A DNA stretch of 64,000 bases. It comes from Naegleria gruberi. Taxonomy: Eukaryota. This document shows positions 1 through 64,000 of this stretch, in pieces. The stretch lies in the NCBI GenBank assembly GCA_000004985.1, contig GG738926.1; one strand, 5' to 3'. A program made the translations under genes and the position numbers. The notes beneath the pieces are model-generated. The model ran no database searches and had not been told where the DNA came from. It worked only from the letters and a program-made list of their open reading frames with translations. Positions within the stretch are counted from its first letter, which is position 1. Each line of letters starts with the position of its first letter.

Positions 1-827
1 ACCCTGATAGAAATACTGTACCAGAAGCCACAGAAGCTTTCAAAATTATTGGTGGTGCATATATGTGTTTGAGTGACGAAGAAAAACGAAAATTATTTGA
101 CACTTACGGAACTGAAGATAAACAGAAAATTGGGATGGACCAACAAGAAAGAATGTTCAGAAGATTCAATGGAGGAGGAGGTGGCGGATTAAATGGAGCT
201 TATTATACTAATGGCTTCAATGATGACGAAATATTCTTTGATTTATTTTCACAAATGTTTGGAGGAGGGGGTAGAAATATCTACATGTCTCATCCTAATA
301 TGAGAAGATATAGACAAGCACAAAGAGCTCAACATCATGATCATGATGACGATCAAAGTGTACCACAAACAACCTTCTCTTTCGGATGTATTCAAATGGT
401 TTTCATTTTCTTCATTCTTTTCGTTTCTATGGCTCCTACTTTACTTTCTGGTCTATTTACACAAAGACCAACAAATGCCCATTCAGAGTTTTATGCAAAT
501 GGATATTATCACTTTGAAAAACACAGTACTTATACTGTGGAACGATCAATGGAGTATACACCACCCTTCAAACGTGACAAACATCAAATACCGATCTTCT
601 TCCCTCATGAAGTGATTAAAGCATATGGTGATTCAATTCAAACGAGGTATAGAACAAAGGTTCTGACAGATTATAGAACTTACTTGAACCGAAGATGTGA
701 GGAACAAAAGTATTATGATAGATTGCCATCATCAGATTCAGAAAAGCAAAAGTGGAATAGAAGGAGACCAAAGAATAGAAGAGAATATGTAGATAATTGT
801 GAAATACTTGCAGATTTGTTTGGATAA
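1..827 (+). CDS. DnaJ (Hsp40) family membrane protein, DNAJB12/14-like; 5' end lies outside the window
   Basis: The frame is open from nt 3. It translates to ...PDRNTVPEATEAFKIIGGAYMCLSDEEKRKLFDTYG, the C-terminal half of a J-domain. This is followed by a Gly-rich linker, one predicted TM helix (VFIFFILFVSMAPTLLSGLF) and a DUF1977-like tail, ending at TAA 825-827. The ATG at 63 is internal. Confidence 0.8.
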   Translation, partial: PDRNTVPEATEAFKIIGGAYMCLSDEEKRKLFDTYGTEDKQKIGMDQQERMFRRFNGGGGGGLNGAYYTNGFNDDEIFFDLFSQMFGGGGRNIYMSHPNMRRYRQAQRAQHHDHDDDQSVPQTTFSFGCIQMVFIFFILFVSMAPTLLSGLFTQRPTNAHSEFYANGYYHFEKHSTYTVERSMEYTPPFKRDKHQIPIFFPHEVIKAYGDSIQTRYRTKVLTDYRTYLNRRCEEQKYYDRLPSSDSEKQKWNRRRPKNRREYVDNCEILADLFG

Positions 828-844
828 ATAAAATTATTTTGAAT

Positions 845-3160
845 TTACTTGCTCTTGAACTTGTTATCAACCTTCAAAGTCACAGATCTGTTAAACACTA
901 ATTGATCATTAGTTGTGTCTTGATCAACAACAAAGAAGCCAACTCTTTCGAATTGGTACTTTTCATAGACGGCACGGTTCTTAGCATCTTGGAAATATGG
1001 GTCAACAAATGCGTTTGGCTTAATAATTTCAGAGTTTGGATTAATATAGTTCAACCATTCATCACCAACTTCATCCAAATCGTCACAAGTGAACAACTTT
1101 TCATAGAGTCTGACTTCAGCCTTCATTGGATCAACACCAGGAGCAGATTGAGACAACCAGTGAATATATGTCTTTGGCTTTTCCTTCTTGTCAAAATCGG
1201 CAGTACAATGCAATTCAACAATCTTACCATTTTCATCCTTAATAACCTTTTCACAATGAATGTTACATGGAGCATATCTCAAACCAACGCTCTTATTTGG
1301 AGCCAAACCATAGTAATCTTCAGAGTCAACTTCTCTAAAGTCAGAGCTTTCAATGTAGAGAACTCTGGAGAGTGGCAATTGACGAGATCCTCTTTCGGCA
1401 AGCTTAGGGTGATTCTTAGCTTCAACATGTTCAACCTTGTTAGCATCATAGTTAGTCAAAACAACCTTAAGTGGTTCCAAAACAGCAAAGACACGGTTAA
1501 CACGTTCATCGAGATCAGTACGGAGGGATTGTTCCAATCTTTCAATTGGAATCAAATTTTCAACACGAGTAACACCAATATCATCACAGAATGATTTGAT
1601 ACCTTCTGGTGTGTAACCTCTTCTTCTCAAACCAGCCAAAGTCAAAACTCTTGGATCGTCCCAAGAACGAATAATCTTTTCCTTAACCAACTTCAAAACC
1701 TTACGCTTGGAAAGCAAAGCAGTTGTAATATTCAATCTACTGAATTCATAAACGTGAGGTCTATATAATTTCAAAGTAGCCAATAACCAATAGTAAGAGT
1801 CACGTCTGTTTTCAAATTCCAATGTACACAAAGAGTGAGTAATATTTTCCAAAGAGTCAACAATACAGTGAGAGAAATCATAAGTTGGATAAATACACCA
1901 TTTGTTTCCTTGATGTGGGTGAGCAACATATTTGATACGATAAGCAACGAAATCTCTCATGTTGTAATTGTCACTGCTCATATCAATCTTGACTCTAAGA
2001 ACAGCAGCACCTTCATCGTAAATACCCATCTTCATTTGTTCGAATCTCTTCAAGTTTTCTTCTGGAGTAGTATTTCTGTACTTTGATTCAATCTTATTTT
2101 CTCTTTGATCGTGAATTTCCTTCTTTGATGAAAAGTCAACATAGGCCTTTCCTTCCTTAATTAATTGAACAGCAAAATCGTACATTTGATCCATGTAATC
2201 ACTAGTGTATGTAATCTTAAATGGCTTGAATCCCATCCATTCCATCATTTCTCTAATAGAATCAAAGTAAATCTTTTCTTCCTTTTCTGGATTTGTGTCA
2301 TCATAACGAAGATATGTGCAACCACCTTCTGACATGGCATAACCAAAAGACAAATTCATGGCCTTGGCGTGACCAATGTGAAGGAATCCGTTTGGTTCAG
2401 GTGGGAAACGTGTCATAATTTTACCACCAGTTTGGTTCTTATGTTGTTCCAATAATTCAGGTGGGTTGACAGCAGTTTCAAGGAAACGAGCATCAAAATT
2501 ATAAGTCTTCTTTTGTGGTTGAGTGGCAACCTTTTCTGTGGTAGTGGCAGTTTTAACAACAGCAACCTTTTCTACTTTCTTTGGTGCTTCTTCTACTGGA
2601 GTATCCTTCAGTTCTTCGGATAATGCTTGGAAGGCCTTTTCAACAACTTGTTTAATAATGTTACCATCGGCAAACTTCAATAATTTAATTTCGTTACGCA
2701 AAGTACCAACAAGTTTACCAACATTGGCTTTTCCAATGGTGTAATATGAAAGCTTGTTGCTTGAAATTTGTCCATTAACTAATTCAGTAACCTTTTCTTC
2801 ATTGACATCAGCACCAACACCACATTCAACTTCAAAATCTTGAATTGGGAGTGGTGTAGTACCAATCTTTTTAGCATACTTGATTGCTTCTTCGACTTGG
2901 ACACCAGTCTTGAGTTTACCTTGGGCAATATATTTAGCAATGATTAATCTATTATCAGCCAAATTATCTGGGATGGATTGGATCAACTTCAAGATGAGTG
3001 GACCACAAGAATAATTAAATTCACTAGACTTGTTTTCCAAAGGAATGTTGACTTCGGTGATGGTACGAAGGAATTTTGTTGTGAGGGCTTCATTCTTGGT
3101 AAGATTGAAAATATCCTTTTCATTCAAACCAACAGCCAACAAGATTGCGTCTCTCTCCAT
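845..3160 (-). CDS. glnS: Glutaminyl-tRNA synthetase (class I, eukaryotic type with N-terminal extension)
   Basis: A 771-aa ORF with a true ATG. It carries the HIGH motif (PEPNGFLHIGHAKA) and class-I catalytic core, a KMSKS-like LSKRK element, an anticodon-binding C-terminal domain and the ~200-aa N-terminal appended domain typical of eukaryotic GlnRS. Confidence 0.9.
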   Translation of the reverse strand: MERDAILLAVGLNEKDIFNLTKNEALTTKFLRTITEVNIPLENKSSEFNYSCGPLILKLIQSIPDNLADNRLIIAKYIAQGKLKTGVQVEEAIKYAKKIGTTPLPIQDFEVECGVGADVNEEKVTELVNGQISSNKLSYYTIGKANVGKLVGTLRNEIKLLKFADGNIIKQVVEKAFQALSEELKDTPVEEAPKKVEKVAVVKTATTTEKVATQPQKKTYNFDARFLETAVNPPELLEQHKNQTGGKIMTRFPPEPNGFLHIGHAKAMNLSFGYAMSEGGCTYLRYDDTNPEKEEKIYFDSIREMMEWMGFKPFKITYTSDYMDQMYDFAVQLIKEGKAYVDFSSKKEIHDQRENKIESKYRNTTPEENLKRFEQMKMGIYDEGAAVLRVKIDMSSDNYNMRDFVAYRIKYVAHPHQGNKWCIYPTYDFSHCIVDSLENITHSLCTLEFENRRDSYYWLLATLKLYRPHVYEFSRLNITTALLSKRKVLKLVKEKIIRSWDDPRVLTLAGLRRRGYTPEGIKSFCDDIGVTRVENLIPIERLEQSLRTDLDERVNRVFAVLEPLKVVLTNYDANKVEHVEAKNHPKLAERGSRQLPLSRVLYIESSDFREVDSEDYYGLAPNKSVGLRYAPCNIHCEKVIKDENGKIVELHCTADFDKKEKPKTYIHWLSQSAPGVDPMKAEVRLYEKLFTCDDLDEVGDEWLNYINPNSEIIKPNAFVDPYFQDAKNRAVYEKYQFERVGFFVVDQDTTNDQLVFNRSVTLKVDNKFKSK

Positions 3161-3503
3161 ATATTAAATTACTCTATAATCGCGATTAATGAAAAAAACA
3201 ACAAAATGATGAAGAGGAGTTTATGACTTCTTCCGCGCTGCTGATGATTATTTTTTTAATCGTGAAAAATAATAAAATTTTATTTTTTTAAAGGTTTTTC
3301 ATCAGCCATTTATTTTTATCTTTGCTGCTTGTTTGAATTTCTACTCCTTACCTTTTTTTAATGGTAATTACAAAGTGCATCATTGTTTAGATGAAATAAT
3401 GAATTTTGTTTCAATCGATTGTTTTCCAACAAGTTTGATTTTGGAAGATAATCAAGTTGTAAACAAACAAAATCAATTTTCATAAAAAAATTGATCAAAA
3501 AAA

Positions 3504-3920
3504 ATGCAAACAAGTACAAATGAGGAACCATTAGGAGGATCTGGGGTGGCCACCTCCAAACCATCATCATCAACAGCCATGGTCACGGTTGAAATTTCCT
3601 ATTGTCTACATGTCATTTCTCCTCTACCTTTGGCCAAATGCGAAACAATTAATGTCAAACAAAAAATAGATATTACAAATGAATTTCAAATTCACTCGAA
3701 TGAAACCCTATCTAAAATTCAGAAAATTATATCTTGTGTATTGTTAATGGAAGTGGACCACGGAGAATGGATGATTTCGGATGATAATAATTTTGTAACA
3801 ATATCGGAAGATAACCTCATCCAACAATTACTTTCTCAATCACCAACGAGATACCTCGTTTTCAAGTTACCAAGAAGTTTAAGTGGAATAACTCAAATTA
3901 AAATCAAAATTTCACGATAA
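3504..3920 (+). CDS. Hypothetical small protein (138 aa); possible PB1/ubiquitin-fold-like segment
   Basis: ATG-initiated ORF in the intergenic space between convergent genes. Codon usage is similar to neighbouring genes. A segment (VLLMEVDHGEWMISDDNNFVTISEDNL) is weakly PB1-like. No strong domain is recognised. Confidence 0.25.
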   Translation: MQTSTNEEPLGGSGVATSKPSSSTAMVTVEISYCLHVISPLPLAKCETINVKQKIDITNEFQIHSNETLSKIQKIISCVLLMEVDHGEWMISDDNNFVTISEDNLIQQLLSQSPTRYLVFKLPRSLSGITQIKIKISR

Positions 3921-3939
3921 ACGTCATATTTACATTTAT

Positions 3940-5412
3940 TTACAGTATAATATTGTTTTTCTTTGCGTAGAGTAAGACTGGTTTTGGATCTAAAGTTTCG
4001 TCTGATGTGTTTGAAAGCATATTTTCGAGAATAAACTTGGATAACATTTTTTCTTCTCTTTGTTTGGCTTTCTCCATCATTATGGATTCTTTTCTCACTT
4101 GTTTCATTTCTTCCAATCTCTTTTGTTCCTTTTCAGTTGCTTGCAATTTTTGATAATCTTGCACACGTCTGGCTCTTTCTTGAGAATTCTTCTTGTCAAT
4201 AAAGTCTTCAATCGCCATTTGCTTGTATCTTTCTCTTGCTTGTTGAGCCATAATCTTGTCAACTTCCTTATCCTTTTCAGAGACTAGCTTTTTGAATTGC
4301 ATTTGTTGTTTCCTGCTGTTATCCACGGTTTCCATAAATGCTTTCTTTCGTTGTTCTTGTTTCTCTTCTTCTTCCTTTTGTTTTTCTTCCATTTCTTGTT
4401 CTTGCTTGACATATCTTTCCTTTTCATTGGCTTTCATTTCCTCGAGCATTTTAGACTGTTTATCGATCAATTTTTGTCTGGATCTCAGTTTTTCTCTCAT
4501 ACGTTCCTCTTCTCTTCTCTTTTGCTCAGTTTCCTTTTCTTCCTTTTCTTGGATAAATTCCAAGTTTTTGAGTTTCTGCTCTTTTTCGTATTCAGCTTGT
4601 CTCCTCTTCTTTTCCTCGATTTCTTCTAATTCTTTTTTGTATTGAGCTGTTGCTCCTAATTGTTGTTCAGCCTTTTTCTTCTTTTTCTCCTCCTCTTCTT
4701 TGGAAAGATTAATCAGATGCAATCTCATTTGCTCCTTTTCTTTCTCCAACTCTTCAATTCGTTTCATGTGTCTTTGCTTGATACTATCAATTTGTGTGTC
4801 TTGATCTTTCCTGATTTCTTTTGCCTTTTCCTTAGCTTTTTGGGAGAGAGCTAGTTTTTCTTGAGCTGTTTTTTGGAGTTGTTCTCTTTGAACTTCCATC
4901 CATGATTCAACTTCTTGTTTTTCCATTTCTTCCATTTGCTTTTTAATTTCAATTTGGCGTTCTCTTTCCCTCAAAACCTCACCCAACAGAACCTTTCCTT
5001 GAACTGCCTTGACACGATCATCTTCAAGCATTCTCATTTTGTTTAATTTCTCTATTTGTTTTCTTTTGATTTCAGCTTGGTAGAGCGCTTCTTCTCTTTC
5101 AAGCCTTTGTTGTTCTTCTTCCTTAATTCTATTACGTTCTTCTCTTTCTTGCTCTTGCTTTACTCGAATGGCGTCAATTGTGTTTCCCCAATTTTGTGCT
5201 CTTCTATCGGACTGTTCTTTAAGTCTCTTCTTTCTCTCATTCTTATCTTCCTCCATATCTCTTTCATCTTTTAATTGGTTCATTATTGTTGAGAATTCTC
5301 CTTTGGTTAGAACAGCATATGTTCCTCTCTTTGGATTATTATCGTAATTTTGATGCCACAATCCCTTTGAGGCATTGTGTTGTTGCTTTGATCCTTGATT
5401 AAATGATATCAT
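3940..5412 (-). CDS. E/K/R-rich coiled-coil protein (trichohyalin/plectin-homology-like charged repeats)
   Basis: A 490-aa ORF with a true ATG. About 60% of residues are charged, in heptad-like ERxxEEExRK repeats. The antisense ORFs on the + strand (S/F/L-rich) are artefacts of this composition. Confidence 0.6.
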   Translation of the reverse strand: MISFNQGSKQQHNASKGLWHQNYDNNPKRGTYAVLTKGEFSTIMNQLKDERDMEEDKNERKKRLKEQSDRRAQNWGNTIDAIRVKQEQEREERNRIKEEEQQRLEREEALYQAEIKRKQIEKLNKMRMLEDDRVKAVQGKVLLGEVLRERERQIEIKKQMEEMEKQEVESWMEVQREQLQKTAQEKLALSQKAKEKAKEIRKDQDTQIDSIKQRHMKRIEELEKEKEQMRLHLINLSKEEEEKKKKKAEQQLGATAQYKKELEEIEEKKRRQAEYEKEQKLKNLEFIQEKEEKETEQKRREEERMREKLRSRQKLIDKQSKMLEEMKANEKERYVKQEQEMEEKQKEEEEKQEQRKKAFMETVDNSRKQQMQFKKLVSEKDKEVDKIMAQQARERYKQMAIEDFIDKKNSQERARRVQDYQKLQATEKEQKRLEEMKQVRKESIMMEKAKQREEKMLSKFILENMLSNTSDETLDPKPVLLYAKKNNIIL

Positions 5413-5759
5413 CCTCCTCCAATAATTATTATTTTTATTTAAAAACTACTGATAAATTGTTTGATGCTTTTGTTGTTGTTGCTATTGATGCAATGATGAT
5501 ATTTTTTACAGAGATGTTTTATTGCAACGAACAGATTAAGGTACTTTTTGGCGCCAAACGAACAACAACACCTTTTGAAAGGCAACCTGAAATGTAACCG
5601 TCAAAAATTATATTAAAAGATTAAATTGCTTAATGTTTTCTTTGAAAAGTTTACGTGGTAGATTATCTTCCTATCTTTCTCATTTTGGAATTGATGAAAC
5701 AATGAAAAAATAGTGCAATATAGGAAAAGTTGGAAAAGTCCAATATTTCATCGAAAAAT

Positions 5760-5960
5760 AAATGGCGCGCCCGCCTTAATCACAAAACAAATTTCATAAA
5801 ATTGTAAATCAAACGTTCCTACCCGAATGTTGAAAAAGTACACTATTTTACCAAATATTTCAATGAAAGATGACATTTCTTGTTGTACTCCAACTTGTAT
5901 TCACACTACAAATTGAGCGCCAACAAGTATTTCATAATAGTATAAATTTGGCGCCATTTT
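5760..5960. promoter_or_regulatory. GC-rich islands with E2F-like TTTGGCGC(C) motifs in the promoter region of the homeobox gene
   Basis: In an otherwise AT-rich intergenic stretch: ggcgcgcccgcc at ~5764-5775, gagcgccaa at ~5927-5935 and tttggcgccattttttt at ~5947-5963 (a perfect TTTGGCGC E2F core). These lie about 200-400 bp upstream of the ATG at 6163. Confidence 0.3.
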
Positions 5961-6162
5961 TTTACATTCACTACAAACACTTACTCGAAAAAAAAGAATA
6001 CAAATCTCGATTTGACAACTCATACTGTCAAGTTGCATAGCTGCGAATCACTACCACATATTATCTAAATCCCTAAATCAATCTAGTTGTTATCTAGTTG
6101 TTGTTTATATAAATTTATAAATCGCCTCATCCTCTAACATTGTACAATTTCACACTTTCAAA

Positions 6163-6822
6163 ATGATGATCAAATCCTCCCTAGTTACTCCAATGCCTTC
6201 CATTCATACAACAACAAATTCAATGAATCAACCATACCATTCTCATTCCTCTTCCCTTCATCATTCGACTACCACCACTAATAATAATAACCATCATCAC
6301 AATACACAATTTTTGAAATCAAACCAGAGCTCAATTGATGCCATGTTCAGAAAATTGATGGAAGCCAAGTTTTCATCAACACTTTCGGATATTGAATCAA
6401 ACTTTAACCAATTCGATAATAATTTAAGTTCAACATTGAAAATGATTGAATCAGATTTTAAGAGCCTGTTCGAAACAAAAAAGAGAGGAAGAATTATTTC
6501 ATCTGACACCTCTTCGACAATGTGTGATCAAGACGATTATTCAACTGCCTCAGGAAGCAAGAAGAGAAAGAGAAGCAACTTTTCAAAGAAAGATAAAGAG
6601 CTCCTTATTGAATGGCTTCAAAATCACTCCGACTATCCTTACCCATCAGATGAAGAAAAAGACGAATTACTTGAAAGAGTCTCAATGACCAAAGACCAAT
6701 TAGAAACATGGTTTGTCAACAATAGAAAGAGATTACTCCCAACAGCAACAGCTAGAAAAACACCAGCCATGTTACAATGTGAAGAATTCAACACTAAATT
6801 AGAAAAGAAACTCGTTGTATAA
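6163..6822 (+). CDS. TALE-class homeobox transcription factor
   Basis: 219 aa. The C-terminal region KKRKRSNFSKKDKELLIEWLQNHSDYPYPSDEEKDELLERVSMTKDQLETWFVNNRKR is a canonical 63-aa TALE homeodomain (PYP three-residue insertion, WFxNxR helix 3). The N-terminus is an S/T/N/H-rich low-complexity region. Confidence 0.85.
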   Translation: MMIKSSLVTPMPSIHTTTNSMNQPYHSHSSSLHHSTTTTNNNNHHHNTQFLKSNQSSIDAMFRKLMEAKFSSTLSDIESNFNQFDNNLSSTLKMIESDFKSLFETKKRGRIISSDTSSTMCDQDDYSTASGSKKRKRSNFSKKDKELLIEWLQNHSDYPYPSDEEKDELLERVSMTKDQLETWFVNNRKRLLPTATARKTPAMLQCEEFNTKLEKKLVV

Positions 6823-6864
6823 ATTAATTTGTATACAATTGAATTCTCTAAAGAATAACACTTT

Positions 6865-7629
6865 TTATTGATCATATTTCTGATGAGCGGTAACTTCCAA
6901 GATTGGTTGATTTTCAGTTGCTTCAGTTGCAGCAGTAGTGTTGGATGTTTCTGTTTTTGCTCTCTCAGATTTTGATTTAATCCACGAGGAGGAAGATCTC
7001 TCATAATATTTAACCTTCTTCTTTTTTCTTGATGCAATAAAACTGAATGCAATTCCAATAATTGTCAATACTAACAATAACACAAATCCAAAAATGCTAG
7101 CCGATGAAATTACAATCCCAATAGGATTGTATCTAATGAGAGGTAAAAGGGCAAGTTCAGTTTCTTTCTTATTCAGGTAGACACTTATTTCGGTTGAGTA
7201 AGGTGGCCAAACATTTGAATCTTTAGGATATTCATCGACAGATAGATAGGTATGTTCATTCTGATAGACCAATACTCTACCCCTACAGAATGTCTGATCT
7301 CCTTTCGGATAGCACAATTGTTCAACTAATTGTCCAACGTATGGACCTTGAACAATATTCCCAAAATCAACCAGAAAGAACACACTCATACCTGTAATGA
7401 AGAATGACGCTGATAATAGAAGAATAGTGAAGAGAAAGCAAAATCCAACTGCTTGACAAATGGTTCTCTTGTAATGCAGACTACCCATTTGGGTGTTCAA
7501 TTGACCAACTAAATCACTAATATCACTATTAGAATCATATTCAACATTAGTTTGATTGAGTGGCTTTTCGTCGTTTTTAACTAATGTGTCTCTCTCCTGT
7601 GTAAACGATGCTTGGATTGATCCAGACAT
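6865..7629 (-). CDS. Hypothetical two-TM membrane protein
   Basis: 254 aa with a true ATG. It has two strong hydrophobic helices (FCFLFTILLLSASFFITGMSVFFLV and IVISSASIFGFVLLLVLTIIGIAFSFI) flanking a ~90-aa loop, and a basic KKKK tail. No recognised domain. Confidence 0.5.
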   Translation of the reverse strand: MSGSIQASFTQERDTLVKNDEKPLNQTNVEYDSNSDISDLVGQLNTQMGSLHYKRTICQAVGFCFLFTILLLSASFFITGMSVFFLVDFGNIVQGPYVGQLVEQLCYPKGDQTFCRGRVLVYQNEHTYLSVDEYPKDSNVWPPYSTEISVYLNKKETELALLPLIRYNPIGIVISSASIFGFVLLLVLTIIGIAFSFIASRKKKKVKYYERSSSSWIKSKSERAKTETSNTTAATEATENQPILEVTAHQKYDQ

Positions 7630-8059
7630 TATTTTTTAAAGTTAATCAATAGAATGAACTCTTTCAATCGTTATTTGAATATATCCAAATTCCATTTTCA
7701 GAGATTTTCTTGGAATGAACTACTTCCATTTTTGGTCATTAATAAAAATATGCTGCTAGTGATGATTTACTGTCCACTTTGATTTTTATTACCAGTATTA
7801 CCAGTACATGGAAGGCGCAGAGTCCTATTCTTGGAGAGAATAACTTTTGATTGGCAGTTGATTTTTGAAAAATGTCTTTTTATCCATATTTGGACATTAA
7901 AATAAATATTATTTATTAAATTATTTACAAACTTGTCGGAATGTTATTTTCATTAAATTCAAAAATATTGTGAAAGTCAATTTGTCCATATTTGGAGTCC
8001 AAAAATATTATTTTAAATATTAATCGAAAAAGTATTCGGAATTTTCTTTTCAAAAAAAA

Positions 8060-9100
8060 ATGAAAAAACTTCTCTTGAGTGGCTTTGCAGTTATTGGAGC
8101 TGCTACTGCTGCTGCTGGCTACAAACCTCTCAGAAATTATTATAATGGACCCATGGTTGACCCAAAAATTATGGAACATGCAAATTTAAAAGATAATGTA
8201 ATTGTCATTACTGGTGTTTCAAAGAATGGCATTGGCTATGAAACATGTAAATCCTTATTGGCAAAGAATGGTACCATCATCATTGGAGTGAGAGATTTGA
8301 AGAAGGGAGAAGCGACGAGAAGGGAAATTTTGGAACAAGTTGCACTTGAGGAGAATAATCAAAATAATAGTAAGGGAAATATTTATGTAATGCAATTGGA
8401 TTTGAATGATTTGGATTCGGTGAAACATTTCGCTGATGAAATTAAGGAGAAATTTAAGAGATGTGATATTTTGATTAATAATGCAGGAATTTCCAATGTT
8501 CCTCATGCATTGAGTAAGCAAAATGTTGAGATTCATTTTGGAACCAACCATTTGGGTCACTTTTTACTTACTAATTTGCTAATTGACCAGTTGAAAGATT
8601 CCAAAGGAAGAGTAATAACTGTTGCATCTAGAGCTCATGAAAATTATTATGGTAAAACTTTTAAACTGGACGAGGTTTACAATAATACATGCCACTACGT
8701 TCCAAGTCACTATTTATATGCTAGATCCAAATTTGCAAATGTTCTCTTCTCAAAAAAGCTGGACAGAATTTTGGCTGAGCAATCTAAGGATGAGCTAGAT
8801 AGATGTACCTCTTATTCACTCCATCCAGGATTAGTGACCTCATCAATTGGTCGTTATAGTAGTCTGATGAGTTTTGTTATTGGCACTGTGGGTAGAATTT
8901 TCGGAAAGGACTTGGTTCATGGTTCTCAGACCACTCTCCATGTTGCCCTAGCTGATAAAAGTCAACTGAGAGGAGGTGCATATTATGCAGACTGTAAAGA
9001 AAAGCAAACAAATCCTCTTGCTAATGAAATATCTATACAGGATGAATTATGGCAAACAAGTAAGGTTCTTTGTGCAAAATATTTACGAGAAACAGATTAA
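8060..9100 (+). CDS. Short-chain dehydrogenase/reductase (SDR family, retinol-dehydrogenase/WWOX-like)
   Basis: 346 aa. N-terminal hydrophobic signal/anchor, Rossmann motif VIVITGVSKNGIGYE (TGxxxGIG), NNAGI motif and a catalytic S...Y...K arrangement (SRAHENYYGK / YARSK). Confidence 0.85.
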   Translation: MKKLLLSGFAVIGAATAAAGYKPLRNYYNGPMVDPKIMEHANLKDNVIVITGVSKNGIGYETCKSLLAKNGTIIIGVRDLKKGEATRREILEQVALEENNQNNSKGNIYVMQLDLNDLDSVKHFADEIKEKFKRCDILINNAGISNVPHALSKQNVEIHFGTNHLGHFLLTNLLIDQLKDSKGRVITVASRAHENYYGKTFKLDEVYNNTCHYVPSHYLYARSKFANVLFSKKLDRILAEQSKDELDRCTSYSLHPGLVTSSIGRYSSLMSFVIGTVGRIFGKDLVHGSQTTLHVALADKSQLRGGAYYADCKEKQTNPLANEISIQDELWQTSKVLCAKYLRETD

Positions 9101-9176
9101 ATTCTTTCAATGTCAATGACCTTATTTTTTGAGAGTGAAAGGACCAAGTTGTTAGCTCACGTGATTGGAAGATTTA

Positions 9177-12011
9177 TTAGATGGATTGGGTGTGAGATTT
9201 ACCATGCTTTGACATTAATTGAGCAATTAAGGAGACTCTTTTTGGGATACTGTAACTCCAAAATTCTTTTATACCTTCCAATAGCCTCTCTCGTTCATAA
9301 TTATCTTGACAATAATCCCAAATGAAAACTAGATAGAATTTGAGTTTTGAGAACCTCTTATCGATGTTATCGACAAATGATTTCTTTAGAAGGTTCTTTG
9401 TGAGACCTTCTGAATTTTCCACTTGTTTGCATTCCATGAATAATTCTATTGATTCTTCACATAATGTTCCAAAGTATTCTAATGATTCATTAAATAATTT
9501 TATGCCATCTACGCAAATTGTGTGTTGGGCACTGATATTTTGCTTGTCATATTTGAAGAATTCTGAAAGTTCCTTTCCCCAGTTCTCGTTAATTCTCAAC
9601 AAATCGAAACAGAATCTCTTGTTGGAATTGGCATTATTGGTGTGAAAATTGATATTCACAATCTCAGTTAAACTTAAAATTTGAGGACTAATCATTTGGA
9701 ATAGTTTGAATGAAGTATTGTACTGATCAGTGACAACTAAACCTTCACATTGTAGAGGATGTAAGTGCCTTCTTAGCATGGTTCTCAAATTATCTTCTAA
9801 TTCTCTTACGTCCAATACGAAAGTTTCCTGTCTATTTCCAAATAGTTCATTGAATTTTTCGTTGAGCACATTTGGTGTTGGAATATTAATGTCCTTGGAA
9901 ATTGCAAAGATATTTTCTGACTTGATACTGTTACCTGAATTCATGAAGGAATAACTTCCGTGAAGAAAGAGTTTAGTCTGATCGTATTGTACAGGTTGAA
10001 ACTTTAAACTCTTCAATAATTTTTCTTGTTCACTTCTTGTTTGGTTGTGGCTTACAATGCACAACTCGAAAACATAACATTGATTCTCTTTGAAATCTAT
10101 TTTTCCATTTTGTTTTTCTAAAGTTTTCCAAAAAAGGTCAGTAATAAATTTTTGCTCCATCTCTTCCTCATCACCAATGCCTCCAATTGATTGAGAAGTT
10201 TCACTGAATAGAGAGTCAATTCTCTTGTAGACCCCCAAGTTCCAGTTCAAATCTTTGGTGAAACGTTGCTTTTTTTGAACATCTGGACTGAATACCATCC
10301 AATCCATCTTTCCTGTGCCTTCATTCATGTAAGAAAAGACTATTATGGCTATTCCATTCAATTTCTCCATAATTAATGTACCTTTAGAGAAATCCAAGTC
10401 TGTGCTTCCTACAATCAAATCGTTGTCAAGGCCGTCATCAATAAACAAATTGAACATTGGTCTGTGATTTAGTGCTACAATTTCATACTGGTCATTTTCC
10501 AATTTCTTCAAGACAATACTCTCAAAGTATTGGCAAACATTGATCTCATTATTCATGGCCTTTGATACTTGGGTTGGATCATTCTTGGCAATTAAATACT
10601 CTTCCGTTGTGGTATATTGTACCCAGATTGGTGAGTGCTGTTTGTCAGCAACACAAAATACAAGCTCTGTACTTCCGTTTTTGTAATGATGAAGAGAAAA
10701 TGAAAAATCTCTCTTGAGAGCTTCAATGCCTTTCTTCTCAATATATTTCAAAACTTGTGAGAAATCTCTGGTTGGAGTTTCAACTTGAGAGTACTTGTCA
10801 TAATTGGAATGAATGTGAACCTTCTTTTTGCTTCTGTTTCCTCTGATAGATTTTGAACTGCTTACATTTTTTCTAACCACCAATTTATCGCTTGAGTCAT
10901 TATTCTCAGAGTAGAGGTTAGAATTAATGTATGTAAAGTGGAAAAGATAGTGCATTTCTTCACTTATTCTATCCTTGTAGTGGACTTCCAATATTTCATA
11001 CGTCTTGCTTCTCAATAGGTTCTTTTCAAAATTGGTTTCAATCAAGAGCTTTAATCTTGAAAGCATATCCAAGTAAACCTTGTTTTCTGAAATTTCAATC
11101 TCACTGTTGACTATTTCTAATAATTTCTCTGTAGATTCGTCAGCCATCTCCTCAATTTTTTTTACAATGGTACTGAATGGTTTCAATATAAACTCCCACT
11201 CTTCATTAGCAAATGAAAAGTTAATCAAGAGTTTGTCTACCTTTGTTTTTCCTTCAATAATATCTATAATTTCAGAGTTTGATCTTTCGTGTAAATCAAG
11301 CATGTCTCTTGACAGGCCCAAAAATCTAGCTGCATGAAGGAGATTCTTTGCTCCTTTTCTAAAATCACCATCGTTATTCCACAATCTTTTAGATTTTGCT
11401 ACGTGGTGTGAAATATCAGTGAGTGTGGCACTCTTAAACTTGACCAAATTGAATCCACCAATACCATCCATCTCATCCTTATTGTCTGAATAGTTGTCGT
11501 GCAATCTCAATGGATAGTAGAATTTCCTTACCAAGTCCACCTCTTCTTTCCATACATATTCACCTCTGTCACTGAATGGCATTTTCAAATAACACAACAT
11601 AATCACCCAAATATATTGTTCCTTCAACAAGTTTAGAAAATAATCCATATGATATATATTCACATTGATATTCTCAATACTATCATCTTTACATTTCAAA
11701 TCTCCCTCTATCAACATTGATCCATCAAAATAATACTTTTCCGATTTAATAATCATGATAAAATCATAATCAGAGGTAGAATCCTGACAATCACACGTTC
11801 TATACAACTTTGATCCGAACAAGTACAAATTCAAAATATCTTCTCTCTGTATCGTGAATATTGTATTACGAGTAGTAATCATCACGGAATCCACCAACTT
11901 GCTCTGCAAAATACCATCATTCAGAGTTTGTACCTGTGCAGTCGCATAGGCTGGATTATGTTGATTCTCCAAAACAAAGTTCATCACATCCGTAAGATTA
12001 AATTTAGTCAT
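9177..12011 (-). CDS. Large orphan protein (944 aa) with N-terminal Pol-beta-type nucleotidyltransferase-like motif
   Basis: A single uninterrupted ORF with a true ATG. Residues ~64-90 read LFGSKLYRTCDCQDSTSDYDFIMII, matching the NTase-fold hallmark G[GS]-x(9-13)-D-x-[DE]-hydrophobic, with a further acidic residue ~45 aa later (YHMDYF). The remaining ~800 aa have no domain I can assign. Confidence 0.55.
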   Translation of the reverse strand: MTKFNLTDVMNFVLENQHNPAYATAQVQTLNDGILQSKLVDSVMITTRNTIFTIQREDILNLYLFGSKLYRTCDCQDSTSDYDFIMIIKSEKYYFDGSMLIEGDLKCKDDSIENINVNIYHMDYFLNLLKEQYIWVIMLCYLKMPFSDRGEYVWKEEVDLVRKFYYPLRLHDNYSDNKDEMDGIGGFNLVKFKSATLTDISHHVAKSKRLWNNDGDFRKGAKNLLHAARFLGLSRDMLDLHERSNSEIIDIIEGKTKVDKLLINFSFANEEWEFILKPFSTIVKKIEEMADESTEKLLEIVNSEIEISENKVYLDMLSRLKLLIETNFEKNLLRSKTYEILEVHYKDRISEEMHYLFHFTYINSNLYSENNDSSDKLVVRKNVSSSKSIRGNRSKKKVHIHSNYDKYSQVETPTRDFSQVLKYIEKKGIEALKRDFSFSLHHYKNGSTELVFCVADKQHSPIWVQYTTTEEYLIAKNDPTQVSKAMNNEINVCQYFESIVLKKLENDQYEIVALNHRPMFNLFIDDGLDNDLIVGSTDLDFSKGTLIMEKLNGIAIIVFSYMNEGTGKMDWMVFSPDVQKKQRFTKDLNWNLGVYKRIDSLFSETSQSIGGIGDEEEMEQKFITDLFWKTLEKQNGKIDFKENQCYVFELCIVSHNQTRSEQEKLLKSLKFQPVQYDQTKLFLHGSYSFMNSGNSIKSENIFAISKDINIPTPNVLNEKFNELFGNRQETFVLDVRELEDNLRTMLRRHLHPLQCEGLVVTDQYNTSFKLFQMISPQILSLTEIVNINFHTNNANSNKRFCFDLLRINENWGKELSEFFKYDKQNISAQHTICVDGIKLFNESLEYFGTLCEESIELFMECKQVENSEGLTKNLLKKSFVDNIDKRFSKLKFYLVFIWDYCQDNYERERLLEGIKEFWSYSIPKRVSLIAQLMSKHGKSHTQSI

Positions 12012-12188
12012 TTTTTTGTGTTTTGTGTTTTTGGGTTGTTTTCAGAGTTGCACCATCATCACAATCCGCGTGCGTGTTTGTGGGAGTGTATGTCTCACGT
12101 TTTTGCATTTTTTTTAATATTAAATATCTTAATGGGTTTACAATGAAAATTAAATAGTATTGGTGATTTCAAATAAACTTGATAAAAA

Positions 12189-13904
12189 ATGACTCAACAT
12201 GATACGGTAAAAGTTTTGCTGATTGATTTTTTAGATCAGCGAATAGAAACTCAACAATTTCTCCGATGCAAATTCCAACAGCAACAATTAGGAAGAATGA
12301 AATATTTGAAAAGAAGAGAGGAAAATTTGAGGAATTGTAAAGATTGGTTTCCCATTGAATTTGCAAAAGATAAATATTTTGTCATCAACCAAAAGTCCAT
12401 TGCAAGGGCAAAGATCTTTCGTCTACTTTCGGATGAATTAAAGAATGATAACGATGTTATTATTAGCTGCTACTCATATTTCGTTCATTTCAGTGATTAT
12501 TACAATGTTTTGATGAATTTATTGAAATCTAAAGAATTAGCTGAAGAATTTTTGAAACGAAACAAAGTTAGCAATTTTAATTTTGATCCACAAACGTGGA
12601 AAAATACAGAACTTTGTAAAATGTATTTAAGAAATTTGAAATATCCCAGGTCGAATGTTAGGCAATTTGATGATGAATTTATAGTGGAAGCTTCATGGTT
12701 CAATGTTTCTTATTTTAGACATGGATCAGTAGAATTGAGACGAAATAGAGAGGTGGTGCTGAAACTTTGTAAACATAACGGAATGGTGATTCAATATGTT
12801 AATGCAAAATTGAGATTTGATAGAGAAATAATATTGGAAACTCTGAAAAATTGTCCTTCAGCCATTGAGTTTATTCCAAATGAATTGAAATTCGAAAGAG
12901 ATTTAATTAATCAAGTATTTATTCATCACTATAGTGATGAGATCAACCTTGAGGATTTATCAGATGATATTGTATGGTTACGGACCTATTTGAAACTCTT
13001 TGGAATTAATAATATTCCAAGAACATGGTCAAGGAAATATTCGAATAACAAAGAGCTCATGATGGAATATATCAAAGAGAATGGAGATTATTTGAAATTC
13101 GTCTCTATGGAACTGAAAAATGATAAGGAATTAGTTTTGCAAGCTGTGAAAAATTCAGGCCTTGCCATTTACTATGCCTCTGAAGAATTGAAGCGAGATA
13201 GGGAAATAGTTTTGGAGGCAGTTAAGCAGGATGGTACTGCTTACAATTATGTGGCTCCTCATTTCTCTTCTGATAAGGAAATTATCTCATTGGCTCTTTG
13301 CAGAGATTCGAATTTTTTCAATCTTGCATCTGAAAGTTTGAAAAATGATTATGAATTTGTGATGGATATAGTATCAACAAGAGGAATGATATTGAAATTT
13401 CTACCAGAAACACTAATGAATAACAGGACAATTAATTTGGCAGCTATTTTAAATAATGGAAGAGTTATTGAATTTTCTCCTTTCAAACATGATCCAGAAA
13501 TATTGAATCAGGTGGTTAAAGTAGTTCCTTATTATTACTTGAGATTTGTAGATTTATCAATGTTTTCGGATGAAACCTTGATTGAGGCAGTAAGATTTTC
13601 TGAAGATCCTTTTTTAATCACCAAAAGAGCTAACTATTTGGATTTGCTACAACGATCTATTGAATACAATGTGCGTTTGGCATCTTCATTTCCATATGAA
13701 CATTTGACTGAACAACTGGTGTTGAAATTCATTAGAATGGATGGTTCTGTAATCGAATATCATAATATTAAGCGATTCATTCATTCAGACAAATCAAAAT
13801 ATTTCATCGAAGCTGTCAAATCAAATGGATTCTTCACTGAATTCGATCAGGAATTGTATCGACTGAGATTGAGTGAAGAATATCACGGAGCTATCATGCA
13901 CTAA
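12189..13904 (+). CDS. DUF4116 repeat-containing protein
   Basis: 571 aa. It contains at least 6 tandem ~48-aa units of the form ELKNDKELVLQAVKNSGLAIYYASEELKRDREIVLEAVKQDG..., the characteristic protist DUF4116 repeat. Confidence 0.65.
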   Translation: MTQHDTVKVLLIDFLDQRIETQQFLRCKFQQQQLGRMKYLKRREENLRNCKDWFPIEFAKDKYFVINQKSIARAKIFRLLSDELKNDNDVIISCYSYFVHFSDYYNVLMNLLKSKELAEEFLKRNKVSNFNFDPQTWKNTELCKMYLRNLKYPRSNVRQFDDEFIVEASWFNVSYFRHGSVELRRNREVVLKLCKHNGMVIQYVNAKLRFDREIILETLKNCPSAIEFIPNELKFERDLINQVFIHHYSDEINLEDLSDDIVWLRTYLKLFGINNIPRTWSRKYSNNKELMMEYIKENGDYLKFVSMELKNDKELVLQAVKNSGLAIYYASEELKRDREIVLEAVKQDGTAYNYVAPHFSSDKEIISLALCRDSNFFNLASESLKNDYEFVMDIVSTRGMILKFLPETLMNNRTINLAAILNNGRVIEFSPFKHDPEILNQVVKVVPYYYLRFVDLSMFSDETLIEAVRFSEDPFLITKRANYLDLLQRSIEYNVRLASSFPYEHLTEQLVLKFIRMDGSVIEYHNIKRFIHSDKSKYFIEAVKSNGFFTEFDQELYRLRLSEEYHGAIMH

Positions 13905-14211
13905 TAAGACTAGATTAGTATTTACAGAAAGATTAATATTTTTGTAAAGAAATAGACATTTGTGGGGATGCTGAAATAAACGATATATTATCTCTAGATA
14001 TTATAATATTTCAACGAACACTGCCAATACTTCACTCTCCCATCATAAGACAATTCACCATTTTGAATTATTTATGAAGGTTACATTTTTTAACAACAGG
14101 TTCCTTGGAAACTTTACAAAAACTATAAATAGAACTTTTTGCGTTTATTTCATTCAATTCATGTTCAAAAAAAAATTCACAATTAATTAATTAGAAAATT
14201 GCACAGTAAAG

Positions 14212-15768
14212 ATGCTTCTATCAAATGTTGCTGAGTTGGCCAATTCTGTTGGCTCGGATTCGTCCGTTGGTTTATTCGGATATCCAATAATGATTGTTTC
14301 ACTTATTGGAATGTTGGGTTCTTTCTTCTTGTGGTATGCAAGAATGATTTTTGGCAATTTATTGTTTAGATGGATGTTTTATCAATTGAATTTGTCTGAT
14401 ACTTGCATTGAATATGCTTGGTTTAGTTTGTGGTTCTCACACCATCCTTATACCAAAAATGGAAGTACTCATGTTAAACCATTCCAAAAAACAACCAAAC
14501 TTAGAGTTAATAGAACAAATGAACCAAAGGAAGAAGACTCAATTGCCACTTCAAATATTTCAGAAATGATTTCCAATTTGAAAGTCAACTTTGTTCCGAG
14601 TTATGGAATTCACATCTTGTACAGAAATTCTGAACCACTCATAGTTTCCATTTCCATTAATACCAATCAAAATAATAATGCCTACAACACAGAGGAGAAA
14701 ACTCGTGAAGATATTGTCATTTGGAAACCAAGACATTTCCTCACTGATTACCTTATCAAATTTTTATTTCCATGTCAAGATGGAGTGAACAATTGTAATT
14801 CAGTAATTGATATGTTGGAAAAGGCAGGAGTTGCCAAAGAGTTCCTCTCCTTTAATCCAACCTATCCTCAATCTATTGAGAATGCCTACTCTGTATTTCG
14901 TGAATTATTGTGTGACTGTTTCTATGTCCATACTCTCATGACCAGAGAAAAGACCACAATTTACACACCTTATTTCTCCCAATGGGTTTTGGCATCTTTC
15001 AAGGAGAAACGTGCTCAACATACTGTCATTCTCGATGAAGGAGTTTGGGAAGATTTACACAATGACGTTTCCAAATTCTTAAAATCAAAGCAATGGTACA
15101 AAGATAGAGGAATTCCATACAGAAGAGGATATTTACTTTATGGAGAACCTGGATGTGGTAAGACAACGACCATCTCATCAATTGCTGCCTGTTTGAATAT
15201 GAATATTTGTGTATTTACCTTAGATTCTCAAACCAATGACACTTCATTGAATTCCTTATTTTCAACAGTTCCTCCAAATTCAATTCTTGTCTTTGAAGAT
15301 ATTGATTCAATCTTTCCAAAGGAAGAAGATGAGAAAAAGTCAGATTCTGCCACAGATGAAGTTTCACACGGTAGATCAGTTGTCAAGACCAATACCAAAA
15401 GTACATTTTCCACAATTTTGAATTGTTTGGATGGTATTTCATCTCAAGAATCGAGAATTGTCTTTATGACCACCAATTTTAAGGAGAAACTTCCACCTGC
15501 ATTGATTAGAAATGGAAGAATTGATAGAAAGATTTATTTGGGACTTGCCACAAAGCATCAATTCTACAAAATGACTCAAAACTTTTATCCTGAGGAATAT
15601 GTTAAGGAGAAAGTTGACGAAATGTGGGAAAATATGAAAGAATATAGTTTCGGAATGGCCAATTTGCAAGGTTTCTTTTTGAGAAATGAAACTTTGGATG
15701 CAGCTGTCAAATCTTCCAAGAATTTTGAAATGTACATGAAGGAGGAAGAAACTCAAACTCAATTGTAA
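14212..15768 (+). CDS. Mitochondrial chaperone BCS1-like AAA+ ATPase
   Basis: 518 aa. N-terminal TM/BCS1_N region, Walker A YLLYGEPGCGKTT, Walker B ILVFEDIDS, and a second-region-of-homology-like TTNFKEKLPPALIRNGRIDRKIYL. Confidence 0.85.
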   Translation: MLLSNVAELANSVGSDSSVGLFGYPIMIVSLIGMLGSFFLWYARMIFGNLLFRWMFYQLNLSDTCIEYAWFSLWFSHHPYTKNGSTHVKPFQKTTKLRVNRTNEPKEEDSIATSNISEMISNLKVNFVPSYGIHILYRNSEPLIVSISINTNQNNNAYNTEEKTREDIVIWKPRHFLTDYLIKFLFPCQDGVNNCNSVIDMLEKAGVAKEFLSFNPTYPQSIENAYSVFRELLCDCFYVHTLMTREKTTIYTPYFSQWVLASFKEKRAQHTVILDEGVWEDLHNDVSKFLKSKQWYKDRGIPYRRGYLLYGEPGCGKTTTISSIAACLNMNICVFTLDSQTNDTSLNSLFSTVPPNSILVFEDIDSIFPKEEDEKKSDSATDEVSHGRSVVKTNTKSTFSTILNCLDGISSQESRIVFMTTNFKEKLPPALIRNGRIDRKIYLGLATKHQFYKMTQNFYPEEYVKEKVDEMWENMKEYSFGMANLQGFFLRNETLDAAVKSSKNFEMYMKEEETQTQL

Positions 15769-16170
15769 ATATAATTTGACAACATTTGTAAATAAATAAT
15801 TAGGGAACTCAATTAACAAAAAATTTGATCTTTTCAAAGAGAGCTTATAAACAATTAAGCAAATATACAGGAGAGAATACAGAAAATCAGAGATAAGACT
15901 TTCTAGACCACCATTACACTTATTAGGATGAATACATCCAAACTGGGTACTCCTGTTGCCATTTCTCAATTTTCTCCAACATCAGCTCGAGCAAGCTCAG
16001 TAGTGCGACCAGTTTTGGTGCACCTTATTGCTATTTCGCCACAATTACGAATCAGCAAAAAAAGAGCTACTCTCAAACACACAACATTCACCCAACACAA
16101 AATTGTTTTATTGATGAATCATCTAGTTAAACTATTAAGCAGAATAATCACACCTTAGTAAATATTAAGT

Positions 16171-17046
16171 ATGTCCGTTAAGAAGATAGTGCCTGTGAAT
16201 TCGGGCCAACAACAACATGTCGATACATCTTCATCATTTGCCGTTACGAGTCATAAAGTTCTCAGTCGTTTATCAAATATTAAGGCCTCCGAAGAACCTC
16301 TCACATCGGATGGTGGCAATAATTTTCACACAGGACGAGGATTCTGCGTAGACTCACTCTGTTCACTCAAGACAATGCTCATCTCATTTCTGGTGATCTC
16401 TCTCTTTATAACATGCCTCATCATTTGGATCATTTTAATGATTTTGTCTTCACAACAAGTTGAAATTTCAATGGGAATTGCCTCAATAGTCGTGTGGTGC
16501 ACATTCGTCGTATCTTTGATAGTATTTTCCATTCTGACATCTCTGGGAGTGTCCACTCTGATAAGGAAACCCATCACGGAATTAACTCGACAACTCTTTC
16601 GCATGAAAACATTAAGGTTTGACTCTGTGAAAAAGCTCAAATCCATTTTGTATGAATTCATTCCACTATTCACTGTGTTTTTCGATTTGAATAATTTAAT
16701 GAAGGATATTAGACCTTTCATTCCCGAATCCATCACTCGGCAGTCGGATGATGATGAAGCTGAACTTGAGGAACAACAAAGGGAAGAAGAACGAAAACAA
16801 TTACACATGATGCAATTGAGAAAATCCATCTTTTCTGCATCATCTGCTGGAATACCAACTCCTTCCATTGCTAATTCATCAGCAGCAAACAATGGTGGAG
16901 GTGGAGGATTGGCCATTCCACCCTCCATTCAACCTCCTCCAGCTGTGGCCACAATGACCATCAATGGACTTCCTCCTCCAAATCCAAATGTATCCGGCAC
17001 AGGATCTTCATCACCATCAATCCAATGCTTACAGTTTCCTCTGTGA
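16171..17046 (+). CDS. N-terminal membrane part of a putative class III nucleotidyl-cyclase-like protein (two TM helices + low-complexity linker)
   Basis: 291 aa with a true ATG. Two TM helices (LISFLVISLFITCLIIWIILMIL and IVVWCTFVVSLIVFSILTSLGV), then a Q/E/S/G/P-rich linker. The 3' end overlaps the next ORF in another frame, so this is probably the same gene (see next feature and findings). Confidence 0.45.
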   Translation: MSVKKIVPVNSGQQQHVDTSSSFAVTSHKVLSRLSNIKASEEPLTSDGGNNFHTGRGFCVDSLCSLKTMLISFLVISLFITCLIIWIILMILSSQQVEISMGIASIVVWCTFVVSLIVFSILTSLGVSTLIRKPITELTRQLFRMKTLRFDSVKKLKSILYEFIPLFTVFFDLNNLMKDIRPFIPESITRQSDDDEAELEEQQREEERKQLHMMQLRKSIFSASSAGIPTPSIANSSAANNGGGGGLAIPPSIQPPPAVATMTINGLPPPNPNVSGTGSSSPSIQCLQFPL

Positions 17047-18167
17047 ACAAATTAAGAAAGGCAGTGAGTAAGGTAGGAGTTGTGGTTGCACTCTCAAAGT
17101 CAAGAAAATCCTTTGCTTTGGAAGGGACACATGCTGTAAATCATCATGATTCTGTTAGTGATCATGGTAGTGTAAATAATTCAGTAGGTGCAGCAGCTGT
17201 TAAGGACGCTAATGCAGAGAGAACAGTTGGATTTTCACCTCAGCTGTCGAACAATTTAGGCCTAGGACTAACCTCACACATTACAACAATAATTATCATT
17301 CAATTTAGAAATTTTGATGGTAAATCGTATCCGAATACTGCTGATTTGCTTGCTGTATTTACATTACTCTTCCAAAAGGTTCAAAGTGCCAGCAGACAAT
17401 ATAAAGGAAGATGTTCGATTATTACACCAAAAGTTCTAATGGTTAGTTTTGATGTTGGAATGAATGTTGAAAGAAATGCTCTACTCTGTGCACTGCAGTT
17501 GGATAAACAAATGCAATCAGTCAATTCACAACTTGAAGAACAAGTCAACTTGCCAAAAATTGAGTATGGCATTGGAGTTTCTCGATCAGAATGTCTCGTA
17601 GGTAATGTTGGTACTTCAGCAGTGAGATTTGCAGCATTAATTGGTGCATGCTCGAGTAATGCATTGAGATTGGCTGCATTGTGTGCCTATTTTGGAACCT
17701 CAATTTTAACAGATGAATCCTTGGCATTGCCATTACAAACAGGATTCATCACAAGAGCTGTGCATTTCATGCAGAAGAAATCAATATTTGATAGTGAGAA
17801 ATTGAGTTTGGATGATGGAGGCGATGATCGTCAAGTGATTTATCAATTACTTGCTGAGAATCGTGTAAATGATGACGAATGGCTCTATGAATTGGAACAA
17901 CAGGAAAATAACAACAAATATAGAGAATTCGATCAGGCATTTGGGTTGTTGAGAGGAGATGTAAATATTGAACTGCTAGGTGAGATTTGTGAAGTGTTTG
18001 GAACCTATTCCACAAAGAATCCTCAAGATAAGGTTGTTTCCTTACTGTATACTCAATTGTCTGATTATTTAAAGCTAGATACGAAAGAAGTGGAAAGTGC
18101 TGTGAGGTCGTTTAGCTTGGAAAAGACTGATATTCCACTCCATACAGATCCATCATTTATTCTGTAA
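17025..18167 (+). CDS. Class III adenylyl/guanylyl cyclase homology domain (continuation of 16171..17046 via frameshift or unresolved intron)
   Basis: ITTIIIIQFRNFDG...ITPKVLMVSFDVGM...KIEYGIGVSRSECLVGNVGTSAVRFAALIGACSSNALRLAALCAYFGTSILTDES matches the CHD order: metal-Asp motifs, then [RK]IG[IV]..G....G.VG, then the N.A.R transition-state pair. The first codon in the track is not a credible independent start. Confidence 0.5.
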   Translation: MLTVSSVNKLRKAVSKVGVVVALSKSRKSFALEGTHAVNHHDSVSDHGSVNNSVGAAAVKDANAERTVGFSPQLSNNLGLGLTSHITTIIIIQFRNFDGKSYPNTADLLAVFTLLFQKVQSASRQYKGRCSIITPKVLMVSFDVGMNVERNALLCALQLDKQMQSVNSQLEEQVNLPKIEYGIGVSRSECLVGNVGTSAVRFAALIGACSSNALRLAALCAYFGTSILTDESLALPLQTGFITRAVHFMQKKSIFDSEKLSLDDGGDDRQVIYQLLAENRVNDDEWLYELEQQENNNKYREFDQAFGLLRGDVNIELLGEICEVFGTYSTKNPQDKVVSLLYTQLSDYLKLDTKEVESAVRSFSLEKTDIPLHTDPSFIL

Positions 18168-18392
18168 ACATGTTTGTCAGGATGAATGGAAGAGATGGAC
18201 AGAGAGGATTTAAGATATTTAACGAAATTTGTGGATTCGCTTATGGCTGACATTAAATCCTGCATATTTGAAAGATTACAATGGATCAATAGAGAATTGG
18301 AAAATAATGAGGAATCTGATATTATAAGGTCTTTTTTTAATAGTGATAGCTGAACTGTCAATCAGTCGACTTACATAATAATAAATTACAGT

Positions 18393-21300
18393 TTATTTGT
18401 TTTGTTGGTCATTGAGTTTAAATCCTAATTCCTGAGCGAGGGCTCCTGCATTGGTTCTCAAACTTCTTCGCTTCTTGTAAGCACTTCCATCTCTCAGTGA
18501 ATTCTCCAAACCTTCCAATACACCCTTTTCATTTGGCTTGAGACCAATACTGTTGGCATTGAGTTGCACAGATTTCTTTCTCATAGCTTCCTCTTCCTTC
18601 TTCTTTCTCTCTTGAATATATTTACGAGCTGACTTGAACATTTCAAAGAATTCGTCAAGTTTAGTGAAGAAATCTTCTGGCTTGTTGGTAACCATGGTCT
18701 TGTCTTCATCGAACAAGATGGCAATTTCTTCCAATCCTTCCAATGTCTTTTTCAATTTCTCTTCAAGCATGGCCAAATCAGTCTTGGTTTGTTCGTAGAA
18801 TGGTTTCATCTTTTCAATGAATTGATCTTGTTTGTTGATTTGATCAGCTTCATGTCTTTCCTTTTCCAAAGCTTCTAAAACATTTCCAAGAGCATTGGAT
18901 GAAGATCTGATATTTTGTAAACTTTCCTTAATTTGAGAAATTGAGGCCTTCTTGGCAGATGGAACATTTGGCAAATCATCGTAGAACATAGACAAATCCT
19001 TTTGGTTATTGTCAATGTATTCGACAAGGTAGTGCAACAAGGAGAAGCCATCACTGGACTTGGATTTGGTATCCTTCATCTTGTGAAGAGATGAAAGATG
19101 GAAACCATATTGATCCTTTTGTCTACCCTTTGCATTCAAATAGTTGGCAATTGACAAGACAACAGCAAGGAACTTGACAAACTTTTTAGATTCCTTGAGT
19201 TCAATAGTTGCCAATCTCAAACATTCAATATCTGGTTTCAAAGTGGACAAATCATCTTCATATCTCAACTTGAAGGTCCAAGCGTCCATTCTTTCCTTAA
19301 CTTTGGAAACATCCTTAACCTTGTAGAAGAAACAATCTGGATCTGACAATTGGGAAATGGAGCCTTCAAATGAAGCATAGGCATCACATTCTTCCTTTGT
19401 TGGAACAATGCTCTTCAGAATATTGATTTGATTCTTGTTGAGAACCTTTTCATCGAGTGCAATAATTCCTTGTTTGATAGTATCAACTGGCAAACGCATA
19501 GAAGCCAATTGAATACCAATATTGTAAGATCTCTTAGCATCGATGAATGATATTTTTTCATTGCTTTGCTTGTCACTTTGTTGAGATGGCTTATTGTGTT
19601 GATCCTTTTCGATGGTGAACAATTCTTCAATACGCTTTTCATCCAATTGAATTTGTTTGAGTCTTTCAATAACTCCCTTCTTGATAAAGATGGTATCCTT
19701 AACAACTCTCTTATTGATTGGATCAATATGAACATTTCTCAAATTGGCACTAGGATTGTAAGTTGGAAGTGCTGGAAGTGCTGGTTGAGCAACACCACCA
19801 AGCATACCAGGTGGAGGAGGCATCATTCCAGAACCAGGTGGAGGTGGGACGCCAACACCAGGAGGCATTGGAATACCTGTGCCTGGAGGAGGTGGAACAC
19901 CAACACCAGGAGGTGGAGGAGGAACCATTGTTCCTGGTGGAGGAGGAACTGATCCAGTTCCAATTGGTGGAGGAGGAACCATTACAGAAGGCACAACAAT
20001 AGCTTGTTCAACTGGTTGTTCAATAGTTGTTTCGACTGGTTTACCTGGAATGGTTGGAAGTGGCTTTCCTGTTGGAACAGGAAGTGATGGTGAGGAGGAT
20101 GATCCAGAAACAGTTTTAGTTGTTACTGATGTTACAATATCTTTCAACAATTCAAAATCATTTACATCAATAGAACCACCTTCATTGAGGGCTTTTGCGA
20201 GTTTTTCCTTTTCTGCCTTCAATTTTTGTTCCATATTTGTGAATTGAGTTTGTTGAGTTTTGACTTGTTGCTTTAAACGTTCAGTTTCTTCTCCCCAATT
20301 TCTGAGACGACCTTTCTGATCGACAGAATCAACAATTTGTTGAACTAATCCAGCCAAAACATGCCAATTTTCTTCTTGAATTGTATTATCAACACAAATA
20401 GAAGCACGTGAAACAATGGATGTACGGGTATCTTCATAGGATTGAGCAATTGAAAGGAATGAATTCAACATTTTTGTAAAGTACTTTTGAGAAATTTCAG
20501 ATAATTGTCCTAAAATAATTTCTGTCAATTCTGATGGATTTGAATCTACAATGGTCTTGAATTGTTCGAATCTATTCACATTTTCTTGATTAATTTCATC
20601 TTTGAAAGTGTTAATTTGAATTTGCAAATCAGGATCCGCAGAATCGATAGTATCCAAAACTCTTTCCAAATCCAAATTGATAAATTCTTGTTGAATCCTT
20701 GATCTCATCTTTGGATCGTCAGGAGTTGTCATTAAAGTGTTAATGAACATTAAAGCATTGACACGAAATTCAGTGCAAGCTCTTCCATGTCCTCCACCAG
20801 TGTACATAATTCCAGTGGCTGTAGTTCCACTTGCATAACTATTTTCACTCAAAATCCATTCAGCCAAATTTTGGAATCTCTTCTTTTCTCTCTTGACGAG
20901 TTTGTAATGATTCATAGCATCGAGAATGAGTTCAAATGCATCTTGTCCACTGTGATGACACAAGAGAGCAAGTAATAACAAGATGGTTGATCTGTTTTTA
21001 AGTGAAGATCCATCTAATACAAGTACCATAGTTCTGTTTTTAACAAATTTGTATGATAATTAAGTTTCATTTCAATTAAATGTAAAATTATATGAAAATT
21101 ATAAAACTTTCCATTAATATTTTCAGAAACTTACCTAATTGAATCTCTTTGACTCAAAAATGATTTAATACCAGCATCCACATTGAGCAAACTTGTAAAA
21201 CTCATTAAAATACTTGTACGTAATTGTTCAACATTATTCAAACTAGTTTGATGAACACCATTTCCACCATTATCAGTCGATGTAGAATAATTTCCAAACA

Positions 21301-22057
21301 AGGAAAAGAAATTAATGGTACAAGCCAACAAACAAGTCAATTGATACAATCCTCCTTGACGAATAAACTCTTCCAACCAAGTAATTGGTTGCGAACGAAG
21401 TTGAACTGTCAATTTTTGAACTATTTTAATCATTTCTTCAATTGACTTGTCACTATTAATTTTTTCCTATTAAAATTTTAAAACAAATCAAACAAATCAA
21501 ACAAATTCTTTTGTTACAAAACAATATATATCAAAAAATACTTACCATGGATGGACCCACAACTGATGCACTCTTTTGCAAACAGTGAATATAATAATCA
21601 ACCTTATTTCTCTCATCAGAACTGAAAGTATCTTGATTTTTACGAAGTGATTGGACGAAATCCCATTTCATTTCTTTTGTCTTGTGTTTGCTAATGAACA
21701 TTTGTTTGGCTTCATTTTGAATACCAATTTGTTCCTTTTATGGTCAATTTAGATATTTAATCAGTAGAATTAAATATTTTCGAATAGTTTACAAAGTTTA
21801 CATACAACTGCTTCCATAAATCTTCTGTTGATTTCTTCTTCATCATCTGGTATGGCTTCCTTGACAAAATTTCCTAATCCTTGATGATGAGAACCTGAAA
21901 GTGATTCTTGTGATGAAGAAGGGCTTGAAGGATTCGAAGAAGAATTAGACGAATCGTTATTCGAATTACCGGAAAGCTTGGAAAAGAACTTCTTCATAGA
22001 AGACTTTTTACGGTTTTGTTGTGGTTGTTGTTGTTCAGAATCTTGCTCGTTAACCAT
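18393..22057 (-). CDS. Formin (GBD/FH3 - FH1 polyproline - FH2), 4 exons
   Basis: Proposed model: complement join(21806..22057, 21546..21734, 21135..21466, 18393..21033), about 1137 aa. Exon 1 starts MVNEQDSEQQ. Exons 2-3 encode the armadillo-like GBD/FH3 (LTVQLRSQPITWLEEFIRQGGLYQLTCLL). Exon 4 carries the FH1 (PPPPIGTGSVPPPPGTMVPPPPPGVGVPPPPGTGIPMPPGVGVPPPPGSGMMPPPPGM) and the FH2. Intron donors are GTATGT / GTAAGT / GTAAGT, all acceptors are AG, and the phases are consistent. Confidence 0.85.
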
Positions 22058-22738
22058 GATGACGATCTAGTAATTTTTAAAATTATTCGAAAATAGACTA
22101 AACTATCATTAACGAAATTGTTGCGTTAATTTTTTCACTGGTGATAGCACAATTTGACAGGGTGATTGGTGGATATGAAACGATTTCTTTCTATTTCGGT
22201 CAACATCTATCATCAATCCTATCAACATCATCCCCAACTATTCGAAACCAAGAACGAATCTTATCTACAGCCACTATTTTATTAAGATCTTCATTTAGTC
22301 ATTATGTATTCAACCCTTTCCACACGCATCTTGTTCTTTATAAAATCTTATTCGAAACTCAAAAATCAGACAACTTTCCACTACTGTAAACTGAAGATTT
22401 ATCTTCATCATCGTCAGTCCACAAAGCATAAATTCCACTACTCAATTCTCGTTTTCCATTTTGGTTGACTTTATAAAATGATCCTGGTTCGTTTTCATCT
22501 TCAAATAAAAGTTTGGAAATGTCAAGAGGTTTGACACGTGTGTTTTCAATGAGATATTGAGCTAGTTCTTCATGATTGTTCATGTATGATATTTCGATGG
22601 GTCTGAATTGGAAGTTGATTGCTTGTTTGTGAGATTCTACATCGAGGAAACCTTCACTTCCTGTGTGTTTCTGGTATGTTATTGGAATCGAATAGGAATT
22701 AGTTTGAAACTTACATATTTCTGGGCAAGTTAGAATTT

Positions 22739-24120
22739 TTACAGAATGAATAGAGGACTACTTACAATAGGAGGACCTAACAGGTCTGGTTTCAAGTCCT
22801 TTCTCATATTTACAAATAATTTAACAATTTCTAAATCTCCTTTCGAACAAAGCTCATAAAATACGAAACCTCTATTAACATCCAAGTCTTTTCTAGAAAG
22901 TAATTTAGTGATTACTTCAAATTTGGTTTGGTTACTCAATTTGATGGCGCTTTTCAATATTAACCCATCTTCAATATTCAAATCAAGATTTGTATTCGTA
23001 AGGAAACGTGAAAGAATTTCAGAATTTTCTAAACAATAAGCAAGTGGACAACCTTGATTGATATCAATGTTTGGATTATTCAGAAATAGCTGCACCATTT
23101 CAAGATTACCAGATTTACAAACTTGAACAAACGATTGACATTCGTTTGGATTAGTTTTTGAGTTTTCCAACAATATTCCAATAATGTCCATACTATGATT
23201 ATCATCCAGAGCTATTCTCAGTGGTGTTATGTGCTCAATCTTATCCAAACTATCTCTCAAAATATGTGGAAACTTTTCAAATAGGTTCGTCTCTGAAACT
23301 TCCTTAATTCCAAAATTAGTATCAATATTTGGCTTTTTCAAAATCAATTTCACAATGTGTTTGCTCGCCTTCTTCATTGCCAGAAACAGTATCGACCTGC
23401 CATGTAATTCTGAAACACTCGATGTCCCAAATGTCAAATATCCTGCATATCCCTTATTAATATCAATGTCACTCCTTCCCATCAAAATCTCAGCAGTTGA
23501 ATAATGACCATTCTCAATAGCCACATACAAAGCTGTCTTGGCACATGGAAAAATCAAATCACCTTCAGATTTATGCTTCTTCTCATGAATTTTCAAATCA
23601 CTTTTCGATTTTCTAAATTCGTCTTGTCCCTTCTTTACATCATTCTTTTGGAAATTTAAAATTTTTGTAATTTTAAATGGAAAATTACTTACAATCTGAA
23701 TAATGGTCAAATTTACAAATTAAAATTCACTAAAATTGACAAGAAACTTACTCTTTCAATTTGAATTGAAAATTTGTTCACTTGAATGTGATTCGAATTA
23801 TTGAACGAAAGTAGCAGCTTGACAATTTCATCGTGACCTCTTTTACTGGCCAAATAGAGTGGAGTTTTGGTTGAATAGGCATTATCACATCCCAAATTAA
23901 TATCCAAATCAGGACATTCTAATAATTTATGAATAATCGAAAGGTCACCTCCGAAATGTTTAATTGCTTCGTATAAAAGCGAATGACCTTTATCATTTAG
24001 TTGGTTGATGATGTGGTTTAATTTCATGTGGGAAAGTTGTTCCACCTTTCCTTGTTGAATGAGTTCGAATGCATGATGCTTTCGGTAGGAATCTAATAGA
24101 AACATTTTTTTTAATGTCAA
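22739..24120 (-). CDS. Ankyrin-repeat protein (2 exons resolved, possible additional 3' exons)
   Basis: Exon 1 ~23751..24105 has its true ATG at 24105 (MFLLDSYRKHH...); the track starts at a TTG. A GTAAGT donor is at ~23745-23750 and the acceptor ...ccaaaag| is at ~23655. Exon 2 runs down to 22739. It contains multiple ANK repeats (TPLYLASKRGHDEIVKLLL; TALYVAIENGHYSTAEILM; NPNIDINQGCPLAYCLENS...). A GTAAGT at ~22770-22775 just before the in-frame stop suggests splicing to downstream exons, including the ORF 22359..22583. Confidence 0.7.
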
Positions 24121-24598
24121 AAAGAAATGAGGTTCAATAATGGAAAGTATGGTTGCTGATTGGTTTCGTTTTGGTAATTTTGTAGTTTATTCAAAGTCTT
24201 ACAGTTCCACAGCTTCACAAATATGTTTCTTTACAAAAGGTTAGTTTTATTCGAAACCATTCTTATTGTAAACTAACAAAAACCGTAGTTGATTACACAA
24301 ATCATAAACTACACATTGCTAATCACAAATCAACAAATAAACTGTCGTTTGACGATTAATACAATGTACGAAGAGATCTACAAGTTTAAATGACACGATA
24401 TTCTATTGGAAACTTAGTTTTCGAAACTTTAACACACTATTCCAAAATGTTGAAATTTACTAATAGAACACAATTTCTTTAATCATCAAGGTAACTTTCG
24501 TATAAAACCAGCTCACATTAGCTAAGCTTTCGAATAACATTGTTAACAAAAAATAACGTAAAACATGCAAGGAAACAAATTGATTATTTGCCTCTCTG

Positions 24599-25444
24599 TT
24601 GTGTTTATTCCTCTTTTTCATCCAAATGTCAGCTGCCACTTGGCCTTCCCAAGTTGTCAACATTACCAGTTGGAAATTAACTCTTCCAATAGGTGAAATC
24701 GGTGATCCCATTGAAATCTACCAACCAACTCTCAACCAATACATTCTAAATCCTTATTTTGGAGTTGGACCAAACAAGACATCTATTCGATTCAGAGTTG
24801 TCATTACAAACGAAACTGTTACAACTTCTGGATCTAATTATCCAAGAAGTGAGCTTAGAGAAATGGATTCTGTTAATCCTAGTTCTGTAAAAGCTAGTTG
24901 GAATACTAGTGTTGGTGTTCATACGATGATTATTGATCAAACTATTACGAAACTTCCTGCTATTCGAAACAAATTAATTGCTGGTCAAATTCATGATGCT
25001 GACGAATTTATTGTGACCATAAATTTGGAGGGCACTAAACTCTACATTAATGTGCAAGATGTTGGAACCACAACCATCACAAAAAATTACATTTTGGGAA
25101 CAAGATTCCAAATTAAGATTCAAGCCAAAAATGGAACTACAAGTATTTATTACAATGATATGAATACCCCAGTTTATTCCGTTTCCAAGACCTATAAGGG
25201 AGCTTACTTTAAGGCAGGTTGTTATTCGCAATCCAATTGCGCCTACGAAGGAACTTCTTGTGGAAAGTCCAGTAATTATGCTGAAGTGTTAATTCACAAT
25301 TTGACAGTTACTCATGAATATCCAAAAACTGGAAGAAAGGGGATGAAATGGTTTGGAGAAACAAATGATGTACCTGCTGTGAGATTTGGATTGGTCAATT
25401 TGGTCATTGTTTGTTTAGTGTTTGCATTTATGGCACTTTTTTAA
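24599..25444 (+). CDS. Polysaccharide lyase family 7 (alginate-lyase-2 fold) protein, secreted, with C-terminal hydrophobic (GPI/TM-like) tail
   Basis: PL7 signature residues occur in the canonical order: RSELRE, QIH (LIAGQIHDAD), YFKAGCYSQS. This is followed by a C-terminal hydrophobic VRFGLVNLVIVCLVFAFMALF. The track start is a TTG and the first in-frame ATG is at 24626. An ATG at 24565 encodes a good signal peptide (MQGNKLIICLSVVFIPLF) but sits in the +1 frame. Confidence 0.7.
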   Translation: MCLFLFFIQMSAATWPSQVVNITSWKLTLPIGEIGDPIEIYQPTLNQYILNPYFGVGPNKTSIRFRVVITNETVTTSGSNYPRSELREMDSVNPSSVKASWNTSVGVHTMIIDQTITKLPAIRNKLIAGQIHDADEFIVTINLEGTKLYINVQDVGTTTITKNYILGTRFQIKIQAKNGTTSIYYNDMNTPVYSVSKTYKGAYFKAGCYSQSNCAYEGTSCGKSSNYAEVLIHNLTVTHEYPKTGRKGMKWFGETNDVPAVRFGLVNLVIVCLVFAFMALF

Positions 25445-25461
25445 TAAAAATTGAAGAGATA

Positions 25462-26958
25462 TTATTCGAAAGTAAATCCCAAAGATTCAGTTTGTGTAAC
25501 AATTGAAACATCACTAAATATTCCCTTTTCATAACAAGATTTCACTTTCTTTGCCATTAATTCAGCCTTCGAATATTCTTCCTTATTGAACTTCCAATAG
25601 AAAAATGCAAACTTTTTGTGTTGTTCTTGCCACATCAAACAATCGATTTCGAATACTTTTCCATAAGGATAGCATACAGGTGAAGTGAATTTGTACGGAT
25701 AGGTCATGTGCTTATTTCTATCATCCACATCAATTGAACTGTCATTGTAAACTGTTACCAATAAACAGTCAACTTGCAAATATTTTACAATCTTTCGTTG
25801 AGTTTCAATGCAAGATTCTTCTTTAGCATTTTCTTCTTTATCTAATTGAATTTGTTCTTTTCTTTCATCCTCTTGAGTTTCTTCTTGAGTTTCGTCTTCA
25901 CTTTCTTCCTCACTTTCTTCTTCAATTTCTTCTTCTTCTTCACTCTCATCTTCTAAACTTTCTTCCTCATCATCTTCAGATTCCACTCCACGAGCTTTAA
26001 TAATATTTCCTCTTTGAATTTTAACAATTCCATAACCATCAGTAGTTGCCACAATTCCATCATGTCCAAAATCAACATCAATACATCTGACAGAATTTGA
26101 TAGCTCAATTTGCTTGAACATGTAAAAGTTTGGATAAACTCCAGAAGATTTCGAAACACAATATTGAGAAGCATTCTCACCACAAACATAAATTGTGCCA
26201 CTATTCGAAAGTGCAACAACTCTCCTATAAAATCCAACAACCTTAATAAAGAAAGGTTTAGGGCACTTTCTTTGGAGCTTGATTTCACATTCGCCAAGAT
26301 TCACAACGGTTTGCACATTTTTCTGACCTCTTGCAGCAGCTCCATCATAATTATATCCTAAACTGTAAAGGTTTCCATCAGAAAGTATTAGAAATAGAGC
26401 TGGCTCATTTGCTCCCATGCTTATGATGTCCAAATTTCTAGCCTCTTCAACTTCAAACAATGGACATTGTGTTTTGGTATTGTAAAGTTTCATTTGCATG
26501 ATTCCAATTTGTGTGAAATTCTTTCCAAATTGAGAATAATTATTTAGACGAAAGAGAGGATCCATTAAGTTGGTGTTATTGAGAGAAACAACAAGTAATC
26601 TCTTGTAAACTGTTGATAGAAAGAGAAATCCTTGCGAATAGGCCATGTGTTTGACATCTTTCCATGAAAATGTTTGATTTCCATTCGATTCGATAAAAGT
26701 TTCGAATACTTGTTTGATTTTTAAATCAATGACGAATGGACCGGGACCTTTAACGATGAAGCATTTGATGTCATTCGCGTCTTTATCTGTATTGCATCCT
26801 AGACAAATTGTAACTCCACTCTTTTTGCAATCCGAAACCGCTTGGTCAATTCGCAAGTTGGCAAGATTAGGATAATGTTCAGAAGAAAGATAATTCTCTT
26901 GCATGTAACCCTTATAGGAAGGGAATGGTACAACTCCAGCATAGCTAGGATGAGACAT
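25462..26958 (-). CDS. Hypothetical protein with weak RCC1-like beta-propeller repeats and an acidic E/D-rich tract
   Basis: 498 aa with a true ATG. It has repeated G-rich beta-strand motifs (LSDGNLYSLGYNYDGAAARGQ; LSNSGTIYVCGENASQYC; HDGIVATTDGYGIV). A ~50-aa poly-E/D run sits in the coding sequence at ~25860-25990. No firm domain. Confidence 0.45.
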   Translation of the reverse strand: MSHPSYAGVVPFPSYKGYMQENYLSSEHYPNLANLRIDQAVSDCKKSGVTICLGCNTDKDANDIKCFIVKGPGPFVIDLKIKQVFETFIESNGNQTFSWKDVKHMAYSQGFLFLSTVYKRLLVVSLNNTNLMDPLFRLNNYSQFGKNFTQIGIMQMKLYNTKTQCPLFEVEEARNLDIISMGANEPALFLILSDGNLYSLGYNYDGAAARGQKNVQTVVNLGECEIKLQRKCPKPFFIKVVGFYRRVVALSNSGTIYVCGENASQYCVSKSSGVYPNFYMFKQIELSNSVRCIDVDFGHDGIVATTDGYGIVKIQRGNIIKARGVESEDDEEESLEDESEEEEEIEEESEEESEDETQEETQEDERKEQIQLDKEENAKEESCIETQRKIVKYLQVDCLLVTVYNDSSIDVDDRNKHMTYPYKFTSPVCYPYGKVFEIDCLMWQEQHKKFAFFYWKFNKEEYSKAELMAKKVKSCYEKGIFSDVSIVTQTESLGFTFE

Positions 26959-27160
26959 TTTTTAACACAAAATCTTTTTCGTGTTTCGGATAAGAATAGT
27001 TTCTTTTAAATAGTTTAATCATGTTACATCCAAAAATGTTACATTCCAAAGTAATTAAAAATGCTTCAAATATTTGCTTGGGTTATTATAATGATATCTG
27101 TGTCCATCCTTGACATTTGAAAGTTGGTTTTAATTGCACTTGTCAACCTTAGTGGTCAAC

Positions 27161-28105
27161 TTATGCTTTCTTCAATATGAATTTCCCGACACCCATGCAA
27201 CAATCCTTATTGTATCCATATATAGTTCCTTCCCATCCATTAATTGTTCTATTACCATCCAAATACAAGAAGTTTTTGTTATCTGCATCATCTGGTAAAT
27301 CCATGAAAGGAAATAAATCTGAAATTGAATTATCATAGTTCAGTACTATTCTATTGCTCATATCAAAGTATGGCTTTACATCATAATCATCTTTAATATC
27401 TGTGGCAGTGTAAATATTCCAATAATTATTGATAATATCTTGTCGTAGTCTTATTTCTTCCTTACTCTTTTCTAACATGATTGGATCCTTAATGATTCTG
27501 AAACTGCAACCCTCCGAAATGATGCATTCTCCAATAGGAGGATGAGCTTGTACTGGAGTTATAACCTTTATCATGCTCTTATCTTTAAATTCATAATTAG
27601 AAACAGAAAATTTCTTCTTTTCTGTATCGTAATACAAGTAATTATCCATATAGAAATTGAAAACTCCAATTTCAAAACATCCTGGAACTTTGACTTGACT
27701 CCACTTGTCCTTATTAGCATCAATTTTCTCCTCAAATTTAACATGTAAACTATGCTTCAATCCATTTCTCAATTTTTTCAACATACTTGCATAATTACCA
27801 TGTCCAACAAAGTTAAACAATAAAGTAGCCAATGAATCATTATATTCCAATTCAGCAATATATTCAACACCCAATTCTGGAACATTTTCCAATGCTGCAT
27901 TCGCTTCTCCCCAATTATCACTCACTTCCCAAGCACTAGCTCCCCATTCCTGAGAACTCACATCCACACCCCATTCAGCAACAGCTCCATCATCATCCTG
28001 AGCAACTGTATCTACTCCCCATTCAGCAACAGCTCCATNNNNNNNNNNNNNNNNNNNNNNNNNNNNNNNNNNNNNNNNNNNNNNNNNNACGTTCCGAAGA
28101 GACAT
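27161..28105 (-). CDS. Hypothetical protein with N-terminal AVAEWGVD tandem repeats interrupted by the assembly gap
   Basis: ATG at 28105 (MSLRN...). The ORF reads through the N-run. A 16-17-aa repeat (GAVAEWGVDTVAQDDD) occurs at least twice next to the gap. The C-terminal 260 aa are unique. Confidence 0.45.
   Translation of the reverse strand: MSLRNXXXXXXXXXXXXXXXXXXGAVAEWGVDTVAQDDDGAVAEWGVDVSSQEWGASAWEVSDNWGEANAALENVPELGVEYIAELEYNDSLATLLFNFVGHGNYASMLKKLRNGLKHSLHVKFEEKIDANKDKWSQVKVPGCFEIGVFNFYMDNYLYYDTEKKKFSVSNYEFKDKSMIKVITPVQAHPPIGECIISEGCSFRIIKDPIMLEKSKEEIRLRQDIINNYWNIYTATDIKDDYDVKPYFDMSNRIVLNYDNSISDLFPFMDLPDDADNKNFLYLDGNRTINGWEGTIYGYNKDCCMGVGKFILKKA
27935..28038. repeat. Tandem ~48-51-bp coding repeat (unit ccccattcagcaacagctccatcatcatcctgagcaactgtatctact), truncated by gap
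   Basis: Two copies of ccccattcagcaacagctccat are visible 48-51 nt apart, directly abutting the N-run. Confidence 0.7.
28039..28088. other. Assembly gap (50 N)
   Basis: Run of 50 'n' characters. Confidence 0.99.
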
Positions 28106-28434
28106 GAAGTTGTTGTTGTGGATATTTTTTTTTCTTTCAATGAAAGTTAAATATTGAAATTGAGAGAATTTTGTTGTAATTTGTGAAATTGAATTGTTCA
28201 GGTTGAGTTAATAATTTAATATTATAGTTAATGGAGGGAGTTTAAAGGAGTAGTTCAATAGGTGATCTATCTATTGATTTCATTCAAATGAGCAAATAAC
28301 CAAAACTAAACTCCATACTTGGTTCCTCAACGACTTTCCATGTTACAGAATCAAATTCGAAACAAGGATGAAAATTTCAAAAACTAAAAATATCACAAAA
28401 AGCACAAAAACTTTAAAATTCACAAAATTTCGAT

Positions 28435-29178
28435 GTGATGAAATTTTCAAATCATAAAAAAATGTCTGCAACTATTAATAATAGATTGGCTGTTGTTCCT
28501 AATAGAATGACCTTACAATTAATGGAGAATCGTTTGAATAGTGCTAAACGTGGTCAGTCGATGCTTAGCAAGAAATCAGATGCTTTGAGAAATAAGTTTT
28601 ATTCGATTGTGAACGAAATCAAGGAAGAAAAGGAAGGAATGACAAGCTTGTTTCGAAAATCATTCTTTTCATTGACTGAGGCAAGATATAGTGCTGGAGA
28701 TTTATCATTTGCAGTTACTGAAAGTGTTAAATCTGCAGCAATAAGAGTCACAAGTCATATGGAAAATGTGTCAGGTGTCAAATTTGCTGTATTTACACAA
28801 GTTGATAATCAAGAAGATAAATTGCAAATGAAGAAATCACCTTCAAGAACCCAACTTTCATTCCTCTCAAGAGGAGGTGAAGAAATTCAAAATTGCAAAT
28901 TGACATTTTCTGAAACTCTTCACAAAATGATTCGTTTAGCAAATTTGCAAACAAGTTTCATTTCATTGGATCAAGCCATCAAATCAACCAATCGTCGTGT
29001 TAATGCCTTAGAAAAGATCATTCAACCAAAGATTTCCAATACCATTTCGTATATTAATGAAGAATTGGAACAAACTGAGAAGGAAGATATTTACAGATTG
29101 AAGAAAATTCGTCAAAATAAGATTAAGCAAGCAAGACTGAAGAAATCAAACTCATCCACTCCAAGAATATTGCGCTAA
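28435..29178 (+). CDS. vatD: V-type H+-ATPase subunit D
   Basis: RLAVVPNRMTLQLMENRLNSAKRGQSMLSKKSDALRNKFYSIVNEI is the hallmark N-terminal region of V-ATPase subunit D. The length (~238-247 aa) and the coiled-coil C-terminus fit. The likely true start is the in-frame ATG (MSATINN) about 27 nt downstream of the track start. Confidence 0.9.
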   Translation: MMKFSNHKKMSATINNRLAVVPNRMTLQLMENRLNSAKRGQSMLSKKSDALRNKFYSIVNEIKEEKEGMTSLFRKSFFSLTEARYSAGDLSFAVTESVKSAAIRVTSHMENVSGVKFAVFTQVDNQEDKLQMKKSPSRTQLSFLSRGGEEIQNCKLTFSETLHKMIRLANLQTSFISLDQAIKSTNRRVNALEKIIQPKISNTISYINEELEQTEKEDIYRLKKIRQNKIKQARLKKSNSSTPRILR

Positions 29179-29418
29179 TTTGCCATTGATTTAACTGTAC
29201 ATACCAAAATTAGCAATTGAAAATAAATTCCAAATTAAGAACTTTAAAATTCATCAATTTCCAACAAAATTCAAAAATTCACTCTACAAGATCAAAAACA
29301 AAGCTAATCCAGAAATCAAGGCATGATGACGACGATGATGACGTATTTACATATTACAAAAGTTTTTTAAAGATTGATGGAAACTGTGAACTTGCTAATT
29401 TACAATTTTTAAAAAAAA

Positions 29419-31599
29419 ATGTCAGTGTTTCCAGATCTATCGAGCACTTCATTCCCTGCTCTCAAGGAATGCTCTGACTCATTAAAAGTCTGGAATCTTC
29501 AGGAATTGTATGATTTTTCCTCCTCCGAATACAAAACTGCATGGGAATCAAATATTGATCATCATGATAAGCTATCATGTGTTTATCATGATTGCGTCTA
29601 TTTGCAATCATTAAATAATTTTTCTTTTAATCATGCTGATGAGAGGGATGGAAGATTGATTTTAATTAATTTGAAAACAAAAACGAATCGAACAATTCCA
29701 GTGAGAGGGCTTCATTGTACAAAGGTTGATCGGGATGGGAAGGTGATATTGATTAGTTCTGATAGGAAGTCGTTGCAGGTTTTTCATTTGGAAATGAAGA
29801 GTAAAATAGCTGACATTCGGACAGAAAAAGAGTTTCATTTTGCTGATTGGTTGGATAGTGAGAATATTGTGTTTGTGGAGGGAAGTTCATTGTGTAAATT
29901 GAATATTTCACAACAAGATCAGCAGCAGGAAGTTATTATTGAGAATATTCCTGGTGAGTTCAATAAGGATATTACCGGAGTGATTTTTAATATGGAGATG
30001 TGTGCCATTCAAACAGTGAAGAAGGGAGAGTATTCGTTCTATTTGTACAAGTCAGATTTAAAGGTAGGTCAAATAGTGGGACCTAATAATGCATTTGGTG
30101 TTTGCTTGATGGAAGATTCGAAAAAGTTGGTATTGCTTTCTTCAAATGGCTTATTGTTTAAAGACCCTACTGTTGGAAATATAACTGAGCCAGTTTTGTT
30201 TTCAGAGAAGGCATACATGACACACTACTTTAAGGAGTCTCAATTGGTTGCATTTGTTGGGTATAAGGGTGATAGTGGTGTTATTGACCTTTCTTCTAAA
30301 AAACTTATTGCTAGACATGATTTCAAAACAGAAATAGTGAACAGTTTCAAGACGGATGATAGTCTCGTTATAGTTACAAAGGGAGGGAAAGTGATTGAGT
30401 GCTGTTTTAATGCAGAATTCATGTTACATACGTATAGAAACAACTACGATGTGTCAACAGAAATAATGGCTTATTGGAAACGCTTTTCAGAGAGCAATAT
30501 TAAGGATTTTAGACTTTCATCAATTCAATCAATCTTACCATTACAGACTCCTCTGAACAAGTACAATAGAGATTACTATATTCCTCATGGAGGTATTCAT
30601 ATTTTCCATCCGATTATTTCTTACTACTTCCCTTACATGTATCAGTGTGTAATTAGAAACGAACTCTCCATAGAATACACAACTGAGGAGCAAAATATCA
30701 TTAAGGATTTTGTTTCCTACCTGATTTATAGAGGCCAAGATTTGAAAATAGACAGAGACAATTATCTAAAGTGGATGTTCATATTCGATAGATGTTGGTT
30801 TGAATTTACAGAATTGGAATCAAAAATTGTAACTCTTTTCAATAATGATTTTGGTTTGATTTTGCCAGAAATTTCTCCCCTATTGCAGACGTTAACCGAA
30901 TATCAATCCAGAAATTTAAATTTTGAAAATGGTTTGTTACAAAAGTGTATCAACTATTGCAGAGATACCATGGATGGCAAAGAAGTTTCACAAGTAGAAC
31001 CTTTTATTAATGAACACATTCCAATTAGGTTGTCCATCGATTGTATCTACAACCGCCAAGATACTCATGATATCACATTGGTCGCTTATGGAAGGAAAAT
31101 TGGAGCTCATAAAACCGTTCTGGCATCTACAAGTCCAATATTGGAAGTAATGTTGGACGAGGAAGGATCGTTCAAGAGTGAAGTCACAGAAAATCAAGAG
31201 TTGGTGTTAGGTGGAGAAGATCTTGAGATACCAGAGAAAGATAGAGAGAAGAAGGGAGAACTATTCGAGTTACTTGTTAAATTTTGCTATACATCAAGTG
31301 TAGACTGTTCTCCAGAGGATGCATTTCTATTATATGAAATGGCTGATCAGTATCAAATTACTGATCTCAAGACATCTCTTGCAGACAAGATCATTGCACA
31401 ATTGAACCTTGACACATTTATGGAGATAGTCAAATGGAGTGATATTTTTGTACAAATTTCAAACAAACATCTGCACAGAGGAATTCTCAATTTTGCATCC
31501 CTTAATGGAATGAAACTTTTAGAATTATATTCAGATCAATTAGTTGCCTATCCAGAATTCCTTGTTAGATTTCTCAAATTTTCTTTTAATGTTGAATAA
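29419..31599 (+). CDS. BTB/POZ domain protein (726 aa) with N-terminal beta-rich region
   Basis: The C-terminal third contains a BTB fold (HDITLVAYGRKIGAHKTVLASTSPILEVMLDEEGSF...ELFELLVKFCYTSSVDCSPEDAFLLYEMADQYQITDLK) followed by a BACK-like helical tail. The N-terminal 500 aa are unassigned. Confidence 0.7.
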   Translation: MSVFPDLSSTSFPALKECSDSLKVWNLQELYDFSSSEYKTAWESNIDHHDKLSCVYHDCVYLQSLNNFSFNHADERDGRLILINLKTKTNRTIPVRGLHCTKVDRDGKVILISSDRKSLQVFHLEMKSKIADIRTEKEFHFADWLDSENIVFVEGSSLCKLNISQQDQQQEVIIENIPGEFNKDITGVIFNMEMCAIQTVKKGEYSFYLYKSDLKVGQIVGPNNAFGVCLMEDSKKLVLLSSNGLLFKDPTVGNITEPVLFSEKAYMTHYFKESQLVAFVGYKGDSGVIDLSSKKLIARHDFKTEIVNSFKTDDSLVIVTKGGKVIECCFNAEFMLHTYRNNYDVSTEIMAYWKRFSESNIKDFRLSSIQSILPLQTPLNKYNRDYYIPHGGIHIFHPIISYYFPYMYQCVIRNELSIEYTTEEQNIIKDFVSYLIYRGQDLKIDRDNYLKWMFIFDRCWFEFTELESKIVTLFNNDFGLILPEISPLLQTLTEYQSRNLNFENGLLQKCINYCRDTMDGKEVSQVEPFINEHIPIRLSIDCIYNRQDTHDITLVAYGRKIGAHKTVLASTSPILEVMLDEEGSFKSEVTENQELVLGGEDLEIPEKDREKKGELFELLVKFCYTSSVDCSPEDAFLLYEMADQYQITDLKTSLADKIIAQLNLDTFMEIVKWSDIFVQISNKHLHRGILNFASLNGMKLLELYSDQLVAYPEFLVRFLKFSFNVE

Positions 31600-31613
31600 A
31601 ATATGTACACGAG

Positions 31614-33601
31614 TTAAACATTTGGTTGTGCTGTCTTGGCAGCATTATTCTTCTTAGCTTCACATTCTTTTTGATAATTAGTAACAAATTCTTGAACTCT
31701 CTTATCCTTCTTTCTCAATCTGTCCCAAATATCCATCATGTCTTGTTCGCAATGCTTTGCCAGTGCATTAAAAAAGTCCTTAGATAGAGGTTTAGTGACA
31801 TCATCAATAGTCTTTCCAATTTCTTCCTTATTGAATTTAGAAGGTAAGTTTAATTCCATAGGAGCATCAGACTTTAAATATTTGTTTTGAATATTCTTTG
31901 CCAATTTTCTTCTTGCCTTGACATTTGACTTTCTCTTGTACAATTGAATTTCCTTCCAAGCTCTTTAAAGGTTATTAAATCACAATGTTGTTATACTTAC
32001 AAAACACTTTCTGGACAGTATGATTGTTTGGCAAATGCCAACAAGATATCAAACATTTTCTTGTCCCTGAGCATCTTGATTAGTGCTCCCTTTTCCACAG
32101 TAGTTACTCCTTCCTCTTCTTCTACGTCCTTATTCCTCTTTACTGATCCCTTTTGTTTGGAGTAGACAGAGATTAGCTCTGCAATAGCTCTGACAGCTGG
32201 AATGAAACCAGTCACAATATTATCAGTCACAACAGCGAAGAACAAGATGAGCCCGTAAGCAAAATATGCATCCGTTAATGAGCCAACCACTGGTATAAGC
32301 CCAGCTATAATATAGGCAACAATCCAGAGAACCCATAATATCAAAACTGTAAAGGTCTCAACTCTAATACGCCAAGTGTCATTGTCTTCACGAAGAGTGA
32401 AAATCAAAAGGACTAGAATAGCTACCAAGTATGACAAACCTTGAACAGCAACAGTGATCAAAGTACCTGTTCCTGCACCACAACCATGATTGAATACGAA
32501 AAAGTCTGCAGTTACAGTGAATTTAGTGGAATCAGGATAAGAAGAGAGATAGAAGGTTTCTACTAAACCACAAATCAACCAAATGAGCAAATGCAAAAAA
32601 CTAAAGACAATTGTGACTGCTAAATAGAACCACCACTTTAAAACGTGTTGAATTCTAACAATTCTAGTTTCCAATGCAATGTATTTTGCTAATTCTTCTT
32701 GAGTTACAGTTGAAATGGCATTTGCCAATACACTTTTGTGAAGACCACTTGCTTTTGACATTTGTCTTCTGATACCTTGGTTTGGATCGAGAGAGTTTAG
32801 TTTTTCATCAGTAGTGACTCCTCCAGATGAAGTGGAAAGTGAATCATCCATTTCCATAGTGACAGAACCAGCATCTGAATCAGTGTCATCTGAATCCTCA
32901 TCGTAAGAGTCTGTATCCGTCACTGTTGTAGTATTGAAGAGGACTATTCCAGAACCAGTTCCTGGACTATCCTCAACATCTGAAACGTTTCCAGAAGATG
33001 TAGATGGTTGTACTTGTACGGTTTCTCTCTTTCTTCTCGGTTCTCCTCCCTTCTTAATGAGACTCTCTTCGAGACGAAACAATTCAACACGAGTCTTATT
33101 CAAACGAGACATCCAAATCAATCTCCACAATCTCAAAAGTGTTGGGAAGAAGACAACCGGAGCAGCAAAGAAATAGGTCAACATGTAGATGAAACAAGGG
33201 AATATTTTACGACCAACAGTCAAACGTAAGATGAAAATAAAAGCAAATAGACCTGTCAAAAGCAATGCACCAATCATGACAGCAACTTCTCTATATTTTA
33301 CAAGAGGAACTTTCCTAGTTTTGATAACTGAAGCAATTGTGAAAACCACAAATATTAGATAAGTGCCCAGAAGAATACCACTGACAGCTTGACTGCTAAC
33401 AGTCTCTGGACAGAGGCCATATTCTTCCTTTTCTGTTCCATTCTTCAAGAGACTGGGATCACAGACACTTGTAGTATTTGTAGATGTGGAATTTGTGGTT
33501 GTTTGTAGAACACTGAGAATGGATATTAACCCTGTTGATATCCAAGAAGAGGGACCCTCGTTCATTTTGGAGTGATGGTTGTTATTATGGTTTAATCCCA
33601 A
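31614..33601 (-). CDS. Seven-transmembrane receptor with C-terminal RGS domain (7TM-RGS), 2 exons
   Basis: Model: complement join(32001..33565, 31614..31962). The true ATG is at 33565 (MNEGPSSW...); the track start is a TTG. There are seven predicted TM helices with a ~170-aa acidic/S/T-rich loop between TM3 and TM4. The RGS box spans the ~38-nt intron (GTAAGT donor at 32000-31995, AG acceptor at 31964-63): ...KKMFDILLAFAKQSYCPESVL|AWKEIQLYK...RRKLAKNIQNKYLKSDAPMELNLPSKFNKEEIGK...FFNALAKHCEQDMMDIWDRLRKKDKRVQEF. Confidence 0.8.
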
Positions 33602-34950
33602 CGACTATGGTTGTTGTCATAATTGGTATTGGTTCACGAATGAACAGTAACACCCGAATAATTTAGTTGTGAAAATAATTGACAGACAGGCAAGGCAAAA
33701 TAGGTTGATTTCGTTAAGACTTATGGTGTGAAAATCTTCTACTTACAAGTTGATGAACTGCAAACAAGTTAGAGGAGGTGAGTAGTTGAGATTGTCAATA
33801 CAATCGAGTTGATGATTTTTCTTTTGGATTTTCTGCTAGAAGATCGTGAAATGCTTCTCATCGTATGTCCCATCACATAGACAGATATTCTCCATTCTCT
33901 TTATTGTGAAGGACCCAGTGACCAATCATGCAATCATTCGAGTTAGCAAATGCATTATCACTTGTCGCACCACAGGGCATCACCAAAGAAGAATCTACAA
34001 ATTGCTTTGGTTATGCTTTACCATCAAGTCAAAGAGAGAAATGCTAACCAATGAAAGCAACCTTTCGAAGTAGAAATAATCGAGTAGGTGAAGTAATGAG
34101 CAAGTATCTGATTCTTCATCATCGGAAAGAAATGCGCACCTTAAATTACAAGCCTTGACTGGAAGAAGCCTATTCAGGTACCTCCATTAATGGCTCTTCT
34201 TTTCTGGATTCATTATTATTGTAAAGTAAATATCAATTCATTTGTTGTTGTTATTGTAGTAGAGTTGATGTAAGGAAGAAAAAAGTAAATATTGATATTT
34301 TGTTGAGTTGGTTGTTTTCATCATCAAGTAACAGATTTTACAAAGATTGCAAGAAAGGAGATGAAGTGCTCTAGTAGATAACGTTATGATTTGTTTTCTC
34401 ATTTGCCTTCCAAACTAGATAGCTAAGATAAGAGGTTGGTGCAATTCCGATTCCACCACAATAAAAATTCACCACCATATTCACTTCATGATTTGACTCT
34501 GCTTTTTTAATATTTTTTAAGTCTTAACAATTTCTATTTTTCTAACAGAAATTTACAGTTGGCGGCAAAATTCAACAAAAAAATTATTCATATTTAATGA
34601 TAAATTAGATATTTAGATCTTCAAAAATTAGATATTACAGGGTTTACGTAACTACAAGTATTTTGATTGAACAAAGATTTAATACAATCCAATGTTCTCA
34701 TCCAATAACTTGTTGTTACTCCCGAATAGACTCTTGTCGATCTGACTTCATGCAGGCTAAACGAACAAGCCTATCCGAAGAAGGATGAAATTGTGAATAA
34801 GGCCAAAATCGAACGTTGCCAATGAATGGCTCGACGAGGAAACTGTGATAATGCTTTTCCTAATAACCTGATTCGTACATTGACAACTTGTTTCTTGGTG
34901 ATTGTTGACGTCCTCTCCTGCCAGAAAAACACACAAAAAAAACGAGCAAA

Positions 34951-37900
34951 ATGAGATCTCACAACATCATTGGCTGTTTTTTATTTACCCTGCTATTTAT
35001 TATGATTTTTGGCAGCTGGGTTTCCAATGCCGCTGTATCAATAGATGTAAATTATAATATCTACCAATTAGTTGCCTCTTTCTACAATATCAGATCTATG
35101 GACTTTGACAAGCAAAATAATATCCTGTACATTGTCGGCGCTAATAACAAGGTTGTAAAATATACTGCTGCAAGTGGTACGACTGAATATGATGCATCAG
35201 CATATACTCCTTATGGCATTGCTGTCAATTCTACAAGTGCCTATTTTTCAGTATTTAATCCAGCTTCATTAAAAAAGTGGGACGGAGCTGTAGGAACCTC
35301 ATCTTATCATCTCATTATGCCAGGTTCAGTTTCTACATCAGGTTCAGATGATATAGTAGCAAATTCTTCATTGACGACGAAGCCGAAATATATGAGAATA
35401 TCATCAACCACAGGTGATTTATACTTTACGGAAGCATGCAGAGTGAGAAAAATATCAAATGGTATGGTTCGTGCTGTTGCAGGTAAAACTACTTGTACTT
35501 CCTCATCAGGAGATGGTGGTTCAGCCACAAATGCAGAATTTAATGGAGCTCCATATTATATTGCCTTAACACCAGAAGATGATTTACTTGTCATGGATAA
35601 TGTAAATAGACTGAGAAAAGTTAGCAATGGCACAATTACTACAATTCTATCACCTACCTCTTGTAGAGGTCTTGCTGTCGGTACTAATGGAGATATTTAC
35701 ATAATAGGTAAGTAATTGGATAAGAGCAAATTTCAATAATTATTATGTAGATGATCAAGTAGTTAGTAAGGTGAGGAATGGAGTTTCAACCACTATTGCT
35801 GGTGGTGGTGGAACTTCAACGAGCTCTTTTTCCTCAAATGATCCTCTATCATATGGTTTTGCTTATGCAGAACTCAGTGATATTGTCGTTGGTGTGAATA
35901 ATAGTCTTTATTTTGTTGCTGATCAGAAGTTATTCAAATTAGAACCTTATTGCAGTTCAGGTTATGTACTTTCACCTGATTATACTATTTGCTATCCTGT
36001 CTGCTTTAATACAGTAGCAACATCTCAATCAGTGTGCTCTAATTCAAATGGTACCTGTATTGCTCCTGATACATGTTCTTGCAAAGCTGGTTATACTGGT
36101 TCCAAATGTGAAATTCCAATCTGTTACGGATTACTCTCCAATGACACAGCCAATGCTTGCAGTGGAAGAGGATCTTGTGTAGCAAAGGACACTTGTGTCT
36201 GTCAACCAAATTATTCTGGACTTGCTTGTAATATCACTACCTGTTCTTCAATTTCTAGTACCAGTGCAAATGTTTGCTCTAGAAGAGGGTCATGCACTGC
36301 CTATAATACTTGTACTTGTTCGCAAAATTATTATTATGGAACAGATTGTCAAAATACTTACTGTTATTCAATTTCCTCTACTGATTCAAGTGTTTGTAGT
36401 GGACATGGTAACTGCTTAGATTATAATCAATGTTCTTGTTCTTCAAAATGGTATGGTTCCTATTGTAACATCACAGAATGCTTTTCTATGTTAAGTAACT
36501 CTTCAAATGTTTGTTCAGGTGCTGGTACTTGTAATTTGCCAAATAATTGTACTTGTAATGCTGGATATAATGGAACTAATTGTGAAAACTTTGATTGTTT
36601 CGGAGTGTCTGTGAATAGTGGCCAAAGTGCATGTCAACACAATGGAACATGCTCAGGACCTGGAGCTTGCTCTTGCTTGCCAACATACTATGGAAAAATT
36701 TGTGAAATATCAACTTGTTATGGTATATTGAGCAATTACTCTAGTGTTTGTTCAAGTCATGGAACCTGCACAATGTTGAATACTTGTGAATGCAGCCAAA
36801 ATTATTATGGAAATAATTGCAGCTTCCCTATTTGTTATGGAATAACATATGATGATACTAGTGTATGTTCTGCTCGCGGAAAATGTATTGGCGGAAATAA
36901 TTGTAAATGTAATAATGGTTATACTGGAGCTAATTGCGAGCTCAATATTTGTTATGGTGTTAACTCTGACCAATCTAATGTTTGCTCTTCACGTGGTTCA
37001 TGTGGTGCACCTGATTCATGTCAATGTACTAATGGATACAGAGGTCCAAATTGTCAATATGTTGAAATGATAATGGACGCCAAAGCGGCAGTTTTATCTA
37101 CAGCAGTCTCCAACGTAATAGCTTCCTATGCTCCTAAAACAGCAACATCTTGCAGTTCTATTTTCTCCTCAAAGGATTTGACATATCTTGGCTCCTCGGA
37201 AACTGTCAGATGTATTTGGAATCAAAACACATTCAAAATTTATTTAGGCTACAGACACTTTGTTTATGATAATATGACCATGGATATCTTTGGTAATGGC
37301 ATGAATTTCACTTTGCAAGTAGTCTTGACAAAGGCCATACAAGATAGTGCCAGTGCTTCTATTTCCATATTACCTCAACTATCTAAGGTACCAAAAACAG
37401 CAATTATTGTTAAATCTTACTCACCATTTGTTTTCCAAGCTTTTAGAAATACTTCAATTGCTTGGTCTAACTCAGGTAATACCGATATCTCTACATTGCT
37501 TTCAGGAATGAGCAACAAACCAGTGGTAGTCATTCCTTCTACAGAAATAACCTCAGCTTCAACCAAATTTTCCTTAAATGTAACAGGTAAAAACTGGATT
37601 GGTGCCACTTCAACTAGTGCAAAAGTTGATATTGATTATACTGCAGCCTATCCATACTTTGAATTAGTATCGGAGACAAGTGGTAGTCAATTTACTTGTT
37701 CTGGTTTTGACTGTATTATTGAAGTTAATCCGTATGTTACACCAACTCCTACAGTCTATTTTGATGTACCATTCAATGCTCTCAATAGTGGTTCTGGAGA
37801 TTATGTAATTAGATTTTTGAATAGAGTTGGCTCTACCATTCTAAACAGTTACTATGAGGGTTCAATGAAACTTCAAACAACCTCTAGTGCCTTAACCTAT

Positions 37901-40900
37901 ACAATGTCCTACACTGGCTTTGAAGAAGTGCCAATCGTGTTGCTCAATACTGAAAAACAATACTATGGAAACAAACTCACAATTACTGCTTCTTTTATTG
38001 ACCCGATGGTTGAATATTTGTTGAGTAGTAATAGTATTAGTGTTTCATGGTTTTGTTTTAGAGGTACTTCAAAGACTGGTCCTTTTTCTGCCTATGACTG
38101 TACTTCTCAAACTAAGGAATTAATCATTGGAGAATCTAACCTTATTGAAGGATACCATCAATTCCAATTCACAGCCACTTTGACAAATTCAAAAATCACA
38201 TCCGTTACCAAAACAGCAATTGTGCAAGTTGTTAAAACAAATATTCCAGATATTCTCTTTGACTCTGTTCCTCCAGTTTATCCATCATCAAGAAACTTGG
38301 TATTGAATGCAGTTATTTCTTCTTCCACGCAAATCGGTAGCGTTGTGTGGCAAGTAACCAAGGGTAATTTACTCAATGAGAATATTCTTAGTCAATCAAG
38401 TACTCTCTCATTGGATGGATACAATATCAAATCAACTTTGGTTATTGACAAGTCTTATTTATTACAAGGTGATTCTTATACATTCACTGTTACTGCTTCC
38501 AATGGTATTGGCTCTTCAACTGCAGCTGTTTCAACTGTTATTGATGTAGCTCCAAGAATTGCTTGTCAAGCCTATGACGCAGCCATAACCAATTCCGTTA
38601 TCTATGCTTACTCTAGTGATGTGGTAATTGATTGTGCTTCACTCTCTGACTACTCAATTGCTTCCTATCATGTCGATATATATGCCAACTCAACCAGGGT
38701 AATGACAGTATCTAAAACAATGAAAAAGACTTTTATTACAAAGGTACCATACGGTCCAAATGGAAATATCAGACTGGATGTACGAGCTGTAAACAAGATT
38801 GGATCTATTTCATCTGCTTCTATTGATCTCAAGGTTTCTCTTAAAAATACTGATAACACCCTCGCTGGAAGAATTGGATTTGCTAGTTCTGAATATGAAA
38901 GCAACAAAGCAAGCTTTACAAGATTAGAAAGTGTTGTTACTATGCATTCTTTATTGTTACTTATTATTCAACAAAATTCTGTTAGTGAATTTGCCAGTAT
39001 AGACTCTACAGCCAAAACTACTCTCACCACCTTGATAACCAATATGTTAACTACTTTGAGTGGTCTGAAGAGTATTAGTTACAACGCAGATGACAAATTA
39101 GCTCCTGTTTTTATTCCATTTGCAAATGATGCTTACAGGTTACTTGCTGTTATTTCTCCAACTACAGTGGCTTCCAATGCTGATCTACTCACTTGGGTTA
39201 AATTCTTCATAACGTCATTCAATGATTACAAGACATATTATAGATCTACAGTTGTACCTACTATTTACGACTCTAAACACTTGACAGAAATTGATTCCTT
39301 GATAGGTATTGGCGCAAAGTATATTAGTGATAGTAGTTTCAGTCCATTATATAAGGAAACAGCTATTATTTCCAAATTGATTACTGACGTTACCAATTCC
39401 ACAACAACGACAACCTCCACCATCGTGGATTCCAGTGGTACGGAGACAAGATTTGATATTGTTGACAGAATTCAACAACTGAATGCCAAGACAATTACAT
39501 TCGCTAATTATCCTTCAATTTCTATTTCCTTCCCATCAGATTTCTACTCACAACTCGGTGTTGAAAATTCAGGATCAGGAGTAACCCTCACTTCTGCTGT
39601 TTCAACCTCTAAATATTCCCAACTAGTAAGCCCTTCTGTTGATATTTCTCTTTCTACCTCTTCAGACGCTGTTATTTCTGTGAGTGGATTGCAAGGAAAT
39701 TTGATTCAAATCAATTTTGGCACCTTATCACAACCTAAAGCTAACTTTACCAGTTACAATTATACTTGCAGATTCTTGAATACTACCTCATCACAATGGA
39801 GTCAGTCAGGAGTGTCAAGCTCTATTTCCATTTTGTCAGATGATGGCCAAACTGTCACCTTTTCTCTTTCATGTTTAACTTCTCACTTGACTTCTTTCGG
39901 AGTTGTTTCTGCTATCATCCCTCCAACATCACAATCTAAAACAGTAACAACAGATAATACTGGTGTTGTTGTTGGTGCTGTTTTGGGTACACTCTTGCCA
40001 TTGATTTTGATAGCTGTTATTGTTGTCGTAGTGGTGATAATTGTAATTATTTTATACAAGAGAAAGAAATCTCTCGACTCATCACAAGTTCAAAATGTTG
40101 AATTGGTCAATAAGAATGTTTCAAGTGTTCATATTAGTGACTTCCCTTCAGAAGAAAGCACTCACTTTAAGCAATTGGTTAGTGTATCTTCTGGATCTAC
40201 TAATTCTGATCCACTTGCAAGATATGCTGATATGGTAAAGATTGGACAAGGCGCATTCGGAAGTGTGTTCAAAGGTGTTGATACAAAGCAAGCAGGAAAG
40301 TTGAAGGCCATCAAGGTTATTAGATTTAATTCTGTTGGTGAATTGAACAATATGCTCAAAGAAGGAACTATGCTCATGAACATTGATCACCCACATATTC
40401 TAAAAGTCAACGAGTTTATTATTGACAAAGATAACATTCTCTGTATTGACACAGATTTCTGCGAAGATGGTGATTTGACCAAGCTTACTCTTTCTGCAGA
40501 GCCAATCCCAGAACCAATCATCAAACAAGTAATTTATCAAATGTGTTCTGCTTTGGCCTTTATTCACAACAAGCTCAAGATTATTCACAGAGATGTTAAA
40601 CCACACAACATTTTCTTGAAAGAATTGACAGATTTTTCAGTTCAAACAGTTTTGGCTGACTTTGGTCTTGCTAAACAAGATCAAAACAACAGCATGAATT
40701 CATATGCTGGTACACCACTTTGTAAGTTTTTATTTTTAATTATTTAATTAACAACCAATTAAATAGACATGAGTCCAGAACTTGCCCTTGGAGGTAAATA
40801 TAACTATAATACTGACACTTGGTCTCTTGGTGTTGTAGCCTATCAATTAATGACTAAAGATATCACAACTGCTCTAAGTCATTTGTGCTTAACAGGAGAT

Positions 40901-41125
40901 TCAGAAGATACTAAGAAGAGAATTAGAGCCAAATTGGATGAGACTGGTCAATACTCTGAAGCATTGAAAGAGATTGTCATTTCCATGTTAGAAAAAGATG
41001 CTGCATCACGTCCATTTCCTCAAGAATTAGTCGATCGTCCTTTCTTCCAAGATTATAGACCAAAGAAGAAGAAGAATAACATTTTCAGATCCAGTTCTGC
41101 AGGAGAAGATGATATGTATATGTAA
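34951..41125 (+). CDS. Receptor Ser/Thr protein kinase with NHL-repeat + ~12 EGF-like (tenascin/laminin-type) repeat ectodomain, 3 exons (~2028 aa)
   Basis: Model: join(34951..35707, 35751..40721, 40767..41125), with introns GTAAGT...AG of ~43 and ~45 nt. It has a signal peptide and NHL-like repeats. EGF-like units of the form C..G.C...d.C.C..gY.G..C span ~36000-37060. A long S/T-rich stalk precedes the TM helix VVVGAVLGTLLPLILIAVIVVVVVIIVIILY. The kinase domain shows GQGAFGSVFKG / AIK / HRDVKPHNIF / DFGLAK, and GTPLY|MSPE...DTWSLGV is completed across intron 2. Confidence 0.85.
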
Positions 41126-41225
41126 ACTTATTAAACAAATTTTAATGACCTGTTGATTTCAGTAGATGCATAAAAATTATCCAACACTGGATGAAGAGAA
41201 CCCAGTAATTGCCTTCCTTTATGGA

Positions 41226-42650
41226 CTACTCCTCATCAGAGCTAGGCTCATCAGAGAAATACACTTTATCAAATAATTTTAATCCAGCAGGTGTTGAACT
41301 AATCTCTCCAGATATGGAATTCCTTTTAAAATATGTTTCATGATAGGAAGCAATTTTTCTCAATTTAGGAAAAACATCATTAAACAATAAATTCACTTCT
41401 GTTAAATTAGCAACTTCCAAAGTTGTAAAAATCAATTTTTCAATACCGTTAAATTTACCCCTTATATCCCAATCAAAATTATCAATGTTAATAATTTTAA
41501 GTTGATTGGAAAATACAGAATGTGAAATAAGGTTATACGAATCGTCTGAACCACAATTATCAATCATTAAGGTGGTTAGATTAATCATATTTGGACTGTC
41601 AACAATCATTTTTACACCCTCACTCCCAATATCATTGTTACTGATATCCAAATAAGTCAACTTGGTAATATACTTGCTTTCACATAAATATTTACATGCT
41701 TGTTTAGTACACAAGCCATGATAAATGATAAGACTCGATAAATTACTCATATTTGGGCTATTGGCGATGTCAATTATTCCATCTCCAATTCTACACCCTC
41801 CTAAATTCAAATAGGTCAATTGATTTAAATATTTGCTATTAGCAATTTCCTTACATCCTTCTCTCTCAAAACTATTTGAACATAAATTGAGACTAGTGAG
41901 ATTCTTAAAATGTTCATTCCTTGTTATTGGTTCCATATTTTTTATGTAACTTATTTCTAAACATAAGCTTGTCAATTGAGTTAATTGACCAAAATCCAAA
42001 GCTTCATCAACAAAAATATCATTAATTTCCAAATTTGTTAAATTAGTGAAATATTTTCCATAAGCAAGAGCTTTTAAAATTGACTTATTCGCATTGAAAA
42101 GTGATTCCAATTTCAATATCCGTAAATTTTTACAATTTTCACTATTTGCCAAATATTCAATGCCCTCCCTAATTTCTGATTCTCCAAAATCTAAACGTGT
42201 TAAATTTTTCAAATAAGGACTGGTTGCTATTAATTTACAACATTCATCATCAATTTCATTGGCAAACAATATCAGACTCTTCAAATTGCGCATCTCTTCA
42301 CACTGACACAACTCTCTAATACACTCCAATCCAACAAAATCATCGAGACGATAACAATTACTTGCATCCAATTGAGTCAAATTGGAAAGTAATTTGTTTT
42401 TGAACAATAAATTGTTTAATGTACTTCCTCGGGTGAGTTTAATGGAGAGAGGTAGTTTGCAGCACTGATCAAACCATTGTTTGGAAACGAGTGAACAAAT
42501 TGGAATAATTTCCTTCCTATTATGGAGAAATGGTAAAATATTCAGTAGAATATCATCGTATAATGTGGGGGAGGAGTATTCGTGCATTTTCTTACATTTT
42601 GATGGTGGTTGAACACCAGTACCACTTTCAGCACTAAATATTCTTTTCAT
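41226..42650 (-). CDS. F-box / leucine-rich-repeat (RNI-like) protein
   Basis: 474 aa. An N-terminal F-box-like segment (LYDDILLNILPFLHNRKEIIPICSLVSKQWFD) is followed by at least 12 cysteine-containing LRRs (L..L.L..C..I.D.g...L). Confidence 0.8.
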   Translation of the reverse strand: MKRIFSAESGTGVQPPSKCKKMHEYSSPTLYDDILLNILPFLHNRKEIIPICSLVSKQWFDQCCKLPLSIKLTRGSTLNNLLFKNKLLSNLTQLDASNCYRLDDFVGLECIRELCQCEEMRNLKSLILFANEIDDECCKLIATSPYLKNLTRLDFGESEIREGIEYLANSENCKNLRILKLESLFNANKSILKALAYGKYFTNLTNLEINDIFVDEALDFGQLTQLTSLCLEISYIKNMEPITRNEHFKNLTSLNLCSNSFEREGCKEIANSKYLNQLTYLNLGGCRIGDGIIDIANSPNMSNLSSLIIYHGLCTKQACKYLCESKYITKLTYLDISNNDIGSEGVKMIVDSPNMINLTTLMIDNCGSDDSYNLISHSVFSNQLKIINIDNFDWDIRGKFNGIEKLIFTTLEVANLTEVNLLFNDVFPKLRKIASYHETYFKRNSISGEISSTPAGLKLFDKVYFSDEPSSDEE

Positions 42651-43130
42651 TTTTTTATTTCAGATAATTAATTTTTAATGAAATGGATTTGATGAGTTCC
42701 CAATTTGGGGTTCTGAACTTGTTATTCAAACTGATGATACACAAACTACAGAAGAATGCTCTGAGAACAGTCATACGATTGTATTCTAAACTATCATACT
42801 CATTAAATATAACAATGCGAAACTCTGAAACACTGGATTTGCAGAGTTTCTTGAAGATCATTCCATTATTTAAATTGCTGCAGTGCCTGTTGATCTATTG
42901 TTGGGCTCAAAGAAGAATAAACAGTTTCGTTTTGTAGTGTATTTCGAATAAATCTTGTTTTCACAATTTAAACTAATGTTAAAGGACTAACTCTCTCAAC
43001 AACTCTTTCTTATTTGAATTGTCCTTTCTCAAAGTGGATGGGGATCAAGATTAGCATCAGCAACATGTCAAACTTTCGAATAAAAAACACTTCAAAAAAA
43101 TAGCGCAACCACAAGTTCATCTCTGTAGCC

Positions 43131-45116
43131 ATGTCATCCATGTGGCTTTCAAGTGCATCAACCATTGACATTTCTCATCTGGTGGTTTCAACTTCATATC
43201 AACTAAACGAAACCCTTTCGAATAATTCCACAAATTCAACAATATGCCATCCCATTCTCTTTCAATTGGGCAACTTTTCCCGCGAATCCACTCCACAAGA
43301 ACTCTACGGACTTTGCCCCGACGCTCTCACCACTCCAATCTTTAGTTCAATTTTATTATTTCTAATCATTCTCATGTCCATGGCCAGCATTTTAGGAATC
43401 ATTGCCTACAGACACAGTGGACACATCAAAGCCAGAGGTGCAACCACCATTTCCCTCTCAGTTTGTGTCCATCTGGTGTTCGTGTCCATTTTCTTCCTTC
43501 GTCTAATGATCGATCGAAAGACATTTCCGTGTGCAATTTATACATTGCTCTATTTTTTATTACCGGCAGCTGTTACATTACCCATGATATTGAGGTGCAT
43601 TCGTCTCTATTCAATGTACAAATTGAATTTAATCAAGACGAGGATATTTGATGTGGATGGAGTGGATTCGGTGAATGGTGGAGGTGGACGAAAGAAAACT
43701 AATGAAATGGTGAAGAAGGAAGAAATTGTGAGTTCAGTAGTGGAAATTGTGGAAGAATCGAACCATGTGGAAATGAAGAATTTTGAGAATCGTCAACATT
43801 CGGTTCATTTTGAAAAAGTGTTGAGTGAATCGACAATTAATCAAGAAACACCTTCTTCATTGAATACCACCTCAATAACTCATAACAGTTCATCCAATGT
43901 CGATTCTCTAAATAATTCAGGAATAGACGAAACTCTCAAGCAACAGGAAAATAATTTACAAATCTTGTCAGAGGTGAAGGGAACTCAATCGACTTTTGAC
44001 GTGAATGAAAATATTCACACCAATGATGAATCAACAGTGACTGACGATGAGGACATTACCAACACTTTCACATTGAATACTTCACGGTCAACTTGGAATC
44101 TTTCAGACATTAATTCAAAGGAAGTTCAATCACAAGCCAGAAAGCTCAATATTTTGACATTTATTTCATCGTACAAGTTTATGGTAATTTGCTATGCCTG
44201 TTTGCTGATTTTACAATTTTTGCTATGGCTTGGTTTGGGAGGAATTGAGGAGATTATTTTTACAGTTTCTCCTCCTGCAGATAATTCAAGAATTTTCCTA
44301 TTGGAAGGAGGAATGTTACTCTTCTCTCATGGATGCAGTATCAGTACCAAGTTTGTCATTATATTTGGAGTGATTACTGTCATTTACTTTATTATTGAGA
44401 TTGGTGCATTCATTTTGTGTCTGTTTGCTGATAGAGATACTTGGAATATTAAGAAGGAAACTGTCATTTTGCTAATTTTTCAAGTAATATGTCTACTCTT
44501 GTTTGTCATTACGGGAAATATTGACATTATTGTGATATTGACAGATTATTTTATTCCATACGGATATACCTTAATGATCTATTCCTATATTGAAATTCTG
44601 ATTTATTCCCTTATTCCAATAATGAGATCCATGTATGAAAATTACAAAAAGAAACGTCAGGTAAAATTCATGCAACAGGAGGCCTCAGAATTGAGCAAAT
44701 CAACAAGTTCCTACCATTTGAAACCTGTCCCATTGTCAGATGTCGAACGAGTTCTTATGAATAAGAGAACATTTAACATTGTTTTGGATTTTGGAAGAAG
44801 ATCCTATTGTGTGGAATCAGTTCTTGCATGGAGAGACATCCAGAGGTATCAAAAATCGAGAAGACATAGAAAGAAAATTGCCCAACACATTATTAGTACC
44901 TATTTAACAATTGGATCTCCTTTCGAATTGAATATTTCGAATATTGAAAAGAAACGATTGGAATACTCAACTATTATTGAGGAATCTAAGAAATTGGAAA
45001 GTTCTTTATTTGATTCTTTAGAATCACATTGTCTGTCAGATATGACAGATTTATTCGATCGGTTGAGATCATCAAATGCTGAAATTGATACCCTAGTCAA
45101 GTCATTTAAAAACTAA
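43131..45116 (+). CDS. Seven-transmembrane receptor with C-terminal RGS domain (7TM-RGS), paralog of 31614..33601
   Basis: 661 aa, single exon. Same architecture as the other 7TM-RGS gene: 3 TM, a ~170-aa S/T/N-rich loop, 4 TM, then an RGS box (FNIVLDFGRRSYCVESVLAWRDIQRYQ...KKIAQHIISTYLTIGSPFELNISN...LFDRLRSSNAEIDTL). Shared blocks with the paralog include EEYGLCPE/QELYGLCPD and GRKIFPCFIYMLTYFF/DRKTFPCAIYTLLYFL. Confidence 0.8.
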   Translation: MSSMWLSSASTIDISHLVVSTSYQLNETLSNNSTNSTICHPILFQLGNFSRESTPQELYGLCPDALTTPIFSSILLFLIILMSMASILGIIAYRHSGHIKARGATTISLSVCVHLVFVSIFFLRLMIDRKTFPCAIYTLLYFLLPAAVTLPMILRCIRLYSMYKLNLIKTRIFDVDGVDSVNGGGGRKKTNEMVKKEEIVSSVVEIVEESNHVEMKNFENRQHSVHFEKVLSESTINQETPSSLNTTSITHNSSSNVDSLNNSGIDETLKQQENNLQILSEVKGTQSTFDVNENIHTNDESTVTDDEDITNTFTLNTSRSTWNLSDINSKEVQSQARKLNILTFISSYKFMVICYACLLILQFLLWLGLGGIEEIIFTVSPPADNSRIFLLEGGMLLFSHGCSISTKFVIIFGVITVIYFIIEIGAFILCLFADRDTWNIKKETVILLIFQVICLLLFVITGNIDIIVILTDYFIPYGYTLMIYSYIEILIYSLIPIMRSMYENYKKKRQVKFMQQEASELSKSTSSYHLKPVPLSDVERVLMNKRTFNIVLDFGRRSYCVESVLAWRDIQRYQKSRRHRKKIAQHIISTYLTIGSPFELNISNIEKKRLEYSTIIEESKKLESSLFDSLESHCLSDMTDLFDRLRSSNAEIDTLVKSFKN

Positions 45117-45260
45117 TTTAACCTATTCAATATTTTAAATTGTTTCATTCCCATTTTCTTAAAATTGCCAACTGGAAAGTTTACAATGGCTTAATTCCTA
45201 TAATTAGTCCACAAAGTTTGTGTTGTAAACAGCACTCTAGTCCTTCCATTTCAAAAAAAA

Positions 45261-46196
45261 ATGAAACTACTTGAGCTTCCCATTGAGATGATCCTCCACA
45301 TGATTGATTTTATTATCGAAAAGGATCCGCTCCGATCAAGATTTCCAGAAAATATTAAAAATTTGTGTAAATTGGATTTAATTTCCATGGAACTTTCGAA
45401 TCATCCTCTCTTTCATCAGCATTTGGATAATTACTGGGAAATTATCTTGCTCCATTTCGTCCATATTACCCTCGACAAAAATGGAAAAGTTAATGGTGCT
45501 AAAAGTGGAATTGAATTTTCCACAGTTGGATTTGAAGCTAATTTCAATCCGATAAAGGAAAGGAAAATGTGTAAAATGTGTTTCTTCACGATCAATAGCA
45601 TTGAAAAGCTAAAATTTAAAGCGTTTCGTATTCAACTTTTGCATGATTTATCCGAAAGTTCAAAACCAGTGTTAGAAACCTATAATTTGTTGAGAGTATT
45701 TACAGAAGAAACATCATCCGTTAATTTTGGCAAATCATACATGATGCAGGTTGTTAGAACAGCCCAAAATAATTACGTTACATACGATCGTAAGTTTACA
45801 ACAAATTTTTGTAAAAAGTTAAATTTTAAAATTCAAGAAAAAAAAACAAATTCTTTTGTAATCTTTCCAAAAACATTGAAATCACTTTCTGAATTTGTGG
45901 AATTGGCTGACAGTAGAGATTCCACCACCCCAAAATTAATTTGTTTATGTGAAGAATCTGAATTGAGTTTCGAACAAGTTTCAAATTATGTGGAAACTCA
46001 AAAAGTAACCGATTGTGAAATTATTGGAATAGGAAAAGGAGAAGATTTGGAACTCATCAACAAATCCCTTAAAAATCTTGTAGAAACTTCTTATTTTCAT
46101 GAATCTGGGCTTTTATATTTGGAAAGGAGAAATAATATTCGAAAGTTTGCCAAAAAAATTCCTAATTTTCATGAAACAATTCCTAATTTGGATTGA
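45261..46196 (+). CDS. Hypothetical protein (311 aa), weak F-box-like N-terminus
   Basis: True ATG. The N-terminus reads LPIEMILHMIDFII. No other recognised domain. Codon usage is consistent with coding. Confidence 0.4.
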   Translation: MKLLELPIEMILHMIDFIIEKDPLRSRFPENIKNLCKLDLISMELSNHPLFHQHLDNYWEIILLHFVHITLDKNGKVNGAKSGIEFSTVGFEANFNPIKERKMCKMCFFTINSIEKLKFKAFRIQLLHDLSESSKPVLETYNLLRVFTEETSSVNFGKSYMMQVVRTAQNNYVTYDRKFTTNFCKKLNFKIQEKKTNSFVIFPKTLKSLSEFVELADSRDSTTPKLICLCEESELSFEQVSNYVETQKVTDCEIIGIGKGEDLELINKSLKNLVETSYFHESGLLYLERRNNIRKFAKKIPNFHETIPNLD

Positions 46197-46286
46197 TGAG
46201 CTTATTTCATGAAACTTTTTGAGAATTAAAATATTTAACATAAAAAAATATTTAATTTTTATTACAAAATAATTTAATAAAAAAAA

Positions 46287-48938
46287 ATGTCAGAATCAAA
46301 TCTTGATCGTCTGATCACGCTCTCGGATCTACGAAACAACTTTTCCGCAATCAAAAGCCTCACCAACACGACCTTTGCAAAAGAATACAAAAACGACGAA
46401 TTATTTTATCAGAATTTGCTGGAAACACAACAAAAAGAAATTTTACCAATTCTCCAGCAGTATAGCATGTCAAATTTGTATAGTGAGTGCATACATAGAA
46501 CGTTGGAAATTGGTGATAATGATGGTGAGAAGGAAATTTGTATGAAAACAATATTGTTAATATATGTGTACATGTTGGAAATTTCAAAAAGTGGATACAC
46601 TTGGAATATTCCAGAGTTTCGATTGTTTATTTATTATGTGGAAGAGAAGGCATTAAAACAGTTCTTTGATTGTTGTAAAAGAATTTATCAATCAAAACAA
46701 GAAGCTGAGTTAGAAACTGGAGTGGAGAGTTTGGAAAATTGGCAATATTTCATATTGCATATTTACATTCGTATACACAATGATATTATTACAATCGATA
46801 ATGGAATTGAAGGATTCACTGAATGCCCTCCCTTCTGTGTCTTATTGACACTTTCTAAATACTTTTGTGAGAAGAGGGACAAATTCGTCAATGAAAATCC
46901 TGGAAAATTCTGGAAAAAGAGCAAAATTGAAAGCTTTGTATTGCACAACCACTTGTTGTTTTGGAATAGATTGATTGAAGTAATATATGAAATTGATATT
47001 TCCTCCCACTCATCAGATGCTGTTTATAGAGCAAAATTGAAAACTACTGTCTTTGCTAAAGTTGTAATGGACTGCTTTTATAATATTGCAGACCTTAACT
47101 CCACAAAGAAGGAAGGGAATTCATTTCGTGTTGTTTTGTTGATTATAGCCAAATTGTCTCACGTATCTCCTCTCCACTATGATCTATTAATGAAGTTAAT
47201 GGCACATGACTATGAACAGATCAAAAATACCCCTGACTCGACTGTGCTTTCTGCCAATGATATTTCGAAGTCTGGAGAGATTGCCAACTCTAAATACTGT
47301 GGAAAATATGCATGGATAATTAAGCACAAAATATTGAGCATAATAAGTTCACTACTGAATGATGTTGCCGGACTAGGAACAAATATGCAATTTGTTTCAG
47401 ATTATTTTTATTATTTCAATTTCATTACTGAAATGTTGAAAAATGAATCTGAAATTGAATCAGGAAGTTTATTGGGACAGCAGGCAATTATTACTGCAAT
47501 TGAAACTATTTCATTGAATGCCAATTTAAATAGAGAAGAGTGTACAGTGCTTTCAGAACATGAATCGAACGTATTGAATTACTGCAAGAAGTTGATCTTC
47601 TCAAAAAATAGAAGATTAAGAAGACTGACTAATACCTATCTTGGTAAATTCTTTGACAAAACTGAATATTGTTCTGATGATTTACTAAAATCAATTATTC
47701 AGTCTCATGAATTGGTTACTGATGATGTCACTGATTTTTGCGAGATGCTACAGGGAGTAGCTAAATGCTTTGGAAATGATCATTCAATTGTTGGAGAATC
47801 AGTTTTGGAAAGCTTTGGATCATTAATTTACAAAATCTTTGAAATAGTATGTGTGGATGATAAAAAGAAATATTTGCAAGATTCTAAAGATAAAGGTGAA
47901 GAAGGAATGATGAAAATTCATAAGAGAAATGTAGAAAAAGTATTTGAGTTACTTGAAGAAACCTATTCATTAATTCAAAAACATATCCAACTTGAAGTAC
48001 TTCTTACATATATGAAGAAAACAACAGAGGAACTGGTTGACAACGTTGGTGCTTTAGATACATCTATTCTTCCATTATTTTCTCTAGTTCTTAATGAAAT
48101 TTGTGTGTCAACCAAAACAGATGATTTAGTAGAATCGTTTGAAAAGCTTGGATATTATCAATTCCTAATTGAATTCATAGAATTTTTCATTAATGAAGGA
48201 GAACATTTTTCACTTATTGAAGTTGGCCCAATATTCATTCTCATTGCATGTCTGAGTGATATTCAACTATTACACACCAAATTTACAATAGATATGGTTA
48301 GTGAACACAAAATGCATGGAAAACAAAGTATTAGGAATTTTGTTTACGATTACCTCATTCCAATTATTATTAAGAGCTCCAATTTACCAATTGATATTCA
48401 TGAATACATCGGAGGGGAACGCTACTTTTGTTATTTGGATAAAATTAGTGAATCTTACTACGCATGGAACAGAATAATGTTGAATGATATTGCATACACT
48501 GGACGATGTCAGATACTGCCTTCAATTATTGATAGCTCAACAAAACGGATAAGGGAAGATCTCCAAACTCTATTAGGTTTAGAAAAGCCATTGACTGAAG
48601 AAGATGCTTTGGATGAAGCAATATCAAATGCAGTTATTACTTTGATACTACTAAATAGACACCAAATAGAAAAGGTAGCTGAAATTGTTATGCAATTCAT
48701 GCCAGTAATATACAAGGATTCCTTTTATGAAATTATGGTGCACAGATATGGAAGGGTTAATATTTTAATCACATTAATGGAAATAGTTGAATACTCAATG
48801 TATATTGGCATTTTCAAATTTAATTATTTAACAGAGGAGTGGATAATTGGTTTGCTTGAACAACCAATGAACAATATCTATTTAAGAGCATTAATTCAAA
48901 GAGTTTTTGCTCACATTGAAATTTCGAATGCTTATTAG
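46287..48938 (+). CDS. Hypothetical large protein (883 aa), predicted all-alpha, no recognised domain
   Basis: A long uninterrupted ORF with a true ATG and gene-like composition. I could not assign a family from sequence alone. Confidence 0.5.
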   Translation: MSESNLDRLITLSDLRNNFSAIKSLTNTTFAKEYKNDELFYQNLLETQQKEILPILQQYSMSNLYSECIHRTLEIGDNDGEKEICMKTILLIYVYMLEISKSGYTWNIPEFRLFIYYVEEKALKQFFDCCKRIYQSKQEAELETGVESLENWQYFILHIYIRIHNDIITIDNGIEGFTECPPFCVLLTLSKYFCEKRDKFVNENPGKFWKKSKIESFVLHNHLLFWNRLIEVIYEIDISSHSSDAVYRAKLKTTVFAKVVMDCFYNIADLNSTKKEGNSFRVVLLIIAKLSHVSPLHYDLLMKLMAHDYEQIKNTPDSTVLSANDISKSGEIANSKYCGKYAWIIKHKILSIISSLLNDVAGLGTNMQFVSDYFYYFNFITEMLKNESEIESGSLLGQQAIITAIETISLNANLNREECTVLSEHESNVLNYCKKLIFSKNRRLRRLTNTYLGKFFDKTEYCSDDLLKSIIQSHELVTDDVTDFCEMLQGVAKCFGNDHSIVGESVLESFGSLIYKIFEIVCVDDKKKYLQDSKDKGEEGMMKIHKRNVEKVFELLEETYSLIQKHIQLEVLLTYMKKTTEELVDNVGALDTSILPLFSLVLNEICVSTKTDDLVESFEKLGYYQFLIEFIEFFINEGEHFSLIEVGPIFILIACLSDIQLLHTKFTIDMVSEHKMHGKQSIRNFVYDYLIPIIIKSSNLPIDIHEYIGGERYFCYLDKISESYYAWNRIMLNDIAYTGRCQILPSIIDSSTKRIREDLQTLLGLEKPLTEEDALDEAISNAVITLILLNRHQIEKVAEIVMQFMPVIYKDSFYEIMVHRYGRVNILITLMEIVEYSMYIGIFKFNYLTEEWIIGLLEQPMNNIYLRALIQRVFAHIEISNAY

Positions 48939-49180
48939 AAATGCATCAAGGAAGTATTAGATTTTGTAAAAAACCTTTCTTAAGCCACATATTTCCTAGA
49001 TTTTCGATAAATTTTTAAATTAAAAAAAGTTTAAAAAAAAATTCAAAGACTTTTTCTCTTCTTTTGAATTCACCGTAATTCTTTAATTTGCTCTCGTTTC
49101 TTCTTACCTGGCAAAAAGCAAACCATCCAACTACAACACTTCAACCACATCCACCATTTCTTTGTAGCTTTCTATAGAAA

Positions 49181-50176
49181 ATGTACACTAATGAAAATAC
49201 CTTTAGCGACAATACTGATGAAGAATTGTTTGACTTTAATTTTGGTTTTCCGTTAACTCATGATGATGAACAAGTATTGTCAACAACCACTGAATATTTA
49301 GGTAGCTTCCAACAACAAAAAGAACATTTACAAGAAGATTTTTCAACAACTTCAGTTGATTCTGTCTTTGTTGATGATCAAGATTTGGTTGATGGTTTTG
49401 CTGCTTTGGAGCAACAAGAAGCTCAACTTATGAGCAATTTGCATGCTTTTGTCTCCATGTATTCTACAGTAGAGATGGATATTCTTGTTGATCAATATTC
49501 ATTAGCTTCACCAACAACAAGAACTTTCCTCAGTCTTGATCAAAACACTTCTCCTGAAAGTGTTGTCGATCAAGTTGTTATTGGCAAGAAGTCTTCCAAA
49601 GACATCTCCAAAGGAAAGTTTGAACACTCTTCGTTTGTGGAAAAGAGAACCAAGAAGGCAAAGAAATCAGAAGAGCAATCGATCAAGAAACGTGCAAAGA
49701 AGTCTTCTCCTGATTTATGGGAACACACAAAATTCTCTGAGAGTGCACCTTACTTTGAGATTGTCACTGATGTGAAGGAGATGGAGCTGATTCTTGAAGT
49801 AGCTCAAACAAAACGAAGACAAAATGGTCCACTAAATTCAGATAAGAATGATATTGTCCATTACTGTGATTTGTCGTACAAGATTGAACAATTGGATATC
49901 AACAAGGTAAATTATGTTTCCCTTAAAGGTTTACTTGATAAGAAGACCATTTACAATGGTGAAAAGTCATCCAAAAGTTATACATGGATTAGATTGAAGG
50001 GTACGTCAGAGTACTTCTTTTTATATTGCCAAACTGGCAAAACCAATGCTGTTCATAACATCATGTCAATCAACAATACTGAACTGGTCAGTACAAGATC
50101 TGACCATCTCTCTAAATATTCTGCAAAATGTTCTGACACTGTCAGAATCATAGGTCCAAAACAAACCAAGTACTAA
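49181..50176 (+). CDS. Hypothetical protein (331 aa) with acidic N-terminus and basic KK-rich middle
   Basis: ATG ORF. D/E-rich N-terminal 100 aa, then a KKxKK-rich stretch resembling an NLS, then a C-terminal ~130 aa of unknown fold. Confidence 0.4.
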   Translation: MYTNENTFSDNTDEELFDFNFGFPLTHDDEQVLSTTTEYLGSFQQQKEHLQEDFSTTSVDSVFVDDQDLVDGFAALEQQEAQLMSNLHAFVSMYSTVEMDILVDQYSLASPTTRTFLSLDQNTSPESVVDQVVIGKKSSKDISKGKFEHSSFVEKRTKKAKKSEEQSIKKRAKKSSPDLWEHTKFSESAPYFEIVTDVKEMELILEVAQTKRRQNGPLNSDKNDIVHYCDLSYKIEQLDINKVNYVSLKGLLDKKTIYNGEKSSKSYTWIRLKGTSEYFFLYCQTGKTNAVHNIMSINNTELVSTRSDHLSKYSAKCSDTVRIIGPKQTKY

Positions 50177-50903
50177 CCTACCTGGTTTGCTATGAACCTC
50201 GCAAGCGAATACTTAATTTCCCTCAATATTACTCTCAGTATCATACATAAGGATTCACCCATCTTATGTGTGATATTGCTGTGATACGGATTGGAAAATA
50301 AGGTTTCTATTGCGAATTGAATTCAATCATTGTTTTAATAATTAAATAAAATTCTTTGTAAATAACATAATTAAATTTAATACTCGGATCAGCATTGAAA
50401 TTAATCATTTAAAAATTCAATAATTCAATGATGTTAAGGGTGGAACAAGTTTTATTATTACATTCTTTGCACGTTTCTTCAAAAAAGGATGATGAAAATC
50501 CACCTTTGAACAACGTGATTTCCAACCTCACGTTTCATCCATTTCAATCCTGCACCTAAAGTGATGATTTCAAAGCTTTAAAGAAGGTTACGTTCCTTCA
50601 TCAAAGCCTAAAAAAACAACACAAAAACAATTCGAAAAGTTCTTTCAATACAATAATAACGGCCGTTATTAGGAGGCTCCTATTGATTCAGGAAATTCAT
50701 TTTGTTATATAGATAATATATATTAGTGTGAATTGAAAACGGACGTTAATCATTTTACATTCATCATCACATTTGGGAAAATTAAATTATAAAAGTTGAT
50801 AAATCACTTCCGATTATTCATCATCATCATCAGTGTAAATAGTAACACCACCAAATAATTGTAGTATATAATAGTAGTATTTAAAATAGTATATTAATAA
50901 TAA

Positions 50904-52585
50904 TTGAAAATGCTCAATACAACACTTCATAAACAGAAAAAGAAGGTGAGCAAGAAATCTCAACCTAAAATTCACCAAATTACCATCTCTAAATATATCA
51001 ATGATAAATATGCTCTAAAATCTGTTGAATTGGGAACTGGTTCCTTTGGGGATGTTTATTTGGGAGAGGAAACAGATCCGATCACTAGAAAGAAGAGAGA
51101 TGTGGCTATTAAGAGAGTGAGATTGGAAAGATATGGTCCTGAACATTTCAAATATTTGGTGGCAGAAATTGAAATTATGGCTGGTTGTCAAAATGAGTTT
51201 GTCATGTCACTTGTTGATAAAATTGAAATTCCAAGAAAGGAACTCTATTTGGTAATGGACTTGTGTGAGGCAAATTTTAAATATTACATGAATAATGCAC
51301 GAAAGAGGAGGCAAGATAAGAGATTGCCTTTACTTTCAGAGAAGGAAATTCAATATTGGATAAAACAAATTAGTAGTGGATTGGGATATTTACATTTGGA
51401 AAAGAAGATTTGCCATCGTGATATTAAACCACATAATTTGCTACTCAAGAAAAAGGGTCACGAAGTTGCTTTTGATTTCTATGCCAAGATTGGAAATTAT
51501 GATGAATATACCATTCTGATTAGTGACTTTGGTCTTTCCAAAGTGTTGGATAGCAATCCAATTGCAGAGACAATTCTTGGAACTCAATGTTATAGATCTC
51601 CACAGCTGGCACTCTTCCAACCATACTCATTCGATGCAGATATATTTGCTTTGGGTGTGGTGCTGTTTGAAATGATTGCTGGTTACTGCTTGTTTGGTGC
51701 TCAAGTTACTAATCCAAAGCCAAAATATGGTGAAATTATTAGTACTTTAACAGAGAATATTGACTGGAGCTTTTTATCTGATGCACTTGATATTTCTCCA
51801 GAGCTGGTAGATCTTCTCTCTGGCATGTTACAATTTGAAGTGGAGAAACGTTTGAATATTGAACAAATTTTGCAACATCCCTTCCTTAATATGGATTTTT
51901 CAGAAAGTGAAGTTACTACTACCAGGTCATTCCATCTGAAACTATACCAACTGTATCATATATTGAAATTCCTCTTACTACCACTACTACAACTGACAAT
52001 GATTCTCCAAACAACTCAACTCAACAACAGCAACAAGTTCCTGTACAAATTATACTACCAACCAGCGAGGAAGAAAAAGAAAAAGAATTGCCAGTTAACG
52101 AACCAATCCAAGTAATACAGTTGGAACGTGATGAGCCAACTCCTACAACCTTTTCAGAATTTGTCTCCTTCTCCTATGAAAGAGTTGGACTGCCCCAAGA
52201 TTATACACGAGTAAGCATTATCAAGGATGAGATTGGTTGTGAACCTGCCCTTGTTAAAACTGAAAAAATTTCCAAGAGCAAACACTCCAAAGTTCTCATT
52301 CTTCTCAGCAGTGACAGCAACAAGGCAATTAATTATTCAATCAAGGTACTAGAGTCGCCAGTCAAACACACACAAACAGGAACAGTTTCTTCTACTGTGG
52401 AATATGAATTGGAGAATATTGAAATGGAAATGATTACTCTAGAGTTTGAATTTACTCATTCTCTCACCAACAGATGGCTTTCTTATTTCACAACTCCAGA
52501 ACAGATTCCATTCACTATTGAAATTTATGTTCAATCGAGAATTCCAGAACATACCTCAACTCTTTCTATTGAATCAATCAATTAA
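50904..52585 (+). CDS. Ser/Thr protein kinase with C-terminal extension (two ORFs joined by a frameshift or undetected short intron near 51900)
   Basis: Kinase ORF 50904..52115 shows LGTGSFGDVYLG / VAIKRV / HRDIKPHNLLL / ISDFGLSK / YRSPQ...DIFALGVVLFEM. The +1 frame opens immediately after a TGA at 51908-51910 and continues to 52585 (T/Q-rich linker, then a ~150-aa globular tail). The kinase frame beyond ~51910 becomes low-complexity L/Y-rich. Confidence 0.7.
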
Positions 52586-52907
52586 AATTATTTGTGACTC
52601 TTTCAGAATTGTGAAATTGAGAAATTTGTATGAGAACAATTAGGATAAATGTAAATTTGCAGTTGTTAACTATCCAACGCCTACTGACCTTTCTTTTTCA
52701 ATAGCAAAGTTTATAAAGTACAAGTTTACAACATGTTCCTTTGCTTACGGTTTCAATTAGAAACCATTCGAAATTAGATGAATTCAACTCATTCATTTTA
52801 GAAGAATGTTCTCTTAACTTCCCAAGGGCGCCATCAATTAAAACAAAAAAACCTTCAAATAACAAAGACATGCTCACCTGTCAACATTCAAAAAACAACA
52901 AAAAAAA

Positions 52908-53720
52908 ATGTCACTACGGGACACTATGCGTGAATATAGAAAGGCCACTTTCACCATCTTTGCAGGAATTGGCCTCATTATCTTTGGATTCATCGTTGGA
53001 TTCGTCAGTATTGCCCTGGGAGTCCTCTTCCTCTACACTCCAAGTGATTATTCGTATTCGTCTTCCAAATCCGATTCTGAACTATTTAAATGGGCTGTGA
53101 GTGCTGGTGCATTTGGATTTTGTTGTATCATTGCTGGATATTCAATGATTGGAGGTGGATGCAGAATGTGTTTCTCAAGTTGTTCCGAATGTTGTTCGAA
53201 TGGATGTGGACGAATGGATTGTAGTGATTTTGAGTGTTGTGATTGTGGGTCATGTTGCTCAGATTATTGTTGGAGTTTGGGAGAAATGATGAAGAGTTGT
53301 TGTGGATGTTGTGTTGGAAAGGTAGCAGAGAATCAAGTTTCGTATAATATGGATTCGTATGAGGCGAGTCGTCAGGAACATACTATTGTGCATTTGGTGT
53401 ATGAAAATAATGAAACGAAGGAGGAAATTCCATTGGAAGTTCTTCAAATGCAACAACAACAATTATCAGTGCAACCAATTCATGCTGCAGATGTGAAAAT
53501 TCAAAATCCAAACGTTCCAGCTGAAGATTCTGATAATAATTATTCGAATGATCATCAATATGGTGGATTTAGTGGAGTTGTTGCACCACCTATTCAAGAA
53601 GAACCAACTGTTTCTTCTGCATTTGTGCAAGTTGGCATAGTTGACCAAGCAATGGTTGAATATCATAGATCTGAATCTAATAATGAAGTGATGGAAATCA
53701 ATGCTCCAACACAAGTTTAA
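52908..53720 (+). CDS. Cysteine-rich two-TM membrane protein
   Basis: 270 aa. Two TM helices (IFAGIGLIIFGFIVGFVSIALGVLFLY and GAFGFCCIIAGYSMIGG) are followed by a cluster of 25 Cys in ~70 aa containing CxxC and CC motifs (CFSSCSECCSNGCGRMDCSDFECCDCGSCCSDYCW...CCGCCVG), then a Q-rich tail. Confidence 0.5.
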   Translation: MSLRDTMREYRKATFTIFAGIGLIIFGFIVGFVSIALGVLFLYTPSDYSYSSSKSDSELFKWAVSAGAFGFCCIIAGYSMIGGGCRMCFSSCSECCSNGCGRMDCSDFECCDCGSCCSDYCWSLGEMMKSCCGCCVGKVAENQVSYNMDSYEASRQEHTIVHLVYENNETKEEIPLEVLQMQQQQLSVQPIHAADVKIQNPNVPAEDSDNNYSNDHQYGGFSGVVAPPIQEEPTVSSAFVQVGIVDQAMVEYHRSESNNEVMEINAPTQV

Positions 53721-53755
53721 ATTTCATAAAATCTTAATATCAGGAAATAATTTTT

Positions 53756-54718
53756 TTATTGATCTAGAATTGTAACTGAATCATTGGCATTAAACACATT
53801 GAGGTGAAGATAATAAGTGTTAGGAGGGAGGTTTTGCCATTCTTCATATTTGCCAGTATTCAAATTTGTAATTTTCAAAGTGTTTTTGCTGCAATCGAGG
53901 TCAACTTGGATAATATGTCCAACAGCCCAATCATTTGATGCAGTGGTTGAGGAGCTTGAACAGTCAGTAAATTTTTGATTTCTACTTGAAATACCAAAAT
54001 TATTTGGTTGCTCGAACGAGTTTTGATAATCAGTTAACGGCTTACTTGCTACACCAACCATAATCCAATGGGAAGTTGATGCAAAATGATTCATTCTGAG
54101 CTTCCAAGTTCGTTTTCCACTGGAAATACCATCACTACCAAGTGCACAAGTATTACCTGTTTGAGAAGCAGTTGCCGTCTTGTTATTATCAGACAAGTCA
54201 GTATAGGGTCCTTTAAGATTCATATCAAATGTATCAGCAATGCCATTTCGTTCCTGATCAGCCGATTCATCAGAAAACATTTCAGAGATCAAATAATAAT
54301 CTGCCTCCTCTCTCAACAAATCTCTTTTAGATTTATCGAGTGCTGATAAATCAACCTTTCCATATCTCATAAAATCCAAAACATAGTGAAATAGTTTAGG
54401 ATTTCTATCAATGAAATAGGATCCGTCCTCATCAGGCAACCATTTTCCACTCGAAATCATTGCATAAAAGAAGGTATCCTTCTTTGATAGCAATGTTTCC
54501 CTGCTCGTTTTAAAAATCTTTCCTCCGACATCCAATTTAATTGTGGATTTTGCCTTGTTGGCATTTTCTTCCATTAATTTTTCCTTCTCCGACCATTCTT
54601 GCTCCAATTTTAAAAGATGGGAAATTCGTTCCTCAATGGAAAGTTGTGCAGCGAGAAGTTGTTTGGCGCCTTGATCGAGTTGGTTTTTGAGAGATTCGTA
54701 TGACGAGTTGTTGGACAT
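53756..54718 (-). CDS. BTB/POZ (T1/KCTD-type) domain protein
   Basis: 320 aa. An N-terminal coiled-coil is followed by IKLDVGGKIFKTSRETLLSKKDTFFYAMISSGKWLPDEDGSYFIDRNPKLFHYVLDFMRYGKV, a canonical K-channel-tetramerisation-type BTB. A C-terminal ~150-aa beta-rich domain is unassigned. Confidence 0.75.
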   Translation of the reverse strand: MSNNSSYESLKNQLDQGAKQLLAAQLSIEERISHLLKLEQEWSEKEKLMEENANKAKSTIKLDVGGKIFKTSRETLLSKKDTFFYAMISSGKWLPDEDGSYFIDRNPKLFHYVLDFMRYGKVDLSALDKSKRDLLREEADYYLISEMFSDESADQERNGIADTFDMNLKGPYTDLSDNNKTATASQTGNTCALGSDGISSGKRTWKLRMNHFASTSHWIMVGVASKPLTDYQNSFEQPNNFGISSRNQKFTDCSSSSTTASNDWAVGHIIQVDLDCSKNTLKITNLNTGKYEEWQNLPPNTYYLHLNVFNANDSVTILDQ

Positions 54719-54887
54719 TTTTTTTTTTGAACAGAAAAGAATTCTATAAATAATTCACAAATTACGATGGGAATTGGTAAATTGGACAAGAAGTTGTGAA
54801 AAGAAGAAGATAATTTTATATTTAATGTTTATTATTTGGTATTGAAATTAGTTTTCAATTTTTTATTAGAAAGTTCTGTTAAAAAAA

Positions 54888-57800
54888 ATGAAACTATTAA
54901 ACTTGTTTATTTTTCTAATATTATTTCCCACACTAATTTATTCATCATCCGCAGAGGATACGAGAAATTATTCCAGCTCATCCATTAATAATTCGAATAA
55001 TTTTCCTTCATCCTCTTTGAAAACTAATGTTGTTAACTATTCGAAAGGAATTAATTTACAAATAATTTATTACATTAATTCTGATGATGTCAAATATCAG
55101 AATACAACTTGTCAAGACGAAAGTCATCCATGTTCAGATATGAACCAAGTGATCTTGGCAGCAAATACGAAACTATTCGAAATATTTCATGAAAATGATC
55201 AAACTAAATTAGATTCTTTTACAATGATTGTCATGATTGATTCGAAATTGGAATGTAACAAACTGCTCTTTGATTTTTCAAATTATACGAAACGATTCGA
55301 AATGAGGTGGAAAGGATACGAAAATGGTTTATTCTCTGCTTGTCTAAATAGTTTAGATGAAAATTCCATTTTAGATGCTTTCACTGTTGAGAATGGAAAG
55401 ATTTCAGGCGAATTGAATAATAGATTAGGTATCAAGAATTTGGAAATTCGAAACTGTCACGATGGTGGAATGATTTACTTTTATACTAAAATAGAAAATT
55501 TGCTGATTGCTGACAGTTTCTTTCATGAAGATACTGAAATAACTGAGATTACAAATGTACGAGTGGAAAATACGCAATTGGATGATTTTGAAATTGTTTC
55601 GAATGGAGCAAGTGTTGAAATTTCAAATTCTAAAATTCAAGGAATTGTTGATTTGCAGAATTTTAAATCATTTTCTATTCGAAACTCAATTTGGAAAAAT
55701 AACCGAGTTCATGAGGATTATTCATCAACATTTAATTTAGGACAAGATGTTTCATTTGATAATGTAACAACTAATGCTAAAATTGTGTTTATTTCAATCA
55801 AGTCAATCAAGATGAATGGGCTAATTGTACACAATTATGGAAACGGATATTTCTTGTATCAAATGATACGAGTTTCTCATTTCTATCTAAGCAACAGTTC
55901 GTTTGTGGGAAATTTCGTGCTCAACAACTATTTACTCTCCTTGCAAATAGTTGAATCTATACAAATTGAAAATTGTACAGTTTCTAATAATGTTGGAGGT
56001 TTCATCATGGTAACAGATGCTACTTTGATAATGGGACAGGTGAATATACGAATTAGTAAGAGTGTATTTCAATCCAACGAGATGCTGTCAGATATTGCTC
56101 TAATTGACATTGTGGATCAAACAAGAGAGATGTATTTTATCACAGTTGACCATTGTAAATTTTTGGAAAATACAGGAGAATCCACTTTACACATTGATGG
56201 AGGACTTGCCCAAATTTCCAATTCAGACTTCTACTTTAATATTGCAAACGAACATGGTACTGCATACTTGAATTGCTATGTTACAATTTCAAACTCTAAA
56301 TTCATCGCTAATCAAGCCAAGTTAGGAGGAGCCATTTACATTGGTCCTGCTGGAAATATTGATGCATCTCAAACAATTGATTTTACTTGTGATAATAATT
56401 GGGCAACCTACGCTGGAGGATGCATTTATTCAGAAAATTTGGATTTTTCAAAATTGAAACGCATGAATGGAACTAATATTGCTAAATATTATGGAAATGA
56501 TGTGGCCACACCTATTGTGAGTCTGGATGCTACATTTGATGAGGTAGATTCTAATGGAAATATTGAGGTTTACCCAGGTCAAGCATTCCAAATTAATTTT
56601 TTCCCAAGAGACAAGTTCAATCAGAGCACCTCTTATTTATTGAATCAATATTTGTTTATCAATTCAGAAAAAGGTCATTTTACAATCTCTCAGAATTTTT
56701 TAGATGGAATCCATTCTATTCCAGTAGTTTTGCAAATATTTCCAATTGACGACTACAACCCATCATTGCCACCACTTGTAATATTGATTTCTTCAAAAAT
56801 TGAAATCAAAATTCCTGTAAATATTCTCCCATGTCCAGATAGTTCTTTCCTGAAATTATCTCAAAATGGACATTACTGTGAACAAATTCCATTAGCAGCG
56901 ATTCTGTCATCTGTAATTTTGGGAATTATTTTGATAACCATTATATTGGCAGCATTAATAGTGATAGCTAGGAAATTATTGAAATTGAGAAAACAGGAAC
57001 GTGCTGAAAAGAAAATGGAGCTATTGTTCAAAGATAAGGAATTTATATTCGAAACAGAACAAGCACCTCTATTACTTTCTAATACCATCAACAGTAGTGA
57101 TTCAGGTGAAAGTAGATCAATAATTGGAAACAGGCAACAATACATCATTCCAATTTCTGAAATTAATATTTTGAAAAGAATAGGAGAAGGTGGAATGGGT
57201 GTCGTATATCACGCGAAGTGGAATCGAACTGATGTTGCCATCAAACAATTGAAAACAGATTCCAATGATGAAGAATTCGAAAATGAAGCAATTTTAATGA
57301 GCTCACTTCGACATCCATGTATTGTGAGCTGTTTTGGAGTTTCTCTGACAACCAATGGAAAATATATGATTGTAGAATATTTGGAAAATGGAAGTCTAGA
57401 AAAGGCAATTTATAATTCAAAGATGGGAAGAGCAATTTTGAGATTTGAAACCAAGTTGAAAATATTAACTGATGTTGCCAAAGGATTAGTTTATTTACAT
57501 TCAATCAAACCTCATAGAATTATTCATAGGTATGTTTACTACTTTTATTGGAATAGATATTAATTATGGAATAGAGATTTGAAACCAGGAAATTTATTAC
57601 TCGATAAGAATATGAATGCAAAAGTTGGGGATTTTGGATTGAGCAAAATTGTTTCGAATAATTCTGCAACAATGACAGCAAATGTAGGAACTTTACTTTA
57701 CATGGTAAGTCTAGATAATTTCACAAATTGAATTAAATTGTTATCAATTTAGGCGCCAGTAAGTAATTTCGAAATTTAATTTATTAAAATTTCGAATATT

Positions 57801-58217
57801 TTACAATAGGAATTACTTTCGAATGATCACAAAGGTCAAAGTACAAAAGTGGACGTTTATTCATTTGGAATTATTATGTGGGAAATTTTATTCGAAGAAT
57901 CACCATTTTCAAATGAAATTGATGGTTTCACTAATGTTTTCCAAATATTGAAGAAAGTTACAAAAGGTCATCGACCACCCTTACTATTCGAAACTAGTGC
58001 TTTATTGGAGGCAGATAGAAATCAGAAAGTTGATGAATGGATTGATCATAACTTTACAAAGAAACAAATCGAAACTATTGGAAAGGAAAATATTTCTAAA
58101 TTATATGAATCATATATAGAAATTATGGAACACTGTTGGAATCATGACGCATCTAAAAGACCTGAATTTATTGAAATTACAGATCAATTAGAAACCTTGC
58201 AATCGAACTTTGCTTAA
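54888..58217 (+). CDS. Receptor-like protein kinase (TKL-like) with parallel beta-helix-type ectodomain, 4 exons including a 6-nt micro-exon
   Basis: Model: join(54888..57529, 57575..57704, 57753..57758, 57810..58217). It has a signal peptide and a ~650-aa ectodomain with pectate-lyase-like repeat motifs ([18 protein letters not shown]). The TM helix is [25 protein letters not shown]. The kinase domain shows [14 protein letters not shown] / VAIKQLK / HRIIHR|DLKPGNLL / GDFGLSK / GTLLYM|AP|ELL / [11 protein letters not shown]. The micro-exon gcgcca supplies the AP of the APE motif. Intron donors are GTATGT / GTAAGT / GTAAGT. Confidence 0.8.
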
Positions 58218-58248
58218 TTTCCTTTTCCAATCTTTTTTCAAAGGTTTA

Positions 58249-58944
58249 TTATTTCTTATTATTATTAATGTCACTAAATTCATAGATTCCATTTCCATAT
58301 TGTGCCATTTCTTGCATGTTAGGTGCAGAACCTGACCCAATTCCAGTAAAATGGAATGCATCTCTAATAGATTTAAAGGCATCAACAGAGCTGATATCCT
58401 GAATATGACCATCACACATAATCAAAATATTTTCAATCTTTGGAAATTTCCTAAAAGTTTGGTTTAGGGCTTGTTTAAGCAAAGTATTACCCAATAATGG
58501 AACTGACCACACATTAAGAAATTGGTTTAGAGCATCCAAATCAGTAGGTTCAATTGTGTCTCCGTGTTTAAACCACTCAGTTGTAGATCCCCATAAGGCA
58601 ATGGAAATTTTTAGATCTCCAGTATTAAACGCCTTGGATTGAACAAAATTATTAAAACAATCAATTAAAGTTTTGAAAGGAGATCCTTTCATTGATACGG
58701 AAGCATCACCCAGAATAACAATCTGGCCCTCTTCAATGATAGATGATCCAGCAAGTTTTGAATTCTTACTGGTTGTCTTGAGAGAGGTATTGATTTTCAA
58801 AGCATCTGCTCTAGTGGTCACTTGAGCTGGTTCAATAATCTTTGAATTCACCTCGATACCAAAAGAAGGTATTTTCCTTTGGAACATTGTGCTTTGAGCG
58901 TTTAATATTGGTTCTGGCATCAGGTTATTATGATTATGATCCAT
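58249..58944 (-). CDS. von Willebrand factor A-like domain protein
   Basis: 231 aa. QIVILGDASVSMKGSPF carries a D-x-S-x-S MIDAS-like motif after a beta strand, and the alternating hydrophobic pattern fits a vWA/Rossmann-like fold. Assignment is by motif only. Confidence 0.45.
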   Translation of the reverse strand: MDHNHNNLMPEPILNAQSTMFQRKIPSFGIEVNSKIIEPAQVTTRADALKINTSLKTTSKNSKLAGSSIIEEGQIVILGDASVSMKGSPFKTLIDCFNNFVQSKAFNTGDLKISIALWGSTTEWFKHGDTIEPTDLDALNQFLNVWSVPLLGNTLLKQALNQTFRKFPKIENILIMCDGHIQDISSVDAFKSIRDAFHFTGIGSGSAPNMQEMAQYGNGIYEFSDINNNKK

Positions 58945-59011
58945 GGACCTACTACTTACTTTTCAGCATCTTTGTTCTTCTTGTCAATGTCTTCTACGTT
59001 GTTCTTGACAG

Positions 59012-59296
59012 CTACAGTTGCAAAGACATCATCAAGTTGGAGATCTTTGAGCTGTTAGAACCCTCTCCACTTTTAAACTTTTCCTGCATAGCTTTAATGC
59101 TACCTCTTCTTTTTGACAATTCAGTTACTTCCTCTCTTTCCTTGGTAATTGGACTGCTTGAAGTAGAAGCAATCAAAGGAACTTGAAGTAATGATGGCCT
59201 GACTGGAGTCCTCAAATACTTTTGATCAGTTTCATTGCTTGGCTTTTTCTCAAATTGTTGGGAAAGATTTTTAACACTGTTTGTTGTTGGTATCAT
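59012..59296 (-). CDS. Small S/T/K-rich ORF (94 aa) upstream of the vWA-like gene; possible 5' exon or independent small protein
   Basis: ATG ORF on the same strand immediately upstream of 58249..58944. I could not build a phase-consistent splice between the two. Confidence 0.2.
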   Translation of the reverse strand: MIPTTNSVKNLSQQFEKKPSNETDQKYLRTPVRPSLLQVPLIASTSSSPITKEREEVTELSKRRGSIKAMQEKFKSGEGSNSSKISNLMMSLQL

Positions 59297-60160
59297 GTTA
59301 GAGTTGATTTTTTTTGATCATTATTTTCCATGACAGCAAGTCAAATGAAAGAATTTCAAATAATTATTGTAAACTGATTTTTTAGCAAATTTGCACCAAC
59401 CTACCCTGTTTGATGGAAAAGAGCAACCAATCCCCAAACAGAAATAAATCAAACATGTCTATGCTGACCTTATTTCATAATTTTCTGGAAACTAAAGGCA
59501 AGAAATAGTACTCTAGTACCGATAATAATTCTTTACAATCTTTTACTACAGTTTTCATGTCAAATCACCTGATAAATTTATCAACCATGTTCCATTCCGA
59601 CCAAATTGTAATCCAACATCTCAGTTCTTGAGTGAGTAAAGGAGTTGTTCGCGAAAATTAAATTGATGATGGAAAGCAAGAAAGGATGCTAAATATTCTA
59701 TTATACTATTACGAATATTCTTGTTGTTATTGGCTGATAATTTATTATTAATCTCCATTGAATATTATTCTTGATGATGAATTTAAAATCCAAGGAAGGC
59801 TTCCGAACAACATGTTTTTTCTTGATTGTTGCGCTTTCATTTTCCGTTACAAATTTGCAAATAAAAAATATTTCAAAATTAAAATCACTGATGATGAAGC
59901 CATCAATTATTTCAAATAATACTTGTATCTATTCCGTACAGTAATGATGATGAAACTGGCCAAAACTCTAGAAAGCCAGGAAGATCGGATTTTTTACTGT
60001 TAGCATTCTTCCGAACCTTCCTTTCTCTAAGCCTTCCTTTTTTCAACACCATCACAAAGCCTTGTTATAATAATTTAATAATTTGCAACGTTTATTCATC
60101 ATCAAATTCCTTACTTTCAAAGCCATGAATCTTCATTCAGGCAACAAACCTTCCTCCTTT

Positions 60161-60308
60161 ATCACAACAATTAATCATCAATTCTACAACATATGATCTT
60201 ATATTCAATTGTTCATAGATGAAATAATTGCCCTTCATCACAAAAATTAATCATATCAATTCTACAACTTGTGATCTTATATTAAATTGTTCATAGATGA
60301 AATAATTG
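60161..60308. repeat. Tandem direct duplication (2 x ~70-72 bp, ~90% identical) in the pyruvate carboxylase upstream region
   Basis: Unit atcacaa(c/a)aattaatcat(ca)attctacaac(a/t)t(a/g)tgatcttatatt(c/a)aattgttcatagatgaaataattg occurs at 60161-60230 and 60237-60308. Confidence 0.8.
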
Positions 60309-60769
60309 ATCAGCCTCGGCAAATTAGATTAGTCCCCACCTTCACAATGGCATAAACAATCTCATCATTAGCAACCAACTTTCTATTATGTTGCAAAAGG
60401 GCCTGAAAAAGATCTTGAAAATTCGCGAAAGATTTTCGCTTATTTTTACAATGAACACTCGATTCGGATTTTTGAGGAGAATAACAAGCAAGAAATTGAG
60501 CGAGTACAGAGATAAGCTATTTTGTAAACTCGAGTTGTCTGTATTGGTTGGCGACTTTTAGGATTAATTTGGCCAGTAGGAAGTGTTCACCTACTCTCTC
60601 TCTTTCCACAACTGCAGTTGTTGTTGTGAAAACATTTCACAAACAAAAAAACACAACGAAAACACACTTGTCAATTTGTTGCTGTTGATCAAAGAATTTC
60701 AAATTTTGTAAAATAGGTAAGCTAATTTGAAAAGAGCTTCTTGAGATTTATAATTTGATCAAACTATTT

Positions 60770-63700
60770 ATGAAACCAAACACCAATGTGGATCATTATC
60801 AAAAAAAGGACCACATCAAGTCAATCACAACAAGAATGAAGAAAGTTTGTTTATCCAAGTCAACTTCATCCTCTACCTCTGCCAAACTCAATTTTGCTAT
60901 TCAAAAGCATAAGAAGAATGGTAATTCATCTTCAATCTTTAACAGATCTACTCCAATTTCCTTCTCCAACACTGACTATATTCAACAATTATATCGTCAA
61001 TATGGAACCACAAGAATCTCCTTGAAGGAATTTGAAAAGTTGCTTGTGGCCAACAGAGGTGAAATTGCCACGAGAATTTTACGTTCTGCCCACGAAATTG
61101 GTTGCAGAACTGTTTCGATTTATGCAAAACAAGATGCTTCCTCTGTGCATCGTTACAAAGCAGATGGTAAGTTGTTTTATTTGAATATGTTATTATAATA
61201 ATTGATCGTATTTTGTAATAATATTTGATGAAATAATTGTAAAAATTCCGATCAATAGAAAGTTACTTGATCGGAAAGGACAAGGAATTAGGTCCAGTTG
61301 AAGCTTACTTGAGCATTGATGAGATTATTAAAATTGCCAAGGAGAATGGAGTTGATGCCATTCACCCTGGTTATGGATTTCTTTCAGAGAGAGCTGATTT
61401 TGCACGTGCTTGTTCTGAAAATGGTATTCAATTCATTGGTCCAGTAAGTATTTCATGTGATTGCAATAATATATTTAACAAATTGTTGGTAGACTGCTGA
61501 TGTTGTTGAATCTTTTGGTGACAAGACAAGAGCTAGAAAGGTTGCTACTGATATTGGAATTCCTGTTGTTCCTGGAACTCCAACTGTAAGTATTCTATAC
61601 TTCTTTAATCCTTAATCGATTGTAAATTATTCAAATAACTTATGTTCATTCCTATTTATAATGAACTTGTCCAATTGACCAAAATATTAAGGCAGTAACA
61701 AGTATTGCAGAAGCCAAAACCTTCTGCTCCCAAATTTCCTTCCCAGTCATTTTGAAAGCTGCCATGGGAGGTGGTGGAAGAGGTATGAGAGTTGTTTCCA
61801 AAATGGAAGATTTAGAAGAAGCATTCCAAAGAGCTTCCTCTGAAGCTTTGAATGCTTTTGGTTCTTCAGCAATTTTCATTGAAAAGTTTGTTGAAAAGCC
61901 ACGTCACATTGAGGTTCAAATCTTGGCCGATAAGTTTGGAAATGTTGTTCACTTGTACGAAAGAGATTGTTCAGTGCAAAGAAGACATCAAAAAGTTGTT
62001 GAAATTGCTCCAGCTCCACATTTGAATCCTCAAGTGAGAGAAAAGATTTTGGCTGATGCTGTTCGTCTTGCTCGCCACGTCAAGTATCAAAATGCAGGAA
62101 CATTTGAGTTTTTAGTCGATTCTAATGGAAAGGATTATTACTTTATTGAAGTCAATCCACGTCTTCAAGTCGAACACACTGTTACTGAAGAAATTACAGG
62201 TGTTGACATTGTCCGTTCTCAAATCTTAATTGCCGAAGGAAAGAGTTTGGACGAAATTGGTTTAAAACAAGAAAGCATTTCAGTCAGAGGTTCTGCCATT
62301 CAATGTAGAGTTACCACTGAAGATCCATTGAATGGATTCCAACCAGATACTGGTGTATTGGAAGCTTTCAGAACTGGTGAAGGTATGGGTATTCGTTTGG
62401 ATATTGGTTCTGGTTATGTTGGATCAAAGGTTTGTTTTTTTAACACTTTACAAAATATTTAATTCTTCTCGTTCTTTCACATCAATAGATTACACCATTC
62501 TATGATTCGCTCCTTGTCAAGGTCATTGGTAAAGGTCTCACTCATGAAGAAGCTTCCAACAAATTGAGACGTGCCTTGGCTGAATTCAGAATTCGTGGTG
62601 TCAAACACAATATTCCATTCTTGCAAAAGGTCTTATCTCATGAAAAGTTCTTAAATGGTTATGTTGACACCTCATTCATTGATACTAACCCAGAACTCTT
62701 CCAATTCTCATCCAGTGGTAACAGAGCTCAAAAGCTCTTATCATTCTTGGCTGAAAATGTTGTCAATGGACCAACTACATTACTCGTCACTGATTTGGAA
62801 CCATCCAAGAAGAATCCAACTGTTCCAAAGACACCTACTGGTGCTCCTCCACGTGGCTGGAAACAAGTTCTCGATGAACAAGGTCCTGAAGCATTTGCAA
62901 AGGCCATTCGTGATAGAAGTGAATTGCTCATTACTGACACAACCATGAGAGATGCTCACCAAAGTTTATTGGCAACTCGTGTCAGAACCAGAGATTTAAT
63001 GTCTATTGCTCCATATACTGCTCACGCCATGTCAGATTGTCTTTCATTGGAAATGGGAGGTGGTGCAACCTTTGATGTTTGTTTGAACTTTTTGAGAGAA
63101 TGTCCATTCGAAAGATTGGCTAAGTTGAGAGAAGCCATTCCTAACATTCCATTCCAAATGTTATTCAGAGGTGCAAATGCTGTTGGTTACACTGCTTATC
63201 CAGATAATGTTGTTTACAAATATTGTAAGAAAACAGTTGAACATGGTATGGACATTTTCAGAATCTTTGACTCATTGAACTATGTTCCAAATATGGAGTT
63301 GGGTATTGATGCTGTTGGTAGCGCTGGTGGCGTTATTGAAGCAGCCATTAGTTATACAGGAGATGTCAGTGATCCTAAAAAGTCCAAGTATAATTTGGAA
63401 TATTATTTGAAAGTTGCCAGATCACTTGTTGAAAAGGGAGTTCACATTTTGTGTATCAAAGACATGGCTGGTTTGTTGAGACCTAGTGCAGCAACCTTAT
63501 TGATTGGTGCTTTGAGAAAGGAATTCCCACACATTCCAATTCATCTTCACACTCACGATACTGCAGGAACTGGTGTTGCTACTTTATTGGCAGCTGCTGA
63601 AGCTGGTGCTGATATTGTTGACGCTGCTATTGATAGCATGTCAGGATTGACTAGTCAACCTAGTTTGGGAGCTATTGTTGCTTCATTGAAGAACACTCCA

Positions 63701-64000
63701 TTGGATACTAAATTGGATTTGGGTAAACTCTCCAAAGTTTCTGATTATTGGGAACAAGCCAGAGGATTGTATGCTCCATTCGAATGTACTACTACTTTGC
63801 GTTCTGGTTCTAGTGATGTTTATGTCCATGAAATTCCAGGAGGTCAATATACCAATTTGAATGCTCAAGTTTATTCCATCAATGGTTCACTTGGTAAGTT
63901 TAATTTTTTTACTTTCTAATAGCTAATTATTGTTTTTTTAAATATGAATATAATTTCAGATGGATTCCCTAAGGTTAAGGAATCATATGAAATTGCCAAT
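60770..64000 (+). CDS. Pyruvate carboxylase (biotin carboxylase + carboxyltransferase domains), multi-exon, 3' end outside the window
   Basis: Model: join(60770..61166, 61259..61443, 61493..61585, 61692..62429, 62489..63893, 63960..>64000). Donors are GTAAGT x4 and GTTTGT x1; all acceptors are AG. Motifs in order: [24 protein letters not shown]|[69 protein letters not shown], then the PC-specific CT domain [22 protein letters not shown]. The first ATG is at 60770; the track ORF at 60755 is a TTG. Confidence 0.9.

What the first reader, a model, noticed from the sequence alone, without database searches (positions are those of the whole stretch)
16171..18167. Split locus encoding a compact two-TM class-III cyclase-like protein
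ORF1 (two TM helices + linker) and ORF2 (cyclase homology domain with plausible metal-Asp, substrate and N...R transition-state motifs) overlap by 22 nt in different frames at 17025-17046, inside a low-complexity P/S/G-rich region. This is either one gene with a 1-nt assembly error or unrecognised short intron, or a decaying paralogue of the larger amoebozoan adenylyl/guanylyl cyclases. Two TM helices + one CHD, if real, would be a distinctive minimal membrane cyclase.
Basis: partly seen in the sequence, partly recalled or inferred. Interest (0 to 1): 0.5.

Follow-up and report, generated by a model that had tools for sequence, protein, structure and literature searches.

The report
Frame-broken membrane pseudo-cyclase gene in Naegleria
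The two overlapping reading frames are one Naegleria gruberi gene, broken by a single missing base, for a membrane-anchored protein with an adenylyl/guanylyl cyclase fold that has lost the residues needed to make cAMP or cGMP, so it is a divergent and probably inactive member of a known gene expansion, not a new minimal cyclase.

Summary
ORF1 (16171-17046) and ORF2 (17025-18167) overlap by 22 nt in different frames. The window is Naegleria gruberi (Heterolobosea), not an amoebozoan.

N. fowleri, N. lovaniensis and environmental homologues encode both halves in one ORF. In N. fowleri the two homologous genes are single-exon, and one lies next to the same formin gene. So this is one gene with a -1 frame break.

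Codon usage places the break at about 17016-17030. The linker is GC-rich and coding-like, and it has no GTAAGT donor like the real 43-nt intron elsewhere in the window. An intron is therefore very unlikely. Whether the missing base is an assembly error or a recent real mutation cannot be decided here.

It is a sensor-less member of a large Discoba family of dCache receptor-type cyclase-like proteins whose catalytic positions are unconstrained. It is most likely a non-catalytic pseudo-cyclase. Interest is modest.

The parts
16171..17046 (+). ORF1: the N-terminal half of the gene. It holds a cytosolic N-terminus, a two-helix membrane hairpin, a HAMP-like segment and the start of the linker. The last ~6-10 codons (up to QCLQFPL*) are out-of-frame read-through.
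   Evidence: ORF; 36-43% identity to the N-terminal halves of P0004, P0005, P0007, P0008, P0009 and P0010.
16372..16452 (+). Predicted transmembrane helix 1 (residues 68-94).
   Evidence: Kyte-Doolittle 19-residue window above 1.6, peak 3.1. Conserved in the homologues.
16474..16563 (+). Predicted transmembrane helix 2 (residues 102-131). Only 7 residues (QQVEISM) separate it from helix 1, so there is no extracellular sensor domain.
   Evidence: The larger relatives carry a dCache_1 domain between the two helices.
16564..16731 (+). HAMP-like juxtamembrane segment, RKPITELTRQLF...YEFIPLF...NNLMKDIRPFIPES (residues 132-187), ending in the family-wide F-[IVL]-P-E motif.
   Evidence: Conserved across the superfamily (listing). 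Pfam HAMP is not detected. hhalign against bacterial HAMP is weak: E=0.012, probability 3.6%.
16732..17249 (+). Acidic, then P/S/G-rich low-complexity linker of about 170 residues between the HAMP-like segment and the cyclase-fold domain. It crosses the frame break and is predicted disordered.
   Evidence: pLDDT below 30 and no secondary structure for ORF2 residues 1-85. GC is 47-51% and GC3 is 0.26 in the ORF1 frame.
17016..17030 (+). Most likely position of the -1 frame break: one nucleotide missing relative to an intact reading frame.
   Evidence: The codon-usage change-point maximum is at 17016-17030. The conserved motif in the ORF2 frame starts at 17037.
17025..18167 (+). ORF2: the C-terminal half (rest of the linker, cyclase homology domain, helical tail, stop codon). 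Public annotation covers only 17511-18167, as a 218-aa 'predicted protein'.
   Evidence: P0002 is 100% identical over 218 aa..
17037..17072 (+). The SSVNKLRKAVSK motif, conserved in the paralogues in frame with their N-terminal halves. It fixes the downstream limit of the frame break.
   Evidence: P0001 SAVDKLRNAVSK. (P0010 SVAKLKRAMSK)..
17265..17858 (+). Class III cyclase homology domain (model residues 8-205), catalytically degenerate.
17301..17303 (+). Gln93 (CAA) at the position of metal-binding Asp 1.
   Evidence: hmmalign with the CyaB reference. Coordinates. Same residue in all N. fowleri, N. lovaniensis and environmental members.
17430..17432 (+). Lys136 (AAA) at the position of metal-binding Asp 2. 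Ile133 (17421-17423) sits at the substrate Lys/Glu position.
17634..17669 (+). Helix alpha-4 region: Ala204 at the purine-specifying position, Ser211 at the transition-state Asn position (Asn212 is one residue out of register), and Arg215 retained.
   Evidence: Asn212 is Thr and Arg215 is Lys in P0009.
17871..18164 (+). C-terminal helical domain. It begins with the superfamily-invariant DEW-x-YE motif (17874-17891) and is followed by a TPR-like helix pair.
   Evidence: W213 is invariant and E212/Y215 nearly so in A2. Helices 213-306 are modelled at pLDDT about 90. In the Pfam scan of the 30 members of A2, each TPR family (TPR_1, TPR_2, TPR_21) was matched by only one member.

Best explanation
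The locus is a single Naegleria gruberi gene of about 665 codons. It lies beside the same formin gene as N. fowleri FDP41_011863 and is probably its orthologue.

Protein layout:
- a cytosolic N-terminus of about 67 residues;
- a two-helix membrane hairpin with a 7-residue outer loop, so no sensor domain;
- a HAMP-like juxtamembrane segment;
- a disordered linker of about 170 residues;
- a class III cyclase homology domain (CHD);
- a helical, TPR-like tail.

In this sequence the frame is broken by one missing nucleotide at about 17016-17030, inside the low-complexity linker. This is not an intron. I cannot tell whether the missing base is an assembly or consensus error or a very recent real mutation, and I rate the two about equal. 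Either way the coding capacity of both halves is intact.

The CHD keeps the fold but has Gln and Lys in place of the two metal-binding aspartates. It also lacks both substrate-specifying residues and the transition-state Asn. It therefore cannot form a canonical active site, either as a homodimer or as the metal-donating or substrate-binding half of a heterodimer (inferred).

It is a sensor-less member of a large Discoba family with the layout dCache, TM, HAMP-like, CHD-like, DEW-YE/TPR. In that family the catalytic positions vary freely while other positions are invariant (GLGL, GN-G, RP, DEW-YE).

Most likely mechanism (inferred, not shown): a membrane-tethered, dimerising pseudo-cyclase that acts as a scaffold, regulator or nucleotide-binding module rather than making cAMP or cGMP.
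For: One gene:
- Homologues P0004 (574 aa), P0005 and P0007 (637 aa), P0008 (590 aa) and P0009 cover both ORFs in one chain.
- In N. fowleri locus L001, both copies are single-exon and FDP41_011863 abuts a formin gene on the opposite strand, as in the window at 18393-21029.

Break position and nature:
- Codon-usage change-point at 17016-17030.
- Linker GC3 is 0.26 in the ORF1 frame against 0.66 in the ORF2 frame, and GC is 50.7% over 16895-17034.
- The conserved SSVNKLRKAVSK motif starts at 17037 in the ORF2 frame.
- The only donor-like pentamer in 16701-17100 is at 17064, inside conserved codons.
- A verified intron in the same window is 43 nt, 23% GC, GTAAGT...TAG.

CHD:
- Profile against PDB, E=7e-21 to 1e-12 for many class III cyclases.
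- 16 of the 30 members of alignment A2 hit Pfam PF00211 at E<=0.01.

Degenerate site:
- Window residues at the six canonical positions are Q, I, K, A, S, R. The N. fowleri and N. lovaniensis members and paralogue P0001 carry the same six; environmental P0008 differs at two positions (Ser for Ala204, Lys for Arg215).
- Across 49 family members (48 relatives plus the window), Asp 1 is kept once and Asp 2 eleven times.

Family:
- 1684 relatives at E<=1e-3.
- dCache_1 is present in the larger members.
- Sources are Naegleria, Willaertia, the diplonemid Artemidia and metagenomes.

No decay: 18/124 deviations at invariant columns, against 21/136 for paralogue P0001.
Against: - No read, trace or transcript data were available, so the origin of the frame break is unresolved.
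- All three N. gruberi family members have incomplete public models. The C-terminal tail of P0010 reads as a frame-shifted version of the conserved FSPQ..NLGLGL motif (my reading). This hints at real disruption of the family in this strain rather than random error.
- Inactivity is inferred from sequence only. Asn212 next to the canonical Asn position, Arg201 next to the aligned phosphate-Arg position, and Arg215 are retained. An unconventional active site or heterodimer partner cannot be excluded.
- The HAMP assignment is not statistically supported.
- The catalytic-column table for distant members depends on an HMM alignment at 20-25% identity.
Confidence: 0.75

Rival explanations
1. The frame break is a genuine mutation. 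The locus is a recently inactivated pseudogene, or it encodes only a truncated 291-aa membrane protein. This would be part of a decay of the family in N. gruberi strain NEG-M.
For: - The break is not in a homopolymer.
- The other N. gruberi paralogues also lack full-length models. P0010 (302 aa) and P0006 (220 aa) lie on one contig, and P0001 starts at an internal Met.
- The tail of P0010 is a -1-frame reading of the conserved FSPQ..NLGLGL motif. That is a second break, at a different place in the linker.
- N. fowleri and N. lovaniensis copies are intact.
Against: - Both halves remain open for 291 and 380 codons.
- There is no excess of substitutions at invariant columns relative to P0001.
- A protein-kinase gene in the same window has the same kind of -1 break in a triplet-repeat run. 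This fits a technical deletion bias in low-complexity sequence.
Confidence: 0.42
2. The frame break is an assembly or consensus error, or a minor-allele indel. The organism carries an intact full-length gene.
For: - ORFs are intact on both sides, and all family-invariant residues are retained.
- A second -1 break of the same type lies in an unrelated gene 35 kb away.
- Every break seen needs the same correction: one base missing.
Against: - No homopolymer at the site.
- Random errors would not be expected to hit two, perhaps three, paralogues of one small family.
Confidence: 0.5
3. An unrecognised short spliceosomal intron of length 3n+2 joins the two ORFs.
For: - GT...AG pairs of the right length class exist, for example 16895-17034 or 16901-17034 (140 and 134 nt), ending in a plausible ttacag acceptor.
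- N. gruberi introns can be as short as 43 nt.
Against: - The candidate donors are GGTGGAGG, not GTAAGT.
- The candidate intron is 50.7% GC with ORF1-frame codon periodicity.
- Genuine introns here are 23% GC.
- The N. fowleri homologues have no intron.
- Other candidates delete the conserved SSVNKLRK motif.
Confidence: 0.03
4. It is an active, minimal two-TM membrane adenylyl or guanylyl cyclase.
For: - True CHD fold.
- Arg215 is retained and Asn212 is adjacent to the canonical Asn.
- UniProt labels the orthologues 'Guanylate cyclase domain-containing protein'.
Against: - Both metal-binding Asp are replaced, by Gln and Lys, and both substrate-specifying residues by Ile and Ala, at conserved family positions.
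- These positions are unconstrained across the wider family.
- A disordered linker of about 170 residues replaces the helical transducer that couples membrane domains to active CHDs.
Confidence: 0.06
5. Two independent genes, or a programmed -1 ribosomal frameshift or termination-reinitiation that produces both a short and a fused product.
For: - ORF2 has an ATG at 17025, inside the overlap.
- The required shift is -1.
- A second paralogue appears to need a -1 shift too.
Against: - I saw no X XXY YYZ slippery heptamer when reading the overlap sequence (inspected by eye, no motif search run).
- Orthologues are continuous ORFs.
- The two breaks are at different, non-homologous linker positions.
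- To my knowledge, no such mechanism is known in Naegleria.
Confidence: 0.03

Closest known systems
Naegleria fowleri FDP41_011863 / FDP41_011864 and N. lovaniensis C9374_000916 / 000917 (uncharacterised 'Guanylate cyclase domain-containing proteins')
   Same: Same architecture: N-terminal M-x-[RK]-[IV]-x-P, two-TM hairpin, HAMP-like segment with the FIPE motif, linker, degenerate CHD, DEW-YE helical tail. ORF2 is 49-54% identical to them. The six residues at the catalytic positions are identical. FDP41_011863 lies next to the same formin gene.
   Different: The N. fowleri genes and N. lovaniensis C9374_000917 are continuous full-length ORFs (the C9374_000916 model lacks the membrane hairpin); the window copy is frame-broken. 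The window linker is longer and more P/S/G-rich. N. fowleri and N. lovaniensis have a tandem pair, while the window has one copy.
dCache_1 receptor-type cyclase-like proteins of Heterolobosea and other Discoba (e.g. N. lovaniensis C9374_006834 = P0013, Willaertia magna ABK040_000219 = P0021)
   Same: Homologous from TM2 to the C-terminus (E 1e-33 to 1e-10). They share the HAMP-like segment, the F-x-P-E motif, GLGL, GN-G, RP and DEW-YE. Their catalytic positions are also largely non-canonical.
   Different: They carry an extracellular dCache_1-like domain of about 300 residues between the two TM helices. The window protein has a 7-residue loop and so no sensor. Some of them still pass the Pfam Guanylate_cyc threshold; the window protein does not.
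Bacterial class III adenylyl cyclases with TM-HAMP-CHD layout (P0164, P0166, P0167; mycobacterial Rv3645-type enzymes, from my own knowledge)
   Different: The bacterial enzymes keep D, D, K/E, D/T, N, R (visible as FLDVRGFT, IGDAAM, GDAVNLAQR). They link HAMP to CHD by a short helix, not a disordered linker of about 170 residues. Their HAMP is detected by Pfam, whereas here it is not.
Known non-catalytic CHDs: the Pseudomonas aeruginosa class III adenylyl cyclase-like ATP-binding protein (PDB 6yii), and the degenerate half-sites of mammalian AC C2 / sGC beta
   Different: C2 and sGC-beta keep the substrate-specifying and Asn/Arg residues and complement a partner. The window CHD lacks those too, keeping only Arg. 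6yii is a soluble bacterial transcription regulator. No binding data exist for the Naegleria family.
Dictyostelium ACG / ACA / GCA
   Same: Eukaryotic membrane proteins containing class III CHDs. ACG also has two TM helices and one CHD (my own knowledge).
   Different: No specific relationship was found. They do not appear among the named relatives. ACG has a large extracellular sensor and an active CHD. The host organism is not an amoebozoan.

Membership tests
Class III nucleotidyl cyclase catalytic domain (CHD, Pfam PF00211) | Sequence homology to the CHD family | tested here: met
   The single sequence fails Pfam (no hit at E<=1). The nine-sequence profile A1 (window plus its closest relatives) hits Cya2 at E=1e-4. 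The 30-member profile hits CyaB at 7e-21, Cya2 at 1.3e-19, and bPAC, sAC, AC8/9 and sGC. 16 of the 30 members of alignment A2 hit PF00211 at E<=0.01.
Class III nucleotidyl cyclase catalytic domain (CHD, Pfam PF00211) | CHD fold | tested here: met
Class III nucleotidyl cyclase catalytic domain (CHD, Pfam PF00211) | Two metal-binding aspartates | tested here: not met
   Gln93 and Lys136 occupy these columns. The same holds in every member of the close family.
Class III nucleotidyl cyclase catalytic domain (CHD, Pfam PF00211) | Substrate-specifying pair (Lys/Glu, and Asp/Thr/Cys/Gly) | tested here: not met
   Ile133 and Ala204.
Class III nucleotidyl cyclase catalytic domain (CHD, Pfam PF00211) | Transition-state Asn and Arg, spaced i and i+4 on helix alpha-4 | tested here: inconclusive
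   Arg215 is in register. The Asn column is Ser211, with Asn212 one residue off (N-x-x-R instead of N-x-x-x-R). Asn212 is Thr and Arg215 is Lys in P0009.
Class III nucleotidyl cyclase catalytic domain (CHD, Pfam PF00211) | Cyclase activity (ATP or GTP converted to cNMP) | not testable with these tools
   Requires an enzyme assay.
HAMP domain (Pfam PF00672) | Two amphipathic helices of about 50 residues directly after the last TM helix, with the conserved Pro in AS1 and an E-x-x-x-L...F-N-x-M-like AS2 | tested here: inconclusive
   Position and pattern fit by eye (RKPITELTRQLF...YEFIPLFTVFFDLNNLM, listing). But there is no Pfam hit, and hhalign against three bacterial HAMPs gives E=0.012, probability 3.6%, over AS1 only.
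Discoba dCache receptor-type cyclase-like family (uncharacterised) | Homology across the HAMP-like segment, CHD-like domain and DEW-YE tail | tested here: met
   Profile search: 146 representatives at E<=1e-10, many matching profile positions about 80-560. Invariant G8, G120, G123 and W213 are shared.
Discoba dCache receptor-type cyclase-like family (uncharacterised) | Extracellular dCache_1 sensor between the two TM helices | tested here: not met
   The loop between the TM helices is 7 residues. dCache_1 is found only in the larger relatives.
Spliceosomal intron at the ORF1/ORF2 junction | GTAAGT-type donor, AT-rich, non-coding composition, length 3n+2 | tested here: not met
   No such donor in 16701-17063. 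GC is 47-51% with codon periodicity. The reference intron at 35708-35750 is 23% GC.

The most novel reading that the evidence does not exclude
The whole Discoba family (over 1,600 cluster representatives) would be a receptor class in which the cyclase fold has been repurposed as a non-catalytic signalling or ligand-binding module. In it the catalytic positions are unconstrained, while GLGL, GN-G, RP and DEW-YE are invariant. The window gene would be its sensor-less form. On top of that, the -1 breaks seen at the linker between the HAMP-like segment and the CHD in two N. gruberi paralogues would be real, so that the membrane half and the soluble pseudo-cyclase half are made as separate products.
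Probability: 0.1. Interest if true: 0.55.

Novelty: new variant of a known kind. Interest (0 to 1): 0.3.

Why it matters
Naegleria species are credited with dozens to about a hundred 'adenylate/guanylate cyclases', taken as evidence of rich cAMP/cGMP sensing (PMC9928731 counts at least 81). This locus and its relatives suggest that part of that count consists of cyclase-fold proteins that cannot be canonical cyclases. That would change how the signalling repertoire of these amoebae, including the pathogen N. fowleri, should be read.

For annotation, the N. gruberi locus is currently represented only by a 218-aa fragment. The full gene model, once the frame is corrected, is about 665 aa.

The finding does not reveal a new kind of minimal cyclase.

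Tried and rejected
- Pfam on the two ORFs alone gave no cyclase or HAMP hit even at E<=1. Single-sequence methods are blind here.
- The first AlphaFold2 run, with a 9-sequence alignment, gave an unusable model (pLDDT 44). Only the 30-sequence alignment worked.
- Exact-sequence look-ups of ORF1, ORF2, P0001, P0002 and P0010 in public assemblies returned nothing. So there was no independent read, contig or transcript evidence, and no DNA for the N. gruberi paralogues.
- The third homologue search, using the profile, was capped at 8000 candidates and returned mostly bacterial cyclases.
- The afdb50 fold library was unavailable.
- Enumerating every GT/GC...AG pair of length 3n+2 that restores one ORF gave many formal solutions, but none with a Naegleria-like donor that also keeps the conserved motif.
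- hhalign of the juxtamembrane segment against bacterial HAMP was inconclusive.
- tblastx of the formin region against N. fowleri matched in all frames and could not be used to map introns. I calibrated introns on 35708-35750 instead.
- Programmed frameshifting was considered and set aside: I saw no slippery heptamer in the overlap when reading the sequence, and the orthologues are continuous.
- A literature search found no paper describing this family or pseudo-cyclases in Heterolobosea within the held library. The N. gruberi genome paper is not in the library.
Full report
OBSERVATION
ORF1 (16171-17046, 291 aa) and ORF2 (17025-18167, 380 aa) exist as described. They lie on the + strand in different frames and share 17025-17046, 22 nt. 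Three-frame translation shows that the ORF2 frame is already open from 16875, so 172 nt are open in both frames. With about 38% GC, the chance of 291 or 380 stop-free codons is about 2e-9 or 5e-12. ORF1 has two strongly hydrophobic segments, residues 68-94 and 102-131, separated by only 7 residues.

ORGANISM
The C-terminal 218 residues of ORF2 are 100% identical to a Naegleria gruberi 'predicted protein' (P0002). All close homologues come from Naegleria or from environmental sequences. The window is therefore heterolobosean (Discoba), not amoebozoan. ORF1 has no identical public protein, so it is unannotated. Its only hit was the paralogue fragment P0010.

ONE GENE
N. fowleri P0004 (574 aa) and P0005 (637 aa), N. 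lovaniensis P0007 (637 aa), and environmental P0008 (590 aa) and P0009 each cover both ORFs in a single chain. By tblastn, their N-terminal parts align to the window in the ORF1 frame up to about 16850. Their C-terminal parts align in the ORF2 frame from 17001-17250 onwards.

In the N. fowleri genome, P0005 and P0004 are adjacent single-exon genes. P0004 is followed by a formin gene on the opposite strand. In the window the locus is likewise followed by a formin ORF on the minus strand, at 18393-21029. The window gene is thus syntenic with, and probably orthologous to, FDP41_011863. The window holds only one copy.

NATURE OF THE BREAK
Going from the ORF1 frame to the ORF2 frame needs one extra nucleotide, or removal of 3n+2 nucleotides.
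- The motif SSVNKLRKAVSK begins at 17037 in the ORF2 frame. It is conserved in paralogues that read it in frame with their N-terminal halves: P0001 has SAVDKLRNAVSK and P0010 has SVAKLKRAMSK. The switch must therefore lie upstream of 17037.
- Across the linker (16852-17037), third-position GC is 0.26 in the ORF1 frame and 0.66 in the ORF2 frame. The corresponding coding-frame value for the ORF2 core is 0.27.
- A codon-usage change-point analysis, trained on 15 long ORFs of the window, puts the switch at 17016-17030.
- The stretch that would have to be an intron (for example 16895-17034) is 50.7% GC, against 31-33% for flanking non-coding DNA.
- I verified a genuine intron in the window. Removing 35708-35750 (43 nt, 23% GC, GTAAGT...TAG) fuses two ORFs into one continuous frame. 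Two further intron-like GTAAGT sites lie on the minus strand.
- In 16701-17100 the only GTAAG/GTATG/GTGAG pentamer is at 17064, inside the conserved A-V-S-K codons and downstream of the ORF1 stop.
- Among all GT/GC...AG pairs that restore one ORF, none combines a plausible donor with retention of the conserved motif.

An intron is therefore very unlikely. The break is a single missing base in a low-complexity run (...tcatcaccatcaatccaatgctta...).

ERROR OR REAL MUTATION?
This could not be resolved. No independent contigs or transcripts were retrievable.

For an intact gene:
- Both halves are fully open.
- At columns invariant among the N. fowleri, N. lovaniensis and environmental members, the window copy deviates at 18 of 124 positions, against 21 of 136 for paralogue P0001. 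Most of these changes are shared and conservative.
- A protein-kinase gene at 50904-52585 shows the same type of -1 break, inside an ACT-triplet run with no intron signal.

For a real lesion:
- The site is not a homopolymer.
- The other N. gruberi paralogues also lack full-length models. P0010 (N-terminal half) and P0006 (C-terminal fragment) lie on one contig. The last 13 residues of P0010 (VSHLKSQPIWVLD) can be read as a -1-frame translation of the conserved FSPQ..NLGLGL motif. This is my inference; no DNA was available. P0001 starts at an internal Met.

I rate the two about equal.

THE CYCLASE HOMOLOGY DOMAIN
Single-sequence Pfam fails. A profile of the nine close relatives reaches Cya2 (2w01) at E=1e-4, over 53 residues only.

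An exhaustive profile search found 1684 relatives at E<=1e-3 and 146 at E<=1e-10. Most are proteins of about 800 residues with a dCache_1-like extracellular domain. Some pass the Pfam Guanylate_cyc threshold: P0013 at 27 bits and P0021 at 32 bits. They come from N. fowleri, N. lovaniensis, Willaertia magna, the diplonemid Artemidia motanka and metagenomes.

CATALYTIC RESIDUES
I used the explicit HMMER alignment to CyaB and hmmalign with CyaB and Cya2 as references.
- Metal Asp 1: Gln93
- Substrate Lys/Glu: Ile133
- Metal Asp 2: Lys136
- Purine-specifying Thr/Asp: Ala204
- Transition-state Asn: Ser211 (Asn212 is adjacent, giving N-x-x-R instead of N-x-x-x-R)
- Transition-state Arg: Arg215, retained

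The same six residues occur in the N. fowleri and N. lovaniensis members and in P0001. P0008 and P0009 have Lys for the Arg, P0008 has Ser for Ala204, and P0009 has Thr for Asn212. Across 49 family members (48 relatives plus the window), Asp 1 is kept once and Asp 2 eleven times. Every catalytic column is highly variable. By contrast G8/L9 (GLGL), G120-N121-x-G123, R171 and E212-W213-x-Y215 are invariant or nearly so.

D98 is not conserved: it is N in P0005/P0007 and Y in P0009.

The domain lacks the metal ligands, and it also lacks the residues a 'C2-type' partner would contribute. It therefore cannot build a canonical site either as a homodimer or as half of a heterodimer. This step is inferred from established class III cyclase mechanism.

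REST OF THE ARCHITECTURE
- The segment after TM2 (RKPITELTRQLF...YEFIPLF...NNLMKDIRPFIPES) looks like a HAMP domain and is conserved family-wide, with an F-[IVL]-P-E motif. Neither Pfam nor hhalign (E=0.012, probability 3.6%) supports it statistically.
- About 170 residues of acidic, then P/S/G-rich sequence separate it from the CHD. These are predicted disordered (pLDDT below 30). There is no helix directly upstream of strand 1 in the good model. The rigid helical coupling used by active HAMP-CHD or TM-CHD cyclases therefore seems absent (inference).
- The C-terminal 95 residues form a well-modelled helical bundle that starts at DEW-x-YE. In the Pfam scan of the 30 members of A2, each TPR family was matched by only one member.

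INTERPRETATION

The eukaryotic dCache-cyclase architecture is already noted in the literature at the domain level (PMC8915833). Naegleria 'cyclase' counts of at least 81 are published (PMC9928731). I found no description of this subfamily or of its catalytic degeneracy in the held library.

VERDICT
The intron, the amoebozoan affinity and the 'minimal active cyclase' reading are not supported. Novelty is limited to a divergent, probably inactive variant within a known superfamily, plus a correction to the gene model. Interest 0.3.

Noticed in passing
window 50904-52585 (+), break about 51910-51930: A protein-kinase ORF (frame 0) continues as coding-like sequence in frame 2 (VIPSETIPTVSYIEIPLTTTTTTDNDSP...). 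The switch lies inside 'gaagttactactaccagg', with no GTAAGT donor. This is a second -1 frame break of the same type as the one under study, again in a low-complexity run.
   Followed up: partly
window 35708-35750 (+): A genuine 43-nt intron (GTAAGT...TATGTAG, 23% GC). Removing it fuses ORFs 34951-35715 and 35771-40747 into one uninterrupted frame. It is useful as a calibration of how short and AT-rich N. gruberi introns are.
   Followed up: yes
window about 23640-23720 and about 22700-22770 (- strand): Two more intron-like GTAAGT sites between three consecutive minus-strand ORFs (24186-23713, 23719-22739, 22757-22359). Exact boundaries were not determined.
   Followed up: partly
window 18393-21029 (-) and upstream to about 21960: A formin gene (FH1 poly-proline run, FH2) next to the cyclase-like gene, as in N. 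fowleri. Its N-terminal exons lie upstream of 21029, but tblastx matched in all frames, so the exon structure was not resolved.
   Followed up: partly
L001 8001-9914 and 10400-12124 (N. fowleri): N. fowleri, and by locus-tag adjacency N. lovaniensis, carry a tandem pair of these genes. The N. gruberi window has only one copy at the syntenic site. The other N. gruberi paralogues (P0001, P0010/P0006) are on different contigs.
   Followed up: partly
Protein ends of the family (window 16171-16200 and 18150-18164; P0004, P0005, P0009, P0013, P0021, P0025): Conserved extreme N-terminus M-x-[KR]-[IV]-x-P-[LIV] and, in the close subfamily, a conserved C-terminal [ST]-x-[FS]-[IV]-L. These may be trafficking or docking motifs. 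No function is known.
   Followed up: no
window 16326-16928 (-): A 200-aa antisense ORF runs through the linker region. It is rich in S, C and P and is most likely a by-product of the GC-rich low-complexity coding sequence, not a gene.
   Followed up: no
window 14212-15768 (+): The upstream neighbour is a 518-aa ORF with an AAA-ATPase-like P-loop motif (GEPGCGKTT) in its C-terminal half; it looks BCS1-like by eye, and no family search was run on it. The genes upstream of the N. fowleri locus are different (a 292-aa gene, a kinase, a homeobox gene), so synteny holds only on the formin side.
   Followed up: no

What the first reader, a model, noticed from the sequence alone, without database searches (positions are those of the whole stretch)
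24565..25444. PL7 (alginate-lyase-2 fold) polysaccharide lyase in an amoebozoan genome, with signal peptide in the wrong frame
The ORF carries the three catalytic-groove signatures of PL7 lyases in the right order and spacing (RSELRE ... QIH ... YFKAG[V/C]Y) plus a C-terminal hydrophobic tail. It is intronless and sits between unrelated eukaryotic genes, so it is a candidate horizontal acquisition from a bacterium (or a fast-evolving eukaryotic PL7-fold protein). Such an enzyme would suit a bacterivore degrading biofilm or capsule polysaccharide. An ATG at 24565 encodes a textbook signal peptide (MQGNKLIICLSVVFIPLF) but lies 34 nt upstream, out of frame (+1), and runs into a stop. This is either a 1-nt indel in the assembly or a recent pseudogenising frameshift.
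Basis: partly seen in the sequence, partly recalled or inferred. Interest (0 to 1): 0.6.

Follow-up and report, generated by a model that had tools for sequence, protein, structure and literature searches.

The report
Frameshifted PL7 lyase gene in Naegleria
This is a real bacterial-type alginate-lyase (PL7) gene in the amoeboflagellate Naegleria gruberi, an unannotated fourth family member whose export signal is knocked out of frame by an 8-base deletion, so it is interesting mainly as a tidy but not unprecedented case of gene transfer into a eukaryote.

Summary
ORF 24599-25444 (+) is a genuine PL7 polysaccharide lyase: Pfam PF08787 at 117 bits, PDB 1UAI at E 2.6e-51, a confident beta-jelly-roll model, and all three catalytic motifs invariant. 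The start codon and signal peptide at 24565 are indeed out of frame.

Two points of the interpretation are wrong.
- The host is Naegleria gruberi (Heterolobosea, Discoba), not an amoebozoan. The window's GlnRS is 100% identical to the N. gruberi protein.
- The frameshift is not a 1-nt homopolymer slip. It is an 8-nt deletion (TCACAACG, between 24588 and 24589) relative to an intact, 98.5% identical allele in an environmental contig (ERZ929261).

The locus is an apparently unannotated fourth paralog, beside XP_002678504, XP_002676505 and XP_002672853. The Naegleria copies form one clade with 100% NJ bootstrap. Their nearest relatives are bacterial sequences at 40-51% identity. Codon usage is host-like, which fits one old bacterial acquisition followed by duplication.

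The predicted architecture is signal peptide, PL7 domain, linker, then a C-terminal hydrophobic (GPI-like or TM) tail. dN/dS against the intact allele is 0.06, so the disruption is recent, heterozygous or an assembly artefact.

PL7 acquisition by eukaryotes is already documented in diatoms and fungi. Interest is modest.

The parts
24565..24588 (+). Start codon and first 8 codons of the signal peptide (MQGNKLII), in frame 1
   Evidence: Identical to the first 8 codons of the intact 295-aa allele P0001/L001.
24588..24589 (+). Junction of the 8-nt deletion. TCACAACG is present in L001 between these two bases. The deletion shifts the reading frame by +1.
   Evidence: Pairwise DNA alignment A1, columns 280-287. 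The paralog P0002 has LTF where L001 has TTF, so the longer state is ancestral.
24590..24634 (+). Rest of the signal peptide (ASLLCLFLFFIQMSAA), now in frame 2. The predicted cleavage is after SAA.
   Evidence: Translation and identity to P0001 residues 12-27. Hydropathy peaks at 2-3.4. The cleavage site is inferred from small residues at -3 and -1.
24626..24628 (+). First ATG in the PL7 frame. It would give a 272-aa product with no signal peptide. It lies inside the out-of-frame ORF that starts at 24565.
   Evidence: Direct reading. This exact 272-aa product is absent from the 15-billion-protein collection.
24694..24696 (+). Stop codon of the 43-codon out-of-frame ORF that begins at the true start codon
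   Evidence: ORF 24565..24696.
24635..25318 (+). PL7 (alginate lyase 2) catalytic domain with a beta-jelly-roll fold
   Evidence: PF08787 at 117 bits. 1UAI at E 2.6e-51. AF2 mean pLDDT 90.9. Foldseek to 1UAI gives target-normalised TM 0.93 and rmsd 1.7 A.
24845..24862 (+). RSELRE motif (SA3, RXEXR): the Arg that neutralises the substrate carboxylate
   Evidence: R83, E85, L86, R87 and E88 are invariant in A2 and A3.
24986..24994 (+). QIH motif (SA5): Gln plus the catalytic His
   Evidence: Q130 and H132 are invariant. The link between QIH and polyG/polyMG preference is a rule with known exceptions (PMC8618178).
25205..25237 (+). YFKAGCYSQSN motif (SA4): the catalytic Tyr
   Evidence: Y203, F204, K205, G207, Y209, Q211 and N213 are invariant.
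25319..25390 (+). Low-complexity linker, predicted disordered. It is absent from bacterial homologues.
   Evidence: pLDDT below 50 for model residues 236-252. The alignment shows the extension only in Naegleria sequences. Both non-synonymous differences from L001 fall here.
25391..25444 (+). C-terminal 17-residue hydrophobic tail that runs to the last residue, plus the stop codon. It is a candidate GPI-attachment signal or membrane anchor.
   Evidence: Hydropathy 2.6-3.5. It is predicted helical. Equivalent tails occur in the paralogs P0002, P0003 and P0252.

Best explanation
The locus is a fourth, apparently unannotated member of a small PL7 polysaccharide-lyase family in Naegleria gruberi.

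Origin (inferred). The family stems from one old transfer of a bacterial PL7 gene of the ALY-1/AlyPG type into the Naegleria lineage. The gene then duplicated into at least four copies on different scaffolds. The copies also acquired eukaryotic targeting parts.

Predicted architecture, N-terminus to C-terminus.
- An N-terminal ER signal peptide.
- The lyase domain.
- A short disordered linker.
- A C-terminal hydrophobic tail.
The tail would tether the enzyme to the outer face of the plasma or phagosomal membrane, by GPI attachment or as a membrane anchor.

Chemistry (from solved PL7 structures). The enzyme should cleave polyuronates by beta-elimination. Arg83 and Gln130 would neutralise the C5 carboxylate, His132 would abstract the proton, and Tyr203 would protonate the leaving oxygen. 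The most likely substrates are G-containing bacterial alginates, or related uronans, in prey biofilms, capsules or cyst coats.

State of this copy. In this assembly an 8-nt deletion inside the signal-peptide coding region separates the start codon from the enzyme frame. As printed, this allele cannot make a secreted enzyme. It is most likely a very recent loss-of-function allele, possibly one haplotype of a heterozygous clone or a change fixed in the axenic laboratory strain.

Shown: family membership, fold, motifs, host identity, the deletion, and purifying selection. Inferred: substrate, localisation, the pseudogene status of the allele, and the direction and age of the transfer.
For: PL7 identity:
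- Pfam PF08787 at 117.3 bits.
- PDB 1UAI at E 2.6e-51 and 5ZQI at E 9.6e-49.
- AF2 mean pLDDT 90.9. Foldseek top hits are 1UAI and 5ZQI, with target-normalised TM 0.93-0.94.
- The catalytic motifs are invariant.

Host identity:
- The GlnRS ORF is 100% identical to N. gruberi XP_002669489.1. N. fowleri is 80% identical.
- The neighbouring genes are eukaryotic.

Family and origin:
- Three annotated N. gruberi paralogs are 55-66% identical. Bacterial hits are 52% identical or less.
- The Naegleria clade is recovered in 200/200 and 300/300 NJ bootstraps.
- The nearest prokaryotes are 40-51% identical and come from several phyla.
- GC3 is 0.285 and the RSCU correlation with pooled neighbouring ORFs is 0.89, inside the neighbours' own range of 0.80-0.96.

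The deletion:
- Alignment to L001 shows the 8-nt gap. L001 encodes the intact MQGNKLIITTFASLLCLFLFFIQMSAA|TWPSQ.
- Two further indels of 8 and 10 nt lie in the non-coding flanks of the same 1.2 kb. Indels of this size are therefore ordinary differences between these two strains.

Selection:
- There are 9 synonymous and 2 non-synonymous differences. dN/dS is 0.061, with p = 4.5e-5 against neutrality.

Annotation gap:
- No N. gruberi protein at 90% identity or more appeared.
- The exact 272-aa product is not in the collection.

Anchor:
- C-terminal hydrophobic tails are present in all four family members.

Heterozygosity:
- N. gruberi is reported to be heterozygous (PMC9928731).
Against: - No read-level data were available. 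An assembly or haplotype-choice artefact cannot be excluded.
- The ORF has no other defect, and dN/dS of 0.06 shows no relaxation of selection. If this is a pseudogene it is very young.
- Substrate specificity is not predictable from QIH alone (PMC8618178). PL7 also includes glucuronan lyases such as 7NDE.
- No GPI or signal-peptide predictor was run. The sequence around the putative omega site is not textbook.
- The donor lineage is unresolved. The tree is NJ only and unrooted.
- Absence from N. fowleri, Willaertia and Acrasis is inferred only from their absence among the 120 best hits.
Confidence: 0.75

Rival explanations
1. The gene is intact in the organism. The 8-nt gap is an assembly or consensus error, or the assembler chose a rare or defective haplotype. 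The real product would be the 295-aa secreted, anchored lyase.
For: - Apart from the gap, the ORF is perfect.
- dN/dS against the intact allele is 0.061.
- The intact form exists in a 98.5% identical strain.
- N. gruberi is reported as heterozygous.
Against: - The missing octamer is non-repetitive, with only 1 nt of flanking microhomology. It is not a homopolymer, so it is not a typical base-calling error.
- Two other indels of 8-10 nt separate the same two sequences in non-coding DNA. That fits genuine strain differences.
Confidence: 0.25
2. The frameshifted allele is still used. Leaky scanning or re-initiation at ATG 24626 would yield a signal-less 272-aa lyase. It would be cytosolic, or tail-anchored through its C-terminal hydrophobic segment.
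For: - ATG 24626 is in frame and lies just 3 codons before the predicted mature N-terminus.
- The ORF is otherwise intact.
- A C-terminal hydrophobic tail could in principle act as a tail anchor.
Against: - ATG 24565 comes first and has an A at -3. Its 43-codon ORF overlaps and runs past 24626, so re-initiation there is not possible and only leaky scanning remains (direct reading).
- The conserved Cys214-Cys221 pair, the secretory architecture of all paralogs and an extracellular substrate all argue that a cytosolic enzyme would be useless.
Confidence: 0.07
3. The PL7 ORF is bacterial contamination or a very recent insertion, not a resident Naegleria gene.
For: The protein is about 50% identical to bacterial enzymes.
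Against: - It lies 17 nt from an RCC1-like gene and next to an ankyrin gene on a scaffold that carries GlnRS, a formin and kinases.
- GC3 and codon usage are host-like.
- Three paralogs sit on other large N. gruberi scaffolds of 417-507 kb.
- The same gene, with the same flanks, occurs in an independent environmental assembly.
Confidence: 0.01
4. The family is an anciently and vertically inherited eukaryotic PL7-fold protein, not a horizontal acquisition.
For: - A second, unidentified protist (JGI sample 3300062347) carries three PL7 genes with eukaryotic-type signal peptides in clearly eukaryotic contexts.
- In the NJ tree that clade falls next to the Naegleria clade.
Against: - That sister relationship has only 88/300 bootstrap support.
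- Identity to bacterial enzymes of several phyla is 40-51%. That is as close as to the other protist.
- No named N. fowleri, Willaertia or Acrasis homologue appears among the 120 best hits, although those proteomes are in the database.
- The great majority of the 1,921 hits are prokaryotic or metagenomic.
Confidence: 0.05

Closest known systems
ALY-1 / AlyPG polyguluronate lyase of Corynebacterium sp. (PDB 1UAI) and AlgAT5 (PDB 5ZQI), bacterial single-domain PL7 enzymes
   Same: Same fold: target-normalised TM 0.93-0.94 and rmsd 1.7-2.0 A. Sequence E-values are 2.6e-51 and 9.6e-49. They have the same RSELRE, QIH and YFKAGxYxQ motifs, the same Cys pair and the same domain length.
   Different: The Naegleria protein has a eukaryotic-type signal peptide and two short insertions (TNE and SV regions). 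It also has a roughly 40-residue C-terminal linker plus hydrophobic tail that the bacterial enzymes lack. Its activity is untested.
Annotated N. gruberi paralogs XP_002678504.1 (NAEGRDRAFT_66146), XP_002676505.1 (NAEGRDRAFT_68135) and XP_002672853.1 (NAEGRDRAFT_71919)
   Same: Same species and same clade, with 100% bootstrap. They are 55-66% identical. They share the signal peptide, PL7 domain and C-terminal hydrophobic tail layout.
   Different: This copy has no matching protein record and carries the 8-nt frameshift. XP_002676505.1 has a long Asn-rich linker. The model for XP_002672853.1 is truncated compared with its 291-aa counterpart P0252.
[quoted passage not shown]
   Same: A bacterium-to-protist transfer of a PL7 gene was followed by duplication. 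Signal peptides are retained or acquired, and one sub-family carries a C-terminal membrane anchor.
   Different: It is an independent event. The diatom genes group with Vibrio sequences and mostly carry CBM32. The diatom has 91 genes against 4 here. The diatom is a marine alga-degrader, while Naegleria is a freshwater and soil bacterivore. No CBM is present in the Naegleria genes.
Fungal PL7 lyases (Paradendryphiella salina PL7A/PL7C; Trichoderma parareesei PL7A glucuronan lyase, PDB 7NDE)
   Same: They are eukaryotic secreted PL7 enzymes with the same fold.
   Different: They are only 15-24% identical in structural alignment, so they belong to a distant PL7 branch. Their substrate preferences differ (polyM, glucuronan).

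Membership tests
CAZy PL7 / Pfam PF08787 Alginate_lyase2 | Profile match above the curated threshold across the whole domain | tested here: met
   117.3 bits against a cutoff of 29.7, profile positions 1-225 of 225.
CAZy PL7 / Pfam PF08787 Alginate_lyase2 | Beta-jelly-roll (beta-sandwich) fold with a substrate cleft | tested here: met
   AF2 mean pLDDT 90.9. In the Foldseek ranking, ranks 1-44 are alginate or glucuronan lyases, nearly all PL7. The best hit is 1UAI, with target-normalised TM 0.93 and rmsd 1.7 A. This rests on a predicted structure, not a solved one.
CAZy PL7 / Pfam PF08787 Alginate_lyase2 | SA3 motif RXEXR | tested here: met
   RSELR at residues 83-87, invariant in 83 sequences. 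Motif definition from PMC8618178.
CAZy PL7 / Pfam PF08787 Alginate_lyase2 | SA5 motif QXH (catalytic His) | tested here: met
   QIH at residues 130-132. Q and H are invariant.
CAZy PL7 / Pfam PF08787 Alginate_lyase2 | SA4 motif YXKAGXYXQ (catalytic Tyr) | tested here: met
   YFKAGCYSQ at residues 203-211. Y, K, G, Y and Q are invariant.
CAZy PL7 / Pfam PF08787 Alginate_lyase2 | Beta-eliminative cleavage of alginate or another polyuronate | not testable with these tools
   This needs an enzyme assay. QIH suggests polyG or polyMG, but the rule has exceptions.
Secreted / surface-anchored eukaryotic enzyme | In-frame N-terminal signal peptide | tested here: not met
   In the window the ATG at 24565 is in another frame and a TGA at 24581-24583 closes the PL7 frame. 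The feature is met in the allelic contig L001 and in the paralogs.
Secreted / surface-anchored eukaryotic enzyme | GPI-attachment signal (small omega residues, polar spacer, terminal hydrophobic stretch) or a TM anchor | tested here: inconclusive
   A terminal 17-residue hydrophobic stretch ends at the C-terminus, preceded by TNDVPAVRFG. No dedicated predictor was available, and omega+2 is not clearly a small residue.
Bacterium-to-eukaryote horizontal gene transfer | Physically linked to bona fide host genes, with host-like composition | tested here: met
   for the host genes. GC3 and RSCU.
Bacterium-to-eukaryote horizontal gene transfer | Recipient sequences are monophyletic and nested among prokaryotic sequences, with an identifiable donor | tested here: inconclusive
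   Monophyly is 100%. All but one neighbouring group are prokaryotic or metagenomic. The tree is unrooted NJ and the donor phylum is unresolved: Patescibacteria, Gammaproteobacteria MAGs, Myxococcota and Actinomycetota are all at 40-51% identity.
Bacterium-to-eukaryote horizontal gene transfer | Absent from the recipient's close relatives | tested here: inconclusive
   No named N. fowleri, Willaertia or Acrasis protein is among the best 120 hits, although these proteomes are in the database. Their genomes could not be searched directly.
Pseudogene | Disabling lesion | tested here: met
   The 8-nt deletion separates the start codon and half the signal peptide from the enzyme frame.
Pseudogene | Relaxed selection or further decay | tested here: not met
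   dN/dS is 0.061 and there are no internal stops. If it is a pseudogene, it is very recent.
Pseudogene | Lesion confirmed in reads, and no expression | not testable with these tools
   No reads or RNA-seq were available. N. gruberi is not in the gene-position index.

The most novel reading that the evidence does not exclude
Naegleria gruberi and its close relatives may carry a lineage-specific, membrane-tethered PL7 lyase family, captured from bacteria and used at the cell surface or in the phagosome. Its role would be to strip alginate-type exopolysaccharide from prey biofilms or Azotobacter-type cysts. Under this reading, the 8-nt deletion in the sequenced strain is a loss-of-function allele that arose or was tolerated because NEG-M has been kept axenically, without bacterial prey. 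A second, unidentified protist (JGI 3300062347) may have acquired the same enzyme type in parallel.
Probability: 0.2. Interest if true: 0.5.

Novelty: new member of a known kind. Interest (0 to 1): 0.3.

Why it matters
- It adds an unrecorded gene, or pseudo-allele, to the N. gruberi gene catalogue.
- It corrects the taxonomic reading: the host is a heterolobosean, not an amoebozoan.
- It documents a small PL7 family of bacterial origin in a bacterivorous amoeboflagellate, with eukaryotic targeting parts added. My literature searches found no paper that discusses it.
- If the enzymes are active on bacterial alginate, they would be a concrete molecular tool by which a protist grazer attacks biofilm matrix. 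They would also be a freshwater and soil counterpart to the diatom case (PMC11960938).
- The frameshift gives a simple, testable example of a recent loss-of-function allele in a laboratory strain.
- None of this overturns current understanding.

Tried and rejected
1. A 1-nt homopolymer miscall is rejected. The difference from the intact allele is an 8-nt non-repetitive deletion upstream of the T runs.

2. Rescue by a mini-intron is rejected. The only AG is at 24631-24632. GT sites at 24598, 24601 and 24603 would give introns of 35, 32 and 30 nt. None restores the frame, since the length must equal 1 mod 3. All would remove the hydrophobic core, and the intact allele needs no intron (direct reading).

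3. N-glycosylation sequons as a sign of adaptation to a eukaryotic host are rejected. The window protein has 6 sequons, and the bacterial-like hits average 5.05 with a maximum of 13.

4. A giant-virus or phage route finds no support. IMG/VR relatives are 44% identical or less, no closer than bacteria.

5. A common eukaryotic clade with the unidentified protist of JGI 3300062347 is suggested by NJ topology. It is recovered in only 88/300 bootstraps, so I do not claim it.

6. I could not identify that protist. Its MGRN1-like E3 ligase has only one named hit, Willaertia magna at 29% identity. The Naegleria-like GlnRS P0123 comes from a different sample.

7. The search for further alleles in JGI metagenomes found nothing, by protein scan or by exact 27-mer.

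8. The N. gruberi annotation around the locus could not be retrieved. The genome is not in the gene-position index.

9. There is no second PL7 copy in the window (tblastn).

10. Supplements of the Naegleria pangenome paper contain no mention of alginate or PF08787.
Full report
**1. Observation**

- ORF 24599-25444 (+) has 281 codons.
- In another frame, 34 nt upstream, an ATG at 24565 opens a 43-codon ORF that stops at 24696.
- In the long ORF's frame, a TGA at 24581-24583 prevents any extension upstream. The first in-frame ATG is at 24626.
- The translated ORF matches Pfam PF08787 (Alginate_lyase2) over the entire profile, at E 1.2e-33 and 117.3 bits against a cutoff of 29.7.
- It also matches solved PL7 enzymes: 1UAI polyguluronate lyase at E 2.6e-51, 5ZQI AlgAT5 at E 9.6e-49, and A1-II', PA1167 and others more weakly.
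- An AlphaFold2 model built from an 83-sequence alignment has mean pLDDT 90.9. Its best structural matches are the same PL7 structures: 1UAI with target-normalised TM 0.93 and rmsd 1.7 A, and 5ZQI with 0.94.
- The three PL7 signature regions are RSELRE at 24845-24862, QIH at 24986-24994 and YFKAGCYSQ at 25205-25231. All three, and a Cys214-Cys221 pair, are invariant across the alignments. The motif definitions are from PMC8618178.

Membership of PL7 is therefore established as far as sequence and predicted fold can take it.

**2. Whose genome**

The neighbours are eukaryotic. They include ankyrin-repeat, RCC1-like, formin FH2/FH3, BCS1-type AAA, DUF4116, BTB, RGS and EGF-kinase genes and glutaminyl-tRNA synthetase.

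The GlnRS ORF (845-3160, minus strand) is 100% identical over all 771 residues to the N. gruberi protein XP_002669489.1. That protein lies on a 174,974-bp scaffold. N. fowleri is 80% identical, Willaertia 79% and Acrasis 65%.

The window is therefore Naegleria gruberi, a heterolobosean (Discoba), not an amoebozoan.

**3. The frameshift**

The best database hit to the lyase is a 295-aa protein, P0001, at 99% identity. It comes from a 1,186-bp contig of an ENA metagenome assembly (ERZ929261, run ERR1078381).

Aligning that contig (L001) with the window gives about 98.5% identity. L001 contains TCACAACG between window positions 24588 and 24589, and the window lacks it. With the octamer present, the reading frame runs from the ATG through MQGNKLIITTFASLLCLFLFFIQMSAA|TWPSQ into the lyase domain.

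Three points follow.
- The paralog XP_002678504.1 has ...VVLTFAVICLFF... at the corresponding place. The longer state is therefore ancestral and the window carries a derived deletion.
- The octamer is not repetitive, and only a single T of microhomology flanks it. The homopolymer-miscall idea is not supported.
- The same 1.2-kb alignment shows two other indels of 8 and 10 nt in the non-coding flanks. Indels of this size are normal differences between these two strains.

A mini-intron cannot restore the frame. The candidate GT...AG spans are 35, 32 and 30 nt, none equal to 1 mod 3.

As printed, ribosomes starting at 24565 (A at -3) make a 43-residue peptide. The ATG at 24626 lies inside that ORF. 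It could be reached only by leaky scanning, and it would give a lyase with no signal peptide.

**4. Is it decaying?**

Across the 284 shared codons, the window and L001 differ by 9 synonymous and 2 non-synonymous substitutions.
- dS is 0.049, dN is 0.003 and dN/dS is 0.061.
- The binomial p against neutrality is 4.5e-5.
- Both replacements lie in the C-terminal linker.
- There are no internal stops.

The gene has been under strong purifying selection for essentially all the time since the two strains diverged. The deletion is therefore very recent, or confined to one haplotype, or an artefact. N. gruberi is reported to be heterozygous (PMC9928731). I could not examine reads.

**5. Family and origin**

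After P0001, the next hits are three annotated N. gruberi proteins on other large scaffolds:
- XP_002678504.1, 66% identical, 299 aa.
- XP_002676505.1, 57% identical, 424 aa.
- XP_002672853.1, 54% identical, 247 aa.

No N. gruberi protein record corresponds to the window locus. No hit at 90% identity or more carries that name, and the exact 272-aa product is absent from the 15-billion-sequence collection. This is apparently an unannotated fourth paralog.

All further hits are 52% identical or less. Where named, they are bacterial: Candidatus Levy-, Roizman-, Gottesman-, Davies-, Shapiro- and Moranbacteria, and Pendulispora.

A scan of one genome per prokaryotic species gives 40-51% identity to several groups:
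- Patescibacteria.
- Uncultured Gammaproteobacteria MAGs.
- Myxococcota.
- Many Actinomycetota, such as Streptomyces, Saccharothrix and Catellatospora.

In an NJ tree of 121 sequences over 222 columns, the five Naegleria sequences form a clade in 200/200 and 300/300 bootstraps. The window plus P0001 is sister to XP_002678504.1 in 171/200.

The lyase gene's GC3 (0.285) and codon usage (RSCU r = 0.89) fall inside the range of the neighbouring ORFs. Only one copy is present in the window.

The simplest reading is one old acquisition from a bacterium followed by duplication within the Naegleria lineage. The donor cannot be named.

**6. A second protist**

The group placed next to the Naegleria clade (P0022, P0044, P0054) comes from three contigs of a single JGI sample, 3300062347. 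The contigs have 33% GC and unmistakably eukaryotic neighbours:
- protein kinases, F-box and metacaspase genes;
- guanylate cyclase and AP-5 sigma;
- RGS, START, P450, LIM and Kelch genes.

These proteins have eukaryote-style signal peptides but no C-terminal tail. Their sister relationship to Naegleria has only 88/300 bootstrap support. Common ancestry and parallel acquisition both remain open. The organism could not be identified. One MGRN1-like protein has Willaertia at 29% identity as its only named hit.

**7. Architecture and likely mechanism**

Compared with bacterial homologues, the Naegleria proteins carry a roughly 40-residue C-terminal extension. It consists of two parts.
- A linker predicted to be disordered, with pLDDT below 50.
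- A 17-residue hydrophobic segment that ends at the last residue.

Equivalent tails are present in XP_002678504.1 and XP_002676505.1, the latter after a long Asn-rich spacer. One is also present in P0252. P0252 is the 291-aa counterpart of XP_002672853.1, found in the same ERR1078381 sample.

This layout suggests a secreted enzyme tethered to the membrane, either GPI-anchored or with a C-terminal TM anchor. It would face the outside or the phagosome lumen. That is inference, because no predictor or experiment was available.

The chemistry can be taken from solved PL7 enzymes. Arg and Gln neutralise the uronate carboxylate, His abstracts H5 and Tyr protonates the glycosidic oxygen.

The closest characterised relative, 1UAI, is a polyG lyase. 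QIH is usually associated with polyG or polyMG preference, but there are documented exceptions, and PL7 also contains glucuronan lyases (7NDE). For a soil and freshwater bacterivore, the plausible substrates are bacterial alginates or related polyuronates in biofilms, capsules or cyst coats.

**8. Comparison with what is known**

Acquisition of PL7 genes by eukaryotes is documented.
- The diatom Nitzschia sing1 acquired PL7 from marine bacteria. The family then expanded, and one sub-family has a signal peptide and a C-terminal TM domain (PMC11960938).
- Marine fungi such as Paradendryphiella carry PL7 (PMC6710412).

I found no paper that links Naegleria with PL7 or alginate lyase. The three annotated paralogs are nevertheless in public databases with the Pfam domain assigned.

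The finding is thus a new member of a known kind: a known enzyme family, a known evolutionary route, a previously undiscussed host lineage and an unrecorded, frame-shifted copy.

**9. Verdict**

PL7, horizontal origin and a real frameshift all stand. The host taxon was wrong, the nature of the lesion was wrong, and the gene is not a lone recent arrival.

- The claim that this is a PL7 gene of N. gruberi is about as certain as sequence and predicted fold allow (no separate score given).
- My confidence that the printed allele is genuinely non-functional for secretion, rather than an assembly or haplotype artefact, is about 0.6.
- Interest is 0.3.

Noticed in passing
L002:8001-8720, L003:10001-10732, L004:5930-6661 (JGI sample 3300062347): An unidentified AT-rich protist (33% GC, gene-dense, eukaryotic neighbours) carries at least three PL7 paralogs. 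They have eukaryotic-type signal peptides but no C-terminal anchor. They may be a second, independent eukaryotic PL7 family, or may share ancestry with the Naegleria one (NJ bootstrap 88/300).
   Followed up: partly
L116:3001-3876 / P0252 versus XP_002672853.1 (P0004): The N. gruberi NEG-M model XP_002672853.1 (247 aa) ends abruptly with ...TDTSFVEIVYGNI. Its counterpart at 90% identity or more in ERR1078381 is 291 aa and continues through the last beta-strands, a linker and a hydrophobic tail. The NEG-M gene model is probably mis-predicted, or that locus is also damaged.
   Followed up: partly
window 22739-24120 (-): Two adjacent ankyrin-repeat ORFs (22739-23710 and 23713-24120) lie on the same strand in different frames. 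This could be an intron or another frameshift in the gene immediately upstream of the lyase.
   Followed up: no
window 16171-18167 (+): Two overlapping same-strand ORFs (16171-17046 and 17025-18167) have no Pfam match. They may be one gene split by an intron or a frameshift.
   Followed up: no
window 24316-24564 and 25445-25500 versus L001: Besides the coding deletion, the NEG-M sequence and the environmental strain differ by an 8-nt indel just upstream of the ATG (about 24548-24560). They also differ by a 10-nt indel (TAGGGTTACC, present only in L001) 17 nt after the stop codon.
   Followed up: yes
L005-L035 (IMG/VR contigs): 31 phage-like viral contigs encode PL7 homologues at 25-44% identity. 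They are presumably depolymerases or prophage cargo, and none is closer to Naegleria than the bacterial genes are.
   Followed up: no
L037, L038 (uncultured Gammaproteobacteria MAG contigs of 243 and 291 kb): Two uncultured gammaproteobacterial MAGs are among the closest prokaryotic PL7 relatives, at 49-50% identity. I did not check whether they are amoeba-associated lineages.
   Followed up: no
window 12189-13904 (+): This ORF is a 571-aa protein made of six DUF4116 repeats (E 2.7e-85). From my own knowledge, untested here, this family is strongly expanded in Naegleria, which would fit the host assignment.
   Followed up: no

What the first reader, a model, noticed from the sequence alone, without database searches (positions are those of the whole stretch)
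31614..45116. Divergent pair of paralogous 7TM-RGS receptor genes bracketing a receptor kinase and an F-box/LRR gene
Two genes (31614..33601 on the - strand, 43131..45116 on the + strand) share an unusual architecture: a glycosylation-rich N-terminus, 3 TM helices, a ~170-aa acidic/S/T-rich intracellular loop, 4 TM helices, and a bona fide RGS box. This fuses a GPCR-like receptor to its own GAP, as in plant AtRGS1, which is uncommon and poorly characterised outside plants. The two are clear paralogs (conserved EEYGLCPE and FPC.IY.L.YF blocks) and face away from each other across ~10 kb. That interval holds the 2028-aa EGF-repeat receptor kinase and an F-box/LRR gene, which may represent a locally duplicated signalling neighbourhood. 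One copy has a ~38-nt intron inside the RGS box; the other is intronless.
Basis: partly seen in the sequence, partly recalled or inferred. Interest (0 to 1): 0.6.

Follow-up and report, generated by a model that had tools for sequence, protein, structure and literature searches.

The report
Two Naegleria 7TM-RGS receptor genes
The two genes are real, anciently diverged members of the published Naegleria family of seven-transmembrane receptors fused to a G-protein "off-switch" (RGS) domain; both are already annotated, and their closeness shows no sign of recent duplication or a conserved gene cluster.

Summary
Gene A (33565..31614, minus strand, one 38-nt intron, 637 aa) and gene B (43131..45116, plus strand, 661 aa) both have 3 TM helices, a disordered S/T- and acid-rich loop of about 150-180 aa, 4 more TM helices, and a C-terminal RGS box above Pfam's cut-off. 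They align end to end at 28% identity (E 1e-66).

The window is Naegleria gruberi, not a dictyostelid. Both proteins are already in the public annotation. A large 7TM-RGS family in Naegleria (28 genes in N. fowleri) was published in 2022, with GAP activity shown for other members.

The "locally duplicated signalling neighbourhood" idea is not supported:
- A and B lie on opposite sides of the deepest split of a Naegleria/Willaertia subfamily and were never sisters in 50 bootstraps.
- B has closer paralogs elsewhere in the genome.
- Their orthologs in N. fowleri and N. lovaniensis sit on different contigs.
- None of the neighbouring genes is syntenic.

Verdict: ordinary members of a known kind. 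The long TM3-TM4 loop (second intracellular loop, ICL2) is the only mildly distinctive trait.

The parts
32001..33565 (-). Gene A (NAEGRDRAFT_59935) exon 1: N-terminal ectodomain, TM1-3, long ICL2, TM4-7, and the first part of the RGS box (aa 1-522, the last codon split)
   Evidence: spliced product identical to XP_002669496.1
31963..32000 (-). Gene A intron, 38 nt, GTAAGT...AAAG, phase 2, inside the RGS box
   Evidence: same position and phase in the N. lovaniensis and N. fowleri orthologs
31614..31962 (-). Gene A exon 2: rest of the RGS box, short C-terminal tail and stop codon
32192..33400 (-). Gene A 7TM region (aa 56-458), including the ICL2 loop at about 32648..33094 (aa 158-306)
   Evidence: hydropathy; loop composition; full-length alignment to the modelled paralog B
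31737..32080 (-). Gene A RGS box (aa 496-597; the span includes the intron)
   Evidence: Pfam PF00615 E 2.2e-9, 38.2 bits; phmmer hits to RGS18, RGS2 and RGS4 structures
43131..45116 (+). Gene B, intronless, 661 aa 7TM-RGS protein
43329..43604 (+). Gene B TM1-TM3 (aa 67-158), with the conserved FPC cysteine at the top of TM3
   Evidence: AF2 helices 67-92, 104-127 and 134-181; Cys present in 25/25 sequences that cover the column
43638..44135 (+). Gene B ICL2: disordered loop rich in S/T/N and acidic residues (aa 170-335)
   Evidence: pLDDT below 50 over 177-327; composition; loop present in all 28 relatives, 81-323 aa
44172..44630 (+). Gene B TM4-TM7 (aa 348-500), with the invariant ECL2 G-C motif, the DxDTW motif in ICL3 and the TM7 Pro
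44742..45047 (+). Gene B RGS box (aa 538-639)
   Evidence: Pfam PF00615 E 2.1e-5, 25.3 bits against cut-off 23.9; Foldseek RGS16/RGS1/RGS4 with target-normalised TM-score 0.67-0.75
34951..41125 (+). Neighbour, not part of the system: 2028-aa receptor kinase with an NHL region, teneurin-like EGF repeats, a GPS-like motif, one TM and a kinase domain. Introns at 35708..35750 and 40722..40766.
   Evidence: no ortholog next to the A or B orthologs
41226..42650 (-). Neighbour, not part of the system: 474-aa LRR protein with a sub-threshold F-box-like N-terminus
   Evidence: no synteny

Best explanation
A and B are two anciently diverged members of the seven-transmembrane RGS (receptor-GAP) family that is expanded in Naegleria and Willaertia.

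Each protein is predicted to sit in the membrane with a short, glycosylated, cysteine-containing N-terminus outside. A GPCR-fold seven-helix bundle follows, and a C-terminal RGS box lies in the cytoplasm.

The RGS box most likely binds the GTP or transition-state form of one or more of the many Naegleria G-alpha subunits and speeds up GTP hydrolysis. [quoted passage not shown] An extracellular cue acting on the bundle, or phosphorylation of the long loop between TM3 and TM4, would then change GAP access or remove the protein from the surface, as in plant AtRGS1.

Shown here: the architecture, the two folds, conservation of the G-alpha contact residues, family membership and the phylogeny.
Inferred: GAP activity, topology, ligand control, and any role for the loop.

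The position of the two genes 9.5 kb apart is either a relic of a very old tandem duplication or chance. It is not a recent duplication and not a conserved functional cluster.
For: Domain and fold:
- The RGS Pfam hit is above the gathering cut-off in both proteins.
- The RGS region of A matches solved RGS18, RGS2 and RGS4 by sequence.
- The AF2 model of B has pLDDT 80-90 in the TM helices and about 80 in the RGS domain.
- The RGS part superposes on RGS16, RGS1 and RGS4, with target-normalised TM-score 0.67-0.75 and probability 0.99-1.0.

Conservation across 28 relatives:
- The residues aligned with RGS4 E87, N128 and R167 are invariant. D163 is kept in 27 of 28.
- The TM3 Cys is present in 25/25 sequences that cover the column, and the ECL2 Cys in 28/28. 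This is where GPCRs carry their conserved disulfide.

Topology: K/R distribution and the N-terminal sequons fit an N-out, C-in orientation.

Family:
- Orthologs and paralogs carry the same layout in N. gruberi, N. lovaniensis, N. fowleri and Willaertia magna. There are 129 cluster representatives at E <= 1e-30.
- N. fowleri has 28 7TM RGS proteins. The RGS domains of three other members act as GAPs on Nf G-alpha subunits through the canonical interface (PMC9283941).

Age and linkage: tree; different contigs; no synteny.
Against: - No biochemical data exist for these two proteins or for their subfamily. The tested N. fowleri proteins are much larger (1215-2459 aa), several with EGF, lectin or GPS ectodomains.
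- B's RGS score is only just above the cut-off (25.3 against 23.9 bits).
- The position matching RGS4 N88 is Ser in A and B, and S164 is replaced by a hydrophobic residue. G-alpha specificity or GAP potency could therefore differ.
- The 7TM part has no significant sequence match to any Pfam 7TM family or any solved GPCR. The GPCR fold rests on a medium-confidence model built from 16 sequences.
- The Foldseek E-values for the RGS matches were about 0.3-2.
- No ligand, localisation or expression evidence is available.
Confidence: 0.8

Rival explanations
1. One reading: the interval is a locally duplicated, functionally coupled signalling neighbourhood. The two 7TM-RGS genes, the receptor kinase and the F-box/LRR gene would arise and act together, for example with the kinase phosphorylating the RGS receptors as plant receptor-like kinases do with AtRGS1.
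For: - The two same-subfamily genes lie 9.5 kb apart. With at least 9 subfamily genes in a genome of about 41 Mb (genome size from my own knowledge of the N. gruberi genome paper), about 0.02 such pairs are expected by chance. With about 25 genes the expectation is about 0.2.
- Other paralogs also share scaffolds: three on the 939-kb scaffold and two on the 233-kb scaffold.
- Plant receptor-like kinases phosphorylate AtRGS1 (PMC8584482).
Against: - A and B are the most distant pair in the subfamily. A and B were sisters in 0/50 bootstraps and the A clade had 50/50 support. Willaertia sequences fall on both sides of the split.
- The orthologs are on different contigs in two other species.
- The kinase, LRR, BTB and downstream ORFs have no tblastn match near any ortholog.
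- Only the two RGS genes are duplicated. Nothing else in the interval is.
Confidence: 0.07
2. The RGS boxes are not GAPs. They would be G-alpha-binding anchors or effector-type modules (as in GRK or RhoGEF RGS-homology domains), or they may have lost G-alpha binding altogether.
For: - B scores only 25.3 bits against PF00615.
- The positions matching RGS4 N88 and S164 are substituted across the family.
- A also has a faint RGS-like PF09128 hit (E 0.055).
Against: - The key catalytic-site contact, the residue matching RGS4 N128, is invariant in 28/28 relatives, as are the E87 and R167 equivalents. D163 is kept in 27/28.
- The best structural matches are canonical R4-type RGS domains from G-alpha complexes.
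- In N. fowleri even the RGS-RhoGEF uses the canonical interface and acts as a GAP.
Confidence: 0.1
3. The seven helices are only a membrane anchor that places a constitutive GAP at the membrane. There would be no ligand sensing, and the GPCR-like fold would be a structural relic.
For: - The ectodomain is short (about 55-65 aa) and has no recognisable ligand-binding domain.
- There is no sequence similarity to any receptor family.
- De Mendoza 2014 notes that RGS is fused to TM segments in most lineages.
Against: Extracellular and intramembrane positions are strongly conserved across 28 divergent relatives. These include two N-terminal Cys, the TM3 and ECL2 Cys, the ECL2 G-C motif, the ECL3 LTD motif, the TM4 W..G..E motif and the TM7 Pro. 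This is more than a passive anchor would need.
Confidence: 0.15

Closest known systems
Naegleria fowleri 7TM RGS protein family (Bosch, Jeck and Siderovski, J Biol Chem 2022, PMC9283941)
   Same: - Same genus and same architecture: seven TM helices followed by a C-terminal RGS box.
- N. fowleri orthologs of both A (52% identity) and B (42% identity) exist.
- The canonical G-alpha contact residues are conserved.
   Different: - The four members studied biochemically are 1215-2459 aa. The paper describes EGF, lectin or GPS ectodomains for several of them.
- A and B are about 640-660 aa with an ectodomain of about 60 aa, no GPS or EGF, and a long disordered loop between TM3 and TM4.
- No member of this short subfamily has been assayed.
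- I could not confirm that the authors' 28 genes include these orthologs.
Arabidopsis AtRGS1 (plant 7TM-RGS)
   Same: [quoted passage not shown]
- In AtRGS1, regulation works through phosphorylation and endocytosis.
   Different: - To my knowledge AtRGS1 has no long insert between TM3 and TM4, and its regulatory phosphosites lie C-terminal to the RGS box. Here the tail after the RGS box is short and the S/T-rich segment is ICL2.
- Sequence homology between the two 7TM parts was not tested, because the AtRGS1 sequence could not be fetched with these tools.
- The fusion may have arisen independently.
Class C GPCR transmembrane domains (GPR158, GPR156, TAS1R2, mGlu2, GABA-B2)
   Same: - There is a cysteine at the top of TM3 and another in ECL2.
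   Different: - No significant sequence similarity. Pfam 7tm_3 appears at E 1.6 in 1 of 10 members, and there are no PDB profile hits.
- There is no Venus-flytrap or cysteine-rich ectodomain.
- The RGS box is fused in cis. GPR158, by contrast, recruits RGS7 in trans.

Membership tests
7TM-RGS receptor-GAP architecture (AtRGS1 type; Naegleria 7TM RGS family) | Seven transmembrane helices forming a GPCR-like bundle | tested here: met
   - Hydropathy gives 3+4 segments in A and B.
- The AF2 model of B has seven TM helices at pLDDT 80-90.
- A was not modelled, but it aligns with B over its full length.
7TM-RGS receptor-GAP architecture (AtRGS1 type; Naegleria 7TM RGS family) | C-terminal RGS box recognised by the RGS profile | tested here: met
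   - PF00615: A 38.2 bits, B 25.3 bits, cut-off 23.9.
- phmmer against RGS18, E 2.3e-4.
- Foldseek RGS fold, target-normalised TM-score up to 0.75.
7TM-RGS receptor-GAP architecture (AtRGS1 type; Naegleria 7TM RGS family) | N-terminus outside and RGS box in the cytoplasm | tested here: inconclusive
   K/R counts per loop and 3-5 N-terminal sequons fit an N-out, C-in topology. This is a rule-of-thumb inference. No dedicated topology predictor or experiment was available.
7TM-RGS receptor-GAP architecture (AtRGS1 type; Naegleria 7TM RGS family) | Conserved G-alpha contact residues (RGS4 E87, N128, D163, R167; RGS4 numbering from my own knowledge) | tested here: met
   The E, N and R equivalents are invariant in 28/28 relatives, and the D equivalent is kept in 27/28 (alignment to RGS18 and RGS2). 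The N88 equivalent is Ser and the S164 equivalent is hydrophobic.
7TM-RGS receptor-GAP architecture (AtRGS1 type; Naegleria 7TM RGS family) | GTPase-accelerating activity on a G-alpha subunit | not testable with these tools
   Shown only for three other N. fowleri 7TM RGS proteins (PMC9283941).
7TM-RGS receptor-GAP architecture (AtRGS1 type; Naegleria 7TM RGS family) | Sequence homology of the 7TM part to AtRGS1 | not tested
   The AtRGS1 sequence could not be obtained with the tools, and the afdb50 fold library was unavailable.
Adhesion-type Naegleria 7TM RGS proteins (Nf 7TM RGS1-4) | Large ectodomain with EGF or lectin domains and a GPS motif | tested here: not met
   Pfam finds only the RGS domain in A and B, and the N-terminus is about 55-65 aa. 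The tested Nf proteins are 1215-2459 aa.
Class C GPCRs (Pfam 7tm_3) | Significant match to the 7tm_3 profile, plus a Venus-flytrap or cysteine-rich ectodomain | tested here: not met
   - 7tm_3 appears at E 1.6 in 1 of 10 members.
- A profile search of PDB sequences gave no GPCR hit.
- There is no large ectodomain.
- Only the fold is similar.
Recent tandem or local gene duplicates | The two copies are each other's closest paralogs | tested here: not met
   NJ trees place A and B on either side of the deepest split. They were sisters in 0/50 bootstraps. B is 37-45% identical to other N. gruberi paralogs and 28% to A.
Conserved gene cluster | The same neighbours are found in related genomes | tested here: not met
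   - The A and B orthologs lie on different contigs in N. lovaniensis and N. fowleri.
- The window's neighbouring ORFs have no match in those loci, apart from one kinase ORF at 50904..52112.

The most novel reading that the evidence does not exclude
The short-ectodomain proteins with a long ICL2 form a distinct subclass of receptor-GAPs specific to vahlkampfiid amoebae and not yet described. Their GPCR-fold bundle resembles class C at the fold level. It is split by a disordered, S/T-rich and acidic loop of 81-323 aa at the position (ICL2) that normally contacts the G protein. That loop would act as the phospho-switch controlling GAP access or endocytosis, the role played by the C-terminal phosphosite cluster in AtRGS1. 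The A-B linkage in N. gruberi would be the last trace of the founding tandem duplication.
Probability: 0.2. Interest if true: 0.4.

Novelty: new member of a known kind. Interest (0 to 1): 0.2.

Why it matters
7TM-RGS proteins are central to the question of how G-protein signalling worked before ligand-activated exchange by GPCRs became the rule. Naegleria is the one biochemically characterised lineage where self-activating and conventional G-alpha subunits coexist (PMC9283941).

These two genes add no new principle. They are annotated members of a published family.

What this work adds is modest:
- A defined subfamily in Naegleria and Willaertia with a short ectodomain, a long ICL2 and strictly conserved G-alpha contact residues. 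No member of it has been assayed.
- A fold-level resemblance of its bundle to class C GPCRs.
- A clear negative result on the proposed signalling gene cluster.

Tried and rejected
- Bradford et al. 2013 (Sci Signal) could not be read because it is not held.
- The afdb50 fold library was not available, so AtRGS1 and other predicted 7TM-RGS structures could not be compared.
The full-length alignment was used instead, so RGS-only hits inflate the count of 1530.
- The look-up of encoding contigs has no record of the N. gruberi proteins P0011, P0013 and P0007. Distances between the other N. gruberi paralogs on shared scaffolds could therefore not be measured.

Ideas tested and rejected:
- The receptor kinase is not the ortholog of the large gene lying divergently upstream of the A orthologs in N. 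fowleri and N. lovaniensis. tblastn gave no hit there.
- There is no third paralog in the window.
- The 7TM part has no sequence-level link to known GPCR families in Pfam or PDB.
- The dictyostelid origin is rejected.

Not attempted: a model of gene A, and maximum-likelihood phylogeny (only NJ with 50 bootstraps was run).

Full report
**What is in the sequence**

The window has about 33% G+C and is densely packed with genes that carry very short introns.

Gene A is on the minus strand.
- The mechanical ORF opens with a TTG at 33601, but the first in-frame ATG is at 33565.
- The ORF ending near 31997 and the one starting at 31943 are joined by a 38-nt GTAAGT...AAAG intron at 32000..31963. The intron is phase 2 and splits the Leu codon of ESVL|AW.
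- The spliced product is 637 aa. It is identical to XP_002669496.1 (NAEGRDRAFT_59935, UniProt D2W2I5, 'RGS domain-containing protein') of Naegleria gruberi.

Gene B (43131..45116, plus strand, 661 aa, intronless) is identical to another N. gruberi 'predicted protein' on the same 174,974-bp scaffold.

The window is therefore heterolobosean.

**Check of the observation**

- A and B align over their full lengths at 28% identity, E 1e-66. The match includes the TM segments and the RGS box, not only low-complexity sequence.
- Both pass Pfam's gathering cut-off of 23.9 bits for RGS (PF00615). A scores 38.2 bits and B a marginal 25.3 bits.
- Hydropathy gives three hydrophobic segments, a long hydrophilic stretch, then four more segments in each protein.
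- The N-termini carry 3 sequons (A) and 5 sequons (B). The loops are about 25% S/T and 17% D/E with a net negative charge. The K/R distribution fits an N-out, C-in topology.
- tblastn finds no third copy in the window.
- Between the two genes lies a 2028-aa receptor kinase (34951..41125, introns of 43 and 45 nt). It has teneurin-like EGF repeats and a Pkinase domain at E 1e-49.
- Next to it is a 474-aa LRR protein (41226..42650, minus strand). Its F-box-like hit is below the cut-off, 18.8 against 24.3 bits.
- Overall the description is accurate, apart from the 5' end of A and the over-confident 'F-box' label.

**What the proteins are**

An AlphaFold2 model of B was built from a 16-sequence family alignment. 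It has pLDDT 80-90 across seven TM helices and about 80 in the RGS region. Residues 177-327 are disordered.

- Foldseek superposes the C-terminal domain on RGS16, RGS1, RGS8 and RGS4, several of them taken from G-alpha complexes. Target-normalised TM-scores are 0.67-0.75 and probabilities 0.99-1.0, although E-values are only about 0.3-2.
- At the sequence level the 7TM part matches nothing. No Pfam 7TM family reaches significance (7tm_3 at E 1.6 in one of ten members). A family profile finds no GPCR among PDB sequences.

Conservation across 28 relatives (RGS4 numbering is from my own knowledge, and the alignment to RGS18 and RGS2 is):
- The residues matching RGS4 E87, N128 and R167 are invariant. 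D163 is kept in 27 of 28.
- The N88 equivalent is usually Ser. The S164 equivalent is hydrophobic.
- A Cys at the extracellular end of TM3 (FPC) is present in every sequence that covers the column. A Cys in ECL2 (G-C) is invariant. These are the positions of the canonical GPCR disulfide.
- Two N-terminal Cys, the TM4 W..G..E motif, DxDTW in ICL3, LTD in ECL3 and a TM7 Pro are also conserved.

**Family context**

Word-indexed and exhaustive profile searches recover orthologs of A in N. lovaniensis (54% identity) and N. fowleri (52%). Orthologs of B are found in the same species at 44% and 42%.

At least seven more N. gruberi paralogs turn up (P0011, P0012, P0013, P0015, P0020, P0024, P0057), along with many N. 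lovaniensis members and two clusters from Willaertia magna. In all there are 129 cluster representatives at E <= 1e-30.

Every named relative is from Naegleria or Willaertia. All sequences inspected share the short Cys-containing N-terminus, the 3+4 TM layout, and an ICL2 of 81-323 aa that is rich in S/T and acidic residues.

The literature already covers this kind of protein.
- Bosch, Jeck and Siderovski (2022, PMC9283941) reported 28 7TM RGS proteins in N. fowleri. They showed that the RGS domains of three of them accelerate GTP hydrolysis on Nf G-alpha subunits through the canonical interface.
- De Mendoza et al. (2014, PMC3971589) found 7TM-RGS architectures in many lineages.
- The members tested biochemically are much larger (1215-2459 aa), several with adhesion-type ectodomains. 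The short subfamily seen here has not been assayed.

**The 'duplicated neighbourhood' idea**

- NJ trees on trimmed alignments put A and its orthologs in a clade with 50/50 bootstrap support. That clade is separate from a large clade holding B, its orthologs and the other N. gruberi paralogs.
- A and B were never sisters (0/50). Willaertia sequences fall on both sides, so the split predates the Naegleria-Willaertia divergence.
- B is 37-45% identical to other N. gruberi paralogs and 28% to A.
- In N. lovaniensis and N. fowleri the A and B orthologs are on different contigs with unrelated neighbours.
- The window's kinase, LRR, BTB and downstream ORFs have no tblastn match in those loci.
- The only cross-species hit is a kinase ORF at 50904..52112. 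It is 41.5% identical to a kinase 5 kb from the N. fowleri A ortholog.
- The intron in A's RGS box is conserved in position and phase in both orthologs, at roughly 100-130 nt there. It is therefore an old feature of the A lineage.

Chance expectation for two subfamily genes within about 12 kb, taking a genome of about 41 Mb (my own knowledge): about 0.02 pairs with 9 genes, and about 0.2 with about 25 genes. Other paralogs also share scaffolds. An ancient tandem origin is possible, but a recent or functional cluster is not supported.

**Most likely mechanism**

Each protein is a plasma-membrane receptor-GAP. The cytoplasmic RGS box binds activated G-alpha and speeds up GTP hydrolysis, and the GPCR-fold bundle and the long ICL2 provide regulation. 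Fold, architecture and residue conservation are shown here. GAP activity, topology, ligand control and a phospho-switch role for the loop are inferred from AtRGS1 and from the N. fowleri proteins that were tested.

Three rivals remain and are ranked low:
- a non-catalytic RGS module;
- a passive membrane anchor;
- a functional gene cluster.

**Verdict**

The thing itself is an ordinary pair of already annotated members of a published, lineage-expanded family, and the proposed local duplication or cluster is not supported. The only mildly distinctive points are the long insert at ICL2 that defines the subfamily and the class-C-like fold of a bundle with no detectable sequence relatives.

Noticed in passing
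window 34951..41125 (+): The receptor kinase combines several unusual parts:
- a teneurin-type NHL region (30.9 bits, above its cut-off);
- many teneurin-like EGF repeats;
- a long S/T-rich stretch;
- just before the single TM, a full-length but sub-threshold GPS autoproteolysis motif ('SCLTSHLTSFGVVS'; PF01825 E 0.008, 17.1 against 22.5 bits);
- a cytoplasmic kinase domain.
A GPS-like motif on a single-pass kinase receptor is unusual.
   Followed up: partly
window 50904..52112 (+) and L002 17193..18269: This kinase ORF is the only window ORF, apart from A and B, with a match near an ortholog locus. It is 41.5% identical to a kinase 5 kb downstream of the N. fowleri A ortholog. This could be loose synteny or just a paralog.
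   Followed up: no
N. gruberi scaffolds of 938,756 bp, 233,110 bp and 174,974 bp (not in the window): Subfamily paralogs co-occur on scaffolds: P0011, P0013 and P0015 on one, P0012 and P0020 on another, and A and B on the window's scaffold. This hints that the family spread by local duplication.
   Followed up: partly
window 31963..32000, 35708..35750, 40722..40766: All three introns reconstructed here are very short (38, 43 and 45 nt) and start with GTAAGT. The orthologous intron in A is roughly 100-130 nt in N. fowleri and N. lovaniensis.
   Followed up: partly
L004 9781..10189 (N. fowleri): The annotated N. fowleri B ortholog (P0009, 627 aa) lacks the N-terminus and TM1. tblastn with B matches sequence upstream of the annotated start, so that public model is probably truncated at the 5' end. 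P0013 and P0015 of N. gruberi look truncated in the same way.
   Followed up: no
window 41226..42650 (-), 29419..31599 (+): The genes flanking A and B are an LRR protein with a weak F-box-like N-terminus and a BTB-domain protein. Both are possible substrate adaptors of cullin ubiquitin ligases. Neither is syntenic with the RGS orthologs in other species.
   Followed up: partly
window 845..3160 (-), 14212..15768 (+), 18393..21029 (-), 62564..63919 (+): Other identifiable genes in the window are glutaminyl-tRNA synthetase, a BCS1-like AAA ATPase, a formin (FH3 and FH2 domains), and a fragment resembling pyruvate carboxylase. They are ordinary genes unrelated to the finding.
   Followed up: no

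What the first reader, a model, noticed from the sequence alone, without database searches (positions are those of the whole stretch)
34951..41125. Giant receptor Ser/Thr kinase combining NHL repeats, ~12 tandem EGF-like modules and an S/T-rich stalk
Ectodomain, single TM helix and cytoplasmic kinase with this module combination are not a described family to my knowledge. The kinase core (HRDVKPHN, GTPLYMSPE) is Ser/Thr-type rather than TKL or Tyr-type, and its activation-loop/P+1 region is split by a 45-nt intron. The EGF array has near-perfect 31-32-aa periodicity, so the 36000-37060 region looks like a DNA tandem repeat, but it is coding.
Basis: partly seen in the sequence, partly recalled or inferred. 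Interest (0 to 1): 0.55.

Follow-up and report, generated by a model that had tools for sequence, protein, structure and literature searches.

The report
GAIN-domain receptor kinase of Naegleria
This is a real 2028-residue Naegleria gruberi surface receptor kinase, already in public annotation.

Summary
The gene is real. My three-exon model (introns of 43 and 45 nt) gives a 2028-aa protein identical to the public Naegleria gruberi model XP_002669463.1 / D2W2I6, named "basal body protein NBP-2".

Confirmed:
- signal peptide
- NHL propeller
- EGF array
- one TM helix
- an intact non-TKL Ser/Thr kinase, split by the 45-nt intron at GTPL|YMSPE

Corrected:
- There are 9 EGF modules of 39-40 aa, not about 12 of 31-32 aa.
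- The EGF region is not a DNA tandem repeat.
- The "S/T-rich stalk" is a conserved, folded region of about 950 aa. It is a beta-rich, REJ-like part followed by a GAIN domain with a GPS motif (C1627-x3-H-L|T-S-F) 24 residues before the membrane.

At least six paralogs in N. gruberi and N. fowleri share the architecture.

I found no paper describing a GAIN-1TM-kinase receptor.

Most likely function: an adhesion or mechanosensory receptor kinase whose ectodomain is probably autocleaved at the GPS. Cleavage and signalling are inferred.

Verdict: a new variant of a known kind, moderate interest.

The parts
34951..41125 (+). Whole gene: 3 exons (34951-35707, 35751-40721, 40767-41125 including the stop). 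It encodes 2028 aa and equals N. gruberi XP_002669463.1 / D2W2I6.
   Evidence: Searches give the gene model. One search is an exact-sequence look-up. One search shows the window is N. gruberi (GlnRS ORF 100% identical).
34951..35031 (+). Signal peptide, aa 1-27 (MRSHNIIGCFLFTLLFIMIFGSWVSNA).
   Evidence: Hydropathy peak at aa 5-25. The cleavage position is read from the sequence and is an inference.
35032..35953 (+). NHL-type beta-propeller, aa 28-320. It has six 'hhYhhD..hh+K' repeats, at about aa 56, 95, 153, 209, 245 and 302, and is interrupted by intron 1.
   Evidence: Pfam TEN_NHL scores 31.6 bits, above the 27.1 cut-off, when the N-terminus is scanned alone. BLASTP to the NHL region of paralog P0003 gives E 2e-16 and runs across the exon junction. 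The count of six blades is read from the sequence.
35708..35750 (+). Intron 1, 43 nt, GTAAGT...TAG, phase 1.
   Evidence: Removing it restores the frame, and the junction ...DIYII|DDQVVSKVRNG aligns with an NHL repeat of P0003.
36002..37054 (+). Nine tandem teneurin/tenascin-type EGF modules, aa 337-687, each C-x10/11-C-x5-C-x5-C-x-C-x8/9-C, with a 39-40 aa period.
   Evidence: Pfam EGF_Teneurin 106.8 bits, EGF_2 103.6 bits and EGF_TEN 97.1 bits. Cysteine map. Module alignment gives mean identity of 42% for protein and 52% for DNA. TRF finds no array.
37055..38845 (+). Conserved beta-rich region, aa 688-1284: a chain of Ig/PKD-like sandwiches, distantly REJ-like.
38846..39913 (+). GAIN domain, aa 1285-1640: helical subdomain A (about 1290-1467) and beta-sandwich subdomain B (about 1473-1639).
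39767..39898 (+). GPS motif, aa 1592-1635: C1592...W1602...C1627-LTS-H1631-L1632|T1633-S-F1635. The predicted scissile bond lies between window bases 39889 and 39890.
   Evidence: Pfam GPS scores 16.3 bits, E 0.015, covering profile positions 2-44 of 45; this is below the 22.5 cut-off. The best PDB hit of the family profile is the ADGRG1 GAIN domain, aligned at its GPS, at E 0.18, which is not significant. hhalign to the canonical 4-Cys GPS of N. gruberi 7TM-RGS paralogs gives probability 96.3%, E 1.7e-9. HL|[TS]xF is invariant in 9 of 9 family members.
39962..40057 (+). Single transmembrane helix, aa about 1657-1688, followed by KRKK.
   Evidence: It is the only internal hydropathy peak, with a maximum of 3.83.
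40058..40222 (+). Cytoplasmic juxtamembrane segment, aa 1689-1743, with the conserved motifs SDFPS...(K/Q)(P/L)L.S(V/I)S...(D/N)P(L/M)(A/S)RY.
   Evidence: Alignment of family members.
40223..41047 (+). Ser/Thr protein kinase domain, aa 1744-2003, interrupted by intron 2. Key residues are G1751xGxxG, K1774, E1790, H1865-R-D1867-x-K1869-xx-N1872, D1889-F-G and S1912-P-E.
   Evidence: Pfam Pkinase 169.7 bits. The nearest solved structures are ULK3 at 4e-31, STK24 at 4e-30 and NEK2 at 4e-29. Motifs are read.
40722..40766 (+). Intron 2, 45 nt, GTAAGT...TAG, phase 1, inside the P+1/APE segment (GTPL|YMSPE).
   Evidence: The spliced junction matches N. fowleri P0118 'GTPLFMSPELGLGGKY' and N. gruberi P0007. 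The read-through variant is not in the protein collection.
41048..41125 (+). C-terminal tail, aa 2004-2028 (basic KKKK then acidic end), plus the stop codon.

Best explanation
The locus encodes a type I membrane receptor Ser/Thr kinase of Naegleria gruberi (XP_002669463.1).

Architecture, outside to inside (shown by tool results):
- signal peptide
- six-bladed NHL propeller
- nine teneurin-type EGF modules
- a beta-rich, REJ-like region of about 600 aa
- a GAIN domain whose GPS motif keeps the H-L|T triad, 24 residues before the single TM helix
- a conserved juxtamembrane segment
- a catalytically intact, non-TKL Ser/Thr kinase

Proposed working (inferred):
1. The NHL-EGF head binds an extracellular partner or surface.
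2. The GAIN domain autocleaves between L1632 and T1633 during biosynthesis. This leaves an ectodomain fragment of about 1600 aa held non-covalently on a stub consisting of a 24-residue extracellular stalk, the TM helix and the kinase.
3. Ligand binding or mechanical pull on the large fragment changes the state or oligomerisation of the stub.
4. The kinase is then switched on by trans-autophosphorylation of its activation loop, which carries S1900, S1903, Y1904 and T1907.

It therefore works like an adhesion-GPCR or polycystin-1 ectodomain coupled to a kinase output instead of a 7TM or 11TM output. It belongs to a Naegleria-specific toolbox in which the same NHL-EGF-GAIN ectodomain is also joined to short tails and to 7TM-RGS bodies.
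For: - Gene model: identical to the public model. Homologues are colinear over both splice junctions.
- Domains: Pfam kinase and EGF hits; TEN_NHL above its cut-off.
- GPS by sequence: Pfam GPS scores 16.3 bits on the window protein and 23.2 bits, above the cut-off, on paralog P0042. The same family profile matches P0042 at E 4e-26.
- GPS by profile: the family profile retrieves Pfam-GPS proteins from 1.8 billion representatives, for example P0148 (REJ+GPS) at E 9e-10. hhalign to canonical Naegleria GPS gives 96.3%.
- The HL|[TS]xF motif is invariant in 9 of 9 members.
- UniProt names the N. fowleri paralog A0A6A5C3H3 'GPS domain-containing protein', and that paralog carries Pkinase.
- REJ-like region: hhalign gives 89.6%, E 1.9e-6.
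- Single TM helix.
- All catalytic kinase motifs are present.
Against: - Pfam GPS and Pfam REJ do not reach their curated cut-offs on this protein itself.
- Only two of the four canonical GPS cysteines are present.
- The structure model rests on a 7-sequence alignment.
- Many GAIN domains that keep HL|T are still not cleaved (established knowledge of adhesion GPCRs).
- With a single TM helix there is no 7TM pocket for a tethered agonist, so the coupling step to the kinase is speculative.
- There are no expression, localisation or ligand data.
- The public name 'basal body protein' hints at a different cellular context, and I could not trace the basis of that name.
Confidence: 0.6

Rival explanations
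1. It is a conventional receptor kinase with an uncleaved GAIN domain. In this reading the GAIN/REJ-like region is only a rigid structural spacer, and signalling is by ligand-induced dimerisation, as in other single-pass receptor kinases.
For: The second GPS disulfide is lost: only C1592 and C1627 remain. Pfam GPS is below its cut-off. A single TM helix offers no tethered-agonist pocket. From established knowledge, several adhesion GPCRs with GAIN domains are not cleaved.
Against: H-L-[T/S] at P2, P1 and P1' is invariant in all nine 1TM family members. The 7TM-RGS paralogs of the same genome have replaced P1 Leu by Thr or Ala. That pattern suggests selection on the cleavage triad specifically in this family.
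Confidence: 0.25
2. It is a flagellar or basal-body-associated membrane protein, as the public name 'basal body protein NBP-2' implies. It would act at the flagellar base or flagellar membrane during the amoeba-to-flagellate switch, rather than as a general surface adhesion receptor. This is compatible with the architecture above and changes only where and when it works.
For: The name is given in NCBI and UniProt. From established knowledge, the REJ+GAIN protein polycystin-1 is ciliary and suREJ proteins are on sperm.
Against: I could not find any paper that gives the evidence for the name. [quoted passage not shown] A glycosylated ectodomain of about 1650 aa with a signal peptide fits a membrane surface, not the centriole itself.
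Confidence: 0.1
3. The model is a mis-joined gene: the ectodomain and the kinase are separate genes, or exon 3 is not part of the transcript.
For: None found. I have no transcript data. Two paralog models in the public set, P0002 and P0005, do end inside the kinase domain.
Against: The TM helix and the kinase N-lobe lie in the same 4971-nt exon 2. Retaining either intron introduces a stop codon. The spliced sequence aligns without a break to N. fowleri and N. gruberi paralogs. The independent public model is identical. The truncated paralog models end in translated GTAAGT or GTATGT, which is unspliced intron.
Confidence: 0.03

Closest known systems
Adhesion GPCRs (latrophilin/ADGRL, CD97/ADGRE5, GPR56/ADGRG1, CELSR, BAI)
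   Same: Both have a large modular adhesive ectodomain ending in a GAIN domain, with helical subdomain A and sandwich subdomain B. The GPS HL|T motif sits about 20-25 residues before the first TM helix. These are the best structural matches.
   Different: This protein has one TM helix rather than a class-B 7TM, so no G-protein coupling and no tethered-agonist pocket. The output is a Ser/Thr kinase. Only one of the two GPS disulfides is kept. The organism is a discoban protist, far outside Holozoa.
Polycystin-1 / PKDREJ / sea-urchin REJ proteins
   Same: Both place a REJ-type beta-rich region directly before a GAIN/GPS module next to the membrane. Other Naegleria paralogs carry bona fide Pfam REJ domains.
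   Different: There is no PLAT domain, no 11-TM body and no channel partner. The REJ similarity here is only a distant profile-profile match, and Pfam REJ is not reached.
Teneurins
   Same: Both combine teneurin-type EGF modules with an NHL propeller; the best Pfam models are EGF_Teneurin, EGF_TEN and TEN_NHL.
   Different: Teneurins are type II proteins with the order EGF then NHL, plus a YD shell and a toxin-like domain. Here the order is NHL then EGF, the topology is type I, and no YD repeats were detected.
Other single-pass receptor Ser/Thr kinases (plant RLK/Pelle, Entamoeba TMKs, TGF-beta receptors)
   Same: All are type I proteins with an ectodomain, one TM helix and a cytoplasmic Ser/Thr kinase, presumably activated by oligomerisation.
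   Different: Those kinases are TKL-group. This one is nearest to ULK, STE20 and NEK-like kinases. None of those families is known to me to carry a GAIN domain.
Naegleria paralogs: N. gruberi P0002, P0003/D2VGC0, P0005, P0007/D2VE44; N. fowleri P0118/A0A6A5C4P6, P0127/A0A6A5C3H3
   Same: They have the same full architecture, NHL-EGF-REJ-like-GAIN-TM-kinase, and are colinear over about 80% of the length at 24-33% identity.
   Different: They differ in the number of NHL repeats and EGF modules. P0003 has lost HRD and the Gly loop, so it is a probable pseudokinase. P0002 and P0005 are truncated in public annotation.

Membership tests
Eukaryotic protein kinase, Ser/Thr type | Pfam Pkinase above the gathering score over the full domain | tested here: met
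   169.7 bits against a cut-off of 31.7, covering profile positions 1-263 of 263 at aa 1744-2003.
Eukaryotic protein kinase, Ser/Thr type | Catalytic residues present: Gly loop, beta3 Lys, alphaC Glu, HRDxKxxN, DFG and APE-like motif | tested here: met
   GQGAFG (1751-1756), K1774, E1790, HRDVKPHN (1865-1872), DFG (1889-1891) and SPE (1912-1914), read.
TKL or Tyr kinase groups | Closest relatives are TKL or TK kinases, with PK_Tyr_Ser-Thr scoring at least as high as Pkinase | tested here: not met
   PK_Tyr_Ser-Thr scores 105.8 against 169.7 for Pkinase. The 60 listed solved relatives are ULK, STE20, NEK, CDPK and CDK. By contrast, the Naegleria NHL-EGF kinases P0027 and P0024 score almost equally on the two models.
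GAIN domain | Two-subdomain fold: helical subdomain A plus twisted beta-sandwich subdomain B | tested here: met
GAIN domain | GPS motif with the H-L|T/S triad in the last strands | tested here: met
   H1631-L1632|T1633, invariant in 9 of 9 family members. It aligns to CxCxHL|T of ADGRG1 and to Naegleria canonical GPS motifs.
GAIN domain | Pfam GPS (PF01825) above the gathering score | tested here: not met
   16.3 bits against a cut-off of 22.5 on the window protein. The cut-off is met by paralogs P0042 (23.2 bits) and P0051 (26.6 bits).
GAIN domain | Four conserved GPS cysteines forming two disulfides | tested here: not met
   Only C1592 and C1627 (the P6 position) are present. The second and fourth positions are V/L/I and T/S/N. 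From my recollection of the latrophilin structure, this corresponds to loss of both partners of one disulfide.
GAIN domain | Position immediately N-terminal to the first TM helix | tested here: met
   T1633 lies 24 residues before the helix, which starts at about 1657.
GAIN domain | Autoproteolysis at the GPS | not testable with these tools
   This needs protein biochemistry.
Adhesion GPCR | Seven-transmembrane (class B2) domain after the GAIN domain | tested here: not met
   There is one hydrophobic helix only, and no 7tm Pfam hit.
Polycystin-1 family | REJ domain (Pfam PF02010) | tested here: inconclusive
   Pfam REJ does not hit at E up to 10. hhalign to Pfam-REJ-positive Naegleria segments gives probability 89.6%, E 1.9e-6. 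The model is low-confidence and all-beta.
Polycystin-1 family | PLAT domain and a multi-pass (11 TM) body | tested here: not met
   There is a single TM helix and no PLAT or PKD_channel hit.
NHL-repeat beta-propeller | Pfam NHL or TEN_NHL above the gathering score | tested here: met
   TEN_NHL scores 31.6 bits against a cut-off of 27.1 on aa 28-338 scanned alone. The NHL repeat model is weak at 13.4 bits. Homology to the NHL region of P0003 has E 2e-16.
EGF-like (teneurin/tenascin type) | Six-Cys modules, with Pfam EGF_2 or EGF_Teneurin above the gathering score | tested here: met
   Nine modules. EGF_Teneurin scores 106.8 bits and EGF_2 scores 103.6 bits.
Teneurin | Type II topology, YD-repeat shell and the order EGF then NHL | tested here: not met
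   The protein has an N-terminal signal peptide, the order NHL then EGF, and no YD or Tox-GHH hits.
Basal body protein (public name NBP-2) | Localisation to, or co-purification with, basal bodies | not testable with these tools
   Only the name is available, and no supporting paper was found.

The most novel reading that the evidence does not exclude
GAIN autoproteolysis is used here as a force- or ligand-operated switch for a protein kinase. Shedding or displacement of the 1600-aa NHL-EGF-REJ fragment from the cleaved stub would activate the kinase, possibly at the flagellar or basal-body membrane. If so, the GAIN/GPS switch is an ancient, output-agnostic eukaryotic module that predates its coupling to 7TM receptors in Holozoa.
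Probability: 0.2. Interest if true: 0.75.

Novelty: new variant of a known kind. Interest (0 to 1): 0.5.

Why it matters
- **Current view.** In the literature I could search, GAIN/GPS domains are treated as the hallmark of adhesion GPCRs and polycystin-1-like proteins. Their elaborate ectodomains are described as a holozoan feature (PMC12716839; PMC13197933).
- **What this adds.** A family of GAIN-bearing single-pass Ser/Thr kinases in Naegleria shows the module combined with a quite different signalling output in a distant eukaryotic lineage.
- **What it makes testable.** It offers a system for asking what GAIN cleavage does when no 7TM tethered-agonist pocket exists.
- **Annotation.** The "basal body protein NBP-2" entry should be re-examined, and two paralog models that are truncated by unspliced introns should be corrected.
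- **Applied angle.** N. fowleri, the pathogenic species, has orthologous surface kinases that could be looked at as surface antigens or drug targets. This last point is speculative.

Tried and rejected
- **DNA tandem repeat in 36000-37060: rejected.** TRF reports no array, and the modules are 52% identical at DNA level.
- **S/T-rich mucin-like stalk: rejected.** S+T content is no higher than in the rest of the ectodomain, and the region is conserved and folded.
- **A heterolobosean other than N. gruberi: rejected.** I suspected this first, because the first homology search gave no identical hit. The GlnRS ORF is 100% identical to N. gruberi, and the exact-sequence look-up found the protein. 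Its 90% cluster is represented by a 237-aa fragment, which hid it.
- **Profile search of the word-indexed protein database with the mid-region alignment:** it returned nothing and wasted one search.
- **The look-up of encoding contigs on three neighbouring ORFs and on the GlnRS:** none is on record.
- **afdb50 fold search:** the library was not available.
- **Fold search with the mid-region model:** it gave only generic Ig-like matches, because the model is poor.
- **Kinase group assignment: left unclassified.** ULK3, MST3 and NEK2 score within two orders of magnitude of each other.
- **Origin of the name NBP-2:** no paper found. The 2010 J Cell Sci and Eukaryot Cell papers are not held. The only text hit is an incidental BLAST label in a mussel transcriptome paper.

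Full report
**Gene model**

ORF listing and the sequence at the two gaps show three + strand exons: 34951-35707, 35751-40721 and 40767-41125. They are separated by introns of 43 nt and 45 nt, both GTAAGT...TAG. Retaining either intron gives a stop codon (…DIYIIGK* and …GTPLCKFLFLII*).

The window is Naegleria gruberi. The glutaminyl-tRNA synthetase ORF at 845-3160 (-) is 100% identical to the N. gruberi protein, which lies on a 174,974-bp contig. An exact-sequence look-up then showed that my 2028-aa conceptual protein is residue for residue the public model EFC36719.1 / XP_002669463.1 / UniProt D2W2I6. That model is named "basal body protein NBP-2" and "non-specific serine/threonine protein kinase". 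A variant that reads through intron 2 is not in the collection.

The first homology search missed this self-hit because its 90% cluster is represented by a 237-aa fragment. Both splice junctions are also supported by colinear alignment with paralogs:
- The NHL repeat …GDIYIID|DQVVSKVR… aligns with P0003.
- …YAGTPL|YMSPELALGGKY… aligns with N. fowleri …YAGTPLFMSPELGLGGKY….

- There is a signal peptide and exactly one internal TM helix, at about 1657-1688 and followed by KRKK.
- The kinase domain (aa 1744-2003) scores 169.7 bits on Pfam Pkinase against 105.8 on PK_Tyr_Ser-Thr.
- The kinase has the full catalytic set: GQGAFG, K1774, E1790, HRDVKPHN, DFG and SPE.
- Its nearest solved relatives are ULK3, STK24/MST3, NEK2, STK25 and NEK1, at E 4e-31 to 1e-27. 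No TKL or Tyr kinase appears among the 60 listed. It is therefore a Ser/Thr kinase that I cannot assign to one group.
- The 45-nt intron does split the P+1/APE segment.
- The N-terminal about 300 aa, scanned alone, pass the Pfam TEN_NHL cut-off (31.6 bits against 27.1). They align with the NHL region of a paralog at E 2e-16. Six "hhYhhD…K" repeats can be read in the sequence.

**What needs correcting**

- The cysteine map shows nine complete six-Cys EGF modules (aa 337-687, window 36002-37054) with a period of 39-40 aa, not about twelve of 31-32 aa.
- The modules average 42% protein identity and 52% DNA identity, and Tandem Repeats Finder reports no array there. It is an old, diverged module array.
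- There is no S/T-rich stalk. S+T is 24% in aa 688-1284 and 31% in 1285-1640, against 21-24% in the NHL and EGF parts.
- The whole of 688-1640 aligns colinearly with paralogs and has 76 invariant columns, including paired cysteines.

**What the "stalk" is**

About 25 residues before the TM helix the sequence reads C1627-L-T-S-H-L-T-S-F, which resembles the GPCR proteolysis site. I tested this in several independent ways.

1. A profile of the region from five family members, searched against all PDB sequences, gave as its best hit the GAIN domain of ADGRG1. The hit aligns exactly at the CxCxHL|T GPS, but at E 0.18 it is not significant.
2. Pfam GPS hits the isolated fragment at 16.3 bits (E 0.015, profile positions 2-44 of 45), which is below the 22.5 cut-off. 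It hits paralog P0042 at 23.2 bits, above the cut-off. P0042 matches the same family profile at E 4e-26, and UniProt names it a GAIN-B domain-containing protein.
3. An AlphaFold2 model of aa 1285-1665 from a 7-sequence alignment has mean pLDDT 77.9. It shows a helical subdomain followed by a beta-sandwich whose last strand follows the HL|T site.
4. Foldseek against the PDB ranks the latrophilin-1 GAIN/HormR structure first (E 1.5e-5, probability 1.0) and GPR56 second.
6. hhalign of the family alignment against the canonical four-Cys GPS regions of N. gruberi 7TM-RGS paralogs gives probability 96.3%, E 1.7e-9.

I conclude that aa 1285-1640 is a GAIN domain. It departs from the canon in two ways. 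It keeps only two of the four GPS cysteines, C1592 and the P6 cysteine C1627. Its subdomain A is larger than usual. The triad H-L|T/S followed by x-F is invariant in all nine single-pass family members examined.

The preceding 600 aa are less clear:
- Pfam gives only a weak PKD hit, E 0.52.
- The AF2 model is all-beta but poor, pLDDT 60.
- hhalign against segments of other Naegleria proteins that do pass Pfam REJ gives probability 89.6%, E 1.9e-6 over 319 columns.

I call this region REJ-like, with moderate confidence.

**The family**

An exhaustive profile search of 1.84 billion representatives found the full-length mid-region only in a handful of proteins. Together with the first search, the members are:
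- N. gruberi P0002, P0003/D2VGC0, P0005 and P0007/D2VE44
- N. fowleri P0118/A0A6A5C4P6 and P0127/A0A6A5C3H3

All carry EGF modules plus a kinase, and all but P0127 also gave NHL-type Pfam hits. UniProt names A0A6A5C3H3 "GPS domain-containing protein".

The GAIN-B part alone recurs in about 200 representatives. These include NHL-EGF-GAIN-1TM proteins with short tails (P0042, P0021) and REJ+GPS proteins such as P0148.

Naegleria also joins NHL-EGF(-REJ) ectodomains to TKL-like kinases (P0027, P0024). It joins NHL-EGF-GPS ectodomains to bodies of about seven helices with an RGS domain (P0051, P0099, P0011, P0016). The locus is thus one member of a lineage-specific modular receptor toolbox.

**How it most likely works**

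Shown: the topology, the domain order, an intact catalytic kinase, and an intact and conserved GPS triad.

Inferred:
- The NHL-EGF head mediates binding.
- The GAIN domain autocleaves at L1632|T1633 and holds the two fragments together.
- Ligand or force on the large fragment alters the stub and activates the kinase through oligomerisation and activation-loop phosphorylation.

The invariance of HL|T/S in the single-pass family argues that the triad is under selection here. In the 7TM-RGS paralogs of the same genome, P1 is Thr or Ala instead. The main rival is an uncleaved, purely structural GAIN domain with conventional dimerisation-driven signalling. The public name suggests a flagellar or basal-body context, which would be reminiscent of ciliary polycystin-1. 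I could not find the evidence behind the name, and a 2016 review says basal-body proteomics had not been reported.

**Comparison with known systems**

It works like an adhesion-GPCR or polycystin-1 ectodomain, but it is not a member of either family. The 7TM, and the 11TM plus PLAT, features were tested and are absent. It shares the teneurin EGF and NHL building blocks but has the opposite topology and domain order. It differs from plant RLKs, Entamoeba TMKs and TGF-beta receptors in kinase group and ectodomain.

The literature I could search describes GAIN only with adhesion GPCRs and polycystin-1, plus a 1TM isoform of Drosophila Cirl. It places the GAIN/7TM module and complex ectodomains in Holozoa. 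No paper combined Naegleria with GAIN, or described a GAIN-kinase receptor.

**Verdict**

The gene itself is already known and annotated. The architecture, GAIN-1TM-Ser/Thr kinase, appears undescribed and is a new variant of a known kind of receptor. All functional steps beyond the architecture remain inference. Interest is moderate (0.5).

Noticed in passing
Related proteins P0051, P0099, P0011, P0016 (N. gruberi and relatives), not in the window: These proteins have an NHL/EGF ectodomain, a canonical four-Cys GPS motif (C..W..GC..CxCxH[T/A]|TxF; Pfam GPS 26.6 bits in P0051), about 6-7 hydrophobic helices and an RGS domain. That is a GAIN/GPS-7TM-RGS architecture outside Holozoa, whereas a 2025 eLife paper places the GAIN/7TM module in stem holozoans. 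P1 is Thr or Ala rather than Leu, so they may not cleave.
   Followed up: partly
window about 31600-33601, minus strand: The upstream neighbour is a multi-TM ORF (534 aa). Its C-terminus continues over a short GTAAGT...AAAG intron into an RGS-like sequence (…AWKEIQLYK…DAPMELNLPSK…), so it is probably a 7TM-RGS gene. N. gruberi is reported to have 229 RGS proteins (PMC3971589).
   Followed up: partly
Paralogs P0002 and P0005 (public N. gruberi models): Both public models end 'GTP[IL]FM' followed by VS… or VC…, which is translated GTAAGT or GTATGT. They read into an unspliced intron 5 nt downstream of the window gene's intron 2, so they lack the kinase C-lobe. These look like annotation errors.
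   Followed up: partly
Paralog P0003 / D2VGC0 (N. gruberi): This paralog has HGN instead of HRD, TDFG, and no GxGxxG loop. It is a probable pseudokinase member of the same receptor family.
   Followed up: no
window 34951-41125 (database behaviour): The protein's 90% cluster in the large protein collection is represented by a 237-aa fragment. The full-length public protein was therefore invisible to the homology search and was found only by exact look-up.
   Followed up: yes
window 54888-57563, plus strand: An 891-aa ORF ends in the N-lobe of another protein kinase (PK_Tyr_Ser-Thr 77.6 bits, TKL-like). It presumably continues past an intron, so this is a second large kinase gene in the window.
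   Followed up: no
window 41226-42650, minus strand: The downstream neighbour is an intron-free 474-aa ORF that looks like a leucine-rich-repeat protein. This is read from the translation only; Pfam was not run on it. It converges on the 3' end of the kinase gene with a spacer of only about 100 nt.
   Followed up: no
window 40058-40222 (aa 1689-1743): The cytoplasmic juxtamembrane segment carries motifs conserved across all paralogs (SDFPS, PLxSVS, (D/N)PxSRY). It has no Pfam match and may be a regulatory or docking element.
   Followed up: no
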